Source: Adineta vaga
Taxonomy: Eukaryota; Animalia; Rotifera
Assembly (NCBI GenBank): GCA_021613535.1
Contig: CP075492.1
Location: 14,260,001-14,324,000, forward strand
Direction: 5' to 3'
Length of the DNA stretch: 64,000 bases
Shown: positions 1-64,000 of the stretch, piece after piece
Layout: each line of letters opens with the position of its first letter
Numbering within the stretch: position 1 is the first letter of the stretch
The notes under the pieces: model-generated
What the model was told of the DNA's origin: nothing
What the model saw: the letters and a program-made list of their open reading frames with translations, nothing else
Databases searched by the model: none
Program-made: the position numbers and the translations under genes

Positions 1-1475
1 AATGAATTGTATAGTCTTTCTCGGATACCATTTGCGAACAGATATCTGCGAGATCGTCTTTTTTCAACATATTAAATATATTTTGCTCATACGCCAAATT
101 CATTAAAATCATCATACTAAATCCAACAATTCGAACGTTTGGGTCAAATAAATACTCAGTGTATGATGTCTTGATAGTCAGATTTTGTCGTAAGATTATC
201 AGTAACTGTGTGACAATAGAACTTTGCATAGTTAATTTTCTGAAAGAAGGTGTCAGTGATAAGTTGTATAGGAAATAACAATGAGAACTTGAAAGATATG
301 CTTCTAATAGAGCACTGTCATACATATCCCATGTGGGTTCTACGCCTTAAATTAAACCAATAAGACATGGTTATGAAAAACTGAAAAATATTCTCACCAC
401 GTGTTGCAGTATATTTATCAAAAATAGATTTACTAGCCGCTATCAGGGATTTTGATAATAACGCAGCAACTTGATTGTCTTGTAGGAACTTATGTCGAAC
501 AATATATTGTGGACATATTTCAGTAAAGAAAATTTGTTTTGGTGTGAGTCGTATTTGATCGGGTTCCATTGTTTCGAATACTTGCCGATAATATTTTGAG
601 CTTAAACATTTTACAACAGAATTGAGTAACATATCAACAATATTCAGTTTAGAGCAGAGAAGAACCAGACGATTAATGACTTTGTATTTAACGTGATATG
701 AAGGATATTCGTTTCTTGATAGATCATCAAGAGCATGAACTAAAGTTTGAAGAAATGAGTCCGTTAAAAAGATAACGTGATACTGCACTGAAATAATTCT
801 TGTTTCATCGTTTTCCGATAGGGAAAGATTAACATTGGTATCATTAGATGTCGAAATGGTTTGATATCGAAATTTTCGAGATTTCGGTAGCTCAGTTATA
901 GTCATTTTTTTTTGTTCGGTTGGACGTGCCTTTGGAGCGTTTGGAGGTAGACGCGCTGTCTTAACATTTAGTTTTTCTGTAAGTTGCTTGATCATCCTGT
1001 TATTTTCATGCAAATTCACAACTTTAGTATTTACTTTTTCCGTCACCGGAACTACTTCTGTAGGCACGTCTCCATAGATCAAACCTCCCGATTCATTTTG
1101 ATATAAACATAGCTGTGTTACCAAATAACTTATTGAATTGAAACAGTCTTCTTCTTGTTTAGTCATTGTTACTGTTCGAGAATGATTCGATTTGATCAAT
1201 AACAATTCTAATGTTTGACTAATATAATCGAAAATTGGATGGTTTCTAAGAATTAGATGATCAAATAGTTTACGCATCTTCAACGTAGCTAAATCGTCAC
1301 AAAAAGTTGTGAGAAAACTCAATCCATCGTTTTTTTTCTTTTGTGAAGATGCTTTGTCCAAATAAGAAATAATATCGTCGAACAAATGTTTCATATCTTC
1401 AATTCTGAACATACGTCGTTTTTGACGAAGTCGACGGACAATAATCCCGTATCGCAATGACAAGTTCTCCATCAT
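1..1475 (-). CDS. Large alpha-helical (ARM-like) protein, 3'-truncated by the window edge; resembles the N-terminus of rotifer ARM+TIR proteins
   Basis: ORF 318-1490 (ATG ~1475). GTGAG..TTAAG intron at ~346-396, after which the frame stays open to base 1 (..EYLFDPNVRIVGFSMMILMNLAYE..). Leu-rich helical composition. No TIR is visible inside the window. Confidence 0.6.
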
Positions 1476-1600
1476 AACAGTATAGCTCAATATAAGAAAA
1501 TTATATGATAATCTAAAATTATAATGTTCGTTTATGTTTTAAAATATTTTATACTTAATTCAATGTTTGTAATAGAGAAGAAGAAAAAATCAGTTCTATC

Positions 1601-4600
1601 TTAATTATTATGAATGCCACAAAGTCGTCGAAAAGTGATAACATTTAGTCTGCTATATTCTAAGAATACTTCTAATGCTTTTTGATCTTTTTGGCTTGCG
1701 TCGTCGATCTTTTTTTCTATTTTTTGAACATCGTCTTTGGTCACTTGAGATCTTTCTTCAATGGTCCGTACCATAAGGTGTCTCTTTCGTCGACTGAAAT
1801 ATCGTAGAATTCTTTTCCTTAATTTCAACATTAGATTAAGATCAAGCAGCTGTTGAAAATTTTGAAAAGGTTTCATAGTTTTCGTTTTATCACCAGTATC
1901 AATTTTGTTATCTTGAATGCTTTCCTCTTCGTTATTGTCTGAATATCTTTCGGGCCACACTAATTCGTTCTCTTCAATTTTGGTGTTGAAAATATTGATT
2001 CGTCCATCAGCTATGATCAGTCGTTCGAAATATTCATGTGCCTGTTCCATGGTAAATGATAAGAAATTTGATGCGTATACAGAGAAATAACCATTTTTCA
2101 AATACGAATAATTAGATCCTAAGGAATCGTCTTGCCATCGCTCATAATCGGTGAATGGAGAGTACATAACAACTTGAGCATCATTTATATCTCCAGTTGG
2201 CGTAAATGGAGGAAAATTCTTTTTGGTAACGTTAGGTGCTTTATTGAGCCACCGTTTAGCACTATCCAAGAAGGCTTTCAAAACAACAATTGAGTAGTCT
2301 TCTGTCAAAAAGCGCGAAAAAGTAAAAATATTTTATAACTATAATTTTCATAGAACTCACGTTCTGCCGCTGCGTCCAGTTTAGCGGAATCCCCGGGGTA
2401 AGGAGTTCCATAAGAAGATTGTTTTTCGCTCAGAATCTGTTCCAAATCGTCAGTGACGAGAATTAAACTTGAGACAAGAACATCAATTTCATCGTGTGAA
2501 ATCCTTTCATTTTTCAGTCTGTTCTTCATCCTTAATTGATAATCTTGTTCTCGTTCTTGTCTCTGTGCACTAGTCAACTTTTGTAGGGCCAATGATGTAC
2601 TACCAAATACACCTTCCTCATAATTCGTTTCCGTAGGATTAGATTTCAATGTAATTTGATCTTGCGGATAATACTGACCAGTAACACCAGGTTTTGTATG
2701 GCGGAGCTACAAAAAATGTTCATTCTATTAGAGCAGATATGAAGAAAGCTTAACTATCCAATTTGGCTTCATACGTTAGGTTTTTTCTTCACTATGATAA
2801 AATTACTATTACTGTATATTTTAATGTATTCTCTAGATATTCGTTAACATATTTGAATACTATAAATTTTCTCCTACTTAAACTCACGCAGTATTAAATG
2901 GGACTTTTTAGTTTAACAAATAAACTATGTCAGTATCAGTTTTAATATCGATTGTTTTTTCGTTTTAAATGACAGTTAAAAGGTAAATAGAATTGTACTA
3001 CAGCCTTTTAGAACGCATACTCATCGTGTAAAAACTGAGCAATGAATTTCGTGATGATTACTAAAACCATTGTTAGTTATAACATACCAGTGCAAGTAGC
3101 ATTTGATCGTATTCCAGATCAAAATCACCACTGAATTCTAATTCAATTTCCGTTTCAAATATATTATAAAATAATCCATCAATTTTCATTGAATATATCC
3201 AAGCACTTTTGCCCATGTCCCGCGAACTATTTTTTCTTGCTACAATAGGAATCATTATTTTGTTCGAGGATTTACCATAATTAATTACATTCATACACTG
3301 AGCGTCTCCTAAATAATCGCCACTGAAATATATCAAGAGTAAATCGGACTGGTTAATCTGTGATTCTGACAAAGGATTGTTCGATGATGATTTACATATA
3401 GAGTAGCCTTCACCAGCTAAAGAAGTAGCCAAACGACGACAAATGGTTCGATCTTTCTGACAGTAGCTGAAAGCAATGTTATAAGTATCTGCACTCAAGC
3501 AGGTAACTTATTTTTTTCCGTCAAACTAACTCTGGGAGTAACTGCTGGTGGAATGCGTATCAACGATTTAAGTTTCAGTATTTTTGGTATATTTTCGTAT
3601 TTTGTTATCGCTTTAACTACATTTTCCGGCAAACCAATTAAATCTAAATAAAAATTGTGAAGGTCCATTATTGCTAGAACACTTTTGTCCAGACAGTATT
3701 TGTAAAAATAATTGACTACATGTTGATTCCAGTTTTTCAGCTCCAATGCTTTGTTTATTCTTTGAGTCGAAATCACATGTTTATTTATATAATTGTTGAT
3801 ATCATTTTCACAAATTCGTAAACTATTACCTTTCGATGTTATGAGAGTTATGTCGATTGCTAAAAGAAAAAAAGTTCATGTTATTATTTTTATTAAAAAC
3901 TTCTATTTCATGAAAATTAATTTAAAAATAAGGGATAAATGTGGATGTATATGATGCAGAATATTCAGAAATTATCTTGCATTCCGTTCAAATTCGAATG
4001 AAAAAATTCTGGACTCGATTGCTTTTGGTTTGTAATAACCAATATCTTGGAATTATAAGCTAGTCGCGTGACTATTGATGAGTGATAGGGGGCTGTAGGT
4101 CCGCGTTTTTCTGTATCCGAACCCGTAAAAAGTGGAAATATCGCATCTGATGGGTGGAATGTATGAGATAGTGTAAGGTGCTATAGTTATGGACCTTACA
4201 TGTATATTCTAACGACACTGACGGCACTAAAGAGCATCATGCTTGAAAAGTAATAAACATCGTTACTCACTCGACAAAATACATGGATACTGAGCAAAAC
4301 CATCTTCATCAGACTGCAATTTCATCATGGATTCGTTAAATATCTTGAACAAATCATCTTGGTTATCATTGAAAACAAGCATAATAGTCCAACAAGATCT
4401 CCTTTCTATTAGTTCTTGCCTTAATGCATGAAGCAAAAGTTCGACGAATTGTTGTCCAACATGAAAATTCTCCCAGTCGGTTAAAGAAAACGTAATTCTG
4501 TTTGCATTGGGACAGTAGTTAGTAATACTTTCTGTTACAGATACAATGAATTTTGTTATCGATTGTTTTAATTTGGTAATTGCTTTTCCGTCGTTCAGTG

Positions 4601-6094
4601 CAGGAGGTAACCAACGTTTGAATAAAACTTTTTTACCCGAATTTGTTTCAAAATACTCATTATTATTCAGTAAAGTAACATGCTGTTCAAGTATTCCCGC
4701 ATCTGTTGAAACAACAGTGATGTCACTCTAAAATAGAAGCGATAAAAACAATGTACAAAGCGCCAAAACATTGTTTACCGGCCAAACTACAGATGGATCA
4801 TTCTTGTGTATTTGGATCGAGATATTCGATGTTGATATTGCTCTTAATGACAATGATGAACAGAATTGATTTGATTGTTCAAGCATTGTGTTTGAAATGG
4901 GAGACGTAGCATTACTAACCGCTTTGGGAATTCGAAAAATTTGTAACTCCGTTTTTGAAACAACTCTTTCTATACGACAGCTGTATTGTGTACTAATTCT
5001 ATCCAACTGTGCTTTATTCTCATCGGATAGTAAAGCAGAATTGTCTATCGTTTTTATAGTACAGATAACTGTTTCACAGATGAGTTCATTGATTTCTTCT
5101 TTGATTTTCTCTATCAGATATTGAGGAGCATAGAATTCTTTTTGTTGAAGTCGTATCTTAACATTGTCATTGACATAATGATTCTCAATATCTGCAAGTT
5201 GTTGCAGGCAGTTGTCTATGAGATATTCATACTAAAAAAATATATAGTTACTTCATGTAACTCGACATATGTATTGTATCTACCTGAGTTTTATGCAATT
5301 TAAGTTCAAATTGTTTCAGCGTATGTTTAGTGGCAATCAATTGTAATTTCTTTTTCACAATTTTTACTAATTTTTTTCGTCCTAATAAACTAATCTTTAT
5401 ATCTATTCGGTTCGGATATGTATGACGAATAATAGCTAGTTCTGGTTTTCTGTTACTGATTATGGCTTGTTCAATTTCTTTTATAAAACTTTTTGTTTTC
5501 TCATCAGGCATTTTCATGTTTTCAACGTAATCTATTTGTTTATATAAAATCTGTGTGATTTCTGCTTCCGTTATATCGAATGGATGATAACTGAAATATA
5601 ATACCTTGTAGTAACCAGAAAACATTTTTGTTTTTTCCCATAATGTGAATATATTTTCGTGATCTATGATTTGCTGAATGACATCAATGGCTGCATCAGA
5701 AAAAATATGGCTTGACAAGTACATAACTGGAAATTGATCAATGAGAAATATGATTCGAGATCTAAATAATTTTACCTTTTTTATCAGTATCTTCTGAATT
5801 ATAGATTTTTGATTGTACTGATTCAAAGAGATCTTTCATGGCATCACGGCTAGACTTAACATTTTGCTTGTCACCATCTAAAGTAATGATCACATTTACG
5901 TCTTCTACTTTTATTGAGCACGTTATGTTGAAGATCTGAGATAAATAGCGTTGAAGTGTTGTGCAAAATGAAGGATTTTTAAAAAATTTAATATTAATAT
6001 GTGGATTGTCAGGAGTAATTGTGAAAGTTTTTGTATATGTTCCAATTTCACTATCGTTATCCATAGCGACATCACTTGTGTGTCGTCTACTCAT
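1601..6094 (-). CDS. KH-like/Macro-like/TIR protein, copy A (7 exons; 1-nt frameshift at ~3498; TIR catalytic Glu replaced by Val)
   Basis: Exons joined by GT-AG introns at ~5713-5775, 5228-5283, 4729-4778, 3860-4269, 2708-3087, 2302-2360. TIR box YNIAFSYCQKD..SDLLLIYFSGDY..CMNV. Colinear with copy B and shares the C-terminal motif RWLxKxxNVTKxNxPPFxPxGDINDA. Confidence 0.7.
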
Positions 6095-7689
6095 TTTGAT
6101 CAATGAAGTTTCTCTAACTGAACTGCATTACCTCTAAGTGAGACACATAAAATAAAATCATAAATACGATCTTCTATCAATTGAAAGGGACAATAAAAAT
6201 AGATTTTTTTCAATAACATACACACATACAAATATTATATATGTAATCAACAGAAATCTTTCTTGAAATTGTACATGGATATTATGAACTTTTTAGTTTG
6301 TAATAAATAACGACACCAAATGTAACTTACTATAGAGTGTGATTTAAGGTAAATAGTCATATGCCTTATTCATCGGAGCGTACGCAGAGCCTGAAAGAAA
6401 TCACTTCATGCAGACGTTTCATGAAAAGCAAACATTTGAGTTTTTTCCAACAATAACAAAATATTTCACAATAAAACGAGACAAGGGGTAAAACTCAAAA
6501 CAATTTTTTTCGAAGATTAACTTATGCAAATGATGAAGTACTATGGCCATGATTAAATTGTCCAAAATATCTATATGAAACATGATTCTCCAAGCATGTA
6601 CAGATTGCAAGGGTACTTTTGTAGACATAGTAATAGAATTTTTAATTCTTCAGAAAGAAAAGGGACTCAGCTACTGACATCTTATATTTTTATGGGGGAA
6701 TCATTAGTTGTGTACGAAGACTTTTAAAAAGTTAAGAGACGCTCGAACTAGACTTCTACGAGAATATTGCTCCTCTCCTTATTTTACTGAATTGTAGTTC
6801 ACCCATCGTAACTGTTATTTTATTTTTCATCATTATCGTCGGAAGTGATATTTTTGCAGTCATTTCTGGACAGTTCATTAACATAATTTTAAGTTTTTGA
6901 ATACCTTTTTTTGTCCGGTGTAGTTTGATGTACATCTGTCGGGGATAGGAAACGAAGACCATCAGAAGTTGTTCTCGAAGAATTCGAACTAAAACAACTT
7001 TCAGGAAGACTGAATCCTCACTATCCATTTCTTTTGTGGCGTTTCGACTAATCTCTTGTACTGTATGATGATTACTCTAAATGATATGAGACTCTGATGT
7101 CAACCCTATTAGACCCGATGAACTTCGTCTCGAATAAATCAAATAAAAATGCTAAAACGTGGAACTTACGTAGTCCATGTGCTAGTGTATCCTGTCCGTA
7201 ATAGAACTTTGTCTGTGATGGGAACCTATGTCTTTAAGAGTTACAGGAGAGGGAGTCGAAAATTCATCGATTTAAAAGTTTCACTGATTAGATGTTGAAT
7301 ACTTGCTATTTTCTCGTTTATAACCTTTATACACCCTAATTAAAATATTAAAAAAGAACTTACCACACGAAAGTATATACAGCAAAGCAAGTGAGCAATT
7401 TTTTTCGACGAAATCGGTATGTATTCGTTTGTTTTTCGCTGTTCCTTTTATTGTGTCATTGAAGTGCATTTTATTTTATTCCAAGAATAAAGAGAAAAAT
7501 ATTCTTCCGACTTATTAACAATGAATGTATGCTTGCATATTTGACTTTTACTTGTTTTAGAAGAGATCAGTAGTTTTTCTTGATAAAGTCGATCGACTTC
7601 GCTAACTGGATTACCATTGATTTGACTTTATTCTATACAAAAGTAAACACAATCTTCATCTAAATTAGCATACAATTATCTTGTTCGAA

Positions 7690-10600
7690 ATGTCCGCAAA
7701 AAAAGACCTACCACCCAAAGATCCAAAAGCCATTGGTTACTGGGTGGCAGATCCAATTCCAAAAAGATTCTTACAGCAACCAAAATTTTGTCTTCATTTT
7801 CAAGAATATCTTCAGAGTTTATTTCGAATTGAATTAGTAATAATGTTACAACAGCCAGAGCGTGAAGATGGAAGTTGGTGGAACAAGCCTCCGCCAGGTT
7901 ATATGATACAATTATTGGCAGGAGAAAAGAACAAAGAAATGGGACAAGCTGTATCAGATTTTTGTAGGAACTATTTCAATAGCATACAATCAGAAACAGT
8001 TTATAGTTCTCAAGGTATGAAAACAGAAAAGAAAAAGAAAGCGTTTTGAATAAGAAGGGTGTGGGTGTAGGTGGAATTGATGAATAAATATATCACATCC
8101 ACACTTTTCTTATACAATGCTAGATTTGTCCAATTTTCCAAACCATTTTTTAAAAGGGAAATCGAGTTATAAACGTTTCCCAAATGATCTATATTTACAT
8201 ATGTAAAGATACCATTTCTGACTCGGGTGCCCTTTTTTTTCATTCGAAATGATCATTTGTCTCCCCGATCAGAAATTTGCCAGATCCTCGGCTTAATACA
8301 GAAGTATATACTGATCTATTTTCAGTTTATTTTGGTTTTAGTTAACAAATGGCTATTGTATAAGTCAACAAAGAACAATTATCTTCGTTGCATCCAGAAT
8401 ATCTTACAAGATAAATTTCAAGATATTTTTACTGTGTGTATAAAAGAGAGAGGAGCATTAAAAGTTCATTACTTAGTAAAAGATCCAGTCAGTGTATTTA
8501 ATAGTAAAGACATTAATATGATACTTAAAGATCTTTCTGAAGAACTGCTCTTACTACCAATAGGACGTGAACAATCTCTACAACTAAGAAAAGAATTAAA
8601 GAGGACAATAGCAAAAGTGGCAAACAATAATCAAGTGTATATTCATTCTGGTTTTACAAGAACAGGAGTTATAATTACACAAACAAAACTTGTGCTTTTT
8701 GGAAATAAGGAAATTGTACAAAATATAAAAAGTGACTTGATACATATTATTAACAAATATCGTGTAATGACGTATAAATTTGATTCTATAGATCCATCTC
8801 AGGTAATTGATGTATTGTTTTCTGTTATGTGTTCTATGTTGAAGATACTTTTCGTTTAGATTAAATTTATTCTTGAGAGCTGTTCTCATCAGTTACGGCA
8901 AATCGAAAAGAAATACAAGAAATTCGGTGTTGATCTACGATTAAGAGCACATGAATTTGCTTCACCTCAATACTTAAAAGATGAGATCGAATCTTTCGTC
9001 ACGCAGCTATTGTTGCATTCGTCTGTTAAAACAATAAAGAGCGTGCAATTATCAAAAGAGGTAGCAGAACAAGCACAAAAGCACTTGCAATATATTGCAT
9101 GTCAAAACCGTTGTGATATCAAAATTGAGTTAACATACAAATCTCGGTGTTATAAAGTACCCAAAGCACAAACACTCTCTACATACTTATCAAAATCCGT
9201 AATAGATCAATCTAATAATTTCAATTCTTCCCCATATGTGTTTAACAAGTTAAATATAGCGAACGGATCAATTGAAATTCGTACAGGAGATATAACTAAA
9301 TACGATGTGAGTTTGATACTAGTTTTGCATGGAAATCTTGTGTTTTTTTTTTCGCAGGTGGACACAATTGTCATTTCTAACACACCCGATGGACTGAAAG
9401 AAGGTGTGATTGAACAAGCTGGCATGTTTATCTACGAACATACTTTTCCAGATTCCAATAGAATGAAGTTTACAGAAACTAACGGAGGCGCTCTGCAATG
9501 CAAACGAATTCTGTTTTCAAACTGGATACCGTCTATGAGTTCCGAGAATGACAATGAACTAAAAAAATCCATAGAAGGCTTTCTGTCAAAATCTATTGAA
9601 TATGCAATAAAAGATGAGAATTCTTCATCTATTGCGTTTGCGGTATCTGATTCATGTCCTTATGAGACTGTTCTTGCTCAAGAAATGATAAGTACAGCGA
9701 AGCGCCAGCTCGAATCGACCAATTTACAAGTACGCATCTTATTCATTCTATTTACTGACCAACACACTCTTCGAAATGAATTCTTTTCCGCTCTCAGCAT
9801 AATGCAAGATGTGTATGCACAGTTCGAGTGGCCAACTGCAGGTAAGATTCATCGGTGCTAAAGCACTGCTATATATTAGATTGCTTTCAGTTGTCAAAGC
9901 AACGCTCACAGGGTCCAATGATGCCGATATAGACAAATGTCAAGAAAAAATGTACAAATGTCTGAAACGTTCTGTTGATTCGCTGAAATTAACAAATTCA
10001 CATGGTATATTTCAAAACTGGGATCAATACACAATAAATTCATTTTATAAATATTGCAAAGATAAATGTGTTTTGCCACAAATCAACCAAACAAAGGATG
10101 AAATCGACCTGATTGGGCCAATTAATTGTGTGCGTGATGTTCAACAAAAATTGAATTTTTTATCACAGCTTGTAAAAGAAAGAGCATCGCGCATCCCTAC
10201 AACACAACGTCCCAGTTCAGCTGTCAGTCGTTCAGCGCGTGCTGATATTACATCTACTACAGGCCATGCAAAAGTATATAACATTATGATTAGTTATTCG
10301 GAACGCGACATAAAATATTGTCAACGTCTAATTGATCGACTAGCTGAAGAGGGGTTTTCAATTTGGGCTGAACCAGCTTTTCTTGATCGGCAACGTGATG
10401 TTGCATCGCAGATGAACAAATCAGACTGCATTATCCTTTGTGTTAGTGAAAATTACTACGAAAATCAATCATGTGAGAAAGAGGCAAGGTATGCGTTTCA
10501 AATCGGTAAATATGTGTTTCCAGTGAAAATTCAAAACGATCCATTGATCTGTTGGCAACGCGAAGTATTTAAAGATAAATTATTTTTTCAACTATTCGGA

Positions 10601-12021
10601 TCGGAAAATCATTTTGATTTTGGATATGGAAATCTATTACTAAGGATAGTGAGTATTAGAAAAAAAATAGTTTTTGTATTGCTAGGACGACGTTTATTGC
10701 TCATGTAGTTACAATATACACAGCCAGGGTTTGTTTCTCTTCTGCAACAAAGAACTGTACGCCTACAACAAGATAATGACGAATCGTATGGTCTTATGAC
10801 AGTTGAACGTCGACGAACACTTTATGATAACAAGATCAGATCACTTATGAACGGTGGTCGCGTAGAACAAGAAGAAATGAAACATTTAACTGAACAATTA
10901 CATACGATATTAAATGCAGCGCGTAATGATTACATTGAGGCAATCGATATTAACAAGAGAGATGATGATGCACTCTCAAAGGTGGAAAATACCATAGGTG
11001 AGCTTTTCCTCAAATGATTTATCAGGAAAACAAAATGAAAACATAGATGTAAGGAATGTTGATACTGTGGATAGTTTTGTGATGTTTGTAGTTTCAACAG
11101 TATCACATTGACTAACAACACCAACATGATTCTTGATAAACTACATACCCAAACATTGCCAACACCTCTGCTACCTTGCATATTCTCTATATACATATAT
11201 GACTCTTACCACCGTACTTGCTAGTGATTTCTCGCTCTCAATATGTTCAATATCTTTCATATTGTATCGTCTGTTCTGAACAAAAACTAGTGTTTGCTTG
11301 AATTTTGCTGCAAAATTAATTTCTCTATTATCTCTGTATATGCCAGAAAATTTAATATTTTACAACCACTGATTTTCTCATCTGTATAGTATTCATTTTA
11401 GAAAAGGAATTCGGTTGGATACAACGTTGGCTGAGAAAATCAACAAATGTTACAAAAAACAATTTACCACCCTTTGCTCCAAGTGGTGATATTAATGACG
11501 CCCCGTTTCCCATGCCAGATTATATTGCTAAGTCTTTGAATCTATATGATTCATCAGTTTCCTCAAAGAAATCTCCGATTAAACTTCGACACGCTTTCGA
11601 ATGCGATATTTTTAAACGACCTACAGAGCAACCTTTTACACGTACTCTATTCAACATAATTCCTGCAAACAACGAACTCACCTACGGAAAATGTACCCAG
11701 CTGCTAGTACCATTTAGTACCTCGCTTCAAACGTCCATTAGTGATGTTTTTGATAACGATATCATTCCGCAGAAAGCAGCGACATTACCTGTGATACCAC
11801 TTGAGTATATATCATCTAATACAGTTGGCACACAAAAATATCGCAAAACTACTAATTTAAATGACGCGCCTAAAAGACCAATGAAAATTGGGAAGAAGCG
11901 CATCGGTAAAAAGCATCCTCGTCCTACCCGTGAACTATTAAACGTGTATTTACAAAGTTTTGCAAAGCGAATGAACGAAAATGCTCTTGAATTTGAAAAG
12001 TTTTGCTTGATAAATGCATAA
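7690..12021 (+). CDS. KH-like/Macro-like/TIR protein, copy B (7 exons, apparently intact, TIR catalytic Glu present)
   Basis: Introns at ~8015-8341, 8803-8859, 9307-9357, 9842-9890, 10649-10708, 10998-11401. Macro-like segment SIEIRTGDITKYD-VDTIV..TNGGALQCKRILF..SSIAF. TIR segment YNIMISYSERD..GFSIW..SDCIILCVSENYYENQSCEKEARYA..VFPV. Confidence 0.75.
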
Positions 12022-12562
12022 GAATAAATTAATGATGCGAGAAATAATTACAGTAGACTTGAATATCTAAAGACTGATTTCTTTTTCTGTAATAGAGCAT
12101 ATGTACGATGCTTCTATATGCTGACACGCATATTCTCAAGACGAAACTCAATGATTGAATGACGATAACTTTTTATTAACTTATCACTTTCGATGTGGCT
12201 TTCAAATCTTCTTACTCATTGATTTTCATTGATAATAGATTGTTTCAGTATGTCCGATAATATCTTTATTTTCGTTCTTATATTTGCTGAAAGTCGAAGA
12301 GCTTATATCAATTAAGTTAGATTACTCCTCAATTTAGATTCATAGACACATGATTCTCATATCTCTGAAAATTACATTTGTTATCGAAATATAGTCAGGC
12401 AAAATGAAATTTTTATCCATATTAAATGTGATAGGATCAAAAATCTTTATAAAAAAGACTCCGATATCGTTGTCATTAGTCATTTTTTGCGTAGTTACTT
12501 AAATAAATAGTCAATACGATATTGTCAAATTTGGAATGTGTTGCAGTGGTTATCCGGCTATA

Positions 12563-13050
12563 TTAGTCTTCATATTCAAAATGTAATAAGGCTTTACGCC
12601 ATGTATGACGAACGCCGAATGAATAATGAGGTGCACTCGGTTTATATTTCGAAGGTTCGGGCAACTTATATGCAGGACCCGGGGTTCGCTCCACAACACC
12701 ATTGGGACTGGAAGAAGAATAATTTACATCTCGGTGCCTAGCTACCATGGAATAGCTAGGTGATGATGGATATACTGCTTTCATCATTGGAAAATAGGCA
12801 GCAGGTCCTAAAGATTGTGAGATACTTATTTATTCAAATATAGATATAGATATATTTTATTTTTACCCGGATTTTCATTGCCTTCAGAATTGTTACGTTC
12901 TGTATTCTGAGTATTTTGGGATACTTCATTATCTGGTACACTAGTCGTCGAAGAATCTTCTTTGTATTTTTGTTGAGCAACTTTTCGAGCACGCATTTGT
13001 CTGTCAGAGTCATCTTCTATAAAAGATGATGACGAATACATGGCTGACAT
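12563..13050 (-). CDS. ODF3/SHIPPO (STPG) repeat protein, 2 exons
   Basis: After splicing the ~12809-12866 intron: PGPAAYFP..PSSPSYSM..TPGPAYKLPEPSKYKPSAPHYSFGVRH, the typical PGP-Y repeats. Confidence 0.75.
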
Positions 13051-13431
13051 AGATTGATTTGAAATCTTTTCAACAACTGCTTACCAGCCGAGACGGCAGT
13101 CGATCAACTGATGAAAAATTCTTTCTCTTCCTTTCTCTTCCTTTCTCTTCTTTTAAAGTGTGAAAGAAATGCAATAGAAAAAATATAAGGTTAACAACGA
13201 TGTGTGTGGGACAAACATGATTGTGTTGCTTTCTGTATATTTGTGTTTACATAACAAGAATTTTTTGTTTTTGCATGGATTGGGTGAAGTTGTGCTGCGA
13301 CATGAGTAGTATAGTCATTTTTTTAAAATACATGGTAATAATTGTCATATCTTTCTCTGCTCTTATCTCCATTGGTATTGTGCAATGTTATTCTATATAA
13401 AATACGTCATTTGATTTTAAAAAAACATAGT

Positions 13432-14265
13432 ATGGCCGATGATCAAAGTCTCGTTGTTGGGTGGTTACAAGCAGAATCTACATGGCAACAACAATTTCAT
13501 GGTTGGGATTTTTCACAACTAACAACAAATGGACGAATTTTATTCAACATGTCTGAAGAACAACTCGGTTGGGATTATACAAACATCATTTGTCAAACAG
13601 TAGAGAAACTTGCTGATTCAAGTGACGACATCTATTTGCTCGATTTAGGAACGGGTGGTGGTGAATATTTAGACACAATTCTATCTAAACTATCAACCAC
13701 AAGAAAGAAACTTGTAATATACGCAACTGAATCTTATCAACCAAATTTTTTACTTGCAAAAGAACGTTTGATGTCTCATGGTGTCATTGTTATTTATACT
13801 AACGAAGATAGTTTAGATAGTTTGTTACCATTCTCAGATGACGAAATCAAATTTGATTTGATCATCTCCCGTCATACATGTTATAATATTCGTGAAGTTG
13901 AACGTCTTCTCAAAGATGGAAGTGGTATGTTTATAACTCAGCAAGTAGATGGAACATCTAGTCAAGATTTGATTGAATTATTTGATCATCAACCAAAATG
14001 GCCATTTTTTAATCTTGATTATGCTTGTCAAACATTGAAAAGTCAAGCTCAACGAATGAAACTGATTCGTGCTGAAGAATCGGAAACAAAATTAGTATTC
14101 AAAGATATTAATGCATTAATCATTTATTTACATGCTGTACCATGGATGGTTGAAGATTTTAGTGTCCTGAAGTATCAACATGTGCTTTTGAAACTTTATC
14201 ATAGTCGACAACAAGCTTTAGAATTCAATAGTAAATATATGTTATTGCAAGCCATCAGAGAATGA
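13432..14265 (+). CDS. Class I SAM-dependent methyltransferase, bacterial-like, intronless
   Basis: Motif I LLDLGTGGGE, post-I TESY, motif II FDLIISRH, plus FxGWDFS, FITQQV and PWMVEDFSV segments recalled from a bacterial family. Likely start is MADDQ at 13432. Confidence 0.8.
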   Translation: MADDQSLVVGWLQAESTWQQQFHGWDFSQLTTNGRILFNMSEEQLGWDYTNIICQTVEKLADSSDDIYLLDLGTGGGEYLDTILSKLSTTRKKLVIYATESYQPNFLLAKERLMSHGVIVIYTNEDSLDSLLPFSDDEIKFDLIISRHTCYNIREVERLLKDGSGMFITQQVDGTSSQDLIELFDHQPKWPFFNLDYACQTLKSQAQRMKLIRAEESETKLVFKDINALIIYLHAVPWMVEDFSVLKYQHVLLKLYHSRQQALEFNSKYMLLQAIRE

Positions 14266-15238
14266 AGACTTCTTCTATAAGAAAATATTTTTATGAGAAG
14301 TTGATGAAGAATTTACGAGCATCGGTTTTTGCGTTTTTTTTCTACCGTGGATTGAAGAATAATGGAAGAAAGCAAACGTGGTATTTTTTTTATTTTCATT
14401 CTCGTTTGGTTTCTTCCTACTTACTTATATAATAAATAGTCGATAAACATAGATTCTATTACGTTGTTTTTCGTTTTTTAAACGAACTAATAATAAAAAT
14501 TTGCATTGTTATTGTTAGGATTAAAATGGTAATTATTCTTTTTCTTAGCTATAAAAAGCAAATACCTTTTTATATTCATATAGTATGACGGTACCGATGA
14601 AAGTGATAATGATGATGATGATGATGATTCTGCACTCATTCATCAACGTCCATGTAAGTTATTCACTCATAATTACAATACTGATAGGAAAATTTTATAA
14701 TTTATCCGTCTTGTATAGTTCCTGACTACTGTCAAGATGAAACTCGAGGTATTGAATCCTTTTCCTCCTGTCTAATGCGACACTACCATGCTTGTCCCAT
14801 ATTTTATACGTTTTTTGACAACGACACTCGATTTTATTCAACATTTCTCCAGTATTCGATATGTTCGTATTCTTATCGATGAATATAATCTTAATTCAAT
14901 TATGGATTGGAATGAATGGAACACTCTTTTTCCTACATGTTAACAGTTAAAGAAGATAACAATAGAGAAATAGCCAAATATAGCAGGTGGAGAACGATAT
15001 GTGCAAAAAGCTGCGGAAATACGAAGAGTATTTGCACAATATACAATGAACGTTTATTATCTATTCATGTTTTTTTTGACAAAATGCATCTATATATATA
15101 TATCGTGATAATGTCGATGGCTTTCGCCCTAACCATCAATTCTTATCTGACTTTTTCGTTGTATTTGTCATGTTTTATATATTTTTATCAAAAAAAAACG
15201 CATATAAGTAACCAAAATTCTTTCTCTAGATAATTATC

Positions 15239-16213
15239 ATGAATGTCACAATACTTGATGATTATTTTGATACAATTCGTACACTTCACTGTTATAAAAT
15301 GCTAAATGGTTATAATGTTACCATATGGAATGATCAAGTACAGGATATAAATACATTGGTCGATCGCCTTAAAGATACGGAAATTTTGGTATTGATTCGT
15401 GAACGTACTCGGATTACGGGTGAACTGCTCGAACGATTACCTTATTTGAAACTAATCAGTCAACGTAGTGTTTACCCACATATTGATATTAATGCTTGTA
15501 ATCGTTTGAGTATTATAGTTTCATCCAATCAACATACGGATACTCCTTCATATGCTGCAGCTGAATTAACTTGGGGACTTATCTTAGCAGCGATGCGTCA
15601 AATTCCTCAACAAATGGCTGCTCTTAAAGAAGGTAAGTGGCAAATTGGTATTGGTGCTACATTACGTGGAAAAACACTTGGTATCTATGGTTATGGTAGA
15701 ATTGGAAGTACAGTTGCCGGATATGGAAAAGCATTCGGTATGAATATACTTATTTGGGCACGTGAAGCGTCTCTTGCTCGTGCTCGTTCAGATGGATATA
15801 CAACAGCTAGTAGTAAAGAAGAATTTTTTAAAACATGTGATGTTTTATCACTTCATATGCGTTTGGTAGATGCAACACGTGATATAGTTACTAGTGATGA
15901 TCTTGCTTTGATGAAGACAACTGCTCTTATCGTTAATACTAGTCGAGCAGGACTCATTCAATCGAATGCATTGATCAGCGCATTACGTGCTGGTCGACCT
16001 GGTATGGCAGCTGTAGATGTATTTGAAAATGAACCCATGCGAGATACAACAAATCCACTTTTAACGATGAATAATGTTATTTGTACTCCTCATATTGGTT
16101 ATGTTTCAATTGATGAATATGAAATTCAATTTACTGATATTTTTCAACAGATTCTGGCCTATGCCAATGGAAATCCTATTCATGTTGTCAATCCACAAGT
16201 CATTCGACAATGA
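15239..16213 (+). CDS. D-2-hydroxyacid dehydrogenase (SerA-like family), bacterial-like, intronless
   Basis: [13 protein letters not shown] Rossmann motif, VNTSRA (Arg), DVFENEP (Glu), CTPHIGY (His). Confidence 0.92.
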
Positions 16214-16294
16214 TATTGTTTGTTCTTTTGTTTTCACTATAAAAATCTTATGATTCGAAATACAAAAAATTCCATGAAATTTTATTAAAAAAAA

Positions 16295-17173
16295 TCAAAC
16301 AGGTCTTTCACCAATAATTGTTGCACGATGCATTTGTCGACGATTAGGCCAATAATCACCGATAGCATAATGTTGAGTTGATCGATTATCCCAAAATGCC
16401 ACATCATTTTCTTTCCAATGCCATCGTACTGTATATTCTGGTTTGTTAACTAAACTAAATAAATAATCTAATAAAATATGACTTTCTATATCATTTAAAC
16501 CAATTATTCTTGTTGTAAATGTCGTATTAACAAATAATAATTTACGTTTTGTTATTGGATGTGTTCGAATTACTGGATGTATAACAGGTGGATAATCTTT
16601 TTTGGCTTTATCTAATTTTTCTTGTGCATCAGGTCCATGAACGTTTGTTAAATTAAAATTTTTTGCATAAGAATGTTCAGCTGATAATTTACTCAGAAAC
16701 TCTTGCATTGGTGATGACAGAGAATCATAGGCTAAATACATATTTGACCATAGAGTATCACCACCAGTTGATGGAAGTTCACGTGCATATAAAATACAGC
16801 CAAGTGCTGGTGTTTCTGTGAATGTTATATCTGTATGCCAACTATCATTACCTGGTTTTCTATCAAAATCATATTCAAGAAGCATTAATTCCGGTGTACC
16901 TGGAACATGAGAATAAAATGGATGTGTATGTAAACTACCGAATAATTGAGCAAAATCCCGATGTTGCTGTGGAGTTAGATGTTGATTACGAAAAAATATA
17001 ACCTGATGTTTGATTAATGCTCGTTCGATCTGTTCGACAATATTTGGTTTATTCACTGCTTCTGATAAATCAATATCATGAATAATTGCACCAATAGATG
17101 GTACTAATACTTCAATATTTAAATCGTTTGTATCAGTTCGAATAGTTGTTTGTTCATTATGATCGGAACTCAT
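16295..17173 (-). CDS. tauD: Taurine/alkylsulfonate dioxygenase, TauD/TfdA Fe(II)/2OG family, intronless CDS
   Basis: HxD motif WHTDITF, GGDTLW, HPVIRTHP, distal His in WDNRSTQHYA, RxMHRATI. Confidence 0.9.
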   Translation of the reverse strand: MSSDHNEQTTIRTDTNDLNIEVLVPSIGAIIHDIDLSEAVNKPNIVEQIERALIKHQVIFFRNQHLTPQQHRDFAQLFGSLHTHPFYSHVPGTPELMLLEYDFDRKPGNDSWHTDITFTETPALGCILYARELPSTGGDTLWSNMYLAYDSLSSPMQEFLSKLSAEHSYAKNFNLTNVHGPDAQEKLDKAKKDYPPVIHPVIRTHPITKRKLLFVNTTFTTRIIGLNDIESHILLDYLFSLVNKPEYTVRWHWKENDVAFWDNRSTQHYAIGDYWPNRRQMHRATIIGERPV

Positions 17174-17697
17174 TTTTATTATTCTAAAATAGAATCATGT
17201 AAACATTTTATATAGGTATAGACATTGCTAGAGGATTGAAAACTTTTGGACGACAAGCAATTACCATGATAGAATAGTTGAATCACTTTCTTAAATGAAA
17301 ATTATACTGCAATAGAAAACTATAAAAGAAAATAAATATAAAAGGTAAGAGATTTTTTTTATGTAGATGGTTTACCTTGAAAGATAAGAAAAACAATGTC
17401 AAGAGCATGTTCTTATTTTTTTCAGAAGTGCAAAGTTAAAAAGATAAAAAAGACTTCATTTTTCTCCTCTCTCTCTCTCTCTTCTGTTCTGAATAAATAT
17501 ATCTTTCGATTCTTATTGTATTTTCTTGTTTTTCGTTCTTTATTACGAGGTCATTATTCATATTTTTCTCATTCGAATTCATACACACGCATCATTATGG
17601 ATATTCTAAAGACTATTTTTAATATTTATTTTTTTTAATCAAGAAATTACAAGAAAATAATCAATTTCTATGTATGAAACATATAATAAATGAAGGA

Positions 17698-18426
17698 TTA
17701 ATTTTGTTCATCAATGATTTTCTTATTCTCCTTAATAAGTCGTGCTAGTTTCAAAGCAATTTTAATCACAAATATCTATAAATAAAACACAAATAATAAT
17801 TTATTATTTTTCATATCATCAAGACGAAATTCATACTCGAATAAGAATAAATGCAATACCAACAATTGACAATATCGCTATGAATCTTGATGGTCCAGCA
17901 TTTTGATGAAGTTTTTTCGAAAAAAATAACCATCCAACAACACTCAAGATGGTCATGATTAAGATACCAAGAACAACAATCAAGATAATGTTCAACCATG
18001 CAAACTACGAAGTAAAAAATAATTATTTTGATTCGTTTTTTTTTCAATATAAAGAAATAACATACCACAATTAAACCAATTCGATGATATTTGTAAGCAA
18101 CAAATAGTCCAAAACCATTCAAAAGAATCCAAGCTGAAGCTTGAATAATATGATAAACTATGACATATATTCCTTGATCATGCAAGAACTTAACTCCATT
18201 AATACCGAGAATAAGATCGATCACAGACAATATCTAAAGAAGACTACATTTGATATATGATTTACAAATTTATCACATTTCTTACAAAGAGAATTCCATT
18301 GAAAATCAAATGAATCTGACGAGTTCGTTGAATTTGAAGATTATCAGTGAGTGGGAAAGGTTTTGAAAGAGGCATGTAAGGGCCATCTGATAGAACAGCT
18401 TTTCCATTTGATGAATCGTAGTCCAT
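17698..18426 (-). CDS. Small multi-pass (~4 TM) membrane protein, multi-exon
   Basis: Hydrophobic exon segments (ORFs 18262-18543 and 17811-18230) separated by short GT-AG introns. ATG of MDYDSS at 18426. Confidence 0.55.
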
Positions 18427-19557
18427 TTCAATTATAGATGTATACACTTGTTTTCTTCTTCCACAAGAGCAAGATAAATGTGTATGTTTATCTTCTTTGT
18501 TTGTTTTGAACTTATGAACACAAAGAAACAATGAAGATGTCAACGATTGGTCAACAGAATAACCAAGACAAAATATATTCTACATGATATTTATTCATAC
18601 ACATATATCGTTGGTATATATGTGTATGAAGAGAATCAACAAAGTAACAATAATTATTTCTGGAATGAAGCAAACGCTTTATAATTGGAAGAAAGATTAT
18701 AGACTAGATGTAAATGCGAATGATTGTGAGCTTTTTTCGTGTAAAATTTAGTTTCTGTGAACAAAGACTATTGTATGTACTCTCAGGCGAAGAAAAAAAT
18801 TTATTTTCTATAATAAAATTTTTTAACTCTGGGATTAATTTTTATAGTCGTGACTGTCTATCAAAGTGTTATTATTCAAAAAGTGAAATGAGATTCATTG
18901 AACAGAGGAAGGCAGACTCTTGTACTTCAAGTTATTATGCGGTATCAGATATAAATTGAATATTAGTGTATCAATCAATCATGATTTATTATCAAGATCA
19001 TGTTGACGACATTGTCATTGCGTTGTTGCATCATACATGAAGACCTGGAACGAATTGAGAGAGTAATTATCGTCTCTCCTCTCGATTCAAACATACTACT
19101 TAATAAAATAAAAATGATGAAAAGAGTAAATCTGAAAACAAGATTAACAATTAAGAGGATTATCACGAGAACATAAACAAACGACGTATATTCACATATT
19201 GCATCTTTATTGCCTTTTGTATTTTAGTATGGTTGTTAAAAAATGATTCTATTATTGAATAAAACATAAATAAAAGATTTAATTACTTCGTCCTAATTTG
19301 ATATTTTTCTTTTAAATGTGTTCAATGGCTAAACAAAAGCATAAGAGAAGGCCATGATATAGTTAAGAACAGTAAACATGATTCTTCTACAATCAGGAAC
19401 CACCTACAGATTTTTCTCTTAAGAGGAAAATCTGCTTAAATTTTTATTAGATTGCTTTATATGCGTCTTATAGATTCTGAAAATGAACATCTTAATTGTT
19501 TTTTTTTCAAACTATAAACAATTCAACGGTTGCGCATATTCTCTTTCATCACTCAAA

Positions 19558-20508
19558 ATGAACTCGTCGACGTATCAACTACCAAATATTCTTATTGATT
19601 GTTCAATCATAACATTCTCGGCAATCACTATTTGCATTTCTCTCGCAATATTACAATTGATTCTATCTGAGTTAATCGAAAGAAAAAACTTTCCACATCG
19701 AGTGGCATCTCTTCTAACAGCAAATGTTTATTTATCATTATTCTTCTTCTCCGTATTAGCACTTGAACAATTTGTACGTGCATATCTGGGACATCGTTAT
19801 TTGATAGTATCATTAAGTGATGGAATCTATTGTCAATTTCGTTGTTATTTGCAATGGGTGTCCATTTGTGGAATCATGTATTCAAATACTTTACAAGGAA
19901 TCTATCGTTTATGTCGAATTGTTTTTCATACAAAGCAAGTACTTCAATCATTTCACTTCTACATGAAAATGATTGTGATTCAGTGGATTCTTTGTTTCAC
20001 AATTCTCATTCCTTCATTTTTTCTTGATGGTTATAAGTATTCGGTAGAGAACTACTATTGTGAAAATGATTATAGAAACATTCAAAGTACATTCTTTAAT
20101 GGTGCTTTTTCTTATTCTATTCCATTGGAGGTAACGACTACATGTTATGTTTATACATGGATGAAAATGCATCGAAGAGATAATAATTTGTTACAAACAA
20201 TGTCACGGATTCGAGAGATGAGTGCACGACGTGATTTGATTGTACTTTTTCGAATCTGCATCATTCATGGATTACTATTGGTATTCTTCACACCTTCTGT
20301 AATATTACTTTTTATTTATATTGGCACCGGATATGTACCTTGGTGGTCATCACAAGTTCAATGGCTTGTTTTGAGTTTCTCGATAGCTTGCGTTAGTGTT
20401 TTATTACTATTTGTATCACCTTATGTTCGAGAATTATGGATAAAACGATTTCATCGTCAACATCGTCACGATCAAACAACCGTACAAATTATTATGAGAG
20501 TAATGTGA
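19558..20508 (+). CDS. Rhodopsin-like 7TM GPCR, paralogue 1
   Basis: Seven hydrophobic helices, Cys at top of TM3 (YCQFR), YRL at the DRY position, ECL2 Cys, TM7 SP. Intronless. Confidence 0.85.
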   Translation: MNSSTYQLPNILIDCSIITFSAITICISLAILQLILSELIERKNFPHRVASLLTANVYLSLFFFSVLALEQFVRAYLGHRYLIVSLSDGIYCQFRCYLQWVSICGIMYSNTLQGIYRLCRIVFHTKQVLQSFHFYMKMIVIQWILCFTILIPSFFLDGYKYSVENYYCENDYRNIQSTFFNGAFSYSIPLEVTTTCYVYTWMKMHRRDNNLLQTMSRIREMSARRDLIVLFRICIIHGLLLVFFTPSVILLFIYIGTGYVPWWSSQVQWLVLSFSIACVSVLLLFVSPYVRELWIKRFHRQHRHDQTTVQIIMRVM

Positions 20509-20916
20509 CCGTTCAATGCACTGAGATCATTATTCTTATGCATGAAACATACTCTTTATGAAAGTATGTATGAACGTGAGCTTTATACGCTTGACTATCT
20601 GCAACATTTACACTCTCAAAGATTGTTATTATCCCATCAGTTGAGGCATGTATGTTTCCGATTGCTTTGGCGTTTTAGTTATCGTTTGTTGACGAGAACT
20701 TAATTAGAACGAATGTATTTGTTAATGTAATAAAAAAATAAAAATATTGATACTGTTCATATCTCAAAAGGCTTGATATTTTTTTAATGATGTGATTTTG
20801 TCCGATTCGAATGATTATTAGAAAAAATACGAATATAAGAGTATAATAGAAATCATTAATCTCATCTTCAAGAATTACAACGAATACTACATGCATACAT
20901 ATTAAATGTTGATTAG

Positions 20917-22983
20917 TTAAAAATATCCAGATTCTACAGTGGTCACTCCGCTACTAGTTGTTGTTATTATTGTATAGCTATTGACATTGTTAGGCTGTGC
21001 TGTTCCATATAAATCATATTGTGCTGCAACATTATATGTTCCACTAGCACAGTTGATTGTTTGTCCACTTATTATTGTCCATGTATAGATTATCTCTGAG
21101 CCATTGTCAATATAAGATTGATTAATTTGTCCAGGCGCAAATGAATTAGAATAACCATTGAATGTTGCACCAACGGTCTTCGGTACAGTGATTTGTATGG
21201 TCACATTAGTCCAAGGAGTTGAACAACTAATAACGATGTTATCACGAGCATAATAGTTGCCTCGAGTCGATGATATACTGACACTACCTATGAACATCAA
21301 TAAGAAAGATTTCTGTATCTTAAATGCTCTTAGAAGATAAAATATAACGAAGAGATTCTGCTCACTTACCAGTAGTAGTTGTAATTGCTGTTGAGGCGGT
21401 AGTGCTCGTTGTTGTCACCGCCGATGTTATTGTACTGGTAGTTGTTTCTGTTGTTGTCGGTGTTGTTGTAGTTGTACTAGTAGTTGTCAGTGGTGTTGTA
21501 GTTGTGCTGATAGTTGTCAGTGTTGTTGATGTAGTAGTTGCAGTACTAGTAGTCGATGTCAATGCTATCGATATGAAAAAAATATTTTATGTATGTTTTA
21601 ATTATTTTTAAAGCATTCCGCTGGTGACGTTCTCGAGTAATAACTCTCATAAATATATTAACAGAATAACATTAGTGACTATAATAGATACAGTTTCTCA
21701 CATAATCCAGCAGTATTCTTTTTCTTAGAACTACAGCTGAAAGTATAGTCCAAAAGAATATATTAAGTTAACGCAAAATTTCTAAAATTAATATTAGAAT
21801 TTCATTAGATCGTCCAATACTATGCTTTTCTGATGTCAAATATCAGATTACTTGTTTCTGGTAGTGATGCAATTATTATTTGGTATAGAACTTATTCATC
21901 TACATCATGGTATTGTTGCGTGAATGTTATTGTGATAGAAGCAAGAAGCGTCGACTTACCAGTTGTAATGCTGAATTTTTCTATGAGAAGCATTCCAATT
22001 AGTGTTGCAAGACCAATGAGCAATACTCCCAAACAGAGACTTATTGCCAAGCAACAACATGGTGAACAACACGATAAATTCATGCCACAAAGATAACGAC
22101 GACGACGACGATGATGATGATTGAATTGATTTTGTTTTCTATGCTTATCCTTGAAATAGGATAACAATATGTAAACGAAAAAAAGCAGATGATTTTCAAA
22201 ATCTTTACTAGATTTAAAATTACACAAGTTATCTGACAGCTACTGAATTAGATTAGAAGTCTTTTTACTGTATCTCATAGATAGAAAATTTCGTGAGTCT
22301 TCTTTATCATATTAAAGAAAGTTTGTATACGTACTTCATTATCGTTGAAAAAAGATTTTCTAGGAATGATATATAATGTACTGGATGTTGAAAATGGTTC
22401 GATACGTGATGCAAATGAATTATTCGAATGCATCTTAGTACGAAATGAGTCAAAATGAGTTAAAGATGACGATATCTAAATGTTGAAGATGTGTTAATAT
22501 GTTAATAGAGACAGAACTGAGCTGCTATCATAGTATTACTTTCTTCGAGTTTACATGTGACAACGGAAAAAATGAACTGTCGGTAGTTGTCTATAATGAA
22601 AGATCAAACATAATATCGATTTGAATAAGAATTGTGAGAGATAAATGTATTACTCGAAATTTTGGTTCAGACTGATTTGGTGCTTGATTAAGAGAAGAAA
22701 TGCTCTTAGGCACATCGACAGCTAGTAAATTCACATCAATAGACTTTTTCGCATTCCATCGTGAAGATGCTGATACTTTTCCTTTTGAATTGATGAAACT
22801 GATGGGTTTTGTTCTCTATTACAAAAGCATTAAATTAAAAAGAAATAGGTCAATATAAATTAAACACAAAATTAGTACTTGTGAATAATGTCGGTACTGT
22901 TTTGGTTTTCTCTTAACTCTAACGACTGTGATTGTTGATGAACGATCCATATTGACGCCCTTCGAATGTTCTGTTTCTCTCAT
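20917..22983 (-). CDS. Type II membrane protein: Ser-rich cytosolic part, Arg/Cys-rich + TM, Thr-rich stalk, C-terminal ~120-aa beta domain; multi-exon
   Basis: RRRRYLCG..CCSPCCCLAISLCLGVLLIGLATL TM segment, Thr-rich exon 21368-21567, terminal exon 20917-21287. Exons are flanked by GT/AG. Confidence 0.6.
21365..21562 (-). repeat. Low-complexity Thr-rich (mucin-like) coding repeat
   Basis: ACA/ACT codon runs with ~30-bp reiterations (e.g. gttgtcagtggtgttgtagttgt). Confidence 0.8.
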
Positions 22984-24438
22984 AATGAAAAAAAGTATTA
23001 TAATATGATTTGGAATTCAAATGAGGTGTTGTTTATACGCCTTCTCATATGTATGTATGTATGTTCCTGATAACTTTTTTACACTATGCGACAATATGAA
23101 AAAGAAATGGAAGAAACTAAAAGAACGAACGAAATCATACAAATACTTATTTTGTCATAATTTTCGTATCACAGAGAGAAAATCAATAATCTGCTTCACA
23201 ACAGTGATAATTGCAGCTATGGCAACGAACATATTCTTCTAATTCTTCTTATCAACTATTTGAATCTAGTTTACATTTATTAGTGCTAACATTTAATATT
23301 CGTGAAATACTCTCTCTTTTCACTTAAGAGGAAGAGAAAATTGATTAATAAAGCAAAAACTGATCGTTCTATCGATGTACACGTATTCATTAAAGGCATG
23401 TGAAACATTGATAGGTTGTCAACAGTATTCTAAGTGAAATTATACTGAGTCATTTTGACTGTCAATTGTCCACTCCATATTTGCATCGGTTGGTAATTCC
23501 TTAGTCGAGAACATACAAAATGATGCGCATAGCGTGAAAGATTCAGTCATCAATTTTATAAATCTTGTTCGGAAAAAGAATATGATCATTGTAAAGATAA
23601 TCCAGTTGGAAGATAATATCACTTCGAAATTAATTTCATATAGCATCGGATATGCATGCTGTAATATTAAAGTAACGACTGAAGCTTTTGGGAAGCCATA
23701 TTGATGCTCCCAAGCCTTGATGTGGAAGACGTTGCTACTAGTTCAAATATCTGACAGTGCCCTTTGTTATACTAAGTATCGTATATCTTCATGTAAAATT
23801 ATCATGTCAAAATACATTTCGTATGGTGTTTTATTCAAACTTGAAATTTCCGAATCATAAGTTTCTTATCGGTCAAGAACAGCACTACAATTCGTATTTT
23901 GTGGGAAAAAGAAAAGAATGGTAGGGATAGATATGAGCAATACGTCTGTACCACATTCGCACCCTCATTTCCTGTATTGCTTGCGATCGATACTAAACAT
24001 CTTGTAGCGACACTAAACGCTATTTAAAATGTTTTCACCCGGTTACAATCCTCTGTTTACGGTAGAGAATCATTGGATAATATTGTATTCGTATAATTAC
24101 TGTACAATCTTTGATGAAAGAGATGTATGCACTGATGGGACTACGTTTGTATTTATTTCTTCCTGTTAAATCGAATCGTTTTGATACAAAACACACGCTT
24201 ATATACTCTTCCGTGAAATAAAAGGAAAGGAAAGATAATACCAAAGTACATCAATATGTACTGAAGTAAACACATAAGAAGAAACGAAAGGATGACTAGC
24301 TTGCCTACAACGCATGTAAGCAAGGTCGTCACCTTCGTAATTTTTTTTAACCTTATGAAACAATTAATAAATACAGACACGTGTCGTAAGATGGATATAA
24401 TATAGTTTATAACGACGAAATATCATTCGACAGAAATA

Positions 24439-27400
24439 ATGAATAGCGAAGATATTCAAGATGTAGTAGTAGAAAATGAATACATAAATCAAGAACAGTT
24501 GAACAATGAAAAGTATGAAAAATAATAGTTGATACTGATATTCATTTTCCTTGTGTATAGAAAAACGTTTTCGCCTAACGACAATTCAACGGAGAAACTA
24601 CTGAAAATCAACAGTCTACGAACTCTGGTATTTAACAAAAATGAATTCATATTAAATCAGTTGTTATATTTGCTACTTTAGTTTCGTTATGCTACTTCGT
24701 TGGATATCGTCTACATGACAACAGGAATGATTGCTTCATGTTTGTTTGGTCTTAGAATACCATTATATTTCCTGTTCTTTGGTAACTCAATTAATTCATT
24801 CAATAATCGATTGTCCAGTCTCTGTTCTCTTAATTTTACTGCTCTTACTGAACAATATTGTCCATCAGGAATCAAATTAACATCAACTAATTTTTATGAA
24901 TCAATGTCGTAAGAAAAATCTCATAATCTCAAAATTTCAAATTAAAACTTTCTCATTTAGATCGTGTAATTTCACTGAATCAAATTTTACCAATACTAAT
25001 CATGATGCTAAAGATGAAGTAAAAGAGCAAATTAATTTCATGATTATACTTGCTTTTCTAACGTTGTTATTTGAATATCTTCGCGTGACATTATTCAATG
25101 TGACAGCCGAAAGACAAGTTCGATCGAGAAAAAAGAAATTATTTCAGACAATTCTTAAACAAGAAATTGTTTATTTTGATCATCATAAAACGGGTGAACT
25201 CAATGCACTGCTAACCGATAATATGAATAAAATTCGTGATGGAATCGGCGATAAATTTAGTTCGATTATAAGTGTTATCTCTGGTGTAATAAGTAGTCTG
25301 ATTCTTTGTGAGTTTAAATTGATTATTCAACGATAAATTTCATTTTAAATCAATATAGGTCTCATCATAGAATGGAAACTATCATTAGTTGTCATATCAG
25401 CAGCATCGTTAATTCTTGTAACACCTGTTCTTACGACGAAAGTAACGATTTAATATATTTAAAAAAAAATCAATATCATTTCGAATCAATAGTTAATAAC
25501 AAAATTCACTAAAAATGAATTAGTGGCATATGGTAAAGCTGGAGCAATTGCTGAAGAAGTTATTAGTTCGATTCGAACTGTTCTATCGTATAATGGACAA
25601 GAAAAAGAAATAGAAAGGTTGTAATCTATATTGTTGAAAATTTTATTATTGTTTATCATAATTAGATATGAAAAGTATCTTCTTATAGAAAAAACATCAA
25701 GTATTAGGAAAGATCTTTTCAACAGTTTGACAATTGCTGTTCATATGTTCTTTACTTGGAGTTCATTTAGTTTGGGTATTATTGTTTCAATCTACTCATT
25801 GTGCTATTATTTCGATTCCTATTTTTCATCATAGGATTATGGTATGGAGCAAAACTCGTTCAAGAAGAAAACAGTGACATTGGGAGTATTTTCACCGTGA
25901 GTATCAAACTATGAAGCAAAGATTATTTGCTCGTCGATTTAATTTCGTTATTCATTACCAAATGCATCGATTTCTAGGTTTTTATCACTCTGGTAACTAC
26001 CTTTTTCAGTCTCAGATATGTTAACATAGACATTGAAGCATTTCTTCGAGCACGAACTGCGGCTGTAAACGTCGAGAAAATAATTCATGAGGTAAATCAA
26101 GTGATTTCTTCACATCACATATATATATAGGTTATTTCTAATTATATTCTAGTCAGCAAAAACAACTTATCAACAATCAGATATTAGTAAAAATACTGAT
26201 CATCTCATTGGTAACATTCATTTTCTCAATGTCTCATTCTGTTATCCAACGCGATCAGATGTTTCCATTTTAAATAATCTATCATTCGATGTCAAATGTG
26301 GTCAAACTATTGCGCTTGTTGGATCATCCGGATCAGGAAAATCTACATGTATTCAACTTTTACAAAGGTTTTATCAATTAAATTCAGGTCAAATATTCAT
26401 TGATGAAAAAGAAATAAATGAATACGATCTCAAATGGTTACGACAGCAGATGGGTGTTGTTAGTCAAGAGCCTGCGTTATTTCATACAACTATTCGAGAA
26501 AATATTCTCTTTGGACATGATACAGCTACAGAGGAAGAGATTCAACAAGCAGCTAAATTGGCTAATGCACATGATTTTATTATGACGTTACCCGATGTAT
26601 GAATGAAAGTTTCACTTTTTCTTTTTATGTATCTATCTTATGTATTAGAAATACGAAACTGAAGTTGGTGAACTTGGAGTAGCATTATCAGGTGGACAAA
26701 AACAAAGAATTGGTAAGTAAAAGATAGGTTTAAAACAAACGAATAATTTTTTACTATAAATTCTTTCAGCAATTGCTCGAGCTGTCATTCGCAATCCAAA
26801 AATCTTACTTCTCGATGAAGGTAAATATTCTTAATGCTAATTATGTTTTCTTGTATGTCGTAATAGCTACGAGTGCACTTGACAATGAAAGTGAAACAAT
26901 TGTACAAGATGCTTTAGATCGTGCTGCTCAAGGTTTCGTATCTTAGTGTTGACAGTGATCTGTAAACAAATGTTTATTGATGTTCTTCATACTCATAGGT
27001 CGAACAACATTAGTAATAGCACATCGTCTGTCAACAATTCGTAATGCTGATAAAATCATTGTTATCAATAAAGGACAAGTAGTAGAAGAAGGTGATCATG
27101 AATCATTAATGAACGCTCATGGTACATATTTCGATCTTGTTCAACAACAATCTATGCGTCAATATGATGAAGAAAAAGAAATCGCACTCGAAAAACAAGA
27201 AACAAACGAACAATTGCTTTCTCTACAATCACATCTAGATGAGAAAAAAGAGAGAAGTTCCACAGTGATCAGTATTACACCATCAATTCTTGCAAAATTG
27301 TATGGAAAAGAAAGTCCAATAGCACAAAATGACGATGTACATGCAGATGAAAATGTCAAGAGAAAAAAAGTAGTAATTGAAGTAGAAAAAATTTGCAATA

Positions 27401-30088
27401 TATTATGCATCATTAATAATTTTAGGAGAAACAATCGAATCTCATGCTAGACATATTCCGAATGATTAGACCAGAATGGATGCTATTTAGTATTGGATGT
27501 GTCGCATCACTAATTATTGGTGTAATAGATATATTGTATGGCATTTTCCAGGCAAGCATTATTGCGGTAAATTAATTAGATGCAATAGTAAAATATTCAA
27601 CGAGATTTAGTACTTAATGAAAACGATCATAAGTACTATACATTTCAGATTGTTCTTTTGTATAAACCTAACGGATAAGTTCATTACTTCTTTTTCTTCA
27701 TTGTAAAGTATTTTAGAGATTATAACTTTTATTTATTCATCAGATCTTTCAAGAATGCGATTCTGACAGTCGAAATCAACAGATTATCCAGTACGTTCTA
27801 ATTATCATAGGCTGTGGAATTATCTATTTTATTTTTCAATTTCTTCAGGTTCGTATTATAAAAAAAGATTTTATTTTATTGATATTTATCTTTTTAAGGG
27901 TTGCATGTTTGCCTATTGTGGAGGCAACCTTATCCAACGACTTCGTTCACAAACATTTCGTGCTATTCTTTCTCAAGATCTTACCTTTTTTGACAATTCA
28001 AAACACAATACAGGAGCACTGTGCACTTGTTTAGCAACAGACGCGTCAATTCTTCAAGACATTACTAGTGCTCAATTAGGTTTTTTTTTACAAAATCTTA
28101 CTTCCATAATTACAAGCATCATTGTTGGATTCATATATTCATGGCAACTAACATTATAATTTTAGTTGCCTTCACTTCATTTACTTTACTTGGAAGTTAT
28201 GGACAGATGTATTTAATAGGTCGATTTGTTGATTATCAGAGAAAATTCATAGAAGACAATGGAAAGGTTTGAGAGCAATCTCTTTATTGAAAATACTTCT
28301 CATATAATACGAATAAATTGTATAGATCACCGTAGAAACCATCCAAAATATACATACAGTGAACCAATTAACAAAAGAAGATTATTTTTACAAAGAATAC
28401 TCTCGATTATTGGATATTATCTATCGGTATCTATATATTATTCATGTTATTAATCAAATGATTCCATCTTTTATTGCAGATCAACATTGAAGTTAATACA
28501 TATATCAAGTATTCTCTCTGCAGTATCATCAGCTTCATTCATCCTTTCTGTAGCAGCTATTTTTTCTCTTGGATCTACTCTTGTTAACCAAAACGTGCTG
28601 ACATTGAAAGGAGTTCTTATGTAAGACAAAACATAAAAAGTAAATAACTTTTTTCTGAAATATTATTCTATCTTCAGAACTACTGATTGTGCCGCATTTT
28701 CCGGAGTCATTGCTAGTCAACTTCTTCTACTGTAAGTCTTATCAATTACTATCTAAGAGATGAAGGAAGTTTTTGATATAGGGTTCCAAATTATGGCAAA
28801 GGAGTCAAAGCTGCCAAGAACATATTTCTTCTAATAAAACGAAAAGCAACGATTAATAGTCAATTGAACGATGGCGACAAAATTGTAAGTCAGTAGTCAA
28901 GATATCTTCTGGAAATAATCGTGTTTATATTCTATCGATAGCCTAACTTAACCGGACAACTTGATTTTGATAATGTCTATTTTGTGTATCCAACTCGAAA
29001 GGAATCGATTGTTTTGAAAAAATTCAAACTTACGATTAAATCAGGTACATTTGTATTTATTCTTTTCTATAATCTATGCAGAATTTTATAGGTCAAAAAG
29101 TTGCACTCGTTGGTATGTGCAATGAGACTATTAAACATAATCATATGAAATGTTCGTGTTTAACTATAGGTTCATCAGGATCTGGAAAATCGACAACTAT
29201 TCAGTTGATCGAACGATTCTATGATCCAAATATTGGTCAAATAGTATGTAGATGAATGCTGATGTCTCGTCTTCATTTTGAGTATGTTGATCTTTTCAGT
29301 TAGTTGATTCAAAAGATATTCGAAGTCTTAATTTACAATGGTATCGATCAAAAAGTATTTCGAAAAGATCTTTTAATTGAAATTTATTTTACTATGTACA
29401 TGTTTTCTCTTTTCGAATTAAGTTGGTATCGTTTCACAAGAACCAGTACTATTCAACATGTCTATTCGTGAGAATATTGCATATGGTGATAATAATCGCA
29501 AAGATATTCCATTAGATGAAATAATCGAAGCAGCAAAAACTGCTAATATTCATGATTTTATTCAACGACTTCCCGATGTAATCTATTGATTAGTAAAGCA
29601 ACTGGTTGCGTCATATTTTCTCTTCTAGGGATATGAAACTCTCTGTGGGGCAAAAGGTGTTCGATTATCTGGTGGACAAAAACAAAGAATTGGTAATTGA
29701 ATTCATATGATCTTTGAAGAAGAAAAAAAATGAAAAAACGTTTTTCTTATAGCAATCGCACGAGCATTATTTCGAAATCCAACCATTTTATTACTTGATG
29801 AAGGTATAGATAGAGAGGAGGAGTTAGTAAACTACTCTTCGTTTTGTGTTCATATATTTAGCAACAAGTGCATTGGATAGTGAAAATGAAAAGATTGTTC
29901 AAGAAGCTTTAGAACGTGCACAAGAAAATCGAACATCCATAACCATTGCACATCGTTTATCAACAATACAAAAGTGTGATGTGATTTATGTGATGCATAA
30001 TGGAATGATTGTTGAATATGGAACTCATGAAGAATTACTTTCACATGCTGGTCGTTATTATCAATTAGTACAACACAAACTTAAATAA
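24439..30088 (+). CDS. ABCB1: ABCB1/P-glycoprotein-like full ABC transporter, >20 exons, 1-nt frameshift at ~28156
   Basis: TMD-NBD-TMD-NBD layout. Both NBDs have Walker [29 protein letters not shown] and IAHRLSTI. In TMD2, WQLTL is followed by TAA and the coding frame resumes shifted ([12 protein letters not shown]..). Confidence 0.88.
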
Positions 30089-30465
30089 TTCATTTGATTA
30101 CTATCTTATTTATTAAACGTAGTTTTACGAATGTTAATTACTTTGATTTTCCTAAGATAACTTGATGAACACGAAAATAAATGGTCAATAAAATAGCCAA
30201 AAAGGAGACTAACACTCTATATACAAAATTCTGTTAAGATGATAAAAGAAAAGGAATTTTTTAAGTAGACTCGATTGATATGATTATATACAAGATATAT
30301 CGCATGGTTGATGACCGCTCGTATATATACGGTCAACATTCGTTCTGTTTGACAACGAATAGTAATCTACTTTTTCTTTCTTTTTCTCTGTTCGTTCTTT
30401 TTCGCTTACCTTTTATTCGTGACCGTCAATATATATATACGGTCGATTGATTCATTTACATTGTT

Positions 30466-33416
30466 ATGCCTCCAAAAATGAATAAAAAAACTGCACCAAG
30501 TCTTTATAAAACATTCATTGATGCTTATATGAATGCTCGTCCCAATGAAAAACGAGAAGTAAGTTTCATTTTTCAATCAGAGAATATACAAAGAAGTTAT
30601 ATTTAGAAAAAACATCGCAATGCACAAGCCGAATGGAATAGTATCAAATGGAATGAAGAATATGTAAAAGAAAAAATCGAAGAATATTTAGAAATATTCA
30701 GTCAACTTGCTAGTGGTTCTTCAAATGTTGATTTCGAGCGTCTTTCTGCACCTGTAGATTTACATGAAGAAAAAAGTAATCGCCGTCAAACATCAAAAAC
30801 ACGTAGAAAACGTGTTGAATTGGATGATTTCGAAGAAGAAGATGACGATGATGATGGCGACGACGACGACGAGAACGATGATGATGAAGATAAAGGCAAT
30901 GGTGAAAAAAAACGTTATTTTGTTAAAAAACCGCGATCATCGAAATCGGAAATAAATCTTGACGATCCTGCACGATTATCATCTCTACCTGATATTTCAT
31001 TAGAACCGTTGGATAAGCAAAAAAGACAACCAGCACAAGAACGTATATTTAAAGAATTGACTTCGATTAATGAACGTATTGTTTCATTAGTACAAATTAA
31101 ACAAATGGGTTTATTAACAGCAGAAAATCGAGCACAATTGAAACAATTAATGAAAGATAGAAGAAAGAAATCTTATGAATTAAGACGTCTTCAATTAAAA
31201 GTTAAAGCTTCGACTAGATTTCGAACTAAACGACGAAAAATTGTATGAAAAATTCGGTTTGCTTTTATCTTGTCAACGAATTTTTCCTTATTTAGGTTGA
31301 GGATTTATTTGAAACTAAACCTGAATTACGTCCACAACTAAAGAAACTTTATCGGCGAGGTGGTGGTCGACCAACGATTGAAGAACAATATCCTAATTTA
31401 TTAGAAATTATCGAAGAAGTTGCAAAAGTTGGAGGTGCAAGTGATAGTGGCCGTCGATCAAAAACAATTCGACCTTGTTTAACATTAGATGATTTAAGAG
31501 AAAAACTCAAACAAAGAGGTATTTACGTAAAAGAACAACACTATTATCGGTGAGTTTCAAAGCATATGAAATCTTTATCAAATGGTTTTGTGTTCAAATC
31601 TTTAGTCTTTTACCTCATCGTGCGAAATCGATTGATGGTCGTCGTCATGTCTTACACGGCACCTGTTCGTCTTCGTCGTGCTCAAAATGATGAACATGGT
31701 AAACATGAAGATGGTCATTTTGCTGCAGCAACAATTCGTTATATCAAAGATTTAGCTTCAGTATTCGGAAATGAATGTGTATTATATCTATCCCAAGATG
31801 ATAAATGTAAAGTTCCAATTGGTTTACCAGCAGCTCGTGCACAAGCTCCAATGTTGATGCATTTGGATTATCGTATTCGTTTACCAGATCATGATTGGAC
31901 AGTTGCACCTCGTCATCAACTGACACCAAGTGTTTATGCTGCATGTCTACTATCATCAGATGGAAATTTAAGTCATTGTGGACCAACCTATATTGCAATA
32001 CGATCAGCTAAACATGATTTATCAAGTGCAGATTCGCATGCAATTGATTTCGATCGTTTTGTTGATTTGAAAGAATTTGAAAATGTTGCACGTGATAAAT
32101 CAGGTTTAGTTAAACCTATCGTTATTATTACAGTTGATGGTGGTCCAGATGAAAATCCACGTTTTCCAAAAACACTTGTAGCTAGTATTAGAAAATTTAA
32201 AAAATATAACATGGATGCACTTTTTGTTCTTACATATGCGTAAGTTTTAGTTGCTATATTTTCAACGATGAATCACAAAAATTGATGATTTTTCTTTAGT
32301 CCAGGTCAATCTGCTTATAATATTGTTGAACATCGTATGGCACCATTATCTCATGATATGGCTGGTCTTATATTGCCACATGATTATTACGGTTCACATT
32401 TGAATGATTCAGGTGTAACAACGAATGTTGATTTAGAAAAATTAAACTTTCGTAAAGCTGGACAAATCCTAGCTGAAACATGGAATAAAACGATTGTTGA
32501 TGGTTTTCCATGTGTAGCTGAATATATTAATCCACCATCGACTACAGATGATGAACGAAGACAAGTTGATGTTAAATTTATTATGGATGATCTTTTACGA
32601 CAGTAAGCTAATATTTTTCGCTATGATTTGACGAATTCCTTCTTTCTTTTGGAAAAAAAGAATCTGTGCTGACGAAGAAGCTGAAGAAGGACATGAATTT
32701 CGTGTTTCAGCACGAGATGAATATTATCAAGAAAATGCTCGCTCAACAAGAGAAAAAATTGGTGAACATGTTAAATATGATATTGATGAATATTGGTGTG
32801 CTACGCATGTTTTACAAACCCAATATACTTTACAAATTATTCGTTGTAATTCGATTGAATGTTGTGGACCATGGAGATCAAATTATGTGAAAATATTTCC
32901 ACATCGATTTTTACCTTCACCTGTTCCATTTGAACGAACTATCTATGGTATTCGAATGGCAGAGAAAGATTTTCAAAAAGGAATCTTTTATGGATCATTA
33001 TTTCAACGAATTCAATTTCATGGAATTGTTATTCAACATACACAAGTAAAAGAAACAAACATGAAATTAATTTATTTTTGATTTCGTTTTAGAATGAAAT
33101 GTTACCATTTGATTATTGTTGTGCATCAGTGAAAAAAGAATTGAAAAAACGAACATGTCAAATATGTAATCAATATATTCCATCTGCATATCGAATAAAA
33201 AATCATTATAAAATTCATGCACAACATTATGATGATTTTGATCATGATCAGGATGATAATTTACCATCAGTCGATGATAATCAATCAACAATGACTTCAT
33301 CCGTATCTAAAACGGAGATGTTAGATTGGGTTACATCAGATTTTGATGTTGAACCTACAAGTGATCGAGTTACTCATTCTTTGGAACAATTACATGTTAA
33401 TGAGAAGAAAGATTGA
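30466..33416 (+). mobile_element. Zator-like DDE transposase gene with six introns; no TIRs recognised; +1 frameshift at ~31651
   Basis: SQDDKCKVPIG, LPDHDW, GPTYIAIRS, VDGGPDENPR, APGQSAYNIVEHRMAPLS, and Cys/His-rich C-terminus (WCATHV..IRC..CC; CQIC..H..H). These match Zator/TP36-type transposases as recalled. Confidence 0.75.
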
Positions 33417-33949
33417 GTACATATGATAGACAATTACTAGTATTTCAGTTCAAATGTTTTTCTTTCATTCTGTAGCTTTTTAAGCATCAAACACTTTTGT
33501 TTTAATGAATAAAATATATGCTATAAGCAAAAATATATTCAGCTCATATTGCATTTATATTCAAACAATAAACTGACAAAGAATAATGACTCAAGGAAAT
33601 GATGCATAGCTTTTATCTTCACTAAGTATACCATTGGATCGGTTGCTACATCGACTTGCGAGTCAATGAAAGCTATTTTATTAATAGCTCACCATCGGTT
33701 AAAGATGTAGTGCATAAAAAATGAAGGGCTATTCCAAATAAGTGATATACTTGTCAACTACTCGATCGATATATCACATAATTTGAACGTTCTATTCGAT
33801 AGAGGATACTTCCTTTTTTATTGAACATATTTATATTTTATTTCGAATCACATTTTAGTTTATTAATTAAAAAAGGTATTTTTGAAAACCTTATTAAGAA
33901 GAATCAATACTTTATTTTAGAACATTCTCTTAGTTTTATAATTTCTGTG

Positions 33950-34288
33950 GGTTGTCAGATATCACGTGACAATCCTCACCCTAAATGCGCAGAAATTTTC
34001 TTTAAAGTAGTATCTTCTGATTTTATTGTAGAATATTTAAATACGAGCTCGTATTTCCTTTTGCAGGTGAAAAGAATTTTTGATAAAATAGATAATCTTC
34101 TTGATATTTTATCAAATGAACAAAAACTTCGTGAAAAAATCGATGATTCAGCATTACCAATTCATATTTACAATCGAAATTCTTCAGAAAATCAGACACT
34201 ACAACCACGTAATGCTTTATTTCTTTATTTTCAATTATTTATCGATGTTTCATTTGAAATGACTGATACCGATAATGATCCAATTTAA
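33950..34288 (+). pseudogene. Isolated fragment resembling the N-terminal part of rotifer ART/TPR-type proteins
   Basis: ..SALPIHIYN..RNALFLYFQLFIDV.. resembles the recalled 'ASFLWFQLLIDV' motif. No ATG start; early stop. Confidence 0.3.
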
Positions 34289-35502
34289 TTAAAACAAGAT
34301 TTTAATGTTAAAAGAAGCTTAGAAATGATGTGTAAATGTAGATGAATTTCAGTCCTTTTTTGTGTAGGACATGATATATATATAAGCAGTATTAATGGAA
34401 GCACTCTCGAGAAAAGAACAGAAATTATCTCTATTAATAAAACTTTTTAACTCTGGGATCAATTTTCGTCATCATGATTGTGTGTCAGATTTTTATTAAT
34501 TCAATAATAAATTTAGAGTCATTTAGTCAAACCATATTAAACGATAAATGCATCGTTCAGAGAAAAACCGAAATTGACAAAACAATTTAGATCGCAGTAT
34601 TTTGATGTGCTTTTTACTTCCATTCACCTTGTTCTCCCTTGCTCTCCGACATAAACTGAGTGTTCGTATTTACGACATCTTTGTTTATTGCGTTGTTATA
34701 TTACAGTTACAGATGAGGTCGTTGCAACCCATTGAAAAGATAATTGTTATCTTAGGACATAAAGTTGACGAAGCCTATGAATCTGAAAACAGAATAAACG
34801 ACCGAGACGATTTTCACGAGAAAATGAACTAAAGACATAGATTCACATATTTTACCTACCACTATTGTTATTGTTACAATATGATCATTTCAAGTAGAAC
34901 ATGCATTTAAAGTTACGCGATGCGACTCAATCTAATAATTTTTTATTCATAATATTTTTAGTGGCAATATAAAAGAATGAAAGACTATGCCAATGCCAAA
35001 GCAAAATATATTAAACTAAATATTTTTATAATGAGTAAGCGCCCACAGATTTCTCTCCCTGGAAGCACAATATAATTAAATCGACATTAAAACTCTTCTT
35101 AAGCATCTTATGAATATTAGGAGAGAATAGTTTCCATATTACTTTTTTTACAGTTATAAACAATTCAATGTTTACCTGTATCATCTCATTATTCAAAATG
35201 AACTCGTCGACGTATCAACTACCAAATATTCTTATTGATTGTTCAATTATCACATTCTCTTCAATTACTATTTGCATTTCTCATTTCGTCTAGTTGACTT
35301 GGTCGCGATCAGTCGCATTCGTCCAAGTGAAATAAACATATATATCGTATCTCTCGTCTTTCTACTTTTTTCTTTCGACCAGCTAAAAAGTCCTAGGACT
35401 TAAAAAAACTGGTTTTTCATCGAGATCCTCTGTACTTCATCAACCCAAACAAGAAAACAAAAACAATCTACATCAAATTATCAACAACTGGTGCTGATTT
35501 TA

Positions 35503-36960
35503 ATGCCTTCCAAGAGAGGAAGGGGTGGCGGAGGTCAACAGAGACGCTACCACAGCGTGGACAACCAACAAAGAGCAACCACCACACAACGAAAACAAGG
35601 GCCACAAAGCTCACAAAGCATACAAAGCCCACAACGAACAACACAAGATGGCAAAGCAGGACCATATGCTTTAAAATCAAGCCAACCAACATTTAGTATC
35701 GCCCCTCTAATTCTAGAGGGTGTTAACTTAAACAAATTGCAGCTAAATGATATATTGAAGCAACATCTTGCTGAAGTCAATATCCATGACATCCAACTTG
35801 GACGAAATGGAATATTCACATTATATGCAAGAGATGTCAAATCGTTCAACAACATATTAAACGACTTTTCATCAATATTATCGTCAAACGGTCAACCATC
35901 AGCCACGGTATACGTTCCAAGATCTATACAAAGAATCAAGGACACAGAAAAGATCGCCTTCGTAAAAAGAGTCGATCTAGAACTACCAAACGATCGAATA
36001 ACTGAAGCACTAAAGAACGTTGGTCTTGAAGTAACAGAAGTTATTCGATTAACAAGCAAAGATGGTAAGACTCCAACACGAACAGTCAAGATATCATTTA
36101 GCGATGCAACAAATCGAAATATCTTTGTGCAAACTGGTTTACAAGTGGATTGCATGCACTTCACCGCTGAACCAGCGACACAAAATTCCAAACCGGTGCA
36201 ATGTTACATTTGCTTAAAATACAACCATGTAGCCAAATACTGCAAAACCAAGCAACAAGTATGTAGTCGATGTGGTGAAAATCATAGCAACGACAAATGT
36301 ACTGTTACAGATGATGCAGTCAAGTGCTACAACTGTAAAGGTAATCATATTGCTACTTCCAAAGAATGTTCACATTATAGAGAACAAGAAAAGAAGATGC
36401 AAAACATGGTTAACCAATATGCAACAACAAGCAAACAAGTAACACAAGCACCATCAATCTACAACACACATGACTTCCCACCTCTATCACAATTCAACCA
36501 AACACAAAAACAACTATTAACGGACAATTTATTCGACGATATCATTAATGCTCTTACCAGCAAAATGGAAACCATCATCGAAAAAACTACCAATCGACTA
36601 TTCAAAGCACTACATCAGAAGATCAAGAAGATCGAAAAATCATTCGGACTCCTCGATCGTAATAATGAAGAAAAATATATATTAACTGATTCAGACTCTG
36701 ATTCCAACGAACAAAGTCAAGCAGTTAAGATCATCAAACCAAAACCAAAAAAACAACAGAGTGAAGCTGACAAATCGTCTACAACAGAGAATGTCACTTC
36801 AAATAAACCTACTATGCCATCAACTCCTACTACGTCAAAAGACGCACAAAATAAAAAAGAAGGATCCAATACAAACAAGAGAGCCCTTTCTTCCAACAAC
36901 TCTCCTGATGCATCTATAAACGACAAGAAAACACTTAAAACTAGCAGCAACGATGCTTAG
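35503..36960 (+). CDS. LINE ORF1, gag-like with three CCHC zinc knuckles
   Basis: CYICLKYNHVAKYC, CSRCGENHSNDKC, CYNCKGNHIATSKEC. Confidence 0.92.
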   Translation: MPSKRGRGGGGQQRRYHSVDNQQRATTTQRKQGPQSSQSIQSPQRTTQDGKAGPYALKSSQPTFSIAPLILEGVNLNKLQLNDILKQHLAEVNIHDIQLGRNGIFTLYARDVKSFNNILNDFSSILSSNGQPSATVYVPRSIQRIKDTEKIAFVKRVDLELPNDRITEALKNVGLEVTEVIRLTSKDGKTPTRTVKISFSDATNRNIFVQTGLQVDCMHFTAEPATQNSKPVQCYICLKYNHVAKYCKTKQQVCSRCGENHSNDKCTVTDDAVKCYNCKGNHIATSKECSHYREQEKKMQNMVNQYATTSKQVTQAPSIYNTHDFPPLSQFNQTQKQLLTDNLFDDIINALTSKMETIIEKTTNRLFKALHQKIKKIEKSFGLLDRNNEEKYILTDSDSDSNEQSQAVKIIKPKPKKQQSEADKSSTTENVTSNKPTMPSTPTTSKDAQNKKEGSNTNKRALSSNNSPDASINDKKTLKTSSNDA

Positions 36961-39643
36961 TTTATGCCATATCAACATTAACTCAATTACCAAACACAAA
37001 GATGAACTCCTAGCCAGATTCTCCAAATACGATATTATCTCTGTTAATGAAACTAATCTAAAGAGCGAAAGACCATTCACTCTTTTTGGTTATAACATCT
37101 TCAGAAATGATCGAATAGGACAAGCTGGGGGTGGAGTATTACTAGCAGTGAAACAACATATCAAGTGTCAAGAAGTACTAAACAAAACAACCTGCAAGAA
37201 TGAAGCGATAGCAGTAGAGATTCGAACTAAATCATTCAAATCAATACTAATATCCTCCATTTACGTACCACCAAAAGCAAAGATCGATATCAACTTATTC
37301 CACGAACTTTATAACGTCAACAACAACTGCATTATCATGGGTGATCTTAATGCAACATTATATAATATGGGATCACAACAAGCTAATGCTAGAGGAAGAC
37401 AGCTGCAAGAATTATTTAAAGATGGTCTTATTGATTGTGTCGACGATGATAGTCCAACTTTCGAAAAAAATGATTATGAAGTTAAACTAGATTGGATTCT
37501 AGCAAGTCAACCACTTCTTTCATTCATATCAAACGTTGAGACTCATCCAACAATCGGTGCATTAAATGGCCATAAACCATTAACATTTGATATTCCTTGC
37601 GGAGCTGAACCCAAACCGGCTTCGTCAAGAATTTCATTTAATTTCAAAGCAGCAAAATGGTCAAAATTTAGGTGCAAGTTAGATCAACAACTGATGCTGT
37701 GGAAAAATGATCATCATTTAGATTCAACAGCAGACATAGAAGAATATACATCATTCATTACCACTAGTATACTAGAAGCAACAAAAGAAGCCGTTCCACA
37801 AACAAAGCAGATGATCCGAACGTATACACCAAGTGAAGTATCGATAAGCCTGATAAAACAAAAACATCAAGCATATCGAAAATGGAAGAAGACTGGAAAC
37901 AACTTAGATAAACATCTATATTACAATTCCAAAGTCTTGCTTACAAATTCACTTAGAAACGACAGAAGAAATAACTTCAACAAGTTAATGTCATCTTTAT
38001 GCCATAAGAAAATGTATTCGGACAAAGTTTGGTTGACGGTGCGCAAGTTCCACAACAAAAGGATCAAGCAAACCTACGCCAACATCATGAAATACAACAA
38101 TACAACTGCAACATCAGACAAGGAGAAAGCAGACTTATTTGCAGATTACTTCGAAAATGAAGTCTACTCTCACACTGCTAATACGTTGCCACTTCATGAT
38201 CAAGTAACACGCCAAGCAAACAAAGTCAAAAGTAAAACTATAACCTCTTCAAACACATCAAAGTGGAAGCAAATCAAAGAAAAAGAAGTCAAAAATCATA
38301 TAAGACAACTTAGAAATAGCTCCACTGGTCCAGACAACATTCATAACCGATGTTTGAAGAATCATTCAAAATTACTGGTACAGCATCTAACAAATCTGTT
38401 TAATGCAATTTTGAAACAAGGTTATATTCCAGCAATGTGGAAAAAGGCTAATATTATTCTTCTATTAAAGCCAAAGAAAGACAAACAACAACCGTCTAGC
38501 TATCGACCGATTAGTCTCCTTAGTTGCTTAGGCAAACTATTGGAGAAAATAATCAAACAACGTTTAATGCTCGAACTTGAACGACGAAACATCTTACCAC
38601 AACATCAAGCCGGATTTAGACCAGGTAAAAGCACTATATACAACATCGTGCGATTAGAAAGATACGCTGCAGGACAACTTAGACGACCACGTCGACGACG
38701 TCACTCAGCTGTCATTCTTTTCGACATCAAAGCCGCATTTGATTCGGTATGGCACGATGGTTTGATATACAAGCTTAATGGTCTACGTCTTCCCTGTTTC
38801 ATCATCAACTATCTGATCTCATTCTTAAGCAATAGAACGGCTGCAATTGAAATCGAAAATATATTATCACGTCCGTTTAATCTGAAGAGCGGTACACCAC
38901 AAGGATCTCCGTTATCACCATTACTTTATATTATGTATACGGCAGATTCGATGAATGGAATACCAACTCATACAGAACATGGGTTGTTCGCCGACGACAC
39001 TGCATTATGGACATCTGGCAACACCTTAACAAATCTTAACACCAGATTACAACAATCCATAGATGCATTCGAAAGTTGGTGCAAGTCATGGAAATTAAAA
39101 CTTCAACCAACTAAGACAGAGCTGATACACTTCAGCATACATCCAAGAAAACACTACAAGAATCCAGTGAAAGTTAAAGTTGAAGACACCATCATCAAAC
39201 CACTGGACTCCACACGTTACTTGGGTGTAATTATAGATAAAAGATTAAAATGGCGAGCACATCTCGAACATATTGAAAGCAAGATTGCTCCTCGGATCGG
39301 TCTACTTCGATATCTTTCGAGAACAGCATATGAACCCAACAATAAGACGATGATAAATATTTTCAAATCAATTGTACGCACAGTTATCATTTATGGACAT
39401 CCTATTCTCCTTACTGCTGATCAAAAAGTATGGGACCGTTTACAAATCATGCAGAATAAAGCAATTAGAGCTGCACTCGGACTACCCATATATACATCTG
39501 TCAAATATATCCACAAGATCAGCAACATTCCAAAAATCAAAGATTATGCAATAGGACTACTTAAACATACACTTCAAAAGGCAACAACAAACAACGACAT
39601 TACACTGAAGAATCATCTACAATGCATCTTAGACAAAATTTAA
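36953..39643 (+). CDS. LINE ORF2, AP endonuclease + reverse transcriptase
   Basis: EN motifs NINS, NET, GGGV, MGDLNA, LDW. RT motifs YRPISLLS, QAGFR, FDIKAAFDSVWH, GTPQGSPLSP, FADD, YLGV. No RNase H or C-terminal CCHC seen. Overlaps ORF1 by 8 nt. Confidence 0.96.
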   Translation: MLSLCHININSITKHKDELLARFSKYDIISVNETNLKSERPFTLFGYNIFRNDRIGQAGGGVLLAVKQHIKCQEVLNKTTCKNEAIAVEIRTKSFKSILISSIYVPPKAKIDINLFHELYNVNNNCIIMGDLNATLYNMGSQQANARGRQLQELFKDGLIDCVDDDSPTFEKNDYEVKLDWILASQPLLSFISNVETHPTIGALNGHKPLTFDIPCGAEPKPASSRISFNFKAAKWSKFRCKLDQQLMLWKNDHHLDSTADIEEYTSFITTSILEATKEAVPQTKQMIRTYTPSEVSISLIKQKHQAYRKWKKTGNNLDKHLYYNSKVLLTNSLRNDRRNNFNKLMSSLCHKKMYSDKVWLTVRKFHNKRIKQTYANIMKYNNTTATSDKEKADLFADYFENEVYSHTANTLPLHDQVTRQANKVKSKTITSSNTSKWKQIKEKEVKNHIRQLRNSSTGPDNIHNRCLKNHSKLLVQHLTNLFNAILKQGYIPAMWKKANIILLLKPKKDKQQPSSYRPISLLSCLGKLLEKIIKQRLMLELERRNILPQHQAGFRPGKSTIYNIVRLERYAAGQLRRPRRRRHSAVILFDIKAAFDSVWHDGLIYKLNGLRLPCFIINYLISFLSNRTAAIEIENILSRPFNLKSGTPQGSPLSPLLYIMYTADSMNGIPTHTEHGLFADDTALWTSGNTLTNLNTRLQQSIDAFESWCKSWKLKLQPTKTELIHFSIHPRKHYKNPVKVKVEDTIIKPLDSTRYLGVIIDKRLKWRAHLEHIESKIAPRIGLLRYLSRTAYEPNNKTMINIFKSIVRTVIIYGHPILLTADQKVWDRLQIMQNKAIRAALGLPIYTSVKYIHKISNIPKIKDYAIGLLKHTLQKATTNNDITLKNHLQCILDKI

Positions 39644-39769
39644 AAAAAGAAATCACCAACCATTACATATAATAGTAACATCGAGAGAATAGACTATTCT
39701 TGTGTCAGTCGAATCGATGTAAAAAACGATATATCGCAATCAAATATACTATTCAGCTACTTCGTTTAA

Positions 39770-40110
39770 CTCGTTCTTATACAAAATAAGAAGTCGATTC
39801 AATCTATATGCTGTATCGTTCTTTCGTTCTATTCAGTTATTTATTGATCGCATTCTTATATATAATATAATATCGAGCCAATCTTTAAACCGATCCATGT
39901 ATACAGCAAATTCTTTTACTCGTTCTTATATACAATATGATATCGAGTCAACGTCTTGGCTGATCCTTACAATATCCAGTAAATTCTTTGCTCGTTCTTA
40001 TATACAATATGATATCGAGTCAACGTCTTGGCTGATCCTTACAATATCCAGTAAATTCTTTGCTCGTTCTTATATGCAATATGAAATCGAGTCAATATAT
40101 TTGCTGATTT
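39770..40110 (+). repeat. 72-bp tandem repeat in the LINE 3' UTR
   Basis: cgttcttata recurs at 39921, 39993 and 40065 (period 72); two identical units plus degenerate flanking units. Confidence 0.9.
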
Positions 40111-42594
40111 AAAACATGTCACATACAATCCAGCTTCTTTTCTCTTCCTCTCCAATCTATCCACATAGTACCACTATATCTTCTGTTTTCTGTTTTCTTT
40201 TTCTTTTTCTTCTACCACATATGTAAGACTTTACACGCGTCACCCCATCTACACTCACTATTGGCATATAAAATTTTTCTCGTTCTTATTACTATTTCAC
40301 GGACAAAAGACATATGTCATGTGTCCTTTTTTTTTCTCTACTCCAGCTTATGTAGAAGTACAATACCATCCGTTGACTTTATGTTACAGTGTTGTCGTTT
40401 TTTACAATAAAGCTTTGTTACCAAAAAAAAAAAAAAAAAAAAAATATTTGCATTTCTCTCGCAATATTACAATTGATTCTATCGGAGTTAGTCAAAAGAA
40501 AGAAATTTCCACATCGAGTGGCATCTCTTCTGACAGCAAATGTTTATTTATCATTATTCTTCTTCTCCGCATTAGCACTTGAACAATTTGTACGTGCATA
40601 TCTGGGACATCGTTATTTGATAGTATCATTAAGTGATGGAATCTATTGTCAATTTCGTTGTTATTTGCAATGGGTGTCTATTTGTGGAATCATGTATTCA
40701 AATACTTTACAAGGAATCTATCGTTTATGTCAAATTGTTTTTCATACAAAGCAAGTACTTCAATCATTTCATTTCTACATGAAAATGATCGTGATTCAAT
40801 GGATTCTTTGTTTCACAATTCTCATTCCTTCATTTTTTCTTGATGGTTATAAGTATTCGGTAGAGAACTACTATTGTGAAAATGATTATAGAAACATTCG
40901 AAGTACATTCTTTAATGGTACTTTATCTTATATATTTCCTATCGATTTTATGAGTACATGTTATATTTATACATGGAGAAAAATGCATCGAAGAGATAAT
41001 AATTTGTTACAAACAATGTCACGGATTCGAGAGATGAGTGCACGACGTGATCTGATTGTACTTTTTCGAATCTGCATCATTCATGGGTTACTACTGGTAT
41101 TCTTCACACCTTCTGTAATATTACTTTTTATTTATATTGGCACTGGATATGTACCTTGGTGGTCATCACATGTCCAATGGTTTGTTTTGAGTTTCTCCAC
41201 AACTTGCGTTAGTATTGGACTATTATATATTTCACCCCATGTTCGAGAGTTATGGACAAAACGATTTGATCACCATCACCAAGATCAAAGAATTGTACTT
41301 CTTCTTATAAGCGTGATGTGCCCTTTTAATATGCTGAAATGATTATTTTTATGTAATAAATATAGTTGTTTTTATTAGTGCCTAGATGTTTTGTGAGAAT
41401 GAACAAAAAGTAAATACAACAGATAATCCCCTGCCGATCTGCTGTTCGAGATATTAGAGAAAAAACAAATTTTATATTTATCATATATGAACAAGCCATC
41501 TAGAATTTATATATTTTTCGGAACGAAACAAACCAATCTAAGAAAATAGCTAAGAGAAAATCTTTTTTTTCTCAGTACAAAATAAAATAATATCCCGCGC
41601 ATATATGATACATGTAAAGTAAAAAGAATAAAAAATTTATCTTTGAAATATTCATAATTTATTGACTTTCTATCAACCTACTAGGACGTCGACAATCTAT
41701 GAATCGATGCGTATAGACTGAAGATTATCCTGACATGAACAAGTTAGTAGAAACGATGTCAAACGATTTCGAAGATGTGAAACGTGTCGAAGATTCGCTT
41801 TTAGAATGAGGCAAAGTTGGATTAGTTGAGGGAAGTTTAGGTGTAACTGTATATGACATTTGATCACGCTGTTATATTATAGACCACATCCTTTGAACCA
41901 AGCTTTGAATGACTGCGTTCCTTCTGCGGAGTGAGTATTGACGATAGCAATCTGAAAAACTACTTGTGGACGAACGAGATCAATACTGTTTCCTTATCTG
42001 GCATAGCCATAACTTATTTTCATCTACGCAGCATGATTGTTCTTTCTATTAGACTCCTAAATGCTGGTGTATCATAATTTTACAATCGAAGAGAAAGTAA
42101 AACAGATTGATACGGCTGCCAGTTCGAGAGTGAATGGAATAAAATTAATGAGAATTATAGATTTGAAAGCAGAATAAATGACTGAGACGATTTTCACGAG
42201 AAAATGAACAAACATTATAGATTCACATATTTTATCTTTATTATCTTTTTTTCTTTAATTTCCTTGTTGTCATAACATGCTTTTCTCGAATAGAACATAA
42301 ATTAAGATTTAAGTACGTCGACTTTATTTGATTTCTTGTATATCAAATGTGTCAAGGGCCAGAATGAAAGCATAAGATAAGACCATGATATAATTGAATC
42401 TGTTGAACACCGACTATTTCATAATTAGAAACCGTCTATAGACTATTTTCTGGTAAGTAAAATCTACCTAAAACATAATTAAAAATTGCTTTTATCCATC
42501 TTATAAGCTGTAAAAATTTACTGCAGTCTAAATTACTTTTTTCTACAATTGTAAATAATTCAACCTTTGCGTATATTCTCTTTCATCATTCAAA

Positions 42595-43545
42595 ATGAAC
42601 TCGTCGACGTATCAACTACCAAATATTCTTATTGATTGTTCAATTATCACATTCTCAGCAATTACTATTTGCATTTCTCTCGCAATATTACAATTGATTC
42701 TATCTGAGTTACTCGAAAGAAAAAACTTTCCACATCGAGTGGCATCTCTTCTGACAGCAAATGTTTATTTATCATTATTCTTCTTCTCCGCATTAGCACT
42801 TGAACAATTTGTACGTGCATATCTGGGACATCGTTATTTGATAGTATCATTAAGTGATGGAATCTATTGCCAATTTCGTTGTTATTTGCAATGGGTGTCC
42901 ATTTGCGGAATCATGTATTCAAATACTTTACAAGGAATCTATCGTTTATGTCGAATTGTTTTTCATACAAAGCAAGTACTTCAATCATTTCATTTCTACA
43001 TGAAAATGATCGTGATTCAATGGATTCTATGTTTCACAATTCTCATTCCTTCATTTTTTCTTGATGGTTATAAGTATTCGGTAGAGAACTATTATTGTGA
43101 ATCAAATTATAGAAATATTCCAGTTACATTCTTTAACGGTACCTTTTCTTATTCTCTTCCATTGGAGGTAACGACGACATGTTATGTTTATACATGGAGA
43201 AAAATGCATCGAAGAGATAATAATTTGTTACAAACAATGTCACGGATTCAAGAGATGAATGCACGACGTGATTTAGTTGTACTTTTTCGAATCTGCATCA
43301 TTCATGGATTACTATTGGTATTCTTTGCACCTTCTACAATATTATTTTGTATTTATATTGGCACTGGATATGTACCTTGGTGGTCATCACAAGTTCAATG
43401 GCTTGTTTTGAGTTTCTCGACAACTTGCGTTAGTGTTTTATTACTATTTGTATCACCTTATGTTCGAGAATTATGGATAAAACGATTTCATCGTCAACAT
43501 CGTCACGATCAAACAACCGTACAAATTATTATGAGAGTGATGTGA
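42595..43545 (+). CDS. Rhodopsin-like 7TM GPCR, paralogue 3 (intact)
   Basis: 316-aa ORF nearly identical to paralogue 1. Confidence 0.88.
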   Translation: MNSSTYQLPNILIDCSIITFSAITICISLAILQLILSELLERKNFPHRVASLLTANVYLSLFFFSALALEQFVRAYLGHRYLIVSLSDGIYCQFRCYLQWVSICGIMYSNTLQGIYRLCRIVFHTKQVLQSFHFYMKMIVIQWILCFTILIPSFFLDGYKYSVENYYCESNYRNIPVTFFNGTFSYSLPLEVTTTCYVYTWRKMHRRDNNLLQTMSRIQEMNARRDLVVLFRICIIHGLLLVFFAPSTILFCIYIGTGYVPWWSSQVQWLVLSFSTTCVSVLLLFVSPYVRELWIKRFHRQHRHDQTTVQIIMRVM

Positions 43546-44120
43546 CCGTTCAATGCACTGAGATCATTATTTGTTAAGTAAATTTCATGTTCCTCTCGCA
43601 CAATTAATTAATTATTTGTTTACTATTATGTCCATGTAGGAATGAGTGATGTCCTAATCGGATTATACCTGGTAGCTCTATTTTTAACCAGTTATTCCCG
43701 AGTATACAGCGACTTGGCGAGTGCTATACACTAAGATGAGTTTGGGTATTGAATGAATACTAGAATGACGTGTATCTTCGTGCTCACTTCCAACCTCGCC
43801 TTCACTCCACCTCATACCTTTATTTATAGAGATAACTTAGCTCTGACAAGCAAATGTTGAATTCTACGTCTCGTCGCATTTTTGAATCAAAAAATACCCT
43901 GCGAGTTATTATTGGTTTGTCCTATAACATGCATTTCGATTTGTATTTCATGATCAAACCGCCATATTTGTCCTCAGAAGACAAAAAAATCTCAATAAGA
44001 CGTCATTACAAATACGTTCATTACTTACTCTAACTGATCTGCTGTCAAAAGCTTTCTCTCTCGCTCACTTTATATTTAAATCTGATTACGATGTTAATTG
44101 AATTCATTTTCTTCTAAGAA

Positions 44121-45056
44121 ATGTCGAATTTGAGCAACATATCTACCGAAGAAACCGAAGAATACTATCCTGATCTTGTCTTTTCATATTCATTTCGATT
44201 TTATCTCTTTCTTATTTCAAATATTCTCTCAATTATCTGTTCTCTTTTTGTTCTTTATTATTTATTATCTCATCGAAACCTGCGTGAATCATTAAATAAT
44301 CATGTTATCATCATTCTGCTCTTTATTTGTTTAACATATGAATTAACAGACGTTCCATTTATTTTAAAATTTTTCTGCTATAGTTTTACTTGGGAATTTT
44401 CAGTTGGCTTTTCATTATTCTGGTCATTTCTTGATTATTCATTGTATGGAACACAATTTATCATATTTTCTTGGGCAACAATTGAAAGACATATTCTTAT
44501 ATTTCATGATCGATGGTTACTTACGAGAAAACGACGTTTTCTTTTTCATTATTTGCCATTAATTATACTTCTTTTATATAGTTTAACATACTATGTTATC
44601 ATTATATTTGTTTCATTTTGTCCATATATATTCTATCGATTACCGGCTTATGGTGTTCCTTTTCCATGCATATATTTCTATTATCCCTTAGTTTCTGTAT
44701 GGGAACTTGTTTGCCATCAGATTATACCTATATTTGTTATAATTACATTTAGCACTGCTCTTCTAATACGTGTTGTATGGCAGAAATCTCATTTAAAACA
44801 GAAAATTCAATGGAGTAAACAACGAAAAATGACTATACAATTATTATCGATTTCATTACTTTTTCTTATATTTAGCGCACCGGGAGTACTTTTAAATATG
44901 TCTTATCATTTATGTGTATCAAGAGATATTGGATCTACTTTTGTGTCGTATGCTTATTTTTTCTCCTATTATGTTGTATTTCTTTTTCCATTTGTCTGCT
45001 TGGAATCATTACCAGAATTTCGAAAGAAATTCAACAAATTAATACATTGCCAATAA
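44121..45056 (+). CDS. Rhodopsin-like 7TM GPCR (different subfamily)
   Basis: 7 TM; LNNH after TM1, WATIERHILIFH at the DRY position, KQRKMTIQLLSIS before TM6, FPFVC in TM7. Confidence 0.85.
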   Translation: MSNLSNISTEETEEYYPDLVFSYSFRFYLFLISNILSIICSLFVLYYLLSHRNLRESLNNHVIIILLFICLTYELTDVPFILKFFCYSFTWEFSVGFSLFWSFLDYSLYGTQFIIFSWATIERHILIFHDRWLLTRKRRFLFHYLPLIILLLYSLTYYVIIIFVSFCPYIFYRLPAYGVPFPCIYFYYPLVSVWELVCHQIIPIFVIITFSTALLIRVVWQKSHLKQKIQWSKQRKMTIQLLSISLLFLIFSAPGVLLNMSYHLCVSRDIGSTFVSYAYFFSYYVVFLFPFVCLESLPEFRKKFNKLIHCQ

Positions 45057-46043
45057 ATTAATAATGATCTCTGAAATTTTTGAATCATGACAAGAATTTT
45101 ATAAAAAAACAATTCAACTCAAAACTGTCGGTTGATGACATTTTGTTTTCCTTTTAAAATTGTTGTGAAATAAAAGTTATTAAAATATGAATTAGTAACT
45201 CTTCTCGAGATTAGTAGATGCCAATTTTAGAAAAGCAATCTCCTGTCGTCAAAGTCACAACTATATTCTAGAGAATATTAAAAATAAAAATTCCGTACTT
45301 TCACCTGAATTCTATGCTTTTCTGCCATCTGTTTATGACAATTCGTCTTGAAATAATACAAACATTCTTCAAACTCCCGGTCGAATCATTTTTATTATAC
45401 ATAAGAAAAAGAAAATATGGCAATGTGCATAATTCGTTTTTAAAAATGATCATTAATCAGCGAATTTCATCAGACTGTTGATAGTAGAGTTATGATTTTA
45501 TCGTGGGAATATATATATGTATACACGTATTTATTTGACATTGTCATGACAAATGAAGCAATTGGAAAAATAGAAGATTTGTTGATAATATGATATAGTA
45601 AAATCAGAGTATCCATTGAATCAATACCTTTAGATGATAATATTTGTTATTTACTTTTCTTTCTATTCTCTTTCAAGCACGTGTTTTTTCATAAAATGCA
45701 TCGCATCGTTTACATATACAAAACTATCACAAAATAAGAAGAACGCAGTTATGGTGTACATATTTCGTCATCTTTTATATTTTCTATTATTTCGTTTCGT
45801 TACATCATTTTATTCTCTTAATGATGCCTATGGTGAAAGTATGACATCATCCTTACCCTATATAGTATACAAAACGTCGATTCATTCGAAATAGATCACT
45901 GCATATAATGTTAATCGTATAGATATCGTTGGTATATAAAAGAAGTATAGTGCCATGTCAAGTCGATGCGGATATTTTTTTCTCCTATTCTGCTAAATCA
46001 AAACGTGTGATATCATTTTTTTCTATTTAGTTGCAATAAAATC

Positions 46044-49000
46044 ATGGAGAAACAATTAAAAACAATCAAACATGTTTATTCAACAGTTTATCATGGTGAA
46101 GAACGTTGTATGGAAGAAGCAAATGTATTACCAATTAATAATGCAATTGTCTATCCAAAGAATCAAATTTTATATAAAAAATCAGATGAAACAATCGATT
46201 TTATCGATATTTCCAATATTGATAAAAATATTTTTTTCGATAAAGGTTCTAATCAAGATACAACTTATAGTAATGTTATACAAAAATATAATCTAGCTAA
46301 ATCTCGATTAACTTTTAATCCCGATGAATATGAATGTGAAATGATTGATAGTGGTGAAAAGTTTATTTTGAATTTAATCAATGAAAAATTACCGACAATC
46401 ATTGCAATCTCGGAAATTTATCCAACATATTTTGATCTCGGATTATGTTCACAAACATCCAATCCAATTTGTATAGATTATAGTCGTAGAACACTTGATA
46501 AATTAATCCATTCAGGTGATATAAACATTACAAGTTCAACAGGCAATTCATTGTTACATTGTATATCTGGTAAATTTAATCCTGAAATGAAATATGTGAC
46601 TATTATATCTGGATATACAAATACTCCATTGTATCGATATATTGAACGACGACCCATTGTTACAATTCTAGATCATGAAAAGAAAATCATTTATGTTGTT
46701 GCTGTTCCATTAGATGAATTTACAATCGGACAATCAACAATATGTTTACCGATTGGTATTACATGTTTAAAAGATGAGAATAATTCGAAACAAAAATTAT
46801 TAATTGAAATTTTTTCGAATACAAAATCTTGTGATAGTTATTTACCCAATTTATCTGATTTGGCTCGAGATACAATTAATCAATCCATTGATACAATAAG
46901 TTCCGATGAACCAATTGAAGAATTAATCGATCAAACTAACACCATCAATCTTTCCTATGCAACAGACGTATTTCATCATACGGAATGTACAATATCATCT
47001 TTGGATAAACATTCTGTTCTTATTTATAGTGGCCTTGATGAAATCGATTATTTTACAAAAAAATTCAATCCAGATATCTTAATTCAATCGATGAATACAC
47101 ATGTTATCTATAGAAAACAAGATGATAAATATGAATTACATTCTGAATATCATAATCTTAATTCCAATGAAGAATTAAATCTTGGTCAACAACATTTTCC
47201 AAATTTATTACCCATGGAAGGTGGTGCGATTCTATTCGCAAGTAAAACTGTACCAAAATTAAATTCAAATCAAATGATGATCGATAAAATACATGAAAAC
47301 GTATTTGAAAATACACTTCCAATATTTATCATCGGTAAAATGGATGATTTATGTCGTCAAGTTGCAACAAAATTCAAAATCAATGCTATTTACATTCGTC
47401 TTGTCGATTATCCCGATGAAGATATTATGATCGATGATATTAAACGAAATGAATTCTTCGAAAATGTTTGTATGAATGGTGTGACAGCATATGCTGGACC
47501 ATTATCACTTGTTCTTATTGCTACAATGAATCCGAAAAGCGATCATTTTCAATATTTTTATGTTGATGGTATTCGATATGAAAATTTCATTGACTCAATT
47601 CCATTATTTGGTACAGATATTACGACGGTAATTGAAAATAATCTGATGAATTATATTGGAAATAACGCATTGAAGAATTCAATTGTTAATCTTAACGAAG
47701 AAAATGTTTTTTACAAGAAAGAATTTGTTTCATTTGCAAATTTCAAAAATCATTTGCTTACAATGACATTAGATGAAATTACTCGGAATAAATATGAAAT
47801 TCTCGATGTTATTTCACAATGTCAACGAATTTTTTCGAATGAAATTATGACTAAATATTCGAATGAATTAGTTTTATTATTAGAAAAGAAAATCAATGAA
47901 ACGATTTGTGAATATAAGAAATCTTTGAGTTTTAATTTGGATTTTACTATGATTAATAAACAAAAATTAACAAATGAAACAAGTCGAATAAAGGGTTTGA
48001 TAAGAAAATTAAAACAGAATACTCAAGAATTAGTGGATAAAATTGGTTTAGCTATATCCAAACGAAAACAATCATCGATTCGTTTTAATCTAACTCAATT
48101 GAAGAAAAAAGAAACAATTAAACAAAATGTTCAACGAGCTTTAAACATGTCGAATGATGATTTTACTGAATTATTAGAAAAACTTTGTGAACAATCCGGT
48201 GTTTTATGGTTAAATTTAGATTCGAATTATTTACTTTTAATGTTAAAAGCAGTTCAAGAAAATGAAATTCAAAAATATTTGATTGAACCTATTTTACCAT
48301 TGATTAATTGTCGTAATGGTGATTTTAATATTGATTCATTTACAATTTCCATCTTATTAGAACAGACAGCATCGGAAAGATTAGATCCTATTCGACCACA
48401 ACAAACCAATGATATTGTAACAAGTCTACCAGTATCAGCTACAGCTGATGGTTTACGAACAAGTTCATGGTTTTTTCCATTAATTGATCAATATAAAAGT
48501 TTACAAACACCTTATGATATTCATTGGATTAATGAAGCTAATAATACCGATATAGCAGCATGTCGTATTATATCAAGAAGTACGATTTCCAGTGCATCAA
48601 TCTTACGAGATTTACAATTGAATATTGAACCACAAAATAAAAATATTACATGGTTTCTAATCTATATAACATTAGGAACAATAGATGAATTAATTAAACA
48701 ACGAAAAACGATTAATATCAGTGAAAATGATTTTAATGATACATTTTCAATTAATATTCGATGTTTATTTTGTAATCTATTGACATATACAGCTTCGGGA
48801 AATGTTCCTGCATCATTTGTTTGGCAATTATTTACTCGAAATATTCGTCCAGATTTACCAAAAGAAAATTTCGAATGGGGAATTTATGTTCGTATGATTG
48901 AATATGTTGAATATACGGGATGGAATTTAGATCAATTGAAAGTAAATATTCGTGCATTATTATGTCGAGTATTGAATAAAATTGTTCTGAAAGCGACGGA

Positions 49001-50024
49001 AACATATCGTAATATTGAAAATAAATCAAAAAGAACGGCAACAAAAGAATATATTGTTCGTATGCATAAGATTTATTATCCATATTATGAACAATTAGTT
49101 CGTTATTGTAAACATCTTCGGGATACAAATGAAAAAATCAATCATGAAAAAATTACGGAAATATTCAATGTTTTAAGTGAATTTAATAATCGTCGATATC
49201 GTCTAGGAAGTATTCATCAATTATCTATTCATTTGAAAAAGAATTTTCAAAATAAAGATTTTATTAATCAATTAATTAATTGTATTCTTTATAAATGGGA
49301 TAATTATGATAAAAAATACAAATTAGAATTATCGGAATTTATAAAAAAATCCTTTTTTAATTCGCCATCGATCGAGAATAAAGAAGAAGTCGATATGAAT
49401 TCCATACGAAAGCAATTAGATGATTTTCGATTAAGATTAAATGAAGAAAGACCAAAAATATTATCGATGACTCACGAACAAATTCAACCAATTACAAATT
49501 ATGATGAAATCGAGAAATTACTCATACTGATTGAAACATTAATTTCCAATAGAAATCATTTATCGAACGAAGATTTAAAATCAATTGCAACATGTTTGGA
49601 TGAGATCTATAAAAATGAGAATAAATCATGGCAACCATTTAATCCATTTCCTGAATTTATTAAAGAAAATAAGATTGAAGAATATTTTACTTTGAAGGAA
49701 AATCATAATGAAGACGAAGAAGAAGAAGAAAAGATCGAAGATAATCAAGATATTATTTTATATAAAAGTACATTTAAGGAACATTATCATGGAATTATTG
49801 AACGAATTGTCAATGATTCAGTGAATTTGAAATTGAAGAATCTTTTGGAATATACAACATTGAATTCAATGGAAGAATTTATTATCTTAGCAAAATTTGC
49901 AGGATTTGGACAAACGTATGAAGAAATTGCTGAAACTGTTCGAATCATTGTTCATTCATTGATTATCAATTGCAAAAAAGCAGCGGATGAAGCAGAAACT
50001 ATTGCATTACAACAACTTAATTAA
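46044..50024 (+). CDS. Unknown 1326-aa intronless protein
   Basis: 4-kb uninterrupted ORF in very AT-rich DNA. Pyrimidine-rich TTTAG acceptor 13 nt upstream of the ATG. No domain confidently recognised. Confidence 0.85.
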   Translation: MEKQLKTIKHVYSTVYHGEERCMEEANVLPINNAIVYPKNQILYKKSDETIDFIDISNIDKNIFFDKGSNQDTTYSNVIQKYNLAKSRLTFNPDEYECEMIDSGEKFILNLINEKLPTIIAISEIYPTYFDLGLCSQTSNPICIDYSRRTLDKLIHSGDINITSSTGNSLLHCISGKFNPEMKYVTIISGYTNTPLYRYIERRPIVTILDHEKKIIYVVAVPLDEFTIGQSTICLPIGITCLKDENNSKQKLLIEIFSNTKSCDSYLPNLSDLARDTINQSIDTISSDEPIEELIDQTNTINLSYATDVFHHTECTISSLDKHSVLIYSGLDEIDYFTKKFNPDILIQSMNTHVIYRKQDDKYELHSEYHNLNSNEELNLGQQHFPNLLPMEGGAILFASKTVPKLNSNQMMIDKIHENVFENTLPIFIIGKMDDLCRQVATKFKINAIYIRLVDYPDEDIMIDDIKRNEFFENVCMNGVTAYAGPLSLVLIATMNPKSDHFQYFYVDGIRYENFIDSIPLFGTDITTVIENNLMNYIGNNALKNSIVNLNEENVFYKKEFVSFANFKNHLLTMTLDEITRNKYEILDVISQCQRIFSNEIMTKYSNELVLLLEKKINETICEYKKSLSFNLDFTMINKQKLTNETSRIKGLIRKLKQNTQELVDKIGLAISKRKQSSIRFNLTQLKKKETIKQNVQRALNMSNDDFTELLEKLCEQSGVLWLNLDSNYLLLMLKAVQENEIQKYLIEPILPLINCRNGDFNIDSFTISILLEQTASERLDPIRPQQTNDIVTSLPVSATADGLRTSSWFFPLIDQYKSLQTPYDIHWINEANNTDIAACRIISRSTISSASILRDLQLNIEPQNKNITWFLIYITLGTIDELIKQRKTINISENDFNDTFSINIRCLFCNLLTYTASGNVPASFVWQLFTRNIRPDLPKENFEWGIYVRMIEYVEYTGWNLDQLKVNIRALLCRVLNKIVLKATETYRNIENKSKRTATKEYIVRMHKIYYPYYEQLVRYCKHLRDTNEKINHEKITEIFNVLSEFNNRRYRLGSIHQLSIHLKKNFQNKDFINQLINCILYKWDNYDKKYKLELSEFIKKSFFNSPSIENKEEVDMNSIRKQLDDFRLRLNEERPKILSMTHEQIQPITNYDEIEKLLILIETLISNRNHLSNEDLKSIATCLDEIYKNENKSWQPFNPFPEFIKENKIEEYFTLKENHNEDEEEEEKIEDNQDIILYKSTFKEHYHGIIERIVNDSVNLKLKNLLEYTTLNSMEEFIILAKFAGFGQTYEEIAETVRIIVHSLIINCKKAADEAETIALQQLN

Positions 50025-50355
50025 TTTGAACTTTATCTTTTCAATTGCATTGTGTTCTAAGTTTTAGTTTTATTCAAAAATATATATTTAATCGACTTTT
50101 TATCATGAGGGTAGGTGTGGGTATGTTCTTCTTATTCTCATCCACACTTTCATGATAAAATATTACTTCATATGCACATCTATATTCTCAAATGTCATGA
50201 TGATGTTTCAAATATTAAAAGTAGAGCTATATGAGGATCATGAAGAATGATAAAGCAACAAATGAAATGACACAGCATATATATATATATGATAACAGAT
50301 ACAAATAATACTGAGTGTATATAACCTTGATTTTTTTTGTGTGTGTTGTAGAATA

Positions 50356-51270
50356 ATGATGAAAGTCACAATATTCTATGTGTTTATTTTGTCAATGACA
50401 ATAGTGATAACTTCAGTGTCAGGGTTAATATGTTCTAATTGTTCATTACGTACTTTTGATTATTATATAACACCCGAGAAAATTCCCGATTTTTCATATT
50501 GTACAACAGCTGAAACCAAGCAAAAGTTTTGTTCACTCAATTTTTATTCCGATGATAATCGTAAAACAAGTAAATTGCGAGCATATCCAAATGATGGCAT
50601 TGAACATACAAATGTCTCATATATATTAGCTGGATTTGATATACCGAAAGATTTTAATGGTAATTTCGGTATGGGTCTTCTATATCAATGTTTGACAGAT
50701 AATTGTAATAATCCACAAACAATATTAAAACGAATATTACAAGCAACAACAATTGAAACATACAAACCTTTTCAATTATTCTCTAAAATAAATTCATTTT
50801 CATCAACTGATCCTCTGACATGTTTTACATATAATAATTTTACTAGTAGTGATGAATGTCGTCCATCATTTCGTCAACATCAATCAATAAATATGAATGA
50901 AGTTTGTTCAACATACTGTGTAACATCAATTCAAATTGATTCAACTGATTTGAAGACTGAAAGATTATGTGCATATTGCGAACAACAAACAAAAGAACGA
51001 TTTACATACATTGATGAAAGAGTTTTCTTATTGAACGAACGAATTAGTCGTCTACAACAGTTGGAATATATTTGTAATTCAAGTACAAATTGTAATTCAT
51101 TAGAAAATATACGACAAATTCAACAACAATATAAAATCGAATTTGATTTTGATAAATTTAATGGTAAAAATGCCGCAACAATAATCCACTTGTCAGCTGT
51201 TAGCTTACAATATGTTGGATATCTTCTATTTCTTTCCGTATCCTTTTTAAAAAAACAATGGATTATTTAA
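50356..51270 (+). CDS. Secreted, probably GPI/TM-anchored Cys-rich protein with two Ly6/uPAR-like domains
   Basis: Signal peptide; LICSNC..CLTDNCNN and second unit LTC..CNSSTNCNS; hydrophobic C-terminus. Confidence 0.65.
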   Translation: MMKVTIFYVFILSMTIVITSVSGLICSNCSLRTFDYYITPEKIPDFSYCTTAETKQKFCSLNFYSDDNRKTSKLRAYPNDGIEHTNVSYILAGFDIPKDFNGNFGMGLLYQCLTDNCNNPQTILKRILQATTIETYKPFQLFSKINSFSSTDPLTCFTYNNFTSSDECRPSFRQHQSINMNEVCSTYCVTSIQIDSTDLKTERLCAYCEQQTKERFTYIDERVFLLNERISRLQQLEYICNSSTNCNSLENIRQIQQQYKIEFDFDKFNGKNAATIIHLSAVSLQYVGYLLFLSVSFLKKQWII

Positions 51271-52371
51271 TTTACAATATCTTTTTGTTATCAATTCTTC
51301 CATAGAAATACAGAAACAAAATTGTGAATGATCGTATGAGGGTGTTATTAGCGTATATTTTTTCCATCCTTCGTTTGAAAGCAGCGAGACATATATTACT
51401 ACCGTTGTTGTTTTCAGTAGCGCATAGACGACTACGTGTAGTTTAAATAATATTGATAATCTACGATACATATAGCAGATGGATCGATGGCAAGTTGTAT
51501 ATTACAAAGCTTTATGAATATGCATGCTAGCTACCACTAATCCAACGAGCAAATTCAAACGAAGAGCTAATGTTGATTTCTTCATACTATCGAATGTAAG
51601 AGATTGTCTTGCACATCTATAGATTCAAACACGTATGGTTGATAAGTGTACCTGTATGGTGTAAAGAATGATATGAATAAATTTAAGAAGAAGAAGAAGA
51701 CATACTAGGGAATATTGGCGAACAATGGCGACGAGAAGAAAGTAATCATCCACACGCTCAAAGTTTTACGACAAATTTGATGATATTGAAAAAGTAAAGG
51801 TATAGAATCATCTAAATAACAATTAAATGCTAAATGTTTTTCTTTGTAAACAAAATTCATTATTATTCATCGTTGCAAAACCTACTCGTTTGACTGATCC
51901 ATGTTGAGCTATACATGTGCATAGTAATTACGCTCATTCAATTCTACAGTTATATTGATATTTTCTTTCTCATCTTGTCATCATAGATTATAATAAAAGA
52001 CTAAATTGTAGTTCAATCGTTCTATCATAATAATAGTTCCGTTCAAGTTGTAAACCAAGTGATACTTTTTGTTCTCAAAGAATTAAATCATAACTCAGAA
52101 TAGTAAAGTCTAAGTATTGAATAGCAGATACTAAAACATTCATGAGAATAAGAAGAGCACCCTCACCGACTTTTTATTCATCCTATACTTATGGTCTGTG
52201 AGATTTAAAATGGTCAGCACATTTGACAATGCTCCTATAGATGATGGATGACTCGCCTTCGATATAATGCGATGTCAAAAGAGTTCATCTCAATTCAGTC
52301 AGATAGACGATTTTTTTTTGTCGAATTATATTATTATTTGAAACTCGATAAATCATGCATAATGAATTATA

Positions 52372-52883
52372 TCAATAAAAATACTGAATAAAGCCAAGAG
52401 CAAAAATAAAAATAATAAGAACAGAGAAGACAGTTGATTTTGAACGTATTGCATTATTACAGAAGTCTTTATCACAGCAACAGGCGATGGTCTTAAATCC
52501 AGTTCCAGTTGTTGTTGTGCATCCTTTTGAAGCACATGGAAAACTACCGAGTCGCGTTATTGTTGTCTTTCCATTTTCAATACGTTTACTTTTCTAGAAA
52601 GAAACAACATAATCGGATATATAATAATGTCTATAATAAAAGTAATTATTTACAAAACACCATCCGTTTGTACTTGTTGCCGGAGAAACACCGAAAGCCT
52701 TCGAATTGAACGGATCATCACAACCAACGGTAATACATTGATGACATTTTTTTGCAGCACAATCGATGTGATGAATGTCTAGAATTTGAATTAGAATAAC
52801 ATTGAAAGAAATGAATACGATAATTTACTAATTAAAACGATGATGAATATCAATAGAAATTTAGTGGTAAATAACTGCGTCAT
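52372..52883 (-). CDS. Small Ly6/uPAR (three-finger, Quiver-like) protein, 3 exons
   Basis: Spliced product MTQLFTTKFLLIFIIVLI..KKCHQCITVGCDDPF..WCF|..CASKGC..CCCDKDFCNNA with a hydrophobic tail. Confidence 0.75.
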
Positions 52884-53521
52884 TTGTCTTCTTTATGTAA
52901 TATCTCAATATTAAACTAAGAATATGTGTTTTTTTCAACACCTTTTCTTATATTTTCTTATCTTAGTTTTGTTTGCTTTGTCTTATCGTATGATGACAAA
53001 AATCACCGACATTGATTCAAGTATAGTTTCTCTTTCATTTCTACGTTTGCACTCAAAATAGAAAAGAGTTAATCTGCATTACACCTATTCTCCACACCTA
53101 CTCATATCCTCAAGATTTTCATTAAAAGATCCCTTATTAATATATGTTTGCTTATTCACGAAAATGTTTTGTAGTATGAAAAACACTGATCTACATGTAT
53201 CTTTTTTCCATCTATTAGTATAATATACGTATGTGTTAAGTGAGAACAACATCTTACAACTATTTACTGTATCATAAAAAAACAAAGTTATCTTTTCTAT
53301 TCATTTTTAGTAACTACTACAATCGATTGAATGTGCACACATGTAATTCGTATCAGTTAGTGTTTAATTTTAATTTGCATTTATGCTTTTATTGAACTTG
53401 ACTATCTACCAGGTAAACAATGAAAGATCCGAAAAGATTTGCATGCTTCATCATAAGAAATCGCCTATTATATTAAATTTTCACTTATCAATCTGATCTT
53501 GAGAGTAAGAATACGAAGAAC

Positions 53522-53887
53522 ATGCTCACCTTCATTCACATCCACACCCTTATTAGCGTGGATGAATATCAAACAACTATTGCAAACATTAATCATGCAG
53601 TTAGATCACCTGGTTACTATATCAGTGTTTCTATATATTGTATACTTTTATATGGCATTTTTATTTTAATCTTAGTAATTGTTATTCTGATTTTTGCATC
53701 AGTCCTTAATCAGAGAGATCGACTCATGAAAATCATTGAAGAAGAATCAGGAAAATATGCGACACGAATACGATTAAGTTATAATTTATATTCTTCTTTT
53801 ATCTTATTATATAGATAATCATTGATATTCACCGTAATAATGCTTCTGACATCACATTAAGCTTTGAAAATCAAGATAATATTTGAT
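53522..53887 (+). CDS. Short single-TM protein or gene remnant
   Basis: Hydrophobic stretch followed by RLMKIIEEESGKYATR. Exon structure unclear. Confidence 0.3.
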
Positions 53888-54134
53888 GGATTATTTTTTC
53901 TATTAGTTATTATTGTAAATATTCATTTTATTAACTGAATAACCTCAATGTTCTTTTAACATACGTTGTACTTACCATACGTTGATAAAAATACAGAAAT
54001 ATCTTGTTATTTACAATGTTTGATGCTCTTTCACTTTGTTTTGACCTATAGAGATGAAAACAATCAATTTTCCTTATCAATTTGATCAGTCATGATACAC
54101 AAAGGTGAAAAAAAGGAGCATTTGAAACAAAAAC

Positions 54135-57100
54135 ATGAAATCATTGTATCTTATCAATATTTTATTAGTTTTTTTCGTTGATTCGACACCAAGTGAGTAT
54201 CGTATTAACGATGGACGTCTTCTAGTCACAATTACTTATGCTCAACGAAATATAAATATTTATACATCAGCAAGTAATCCGAGTCGTGATCCGAAAGCTT
54301 GGATCTTTTGGCATGATCCATTGATTGTGTTTGATTCATCAAAAGACATATATCAATATGATAAACAAATACATTTTCGATTTCGATGTATATCATCAGA
54401 ATTTGATCAATTAGTTCGACAAACAATTATTACGAAAATGCATCCTGATGTAGAACGATTTGCACTCTTTTGGATTATCGAATCCTTATCTGTTAATACA
54501 TTAATTGTATATATTATGCAACAAACGTTTCTTCCTCTATCAGCTGTGTATCCTTGTTTAAAATTCAACATATCTGGTATATCTTCGATTGAATGTCAAT
54601 TTCAAAGTTCGTCAATAGTCATTGCAAATTCCATTGTACAGAAGATTTTATGTGGAAAATTAAAATTTCAATTTGAATATTATATTCAATCAACAATAAA
54701 TCCGATTACAATTCCAGATCGATTGGTAACAAATCGTAAGTTAGACAGTTTAAGATTAAATTTAGGACATGGAAAATATATTCATCAACGGCAAGGAAAT
54801 CAATTGATTGAGAAATATTTCAAATATGTTCAGTCGATTGATAAAACAATCGAAAAAGTTCATTTAGAAAAACTTTTCCTATTGGCAATTAATCAAACGA
54901 AATATGTTCAATTGGATCAATTGAATCAAATATGGTTAGCAGAAGATATTGAATCAATTATCAATCACGATCTATTCTATATAAGTTTTCAAACACAAAA
55001 TCATGTATTATTTCATTTAAAAAATACCAATTCTTCCTGGGCATTACTTTCCAATAGTAAACAAACATTTCATACGAATGAAATACAAACGATGCTTTTC
55101 GATCAAAATCAAATCAAAGCTGAATGGTCAACGAAAGAAAAACGTTGGAAAATGCAATCATTAACAACACATCTTTTATCTGATGTTTTAGATCGTCTTC
55201 AATTGATTTTAATCAATAAACAATATGATATTGATAAATTGTATGCTACAATGCATCGAGCAATTGATTGTAGTAATTGGTCAACAATGTGTGCATGTCA
55301 GTCAACATTACCAGCATTAGTTTTAACTTCTAATCATCAATTTATTCGTATACGAAATATCAATATGAATTTTTTATCAAATGGTTTTACAATAGAATTA
55401 TCCATAAGACCTAATGTTATACAAAATCAAGAAAAATCAGTTCAAATACTTAATTTTCGTCGTCAATTCTCATTAGTCTATCAGTCAACCGGTGAAGTTA
55501 GCTTTTCAATTGATAATTCAACAGGAACACATCAATATATAACGGCATTATTTGTTCTACCATTATATCATTGGATAGATATATCATGTGTTTATTTATC
55601 TGAAGAAAATCAATTGGAATTGTATATCAATGGAGAATACATATCAAATGTTCAGTTATCTAGTAAACTTCATCCATTGACGAATGATATAATTATTGGC
55701 CAAGGATTTCTAGGTGCTGTAAGAAATTTACGCCTTTGGAGATGTGAATTCAGTTATGATAAGGTACGTCATCTTACACAAATAAATAGTTTATTTGGCA
55801 ATGAAACATGTTTAATTGGTTTGTGGCCAATAGCAAATGGTGTTGGTCAAATTGTGTCCGATCTTATAGTTAATAATATTTCTCGATCAGGAACCTTAGG
55901 TCACGATAATAATCCAAATTTATTGACGAATCCTATCTGGGCGTATGTATTACCAGAGACTTTACCACTACCTCCATCGCACATATCAACTTATCAAACA
56001 TTTCGTAAAAATAGTGTTCAACCTATAGTAGTTCAATGGGGTTCACTATTTGACATACCGGTATCGAATTTGAACTTAATTTTTCTTGTTATGCGAAACA
56101 AAAATTTGTCTATTTAGGTTTCTGCTGACTATGATGGCGATGGCTTTGCAGACTTTGCTGTTTATCGGCCAACAACAATGACTTGGATGATTTCATCGAG
56201 TAATGATCCAAATATACTTATAACCAAATATTGGGGCTTATCTGGTGATATTCCAGTTCAATGTAATTTTGATGGAGATAAATTCTTTGACTATACAGTT
56301 TTTCGGCCATCCACTTCACAATGGATTTCTCATCTGAGTAGTAATCCATATTTTCAATATATTCATAAGTGGTGTGTAGATATTTCATATACAAATGATT
56401 TCATAACATATTTCTTTTCTTCAAGGGGTAAATCAAATGATATTCCATGTCCAGGTGATTTTGATGGCGATGGTAAAACAGATTTCGTTGTTTATCGTAA
56501 AGGTACTTTCTATATAAATCCATCTTATAATCCAACTGTACAATGGACAAAACAATGGTAGAAATATTCATTTTCTTTTGTTTTGATCAAACATTGATTA
56601 TGTGTAGGGGCCAACCGGGCGACATTCCTGTTCCAAATTGTGATTTTGATGCTGATGGCAAGACAGATTTTACTGTGTGGACACCTACTAGTGGTATTTG
56701 GTCATGGATACCAAGTAAAAGTTGTCATCTAGTCTATCAACACTCATGGGGCTCTCCTTCTTATGATACACCATTTTGTGCAGATTTTGATGGAGATAAA
56801 CGAAGTGATTTTGGTTTATATAGACGTGGTACAGGTGAATGGTTTGTTATACCTTATAGAGTTTCATCACTTCTGATCACATATCAATGGGGTCGTCCGG
56901 GCGATATACCAGTTGCAGGAGATTATGATGGCGACGGTAAAGGTAAGTGAAATGAAAAGATTTCTTCTTCTTCTGAATGTTTAGAATACTATTGATAGGT
57001 GAATTTGCTCTTTGGAGACCAAGAAAGAAGAAAACATTTATGTGGGAAGTCATACCAAGTTTTATGCCAAACGTTATACTACGTAAAGCGTGGGGAATTG

Positions 57101-58061
57101 AAGGCGACGATGTTGCTGGTCAGTCAATACTAGAATATAATGAGGAATTATCTTTTATTCTTTCTACTGTAGATGGAGATTTTGACGGTGACAGACGTTG
57201 TAAGTGTCATTTTTCTTCGTTGACTATTACTTTAATGACAGTTTGTTCAAAGCTGATTTGGCAGTTTTCAGAAGAAGTACTGGATTCTGGTAACTTGACT
57301 AGATGAAACTCAAAAAAGAAAACATAGATTATCTTACAGGCATACATTATTGGTTGGGAGAGCTGGTATACAACAGACTAAACATTGGGGATTTACAGTC
57401 AATGATACTTCTGGTATGTAATATAAATGTTAGATTGTATTATTTCTCTTGTTTCATCCAGTGGCTGCTGACTGGGATGGAGATTCACTCAATGATTTTA
57501 CAATTTATCGACAAGCAACTGGATACTGGTACATAATGCTATCAAGAAATCCTATTCTTCAGATTTTTATGCAATGGGGTTCCCCTGCATATCAAGATAT
57601 TCCAGCGTAGGAACGCACATCTTTGATTTTGTCTGTGTTATTTTTGCTCTATCTGTTCGTCTTTTATTCATAGGCCTGGTGATTTCGATGGCGATGGAAA
57701 ATTTGACTATACTGTTTGGCGTCCATCAACCGGTATGTGGTTTATTCTACCATCAACAAATCCATCACATATTGTTATGTCACAATGGGGTCTACCTGGT
57801 GATTTACCAGCACCAGGAACTGATTTTGATGGTGATGGTAAAACGGATATTGCTGTATGGCGTCCATCAACTGGATCTTGGTATGTTTTACCGTCGTCAA
57901 ATCCAGTTTATCCTTTTCATAATTCACTTAATATTACGCTACCTCTTCAACAATTGCCAGTGAACGCAAATAAAACAAAGCTTGTATCAATGTCTTCAAG
58001 TACTATTCCAGCAGTCGTATCTTCCATTCCTGGTACAACTAGAGCATCATTACAAGGCTAA
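54135..58061 (+). CDS. Secreted protein: unknown N-domain + LamG/ConA-like domain + ~9 FG-GAP/VCBS repeats; ~10 exons
   Basis: Signal peptide. LamG3-like GFTIELSIRP..WIDISCVY..LELYINGE..GFLGAVRNLRLW. Repeated WG..GDIPV..DFDGDGKTDF.V.RPSTG.W units split by short introns. Confidence 0.8.
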
Positions 58062-58414
58062 CAATGACAATTAATAGTCATTTTATTATTTTTATGTTAT
58101 AATTTATGAATTCAATTGGAATACATGCTAGTTACTCTTTCTTTTCTTTTTGTGCACTCCAAGGACATATCTGTCGATTGATATTTTCCTTTCTTCCTCT
58201 TTCCTCTAATATTTACAGACAGAAAAGAAAGAAAAACGTATGAATACAACAACTTCTCGATGTTATTTTCTCTCTTTCTCTTCGTGTTTTCTCAGAGAAA
58301 AAGAAAAAACGCTATTTCTTGCTGCGTAAAAGAAGGGAAAAGAATACGACACACACATACACACACATCTATTTTTACGTTGGAATATTTTTACAAACAA
58401 TCTCACAACTGAAA

Positions 58415-58726
58415 ATGCTTCGTACATATACGAATTTATTATTAAGAAAACAACCGTTGAAATTATTTTTTGTCACTCGATTGACAAGTACAGATCCGTC
58501 TGCTGGTTCTATCAATGCTGCTCATGATAAGTTTGCCGAACGTGAACAAGCATTTGAAAATGCATATTTTCGTAAATTAAATGATGAACTTTTAATACAA
58601 TTACGTGAACGTCATGGTGATTTAGAAAAACAATCTGGTAATATTGAACAAGAACGTAAACGAATCGAAGAACAAATTAAAAAATTAGAAAAGAAACGTG
58701 ATGAATTAGCAAAAAAATCAAAATAA
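58415..58726 (+). CDS. ATP5IF1: Mitochondrial ATPase inhibitor IF1
   Basis: Basic presequence, GSINAAHDKFAEREQAFENAYFR (IF1 core), C-terminal coiled coil. Confidence 0.8.
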   Translation: MLRTYTNLLLRKQPLKLFFVTRLTSTDPSAGSINAAHDKFAEREQAFENAYFRKLNDELLIQLRERHGDLEKQSGNIEQERKRIEEQIKKLEKKRDELAKKSK

Positions 58727-59049
58727 TAAACTATTTGCAATAGTTTTCCTTTCTATCACTGTAAATCTCCTTCATTTCTAATTAGTAATTGAAATAAAAC
58801 AATCCTTTTATTAAGTTCTTAATCGACACTTTCTCATTCATACTTTCACCATAACGTTTTTCCGCGCATTATTTATTCAACCTCAAAAAGTTATAAAAAA
58901 AAAGCCTTTTTTTCTTCTAAATATGTCTTCGACAATGACTATACAAGGAAAAGAATCACATGCTCACTCATATTGTTTTCTTTTTGCACTAGAACTTGCA
59001 AAAAACAATTTTACAAGTTATTTTACTCTTTAGAATTGATCGATTTAAA

Positions 59050-60593
59050 ATGCAAATTATTCTTTATCGAAGAAAATATCTGAAATTATGTGTGATACTT
59101 ATATGTACCCAGGTCGAAAAATCCGAGCCGGATCCGGTCGGAACCAGAACATTCCGATCATTTCATGGAAGCAGGATTCCGACCCGGATATTTTCGGACT
59201 TTTCCACTCGCTTCTGACTAACTTCCAGTAAGTTCCAGTCGGAAAACGACTGGAATTCACCAGAACAGTCCCAGAAATTCCGATCGGAATACTGCTTCCA
59301 CTCTCCTTTGTTTTCCGGTTGGAACCTTTTGGAACTAGCTGGAACCGTCCGGAATATCCTCGGAAAGGCGTGATTTCTGGCAGGTTCCTTTCGGATCCGG
59401 AGGCCGGAACGTCCGTCCTGGGTATTCTGTTATTGATAATATACTTAGTTGGATTCTTTATGCACAAAGGTTATATTTTATACATGGAGTTTGAAAAAAC
59501 GACACAATTCTTAATAAAGAAAGATTGTAAACCAAAACAAAATATCTTATTTTTAAAGACACACAAAACAGGTTCTTCAACTATTCAAAATATCTTCTTA
59601 CGTTATGGAGATAAACATGATCTTACCTTCGCATTACCATACAAGTCGAATTATTTCGGACATCCTCAAGTTTTTCATCGGCGAATGTTACGTCCACACT
59701 CATATTTTTGGAGTCGAATGGAATCATTGATTTCTCCATCATACAATATTTTTACACATCATGCAAGATTTAATTATGAAGAAATGTCGTCTGTTATGCC
59801 TAATGACACTATATTTGTTACTATTCTTCGTCAACCGGTTTGTTCACTTCAATCACTTCTTTCCTATATTCATTTAGAGAAATTCTATAATGAAACATCG
59901 TTAGCTCGTTCAATGGAAAGATACTTCTCTAATTCATCATCGAATTCGGTTTATCATGTATTATCAGAAAAACGATTTTCAAACAGATATGGACGAAATC
60001 AAATGTCTTTTGATTTAGGTCTAGATCCAGAAGATTTTGATGATTCCGAAATCATCAAGCAGTTTATAAGAGAAATTGATTCACAATTTCATTTAGTAAT
60101 GATTACAGAACGTATGCAAGAATCATTAATACTTTTACAAGATCTATTATGTTGGTCTCAAGAGGATATGATCGTTTTTGAACATAATGTTCGGAACGTA
60201 GATTTATCGTGTAATTTAACAGGAGATATGGCATCAACAATACGTCATCACAATGCTGCAGATCAAATATTATATGATTTCTTTCGAACAAAATTTGACC
60301 GACAAGTGATTGAGTTTGGTGTAAGAAGAATGAATAATGAAATTCGTCGATTACAAAGTGTAACTCAATTAATGTACAAAGACTGTGTTAAAGGAAAACT
60401 TCCAATTAAAGAGATAATTTCGTCGAAAAAAATTTGGTACAATGACTTAGTAACAGGTTTTGAAAAGAATGCCAATGTTAGCAAAACATGCATAGATTTA
60501 ACTATGTACGGACTGTCCTATACGGATTACATAAGAAACAAACAGAGATATAAGATACAGAATACATTTATGTTAAAGAAAACATCTTATTAA
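59050..60593 (+). pseudogene. Galactose-3-O-sulfotransferase (GAL3ST family), signal-anchor interrupted by a MITE
   Basis: 5'-PSB FLKTHKTGSSTIQNIFLRYG, 3'-PB TILRQP, RNQMSFDLG, ESLILL. Removing 59108-59424 restores MQIILYRRKYLKLCVILICILLLIIYLVGFF in frame. Confidence 0.85.
59108..59422. mobile_element. 315-bp non-autonomous DNA transposon (MITE), CCCAGG..CCTGGG termini, TA duplication
   Basis: TA at 59106-7 and 59423-4. Imperfect ~40-bp TIRs sharing CCCAGG, CCGGATCCG and GGAACC. GC-rich against the background, with many internal TTCCG/CGGAA motifs. Confidence 0.88.
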
Positions 60594-61098
60594 CATCCAA
60601 TGAGATGTTGAATGGTGCATCCCATCAATATTTATTGTTTTCTATTCTAAATTAGCAATTACTTTGAAAGGTATGGGAGTGCATTTTTCTGAGATGATCT
60701 AGTATATTTCAATGATGATGAGAAGAGAGAGAGAGATGCAACATTTGTTCTAATGATAATTTAATGGAAAGTGATGACATTTAATTATATATTATCTGGA
60801 AGAGTTAGAATGTATTGTGTTGAAAATTGAACTAAATAAACTTAGTGACAAATGGAAAAAAAATTCATAAGTTGATTTCTATAGTAGAAAGGAGAGATAA
60901 ACTTTTTCTTTTTTCATGATAAAAATCGGGAAATTGAACTGCCATCTCAATTTAGACAACGTTCTTTATATGGAAACACTCGATTTTGTTTTCAAAATAA
61001 GTGAAAAATAGGTCAATCGAAAGTGTTCATAAAATGGATTGCTATCATTCGAGGTGACAGTTATATATTTATTCTAAAGCAACCTTATAACTACGTTC

Positions 61099-62025
61099 AT
61101 GGCATCATTAACGATTACAGAAAACTCGACCCGAACGGTTGTCGAACCATGGTTTATCCCTGTCAATATATTTGCGATAATCTGCAATGTCTTGGCTACT
61201 ACAATGGCAATAGTTTCTTTAATTATAATTATTTTTGATAAAACATGTCGAACTGTTCCAATGATACTTGTTGGCAATACATGTGTGACTACACTTGCAT
61301 TTGCAATCAATATTCTTTGTATGAACGCATTTACTCTCTACAATGATCTCAAACAGATTGAATATGAATATTCGTTTTGTGTTCTGCTAGGATATTTAAG
61401 TTATACTACATGTGCTATACAAAATTATTCTTTTCTATTACATGCAATTTATCGATATTTATTAATTGTTCATCCCACTCGTTTATTCTGGCATTCGTGG
61501 CAAATTCAAACATTGTTCATTTCTATAACATGGATTATGGTTAGTTTGTTTCCATTGTTATTTCTCTACACTGGTCAACTCATTTACGATGTAGATAATC
61601 AAATGTGTCAAATGTCTCTTGGATTCTCCTTTCCAGTCATTTATATGGCATTTTGTCTCTATATAGTTCCTTTCTCGATGACTATGTCTATCTATTTGAT
61701 ATTAGTTCGATATGTTAAAAAAATGAATACACATATGGTAACAATGAACAGATTATCACGAGCACAACGAGATTTAAAAATGGTTCGACGTATAATTATA
61801 CTTATAATAATTCTTATTGGAATTTTTTTTCCTTATCAATTATTTCTTATATTGTCATTCTTTAATCGTGCACCAAGATATAATTTTCGAATTGGTTTTC
61901 TCTTTGGTGAAATAGGAATGGTTTATGTCATCGTTGCTTTATTTAAACTTACAGATCCACTCAAAATGGCGCTAATGAAAATAATAATAAAACCAACAAA
62001 TATGATCATACCAACTGTATCATAA
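61099..62025 (+). CDS. Rhodopsin-like 7TM GPCR
   Basis: 7 TM; FC..GY, AIYRY at the DRY position, ECL2 Cys, RDLKMVRRI, TDP in TM7. Confidence 0.85.
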   Translation: MASLTITENSTRTVVEPWFIPVNIFAIICNVLATTMAIVSLIIIIFDKTCRTVPMILVGNTCVTTLAFAINILCMNAFTLYNDLKQIEYEYSFCVLLGYLSYTTCAIQNYSFLLHAIYRYLLIVHPTRLFWHSWQIQTLFISITWIMVSLFPLLFLYTGQLIYDVDNQMCQMSLGFSFPVIYMAFCLYIVPFSMTMSIYLILVRYVKKMNTHMVTMNRLSRAQRDLKMVRRIIILIIILIGIFFPYQLFLILSFFNRAPRYNFRIGFLFGEIGMVYVIVALFKLTDPLKMALMKIIIKPTNMIIPTVS

Positions 62026-62502
62026 TTGGAAAGCTATTGTATCAAGATTATATTGTTTTATAACAAAAATACGAGAATAAATTTACCTTCCAATCCATAG
62101 TATTTACCACATAGAATCTCTTAGTTTCATATATACTTTGTGAGAATCTGATTGGTAAGATATACCAATGATATTCATGAGATAGCATGTGTTTGTCAAA
62201 CTTTATGTGCCTTAGTTATGATTTAACTTAATAGATAAAACAATAGATTCTCACAGAGAACAAATACTTGCAACGTCAACACCATGGTATCGGTTCAAAT
62301 TTAGTATTCTACTAATGAAGCACAAAAAATCAATATTAGTCGCTTATGTGCGTCTGTTTGAACGTCATCCGATACTTTTTCAGCAAAAAAATTTGTATAT
62401 TTTTCAGTAGGATATAGAAGAGAGTCATTAGGTTAAATCTTGGATCGCTATCTCTACTTTTTCAGCTAAAATTATCAAATTTATTCTCGTAAAACTTTTA
62501 AT

Positions 62503-63979
62503 ATGCCTGATAAGATCATATCTTCATCAGAACGAAGTGCTTGTTTCAATTGGGGTCGTCTTCTATTTTCGGCGTCTTTTCCACTTGTACTCGGCATCTT
62601 TAGTATCATTTTTACAATACAGCAAAATTCAATTTCTCAAGCAAATCGTGAACAAGATCAACGTCAAGCAAATGAACTTCGTCAACAGAATATCTACGAT
62701 GCGTATATTAACGATATATCAAAATTACTTCTAAGCCCTACGTTTAATCGATCGAATCCACAACAATTGAATTATATCGGATTTAAAACCGTAGATATTA
62801 TAAAACATTTGAGCAATGCTCAGAAACGTGATGTTATTTTTTTTCTATACAATCACGAATTGATTCGAAGAGATAAACCAATTAGTCAACGTGTCAATTT
62901 AACTGGAGCAGATTTGGCTGATGTTCATTTCATACAATCGACTTCTCTGAATTGCTATCTTCGAGATATAAATTTGGGATATATTCTTGCTTCGAACATT
63001 GTCTTCGATAAATGTGATATCAGTTTTGGTGTATTTCAGGGAGCTTGGCTGGTTGGAGCAAAGTTCATGAGATCACTTATGCATGGTTCGAAATTTCAAA
63101 AGGCTAATTTGACTGATGCTATATTTGATGGCAATAATATCAATCAAATAAGTTTTCCACATGCAACACTTATTAATTCAAAATTTTTGGGGATGAAACC
63201 TTTTATTACTGATTTCACCAATGCAGATTTGTTAAACAGTGATCTCACTAATAAAGATTTATCGTCTATGAAACATATTATCCGCAATACTCGATTTCCA
63301 AACGGTTCTTTCAGTGTCGTGGACAACTCTCAATTAATTATTGATGGTGGCGCAGAAGATGCAGTAAGTTTTTGAAAAAGTTTTCCAAGAACGCAGGATT
63401 GAATACTTTTCTAGTGCAACCGTAGTCTACGTAAGAAGGATTGGATGGTATTTGAAAAGTCTGTTGGTCTTGATTTCTACAACACAAATAGTACTAATCT
63501 GAATATTCCTAGTGGTGTAAGTGGCAATTGTTATTTTGGTAAGAATAAGACGGGTGTTTTGTATCAATACGTCTCGAAAATTTCTTATTCATTGTTAATT
63601 AACCATGAAATTGCTTATTTCAATCTTTCTGCACTCATGGGTTGCACAATACCGAATAGAAATAATGATCATGCTCTGATTGATGTGCGATGTTTCGATG
63701 AATTTCATAGTGGTCCTGTATGTGGTGGAATAAGTATTAAAAGCATAACTTCTTTGTGTTTGTTCCTTTTCTATTTTGAAAGAATTTATAGGAACAAATA
63801 AAACCTTATCTGGCTTTCATTATTATACGACAGTTGTATTTATTCCAAAAGGAACTGTACATTTGAGAATTTGGATTGAAGTTAATATAAAAATTCCTTC
63901 GAACTCCATTGATAGTGCTGTACAATCTTGTTTTATTGACGAAATAAAACTATTCATTTTCAAGAAAGAAAAATGGTAA
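62503..63979 (+). CDS. Single-TM pentapeptide-repeat protein, ~3 exons
   Basis: N-terminal TM + QREQDQRQ coil; (A/S)(D/N)(L/F)xx repeats (LTGADLADVHF, FQKANLTDAIF, FTNADL); FPNGS cap; introns ~63364-63414 and ~63734-63791. Confidence 0.8.
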
Positions 63980-64000
63980 GAATAATCAGTGTTCGTCTTC

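Follow-up and report, generated by a model that had tools for sequence, protein, structure and literature searches.

In a stretch of Adineta vaga chromosome 3 (64,000 nucleotides, called the window below), a head-to-head pair of genes encoding KH, Macro and TIR domains belongs to a four-gene cluster that also holds a helical-TIR gene and an ADP-ribosyltransferase (ART) gene. This KH-Macro-TIR/helical-TIR/ART cluster is new, in that no description of it or of the family was found in the papers searched. It would form an NAD+/ADP-ribose module of bdelloids, probably serving intracellular immunity. The whole account, including the operon and the functions given to the genes, is held with a probability of about 0.45. 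Coordinates are those of the window unless a chromosome position (C3) is given.

6095..7689, no strand: divergent intergenic region, candidate shared promoter (promoter role putative)
1601..6094, minus: gene A; KH-like repeats, degenerate Macro, KH, TIR and helical tail (orthologue models, fold of the A-type relative P0075)
6094-5776, 5726-5284, 5231-4779, 4727-4271, 3859-3088 (with frame break), 2706-2361, 2301-1601, minus: exons of gene A
4290..4835 (limits approximate), minus: degenerate Macro of A, without GD(I/V) or GGxL and with a deletion of ~20 residues
3489..3527, minus: frame break in exon 5 of A, between the last KH and the TIR (orthologue comparison)
3088..3480, minus: TIR of A, in which Val (3286-3288) stands in place of the catalytic Glu (Pfam TIR_2, E=2.8e-6, and alignment)
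7690..12021, plus: gene B, intact, 1127 aa (spliced model; fold of the B-type relative P0023)
7690-8014, 8342-8802, 8860-9306, 9358-9841, 9891-10648, 10709-10997, 11402-12021, plus: exons of gene B
9260..9815 (limits approximate), plus: Macro of B with the GDIT motif (9286-9297) and a shortened phosphate-binding loop 2 (B-only profile)
10274..10633, plus: TIR of B, catalytic-position Glu at 10481-10483 (Pfam, alignment)
1476..1600, minus: A-to-C gap of 125 nt, candidate trans-splice site; T-rich acceptor, TAG ending at 1513, no matching in-frame donor
1..1475, minus: 5' part of gene C, a long helical region, ARM-like by inspection
G000 C3:14257952-14258671, outside the window: TIR of gene C (match coordinates only)
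G000 C3:14256660-14257712: gene D, ANK-ART, next after C (match coordinates only)

A divergent gene pair with a macro-PARP-type scaffold

Genes A and B are transcribed away from each other, with ATGs at 6094 and 7690 and 1596 nt between them. The spliced models, compared locally once joined, are 25% identical over ~950 aa (E=2e-75), and each gene has six GT-AG introns at equivalent positions with identical phases (1,0,0,1,0,1). The predicted order KH-repeat, Macro, KH, TIR is common to both, with Pfam TIR_2 matches of E=6e-15 in B and E=3e-6 in A. The sequence-only reading of the pair as old, divergently transcribed paralogues is therefore upheld. The intergenic region holds no notable repeats, and hidden SAM exons are ruled out there by scores no better than the shuffled range.

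Gene A carries a single break. Read with six introns, it meets a stop at codon 678, upstream of the TIR, and the TIR lies in another frame, which implies that the frame is broken by one base or that there is an additional intron of 38 nt (3526-3489). This intron is present in no orthologue; the orthologues have one continuous exon that aligns on both sides of the break. An assembly error, a real allele or the 38-nt extra intron would each account for it.

The Macro domain ties the family to the macro-PARPs. A profile built from B-type sequences only matches the macrodomains of PARP9, PARP15 and PARP14, with E from 2e-8 (PARP9 macro 2) to 1e-6. Full-length Rotaria proteins stood in for the window proteins in folding. 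The predicted Macro of the B-type P0023 superposes on PARP14 macro 2 with Z 20.3 and rmsd 2.7 over 169 residues, and that of the A-type P0075 gives Z 15.6, its alignment having included B rows. The A-only profile and the N-terminal profile gave no convincing match in the PDB, and Pfam searches with exons entered singly did not find Macro. The KH repeats give weak matches to Pfam KH_PARP14_2/5/8 (best E=1.5e-5, below the cut-off), and the KH part has an Atlas feature match of 0.81 and a secondary-structure pattern that fits type I KH with the Macro inside a split KH. Of the folds that had been expected, Macro and TIR are borne out in the models of the Rotaria relatives; the KH repeats are putative.

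A Rotaria Macro-WWE-PARP protein (P0061) is collinear with the A/B-type proteins up to the KH before its WWE (E=2e-35), where the homology stops; A and B end instead in TIR_2 and a helical tail, with no C-terminal PARP (ART) domain. Profile, fold and collinearity agree with the earlier proposal of a PARP14/PARP9-type KH and Macro scaffold in which TIR replaces WWE-ART, an architecture that, as had been supposed, is not described in the papers searched. As in PARP14 and PARP9 (PMC10450202), tandem KH-like domains are followed by a Macro apparently set in a split KH and by a further KH with a long helix, and the nearest Macro folds and sequences are PARP14 macro 2/3, PARP9 macro 2 and PARP15 macro 2. 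Unlike them, A and B have one Macro rather than two or three, degenerate Macro loops, no RRM, WWE or ART, a TIR output and, in some rotifer copies, an N-terminal SAM.

The constant difference between A and B lies in the Macro. The GD(I/V) motif and ~20 residues are missing from every A, as are the GGxL and phosphate loops from the A proteins aligned, and the GDIT noted in B is indeed gone from A. With its Macro ligand motif lost, A is not a promising ADP-ribose sensor. The Macro of B keeps GD(I/V) and the GGxL loop and lacks the PxIGxG phosphate loop, which the macro-PARP retains; B may therefore not bind ADP-ribose either.

Downstream genes, operon signature and conservation

A heads a series of three closely spaced genes on the same strand. 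C begins at 1475 and extends beyond the window, its helical region giving no Pfam ARM match, and D follows. The gaps among the A, C and D genes are 30-299 nt. A T-rich YAG|AT occurs at all 13 junctions and in 0 of 348 control windows, and AT comes after 10 of 90 cis acceptors; the acceptor-to-ATG distances share no common frame. Judged from such features, the cluster shows the signature typical of trans-spliced operons, namely short same-strand gaps and donor-less acceptors. Joining A and C into one long gene ending in TIR-ANK-ART was rejected: there is no shared in-frame donor, several gaps contain no GT, the acceptor-to-ATG frames vary, A ends where B ends and the NCBI models keep the genes separate.

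In the spliced-leader operons of tunicates, nematodes and chaetognaths, genes likewise lie on one strand with gaps below 300 nt, and an acceptor immediately precedes the start codon (PMC12460157). Functionally related signalling genes are reported to be depleted from chaetognath operons (PMC12460157), whereas the genes of the putative A-C-D operon are of that kind.

The head-to-head arrangement, proposed earlier as a conserved feature, is found at 11 loci spread over two named genera and further assemblies; A. vaga accounts for four of these loci. L064 and L065 are too short upstream. C is next to A at all ten loci checked. Behind C comes an ART gene in the window block and in L054, L056 and L062, the R-S-ExE motif being read in the L054 copy; it is ANK-ART in the first three and ART-TPR in L062, so that the type of enzyme is constant although the genes belong to different families. 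The A tree and the B tree largely mirror each other by pair, and these comparisons show that inheritance and renewed duplication have involved the entire block. In A. vaga, the copies on C1 and C6 are decaying. The A copy at C1:11.45 Mb is broken, and the A copy at C3:4.87 Mb has a second frame break. A word search found no relatives of the C3:4.26 A exon, and a metagenome scan gave two short contigs.

The catalytic glutamate and the proposed roles of the genes

A glutamate at the catalytic position is necessary, not sufficient, for TIR NADase activity. In the window, as read earlier, gene B has this Glu (GAG, 10481-10483) within its TIR fold and gene A has Val (GTA, 3286-3288). It is kept in 15/20 A-type, 23/26 B-type and 4/4 C-type TIRs read; some B copies have Thr, Gln or Ser instead. 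Among ten pairs, four have it in B and not in A, five in both, one in neither (Gln/Thr) and none in the reverse arrangement. The asymmetry that had been expected across bdelloids therefore fails as a rule (4/10 pairs) and stands as a bias, since A-type TIRs have lost the Glu at least twice and no sampled pair is reversed. The loss is not private to A. vaga, as was considered for a time: the Rotaria socialis sister of window A, its closest Rotaria relative, has Asp at this position.

In the preferred account, homology and trees show that an ancestral macro-PARP of the PARP14/9 type exchanged its WWE-ART for a TIR and that inverted duplication of the resulting KH-Macro-TIR gene gave A and B. One divergent control region probably drives B in one direction and an A-C-D polycistron in the other, the latter presumably being resolved by spliced-leader trans-splicing. 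Assembly of the A and B proteins, probably by way of the KH scaffolds or else on nucleic acid, would cluster their TIRs. B and C, the most consistent keepers of the Glu, are probable NADases that would cleave NAD+, while D would write arginine ADP-ribose marks. A would be mainly a scaffold or regulator whose own chemistry is dispensable, because no copy retains the Macro motif and the TIR Glu was lost at least twice. By analogy with the families involved, the cluster probably has an immune role; the text of a bdelloid infection RNA-seq paper makes no mention of TIR, PARP or NAD.

The sequence-only reading had assigned the roles differently, with B as the NADase executor and A as a sensor or inhibitor devoid of catalysis, on the model of plant paired NLRs. 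The A. vaga copies fit it, since the Glu is replaced in each of the three full-length A copies (by Val, Ala and Ser) and present in all four B copies, and so do the Asp of the R. socialis sister and the lack of reversed pairs. However, most A-type TIRs keep the Glu, half of the pairs have it in both members and one in neither, A has no Macro ligand motif, and C and D are left unexplained; the division of labour does not hold as a rule and is unlikely to be the function of the pair. The repeated loss of the Glu in both clades, with the gene kept, would also suit TIRs that are non-enzymatic assembly domains of the TLR/MyD88 kind, with A, B and C forming an adaptor complex through which the product of the ART gene would be recruited or switched. 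The TIR of window A is conserved like its other domains despite lacking the Glu (46%, against 47-59% for relatives), and the closest folds to the predicted TIRs include a Hydra TRR-2 TIR. The bacterial NADase TIRs of SPARTA and AbTir are equally close, though, 20 close B-type TIRs (45-70% identity) and the C TIRs read all carry the Glu, and the nearby ART and Macro imply NAD+ chemistry, so this explanation too seems improbable.

The least likely of the readings is that window A is freshly broken and that the linkage is a relic of inverted duplication and operon inertia, serving no joint function. Breaks do occur in window A and in the copies at C1:11.45 Mb and C3:4.87 Mb, and the C6 block has decayed. 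Against this, window A has one break in 1150 codons and every splice site is canonical, while neutral change of 2% would give ~3.6 stops (P of none 0.02); the block also persists through genera and old duplications, with a terminal ART kept despite the differing ART family.

Comparison with known NAD+ systems

If the four-gene account is correct, the PARP14 sensing scaffold is modular and its NAD+-consuming output was changed from a writer (ART) to a TIR, and NAD+ immune parts can stay linked and co-transcribed in a eukaryote, in the manner of bacteria. The natural Glu/Glu, non-Glu/Glu and non-Glu/non-Glu pairs would be a ready series bearing on the need for TIR catalysis in animal immunity. 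A more specific form of the account is put forward only tentatively: an operon-like NAD+ defence block in the bacterial style, put together by an animal, in which two KH-Macro-TIR receptors derived from PARP14 would be co-transcribed with a helical-TIR NADase and an arginine ADP-ribosyltransferase from one divergent promoter, the four acting as a single sense-and-respond circuit, A having repeatedly been made the catalytically dead partner.

SARM1/TIR-1 and other TIR NADases share with the rotifer genes a TIR_2-type domain with the Glu of helix alpha-C, and the SAM-bearing A and B copies and the long helical region ahead of the TIR in gene C are also SARM1-like. The KH-Macro front end of A and B is not, and the rotifer TIRs are putative NADases. 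Plant paired NLRs of the RPS4/RRS1 type are likewise linked head-to-head TIR genes whose catalytic residues are unequally kept; A and B differ in having no NB-ARC, LRR or integrated decoy, in an asymmetry confined to 4/10 pairs and in lying within a four-gene block. Type II Thoeris and bacterial Macro-TIR fusions, like A and B, couple TIR and Macro in one locus; in the prokaryotic locus of type II Thoeris, the producer of the signal (TIR) and the transmembrane-Macro effector are separate proteins. The ThsB_TIR Pfam match is below the cut-off, and the rotifer Macro, unlike that of type II Thoeris, comes from an animal macro-PARP within one intron-bearing protein, with no transmembrane Macro effector. 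The Atlas contains a bacterial TIR_2 and Macro cluster of 1234 members, and the rotifer and bacterial fusions look convergent.

Gene models and the PARP14-type scaffold

The A. vaga genome examined comprises 100.8 Mb in six contigs. The four genes considered here are as follows:

B, 7690-12021, + strand: seven exons, 1127 aa, intact
A, 6094-1601, - strand: six introns
C, start at 1475, 125 nt past the stop of A: long helical region and C-terminal TIR
D, C3:14.2567-14.2577 Mb, following C: ankyrin and ART

A and B align at 25% identity (E=2e-75), with equivalent intron positions and identical phases (1,0,0,1,0,1), and TIR_2 is found in both. At the catalytic position of TIR NADases, the codons for Glu in B and Val in A both lie where the sequence-only reading had placed them. 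Read with six introns, A has a stop at codon 678, and its TIR is in a different frame from the upstream part of the gene. A 38-nt intron (3526-3489) could bridge this gap, but a one-base frame break appears likelier because the orthologues of A have a single continuous exon at the site and align on either side of it. An assembly error or a recent allele may account for the break; prolonged decay is unlikely, since 2% neutral change predicts about 3.6 more stops.

Single exons gave only weak PARP14-KH matches. A search of the full library yielded 116 relatives, bdelloid in every case looked up by name. Close relatives end in a C-terminal TIR, some with an N-terminal SAM, and more distant ones have a Macro-WWE-PARP architecture. 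One such protein, found in Rotaria socialis, aligns collinearly to the B-type proteins across KH, Macro and KH and diverges just upstream of WWE, and a profile built only from TIR-bearing B sequences matched the PARP9, PARP15 and PARP14 macrodomains. Fold comparison of an AlphaFold model for a B-type protein (mean pLDDT 79) gave PARP14 macro 2 at Z 20.3 and TIR domains with Z scores of 16-17. In the secondary structure of this model KH-like units recur; the Macro seems to sit within a split one and is followed by one further unit with a long helix, in agreement with the published layout of PARP14 and PARP9 (PMC10450202). An A-type model also has Macro and TIR folds, although the alignment behind it contained B rows. 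The earlier proposal of a PARP14-type scaffold with TIR output is therefore well supported by profile, fold and collinearity.

No description of the family or the four-gene block was found in the papers searched, and databases label its proteins 'unnamed' or 'TIR domain-containing'. Bacteria have Macro-TIR fusions too, which look convergent with the rotifer proteins.

Linkage and gene junctions

The head-to-head arrangement proved to be conserved. A. vaga has four such pairs (the window, C1:11.45 Mb, where A is truncated and broken, C3:4.26 Mb and C3:4.87 Mb) and a decayed remnant of the block on C6; the layout recurs in four other assemblies, twice in R. socialis and in Rotaria sp. Silwood2, the modelled starts lying about 0.5-2.3 kb from each other. 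A-type and B-type proteins form two clades (support 100/99), and separate A and B trees (FastTree) largely mirror one another pair by pair, so the block was passed on as a unit.

Several details of these loci were also recorded. At C1:11445700-11451400 (L042/L043) the C-terminal tail of B is interrupted by a stop, and A has several stops and ends within the Macro region. On C6:701400-704100 (L048), ANK-ART and C-TIR remnants with stops directly adjoin the 3' portion of a B gene in head-to-head orientation; A is gone, and B and C mostly so. Between A and B in Rotaria sp. Silwood2 lies a long, MITE-like inverted repeat (L060:8487-9212).

The TIR of C keeps Glu in 4/4 readable copies, and D is 60% identical to a relative bearing an R-S-ExE motif. 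In one R. socialis block of the SAM type, an ART-TPR gene takes the place of D. In the C3:4.26 block the gene that follows C (L045:9526-10000, C3:4.2665 Mb) starts like the ART-TPR gene of locus L062, the L045 locus ending upstream of the ART. Genome-wide, the related families are large in A. vaga: there are at least 36 C-like TIR matches, some of them arrayed in tandem at C5:11.69-11.76 Mb, as well as 62 matches to ANK and/or ART and 20 Macro exons akin to those of B.

Junction gaps (10 A-C and 3 C-D) span 30-299 nt (median 53), and all 13 have a T-rich YAG|AT 11-66 nt upstream of the ATG. Several lack GT entirely, and reading frames are not shared. Only 10/90 cis acceptors are followed by AT; at a threshold of at least 7 T in 12 the pattern occurs in 0/348 overlapping non-coding control windows, the window's own A-C junction falling below that threshold with 6. 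Rotifers are among the SL trans-splicing groups listed in a chaetognath genome paper (PMC12460157). The pattern is the sequence signature of SL trans-splicing, which does not prove an operon.

Catalytic residues and the Macro domain

Residue at the TIR catalytic position in head-to-head pairs (A/B)
Window: V/E
R. socialis L059: D/E
C3:4.26: A/E
C3:4.87: S/E
L053, L054, L055, L056, L060: each E/E
L062: Q/T

The proposed asymmetry, Glu in B and none in A, holds for the first four pairs and fails in the others, so it is not general but a bias rather than a rule; Glu is kept in 15/20 A-type and 23/26 B-type TIRs, several rows being close kin. Since the A of the window and that of L059 group as sisters (support 0.96), Glu was lost in A at least twice, and the loss in this lineage spans two genera. 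The A of L059 has an N-terminal SAM (7900-8798), which the window copies lack.

Judged from sequence, the constant difference between A and B is the Macro, not the TIR Glu: GD(I/V), the GGxL loop and about 20 residues are missing from every A-type, whereas each B-type keeps GD(I/V) or a motif close to it. It is doubtful that even B binds ADP-ribose, because it lacks the phosphate loop retained in the rotifer macro-PARP.

Mechanism, alternatives and neighbouring features

The block is real: its macro-PARP scaffold origin, inverted duplication, conserved four-gene order and residue states are established, and its function is putative. In the reading we favour, at a probability of about 0.45, the divergent genes would share one control region, A-C-D would be polycistronic and the proteins would assemble through KH units; B and C would be NADases, D would carry out ADP-ribosylation, A would be a scaffold or regulator, and the trigger would be immune. 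A strict pair of sensor A and executor B, as originally suggested, is unlikely; it fits the V/E pair of the window, whose A may be broken, and not the E/E pairs. It is just as improbable that the TIRs are non-enzymatic adaptors, a role compatible with the repeated loss of Glu in both clades and set against the Glu retained in the C copies read and in close B-types. Relic linkage, which the decayed C6 remnant would favour, is less probable still, the block having survived in more than one genus and through old duplications.

Elsewhere in the window, by inspection, 35491-39643 (+) holds overlapping ORFs of 489 and 896 aa, gag-like and endonuclease-reverse transcriptase, forming an apparently intact non-LTR retroelement, which separates the first of three near-identical GPCR-like ORFs (19483-20508, 40389-43545) from the other two. 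Also by inspection, intron-poor ORFs at 13342-17173 (methyltransferase-like, D-2-hydroxyacid dehydrogenase-like and TauD-like) look horizontally acquired, and in one gene at 54135-58061 (+) many DFDGDG (FG-GAP-like) repeats come after a LamG-like part. An uninterrupted 1326-aa ORF of no obvious family lies in low-GC surroundings at 46044-50024 (+).
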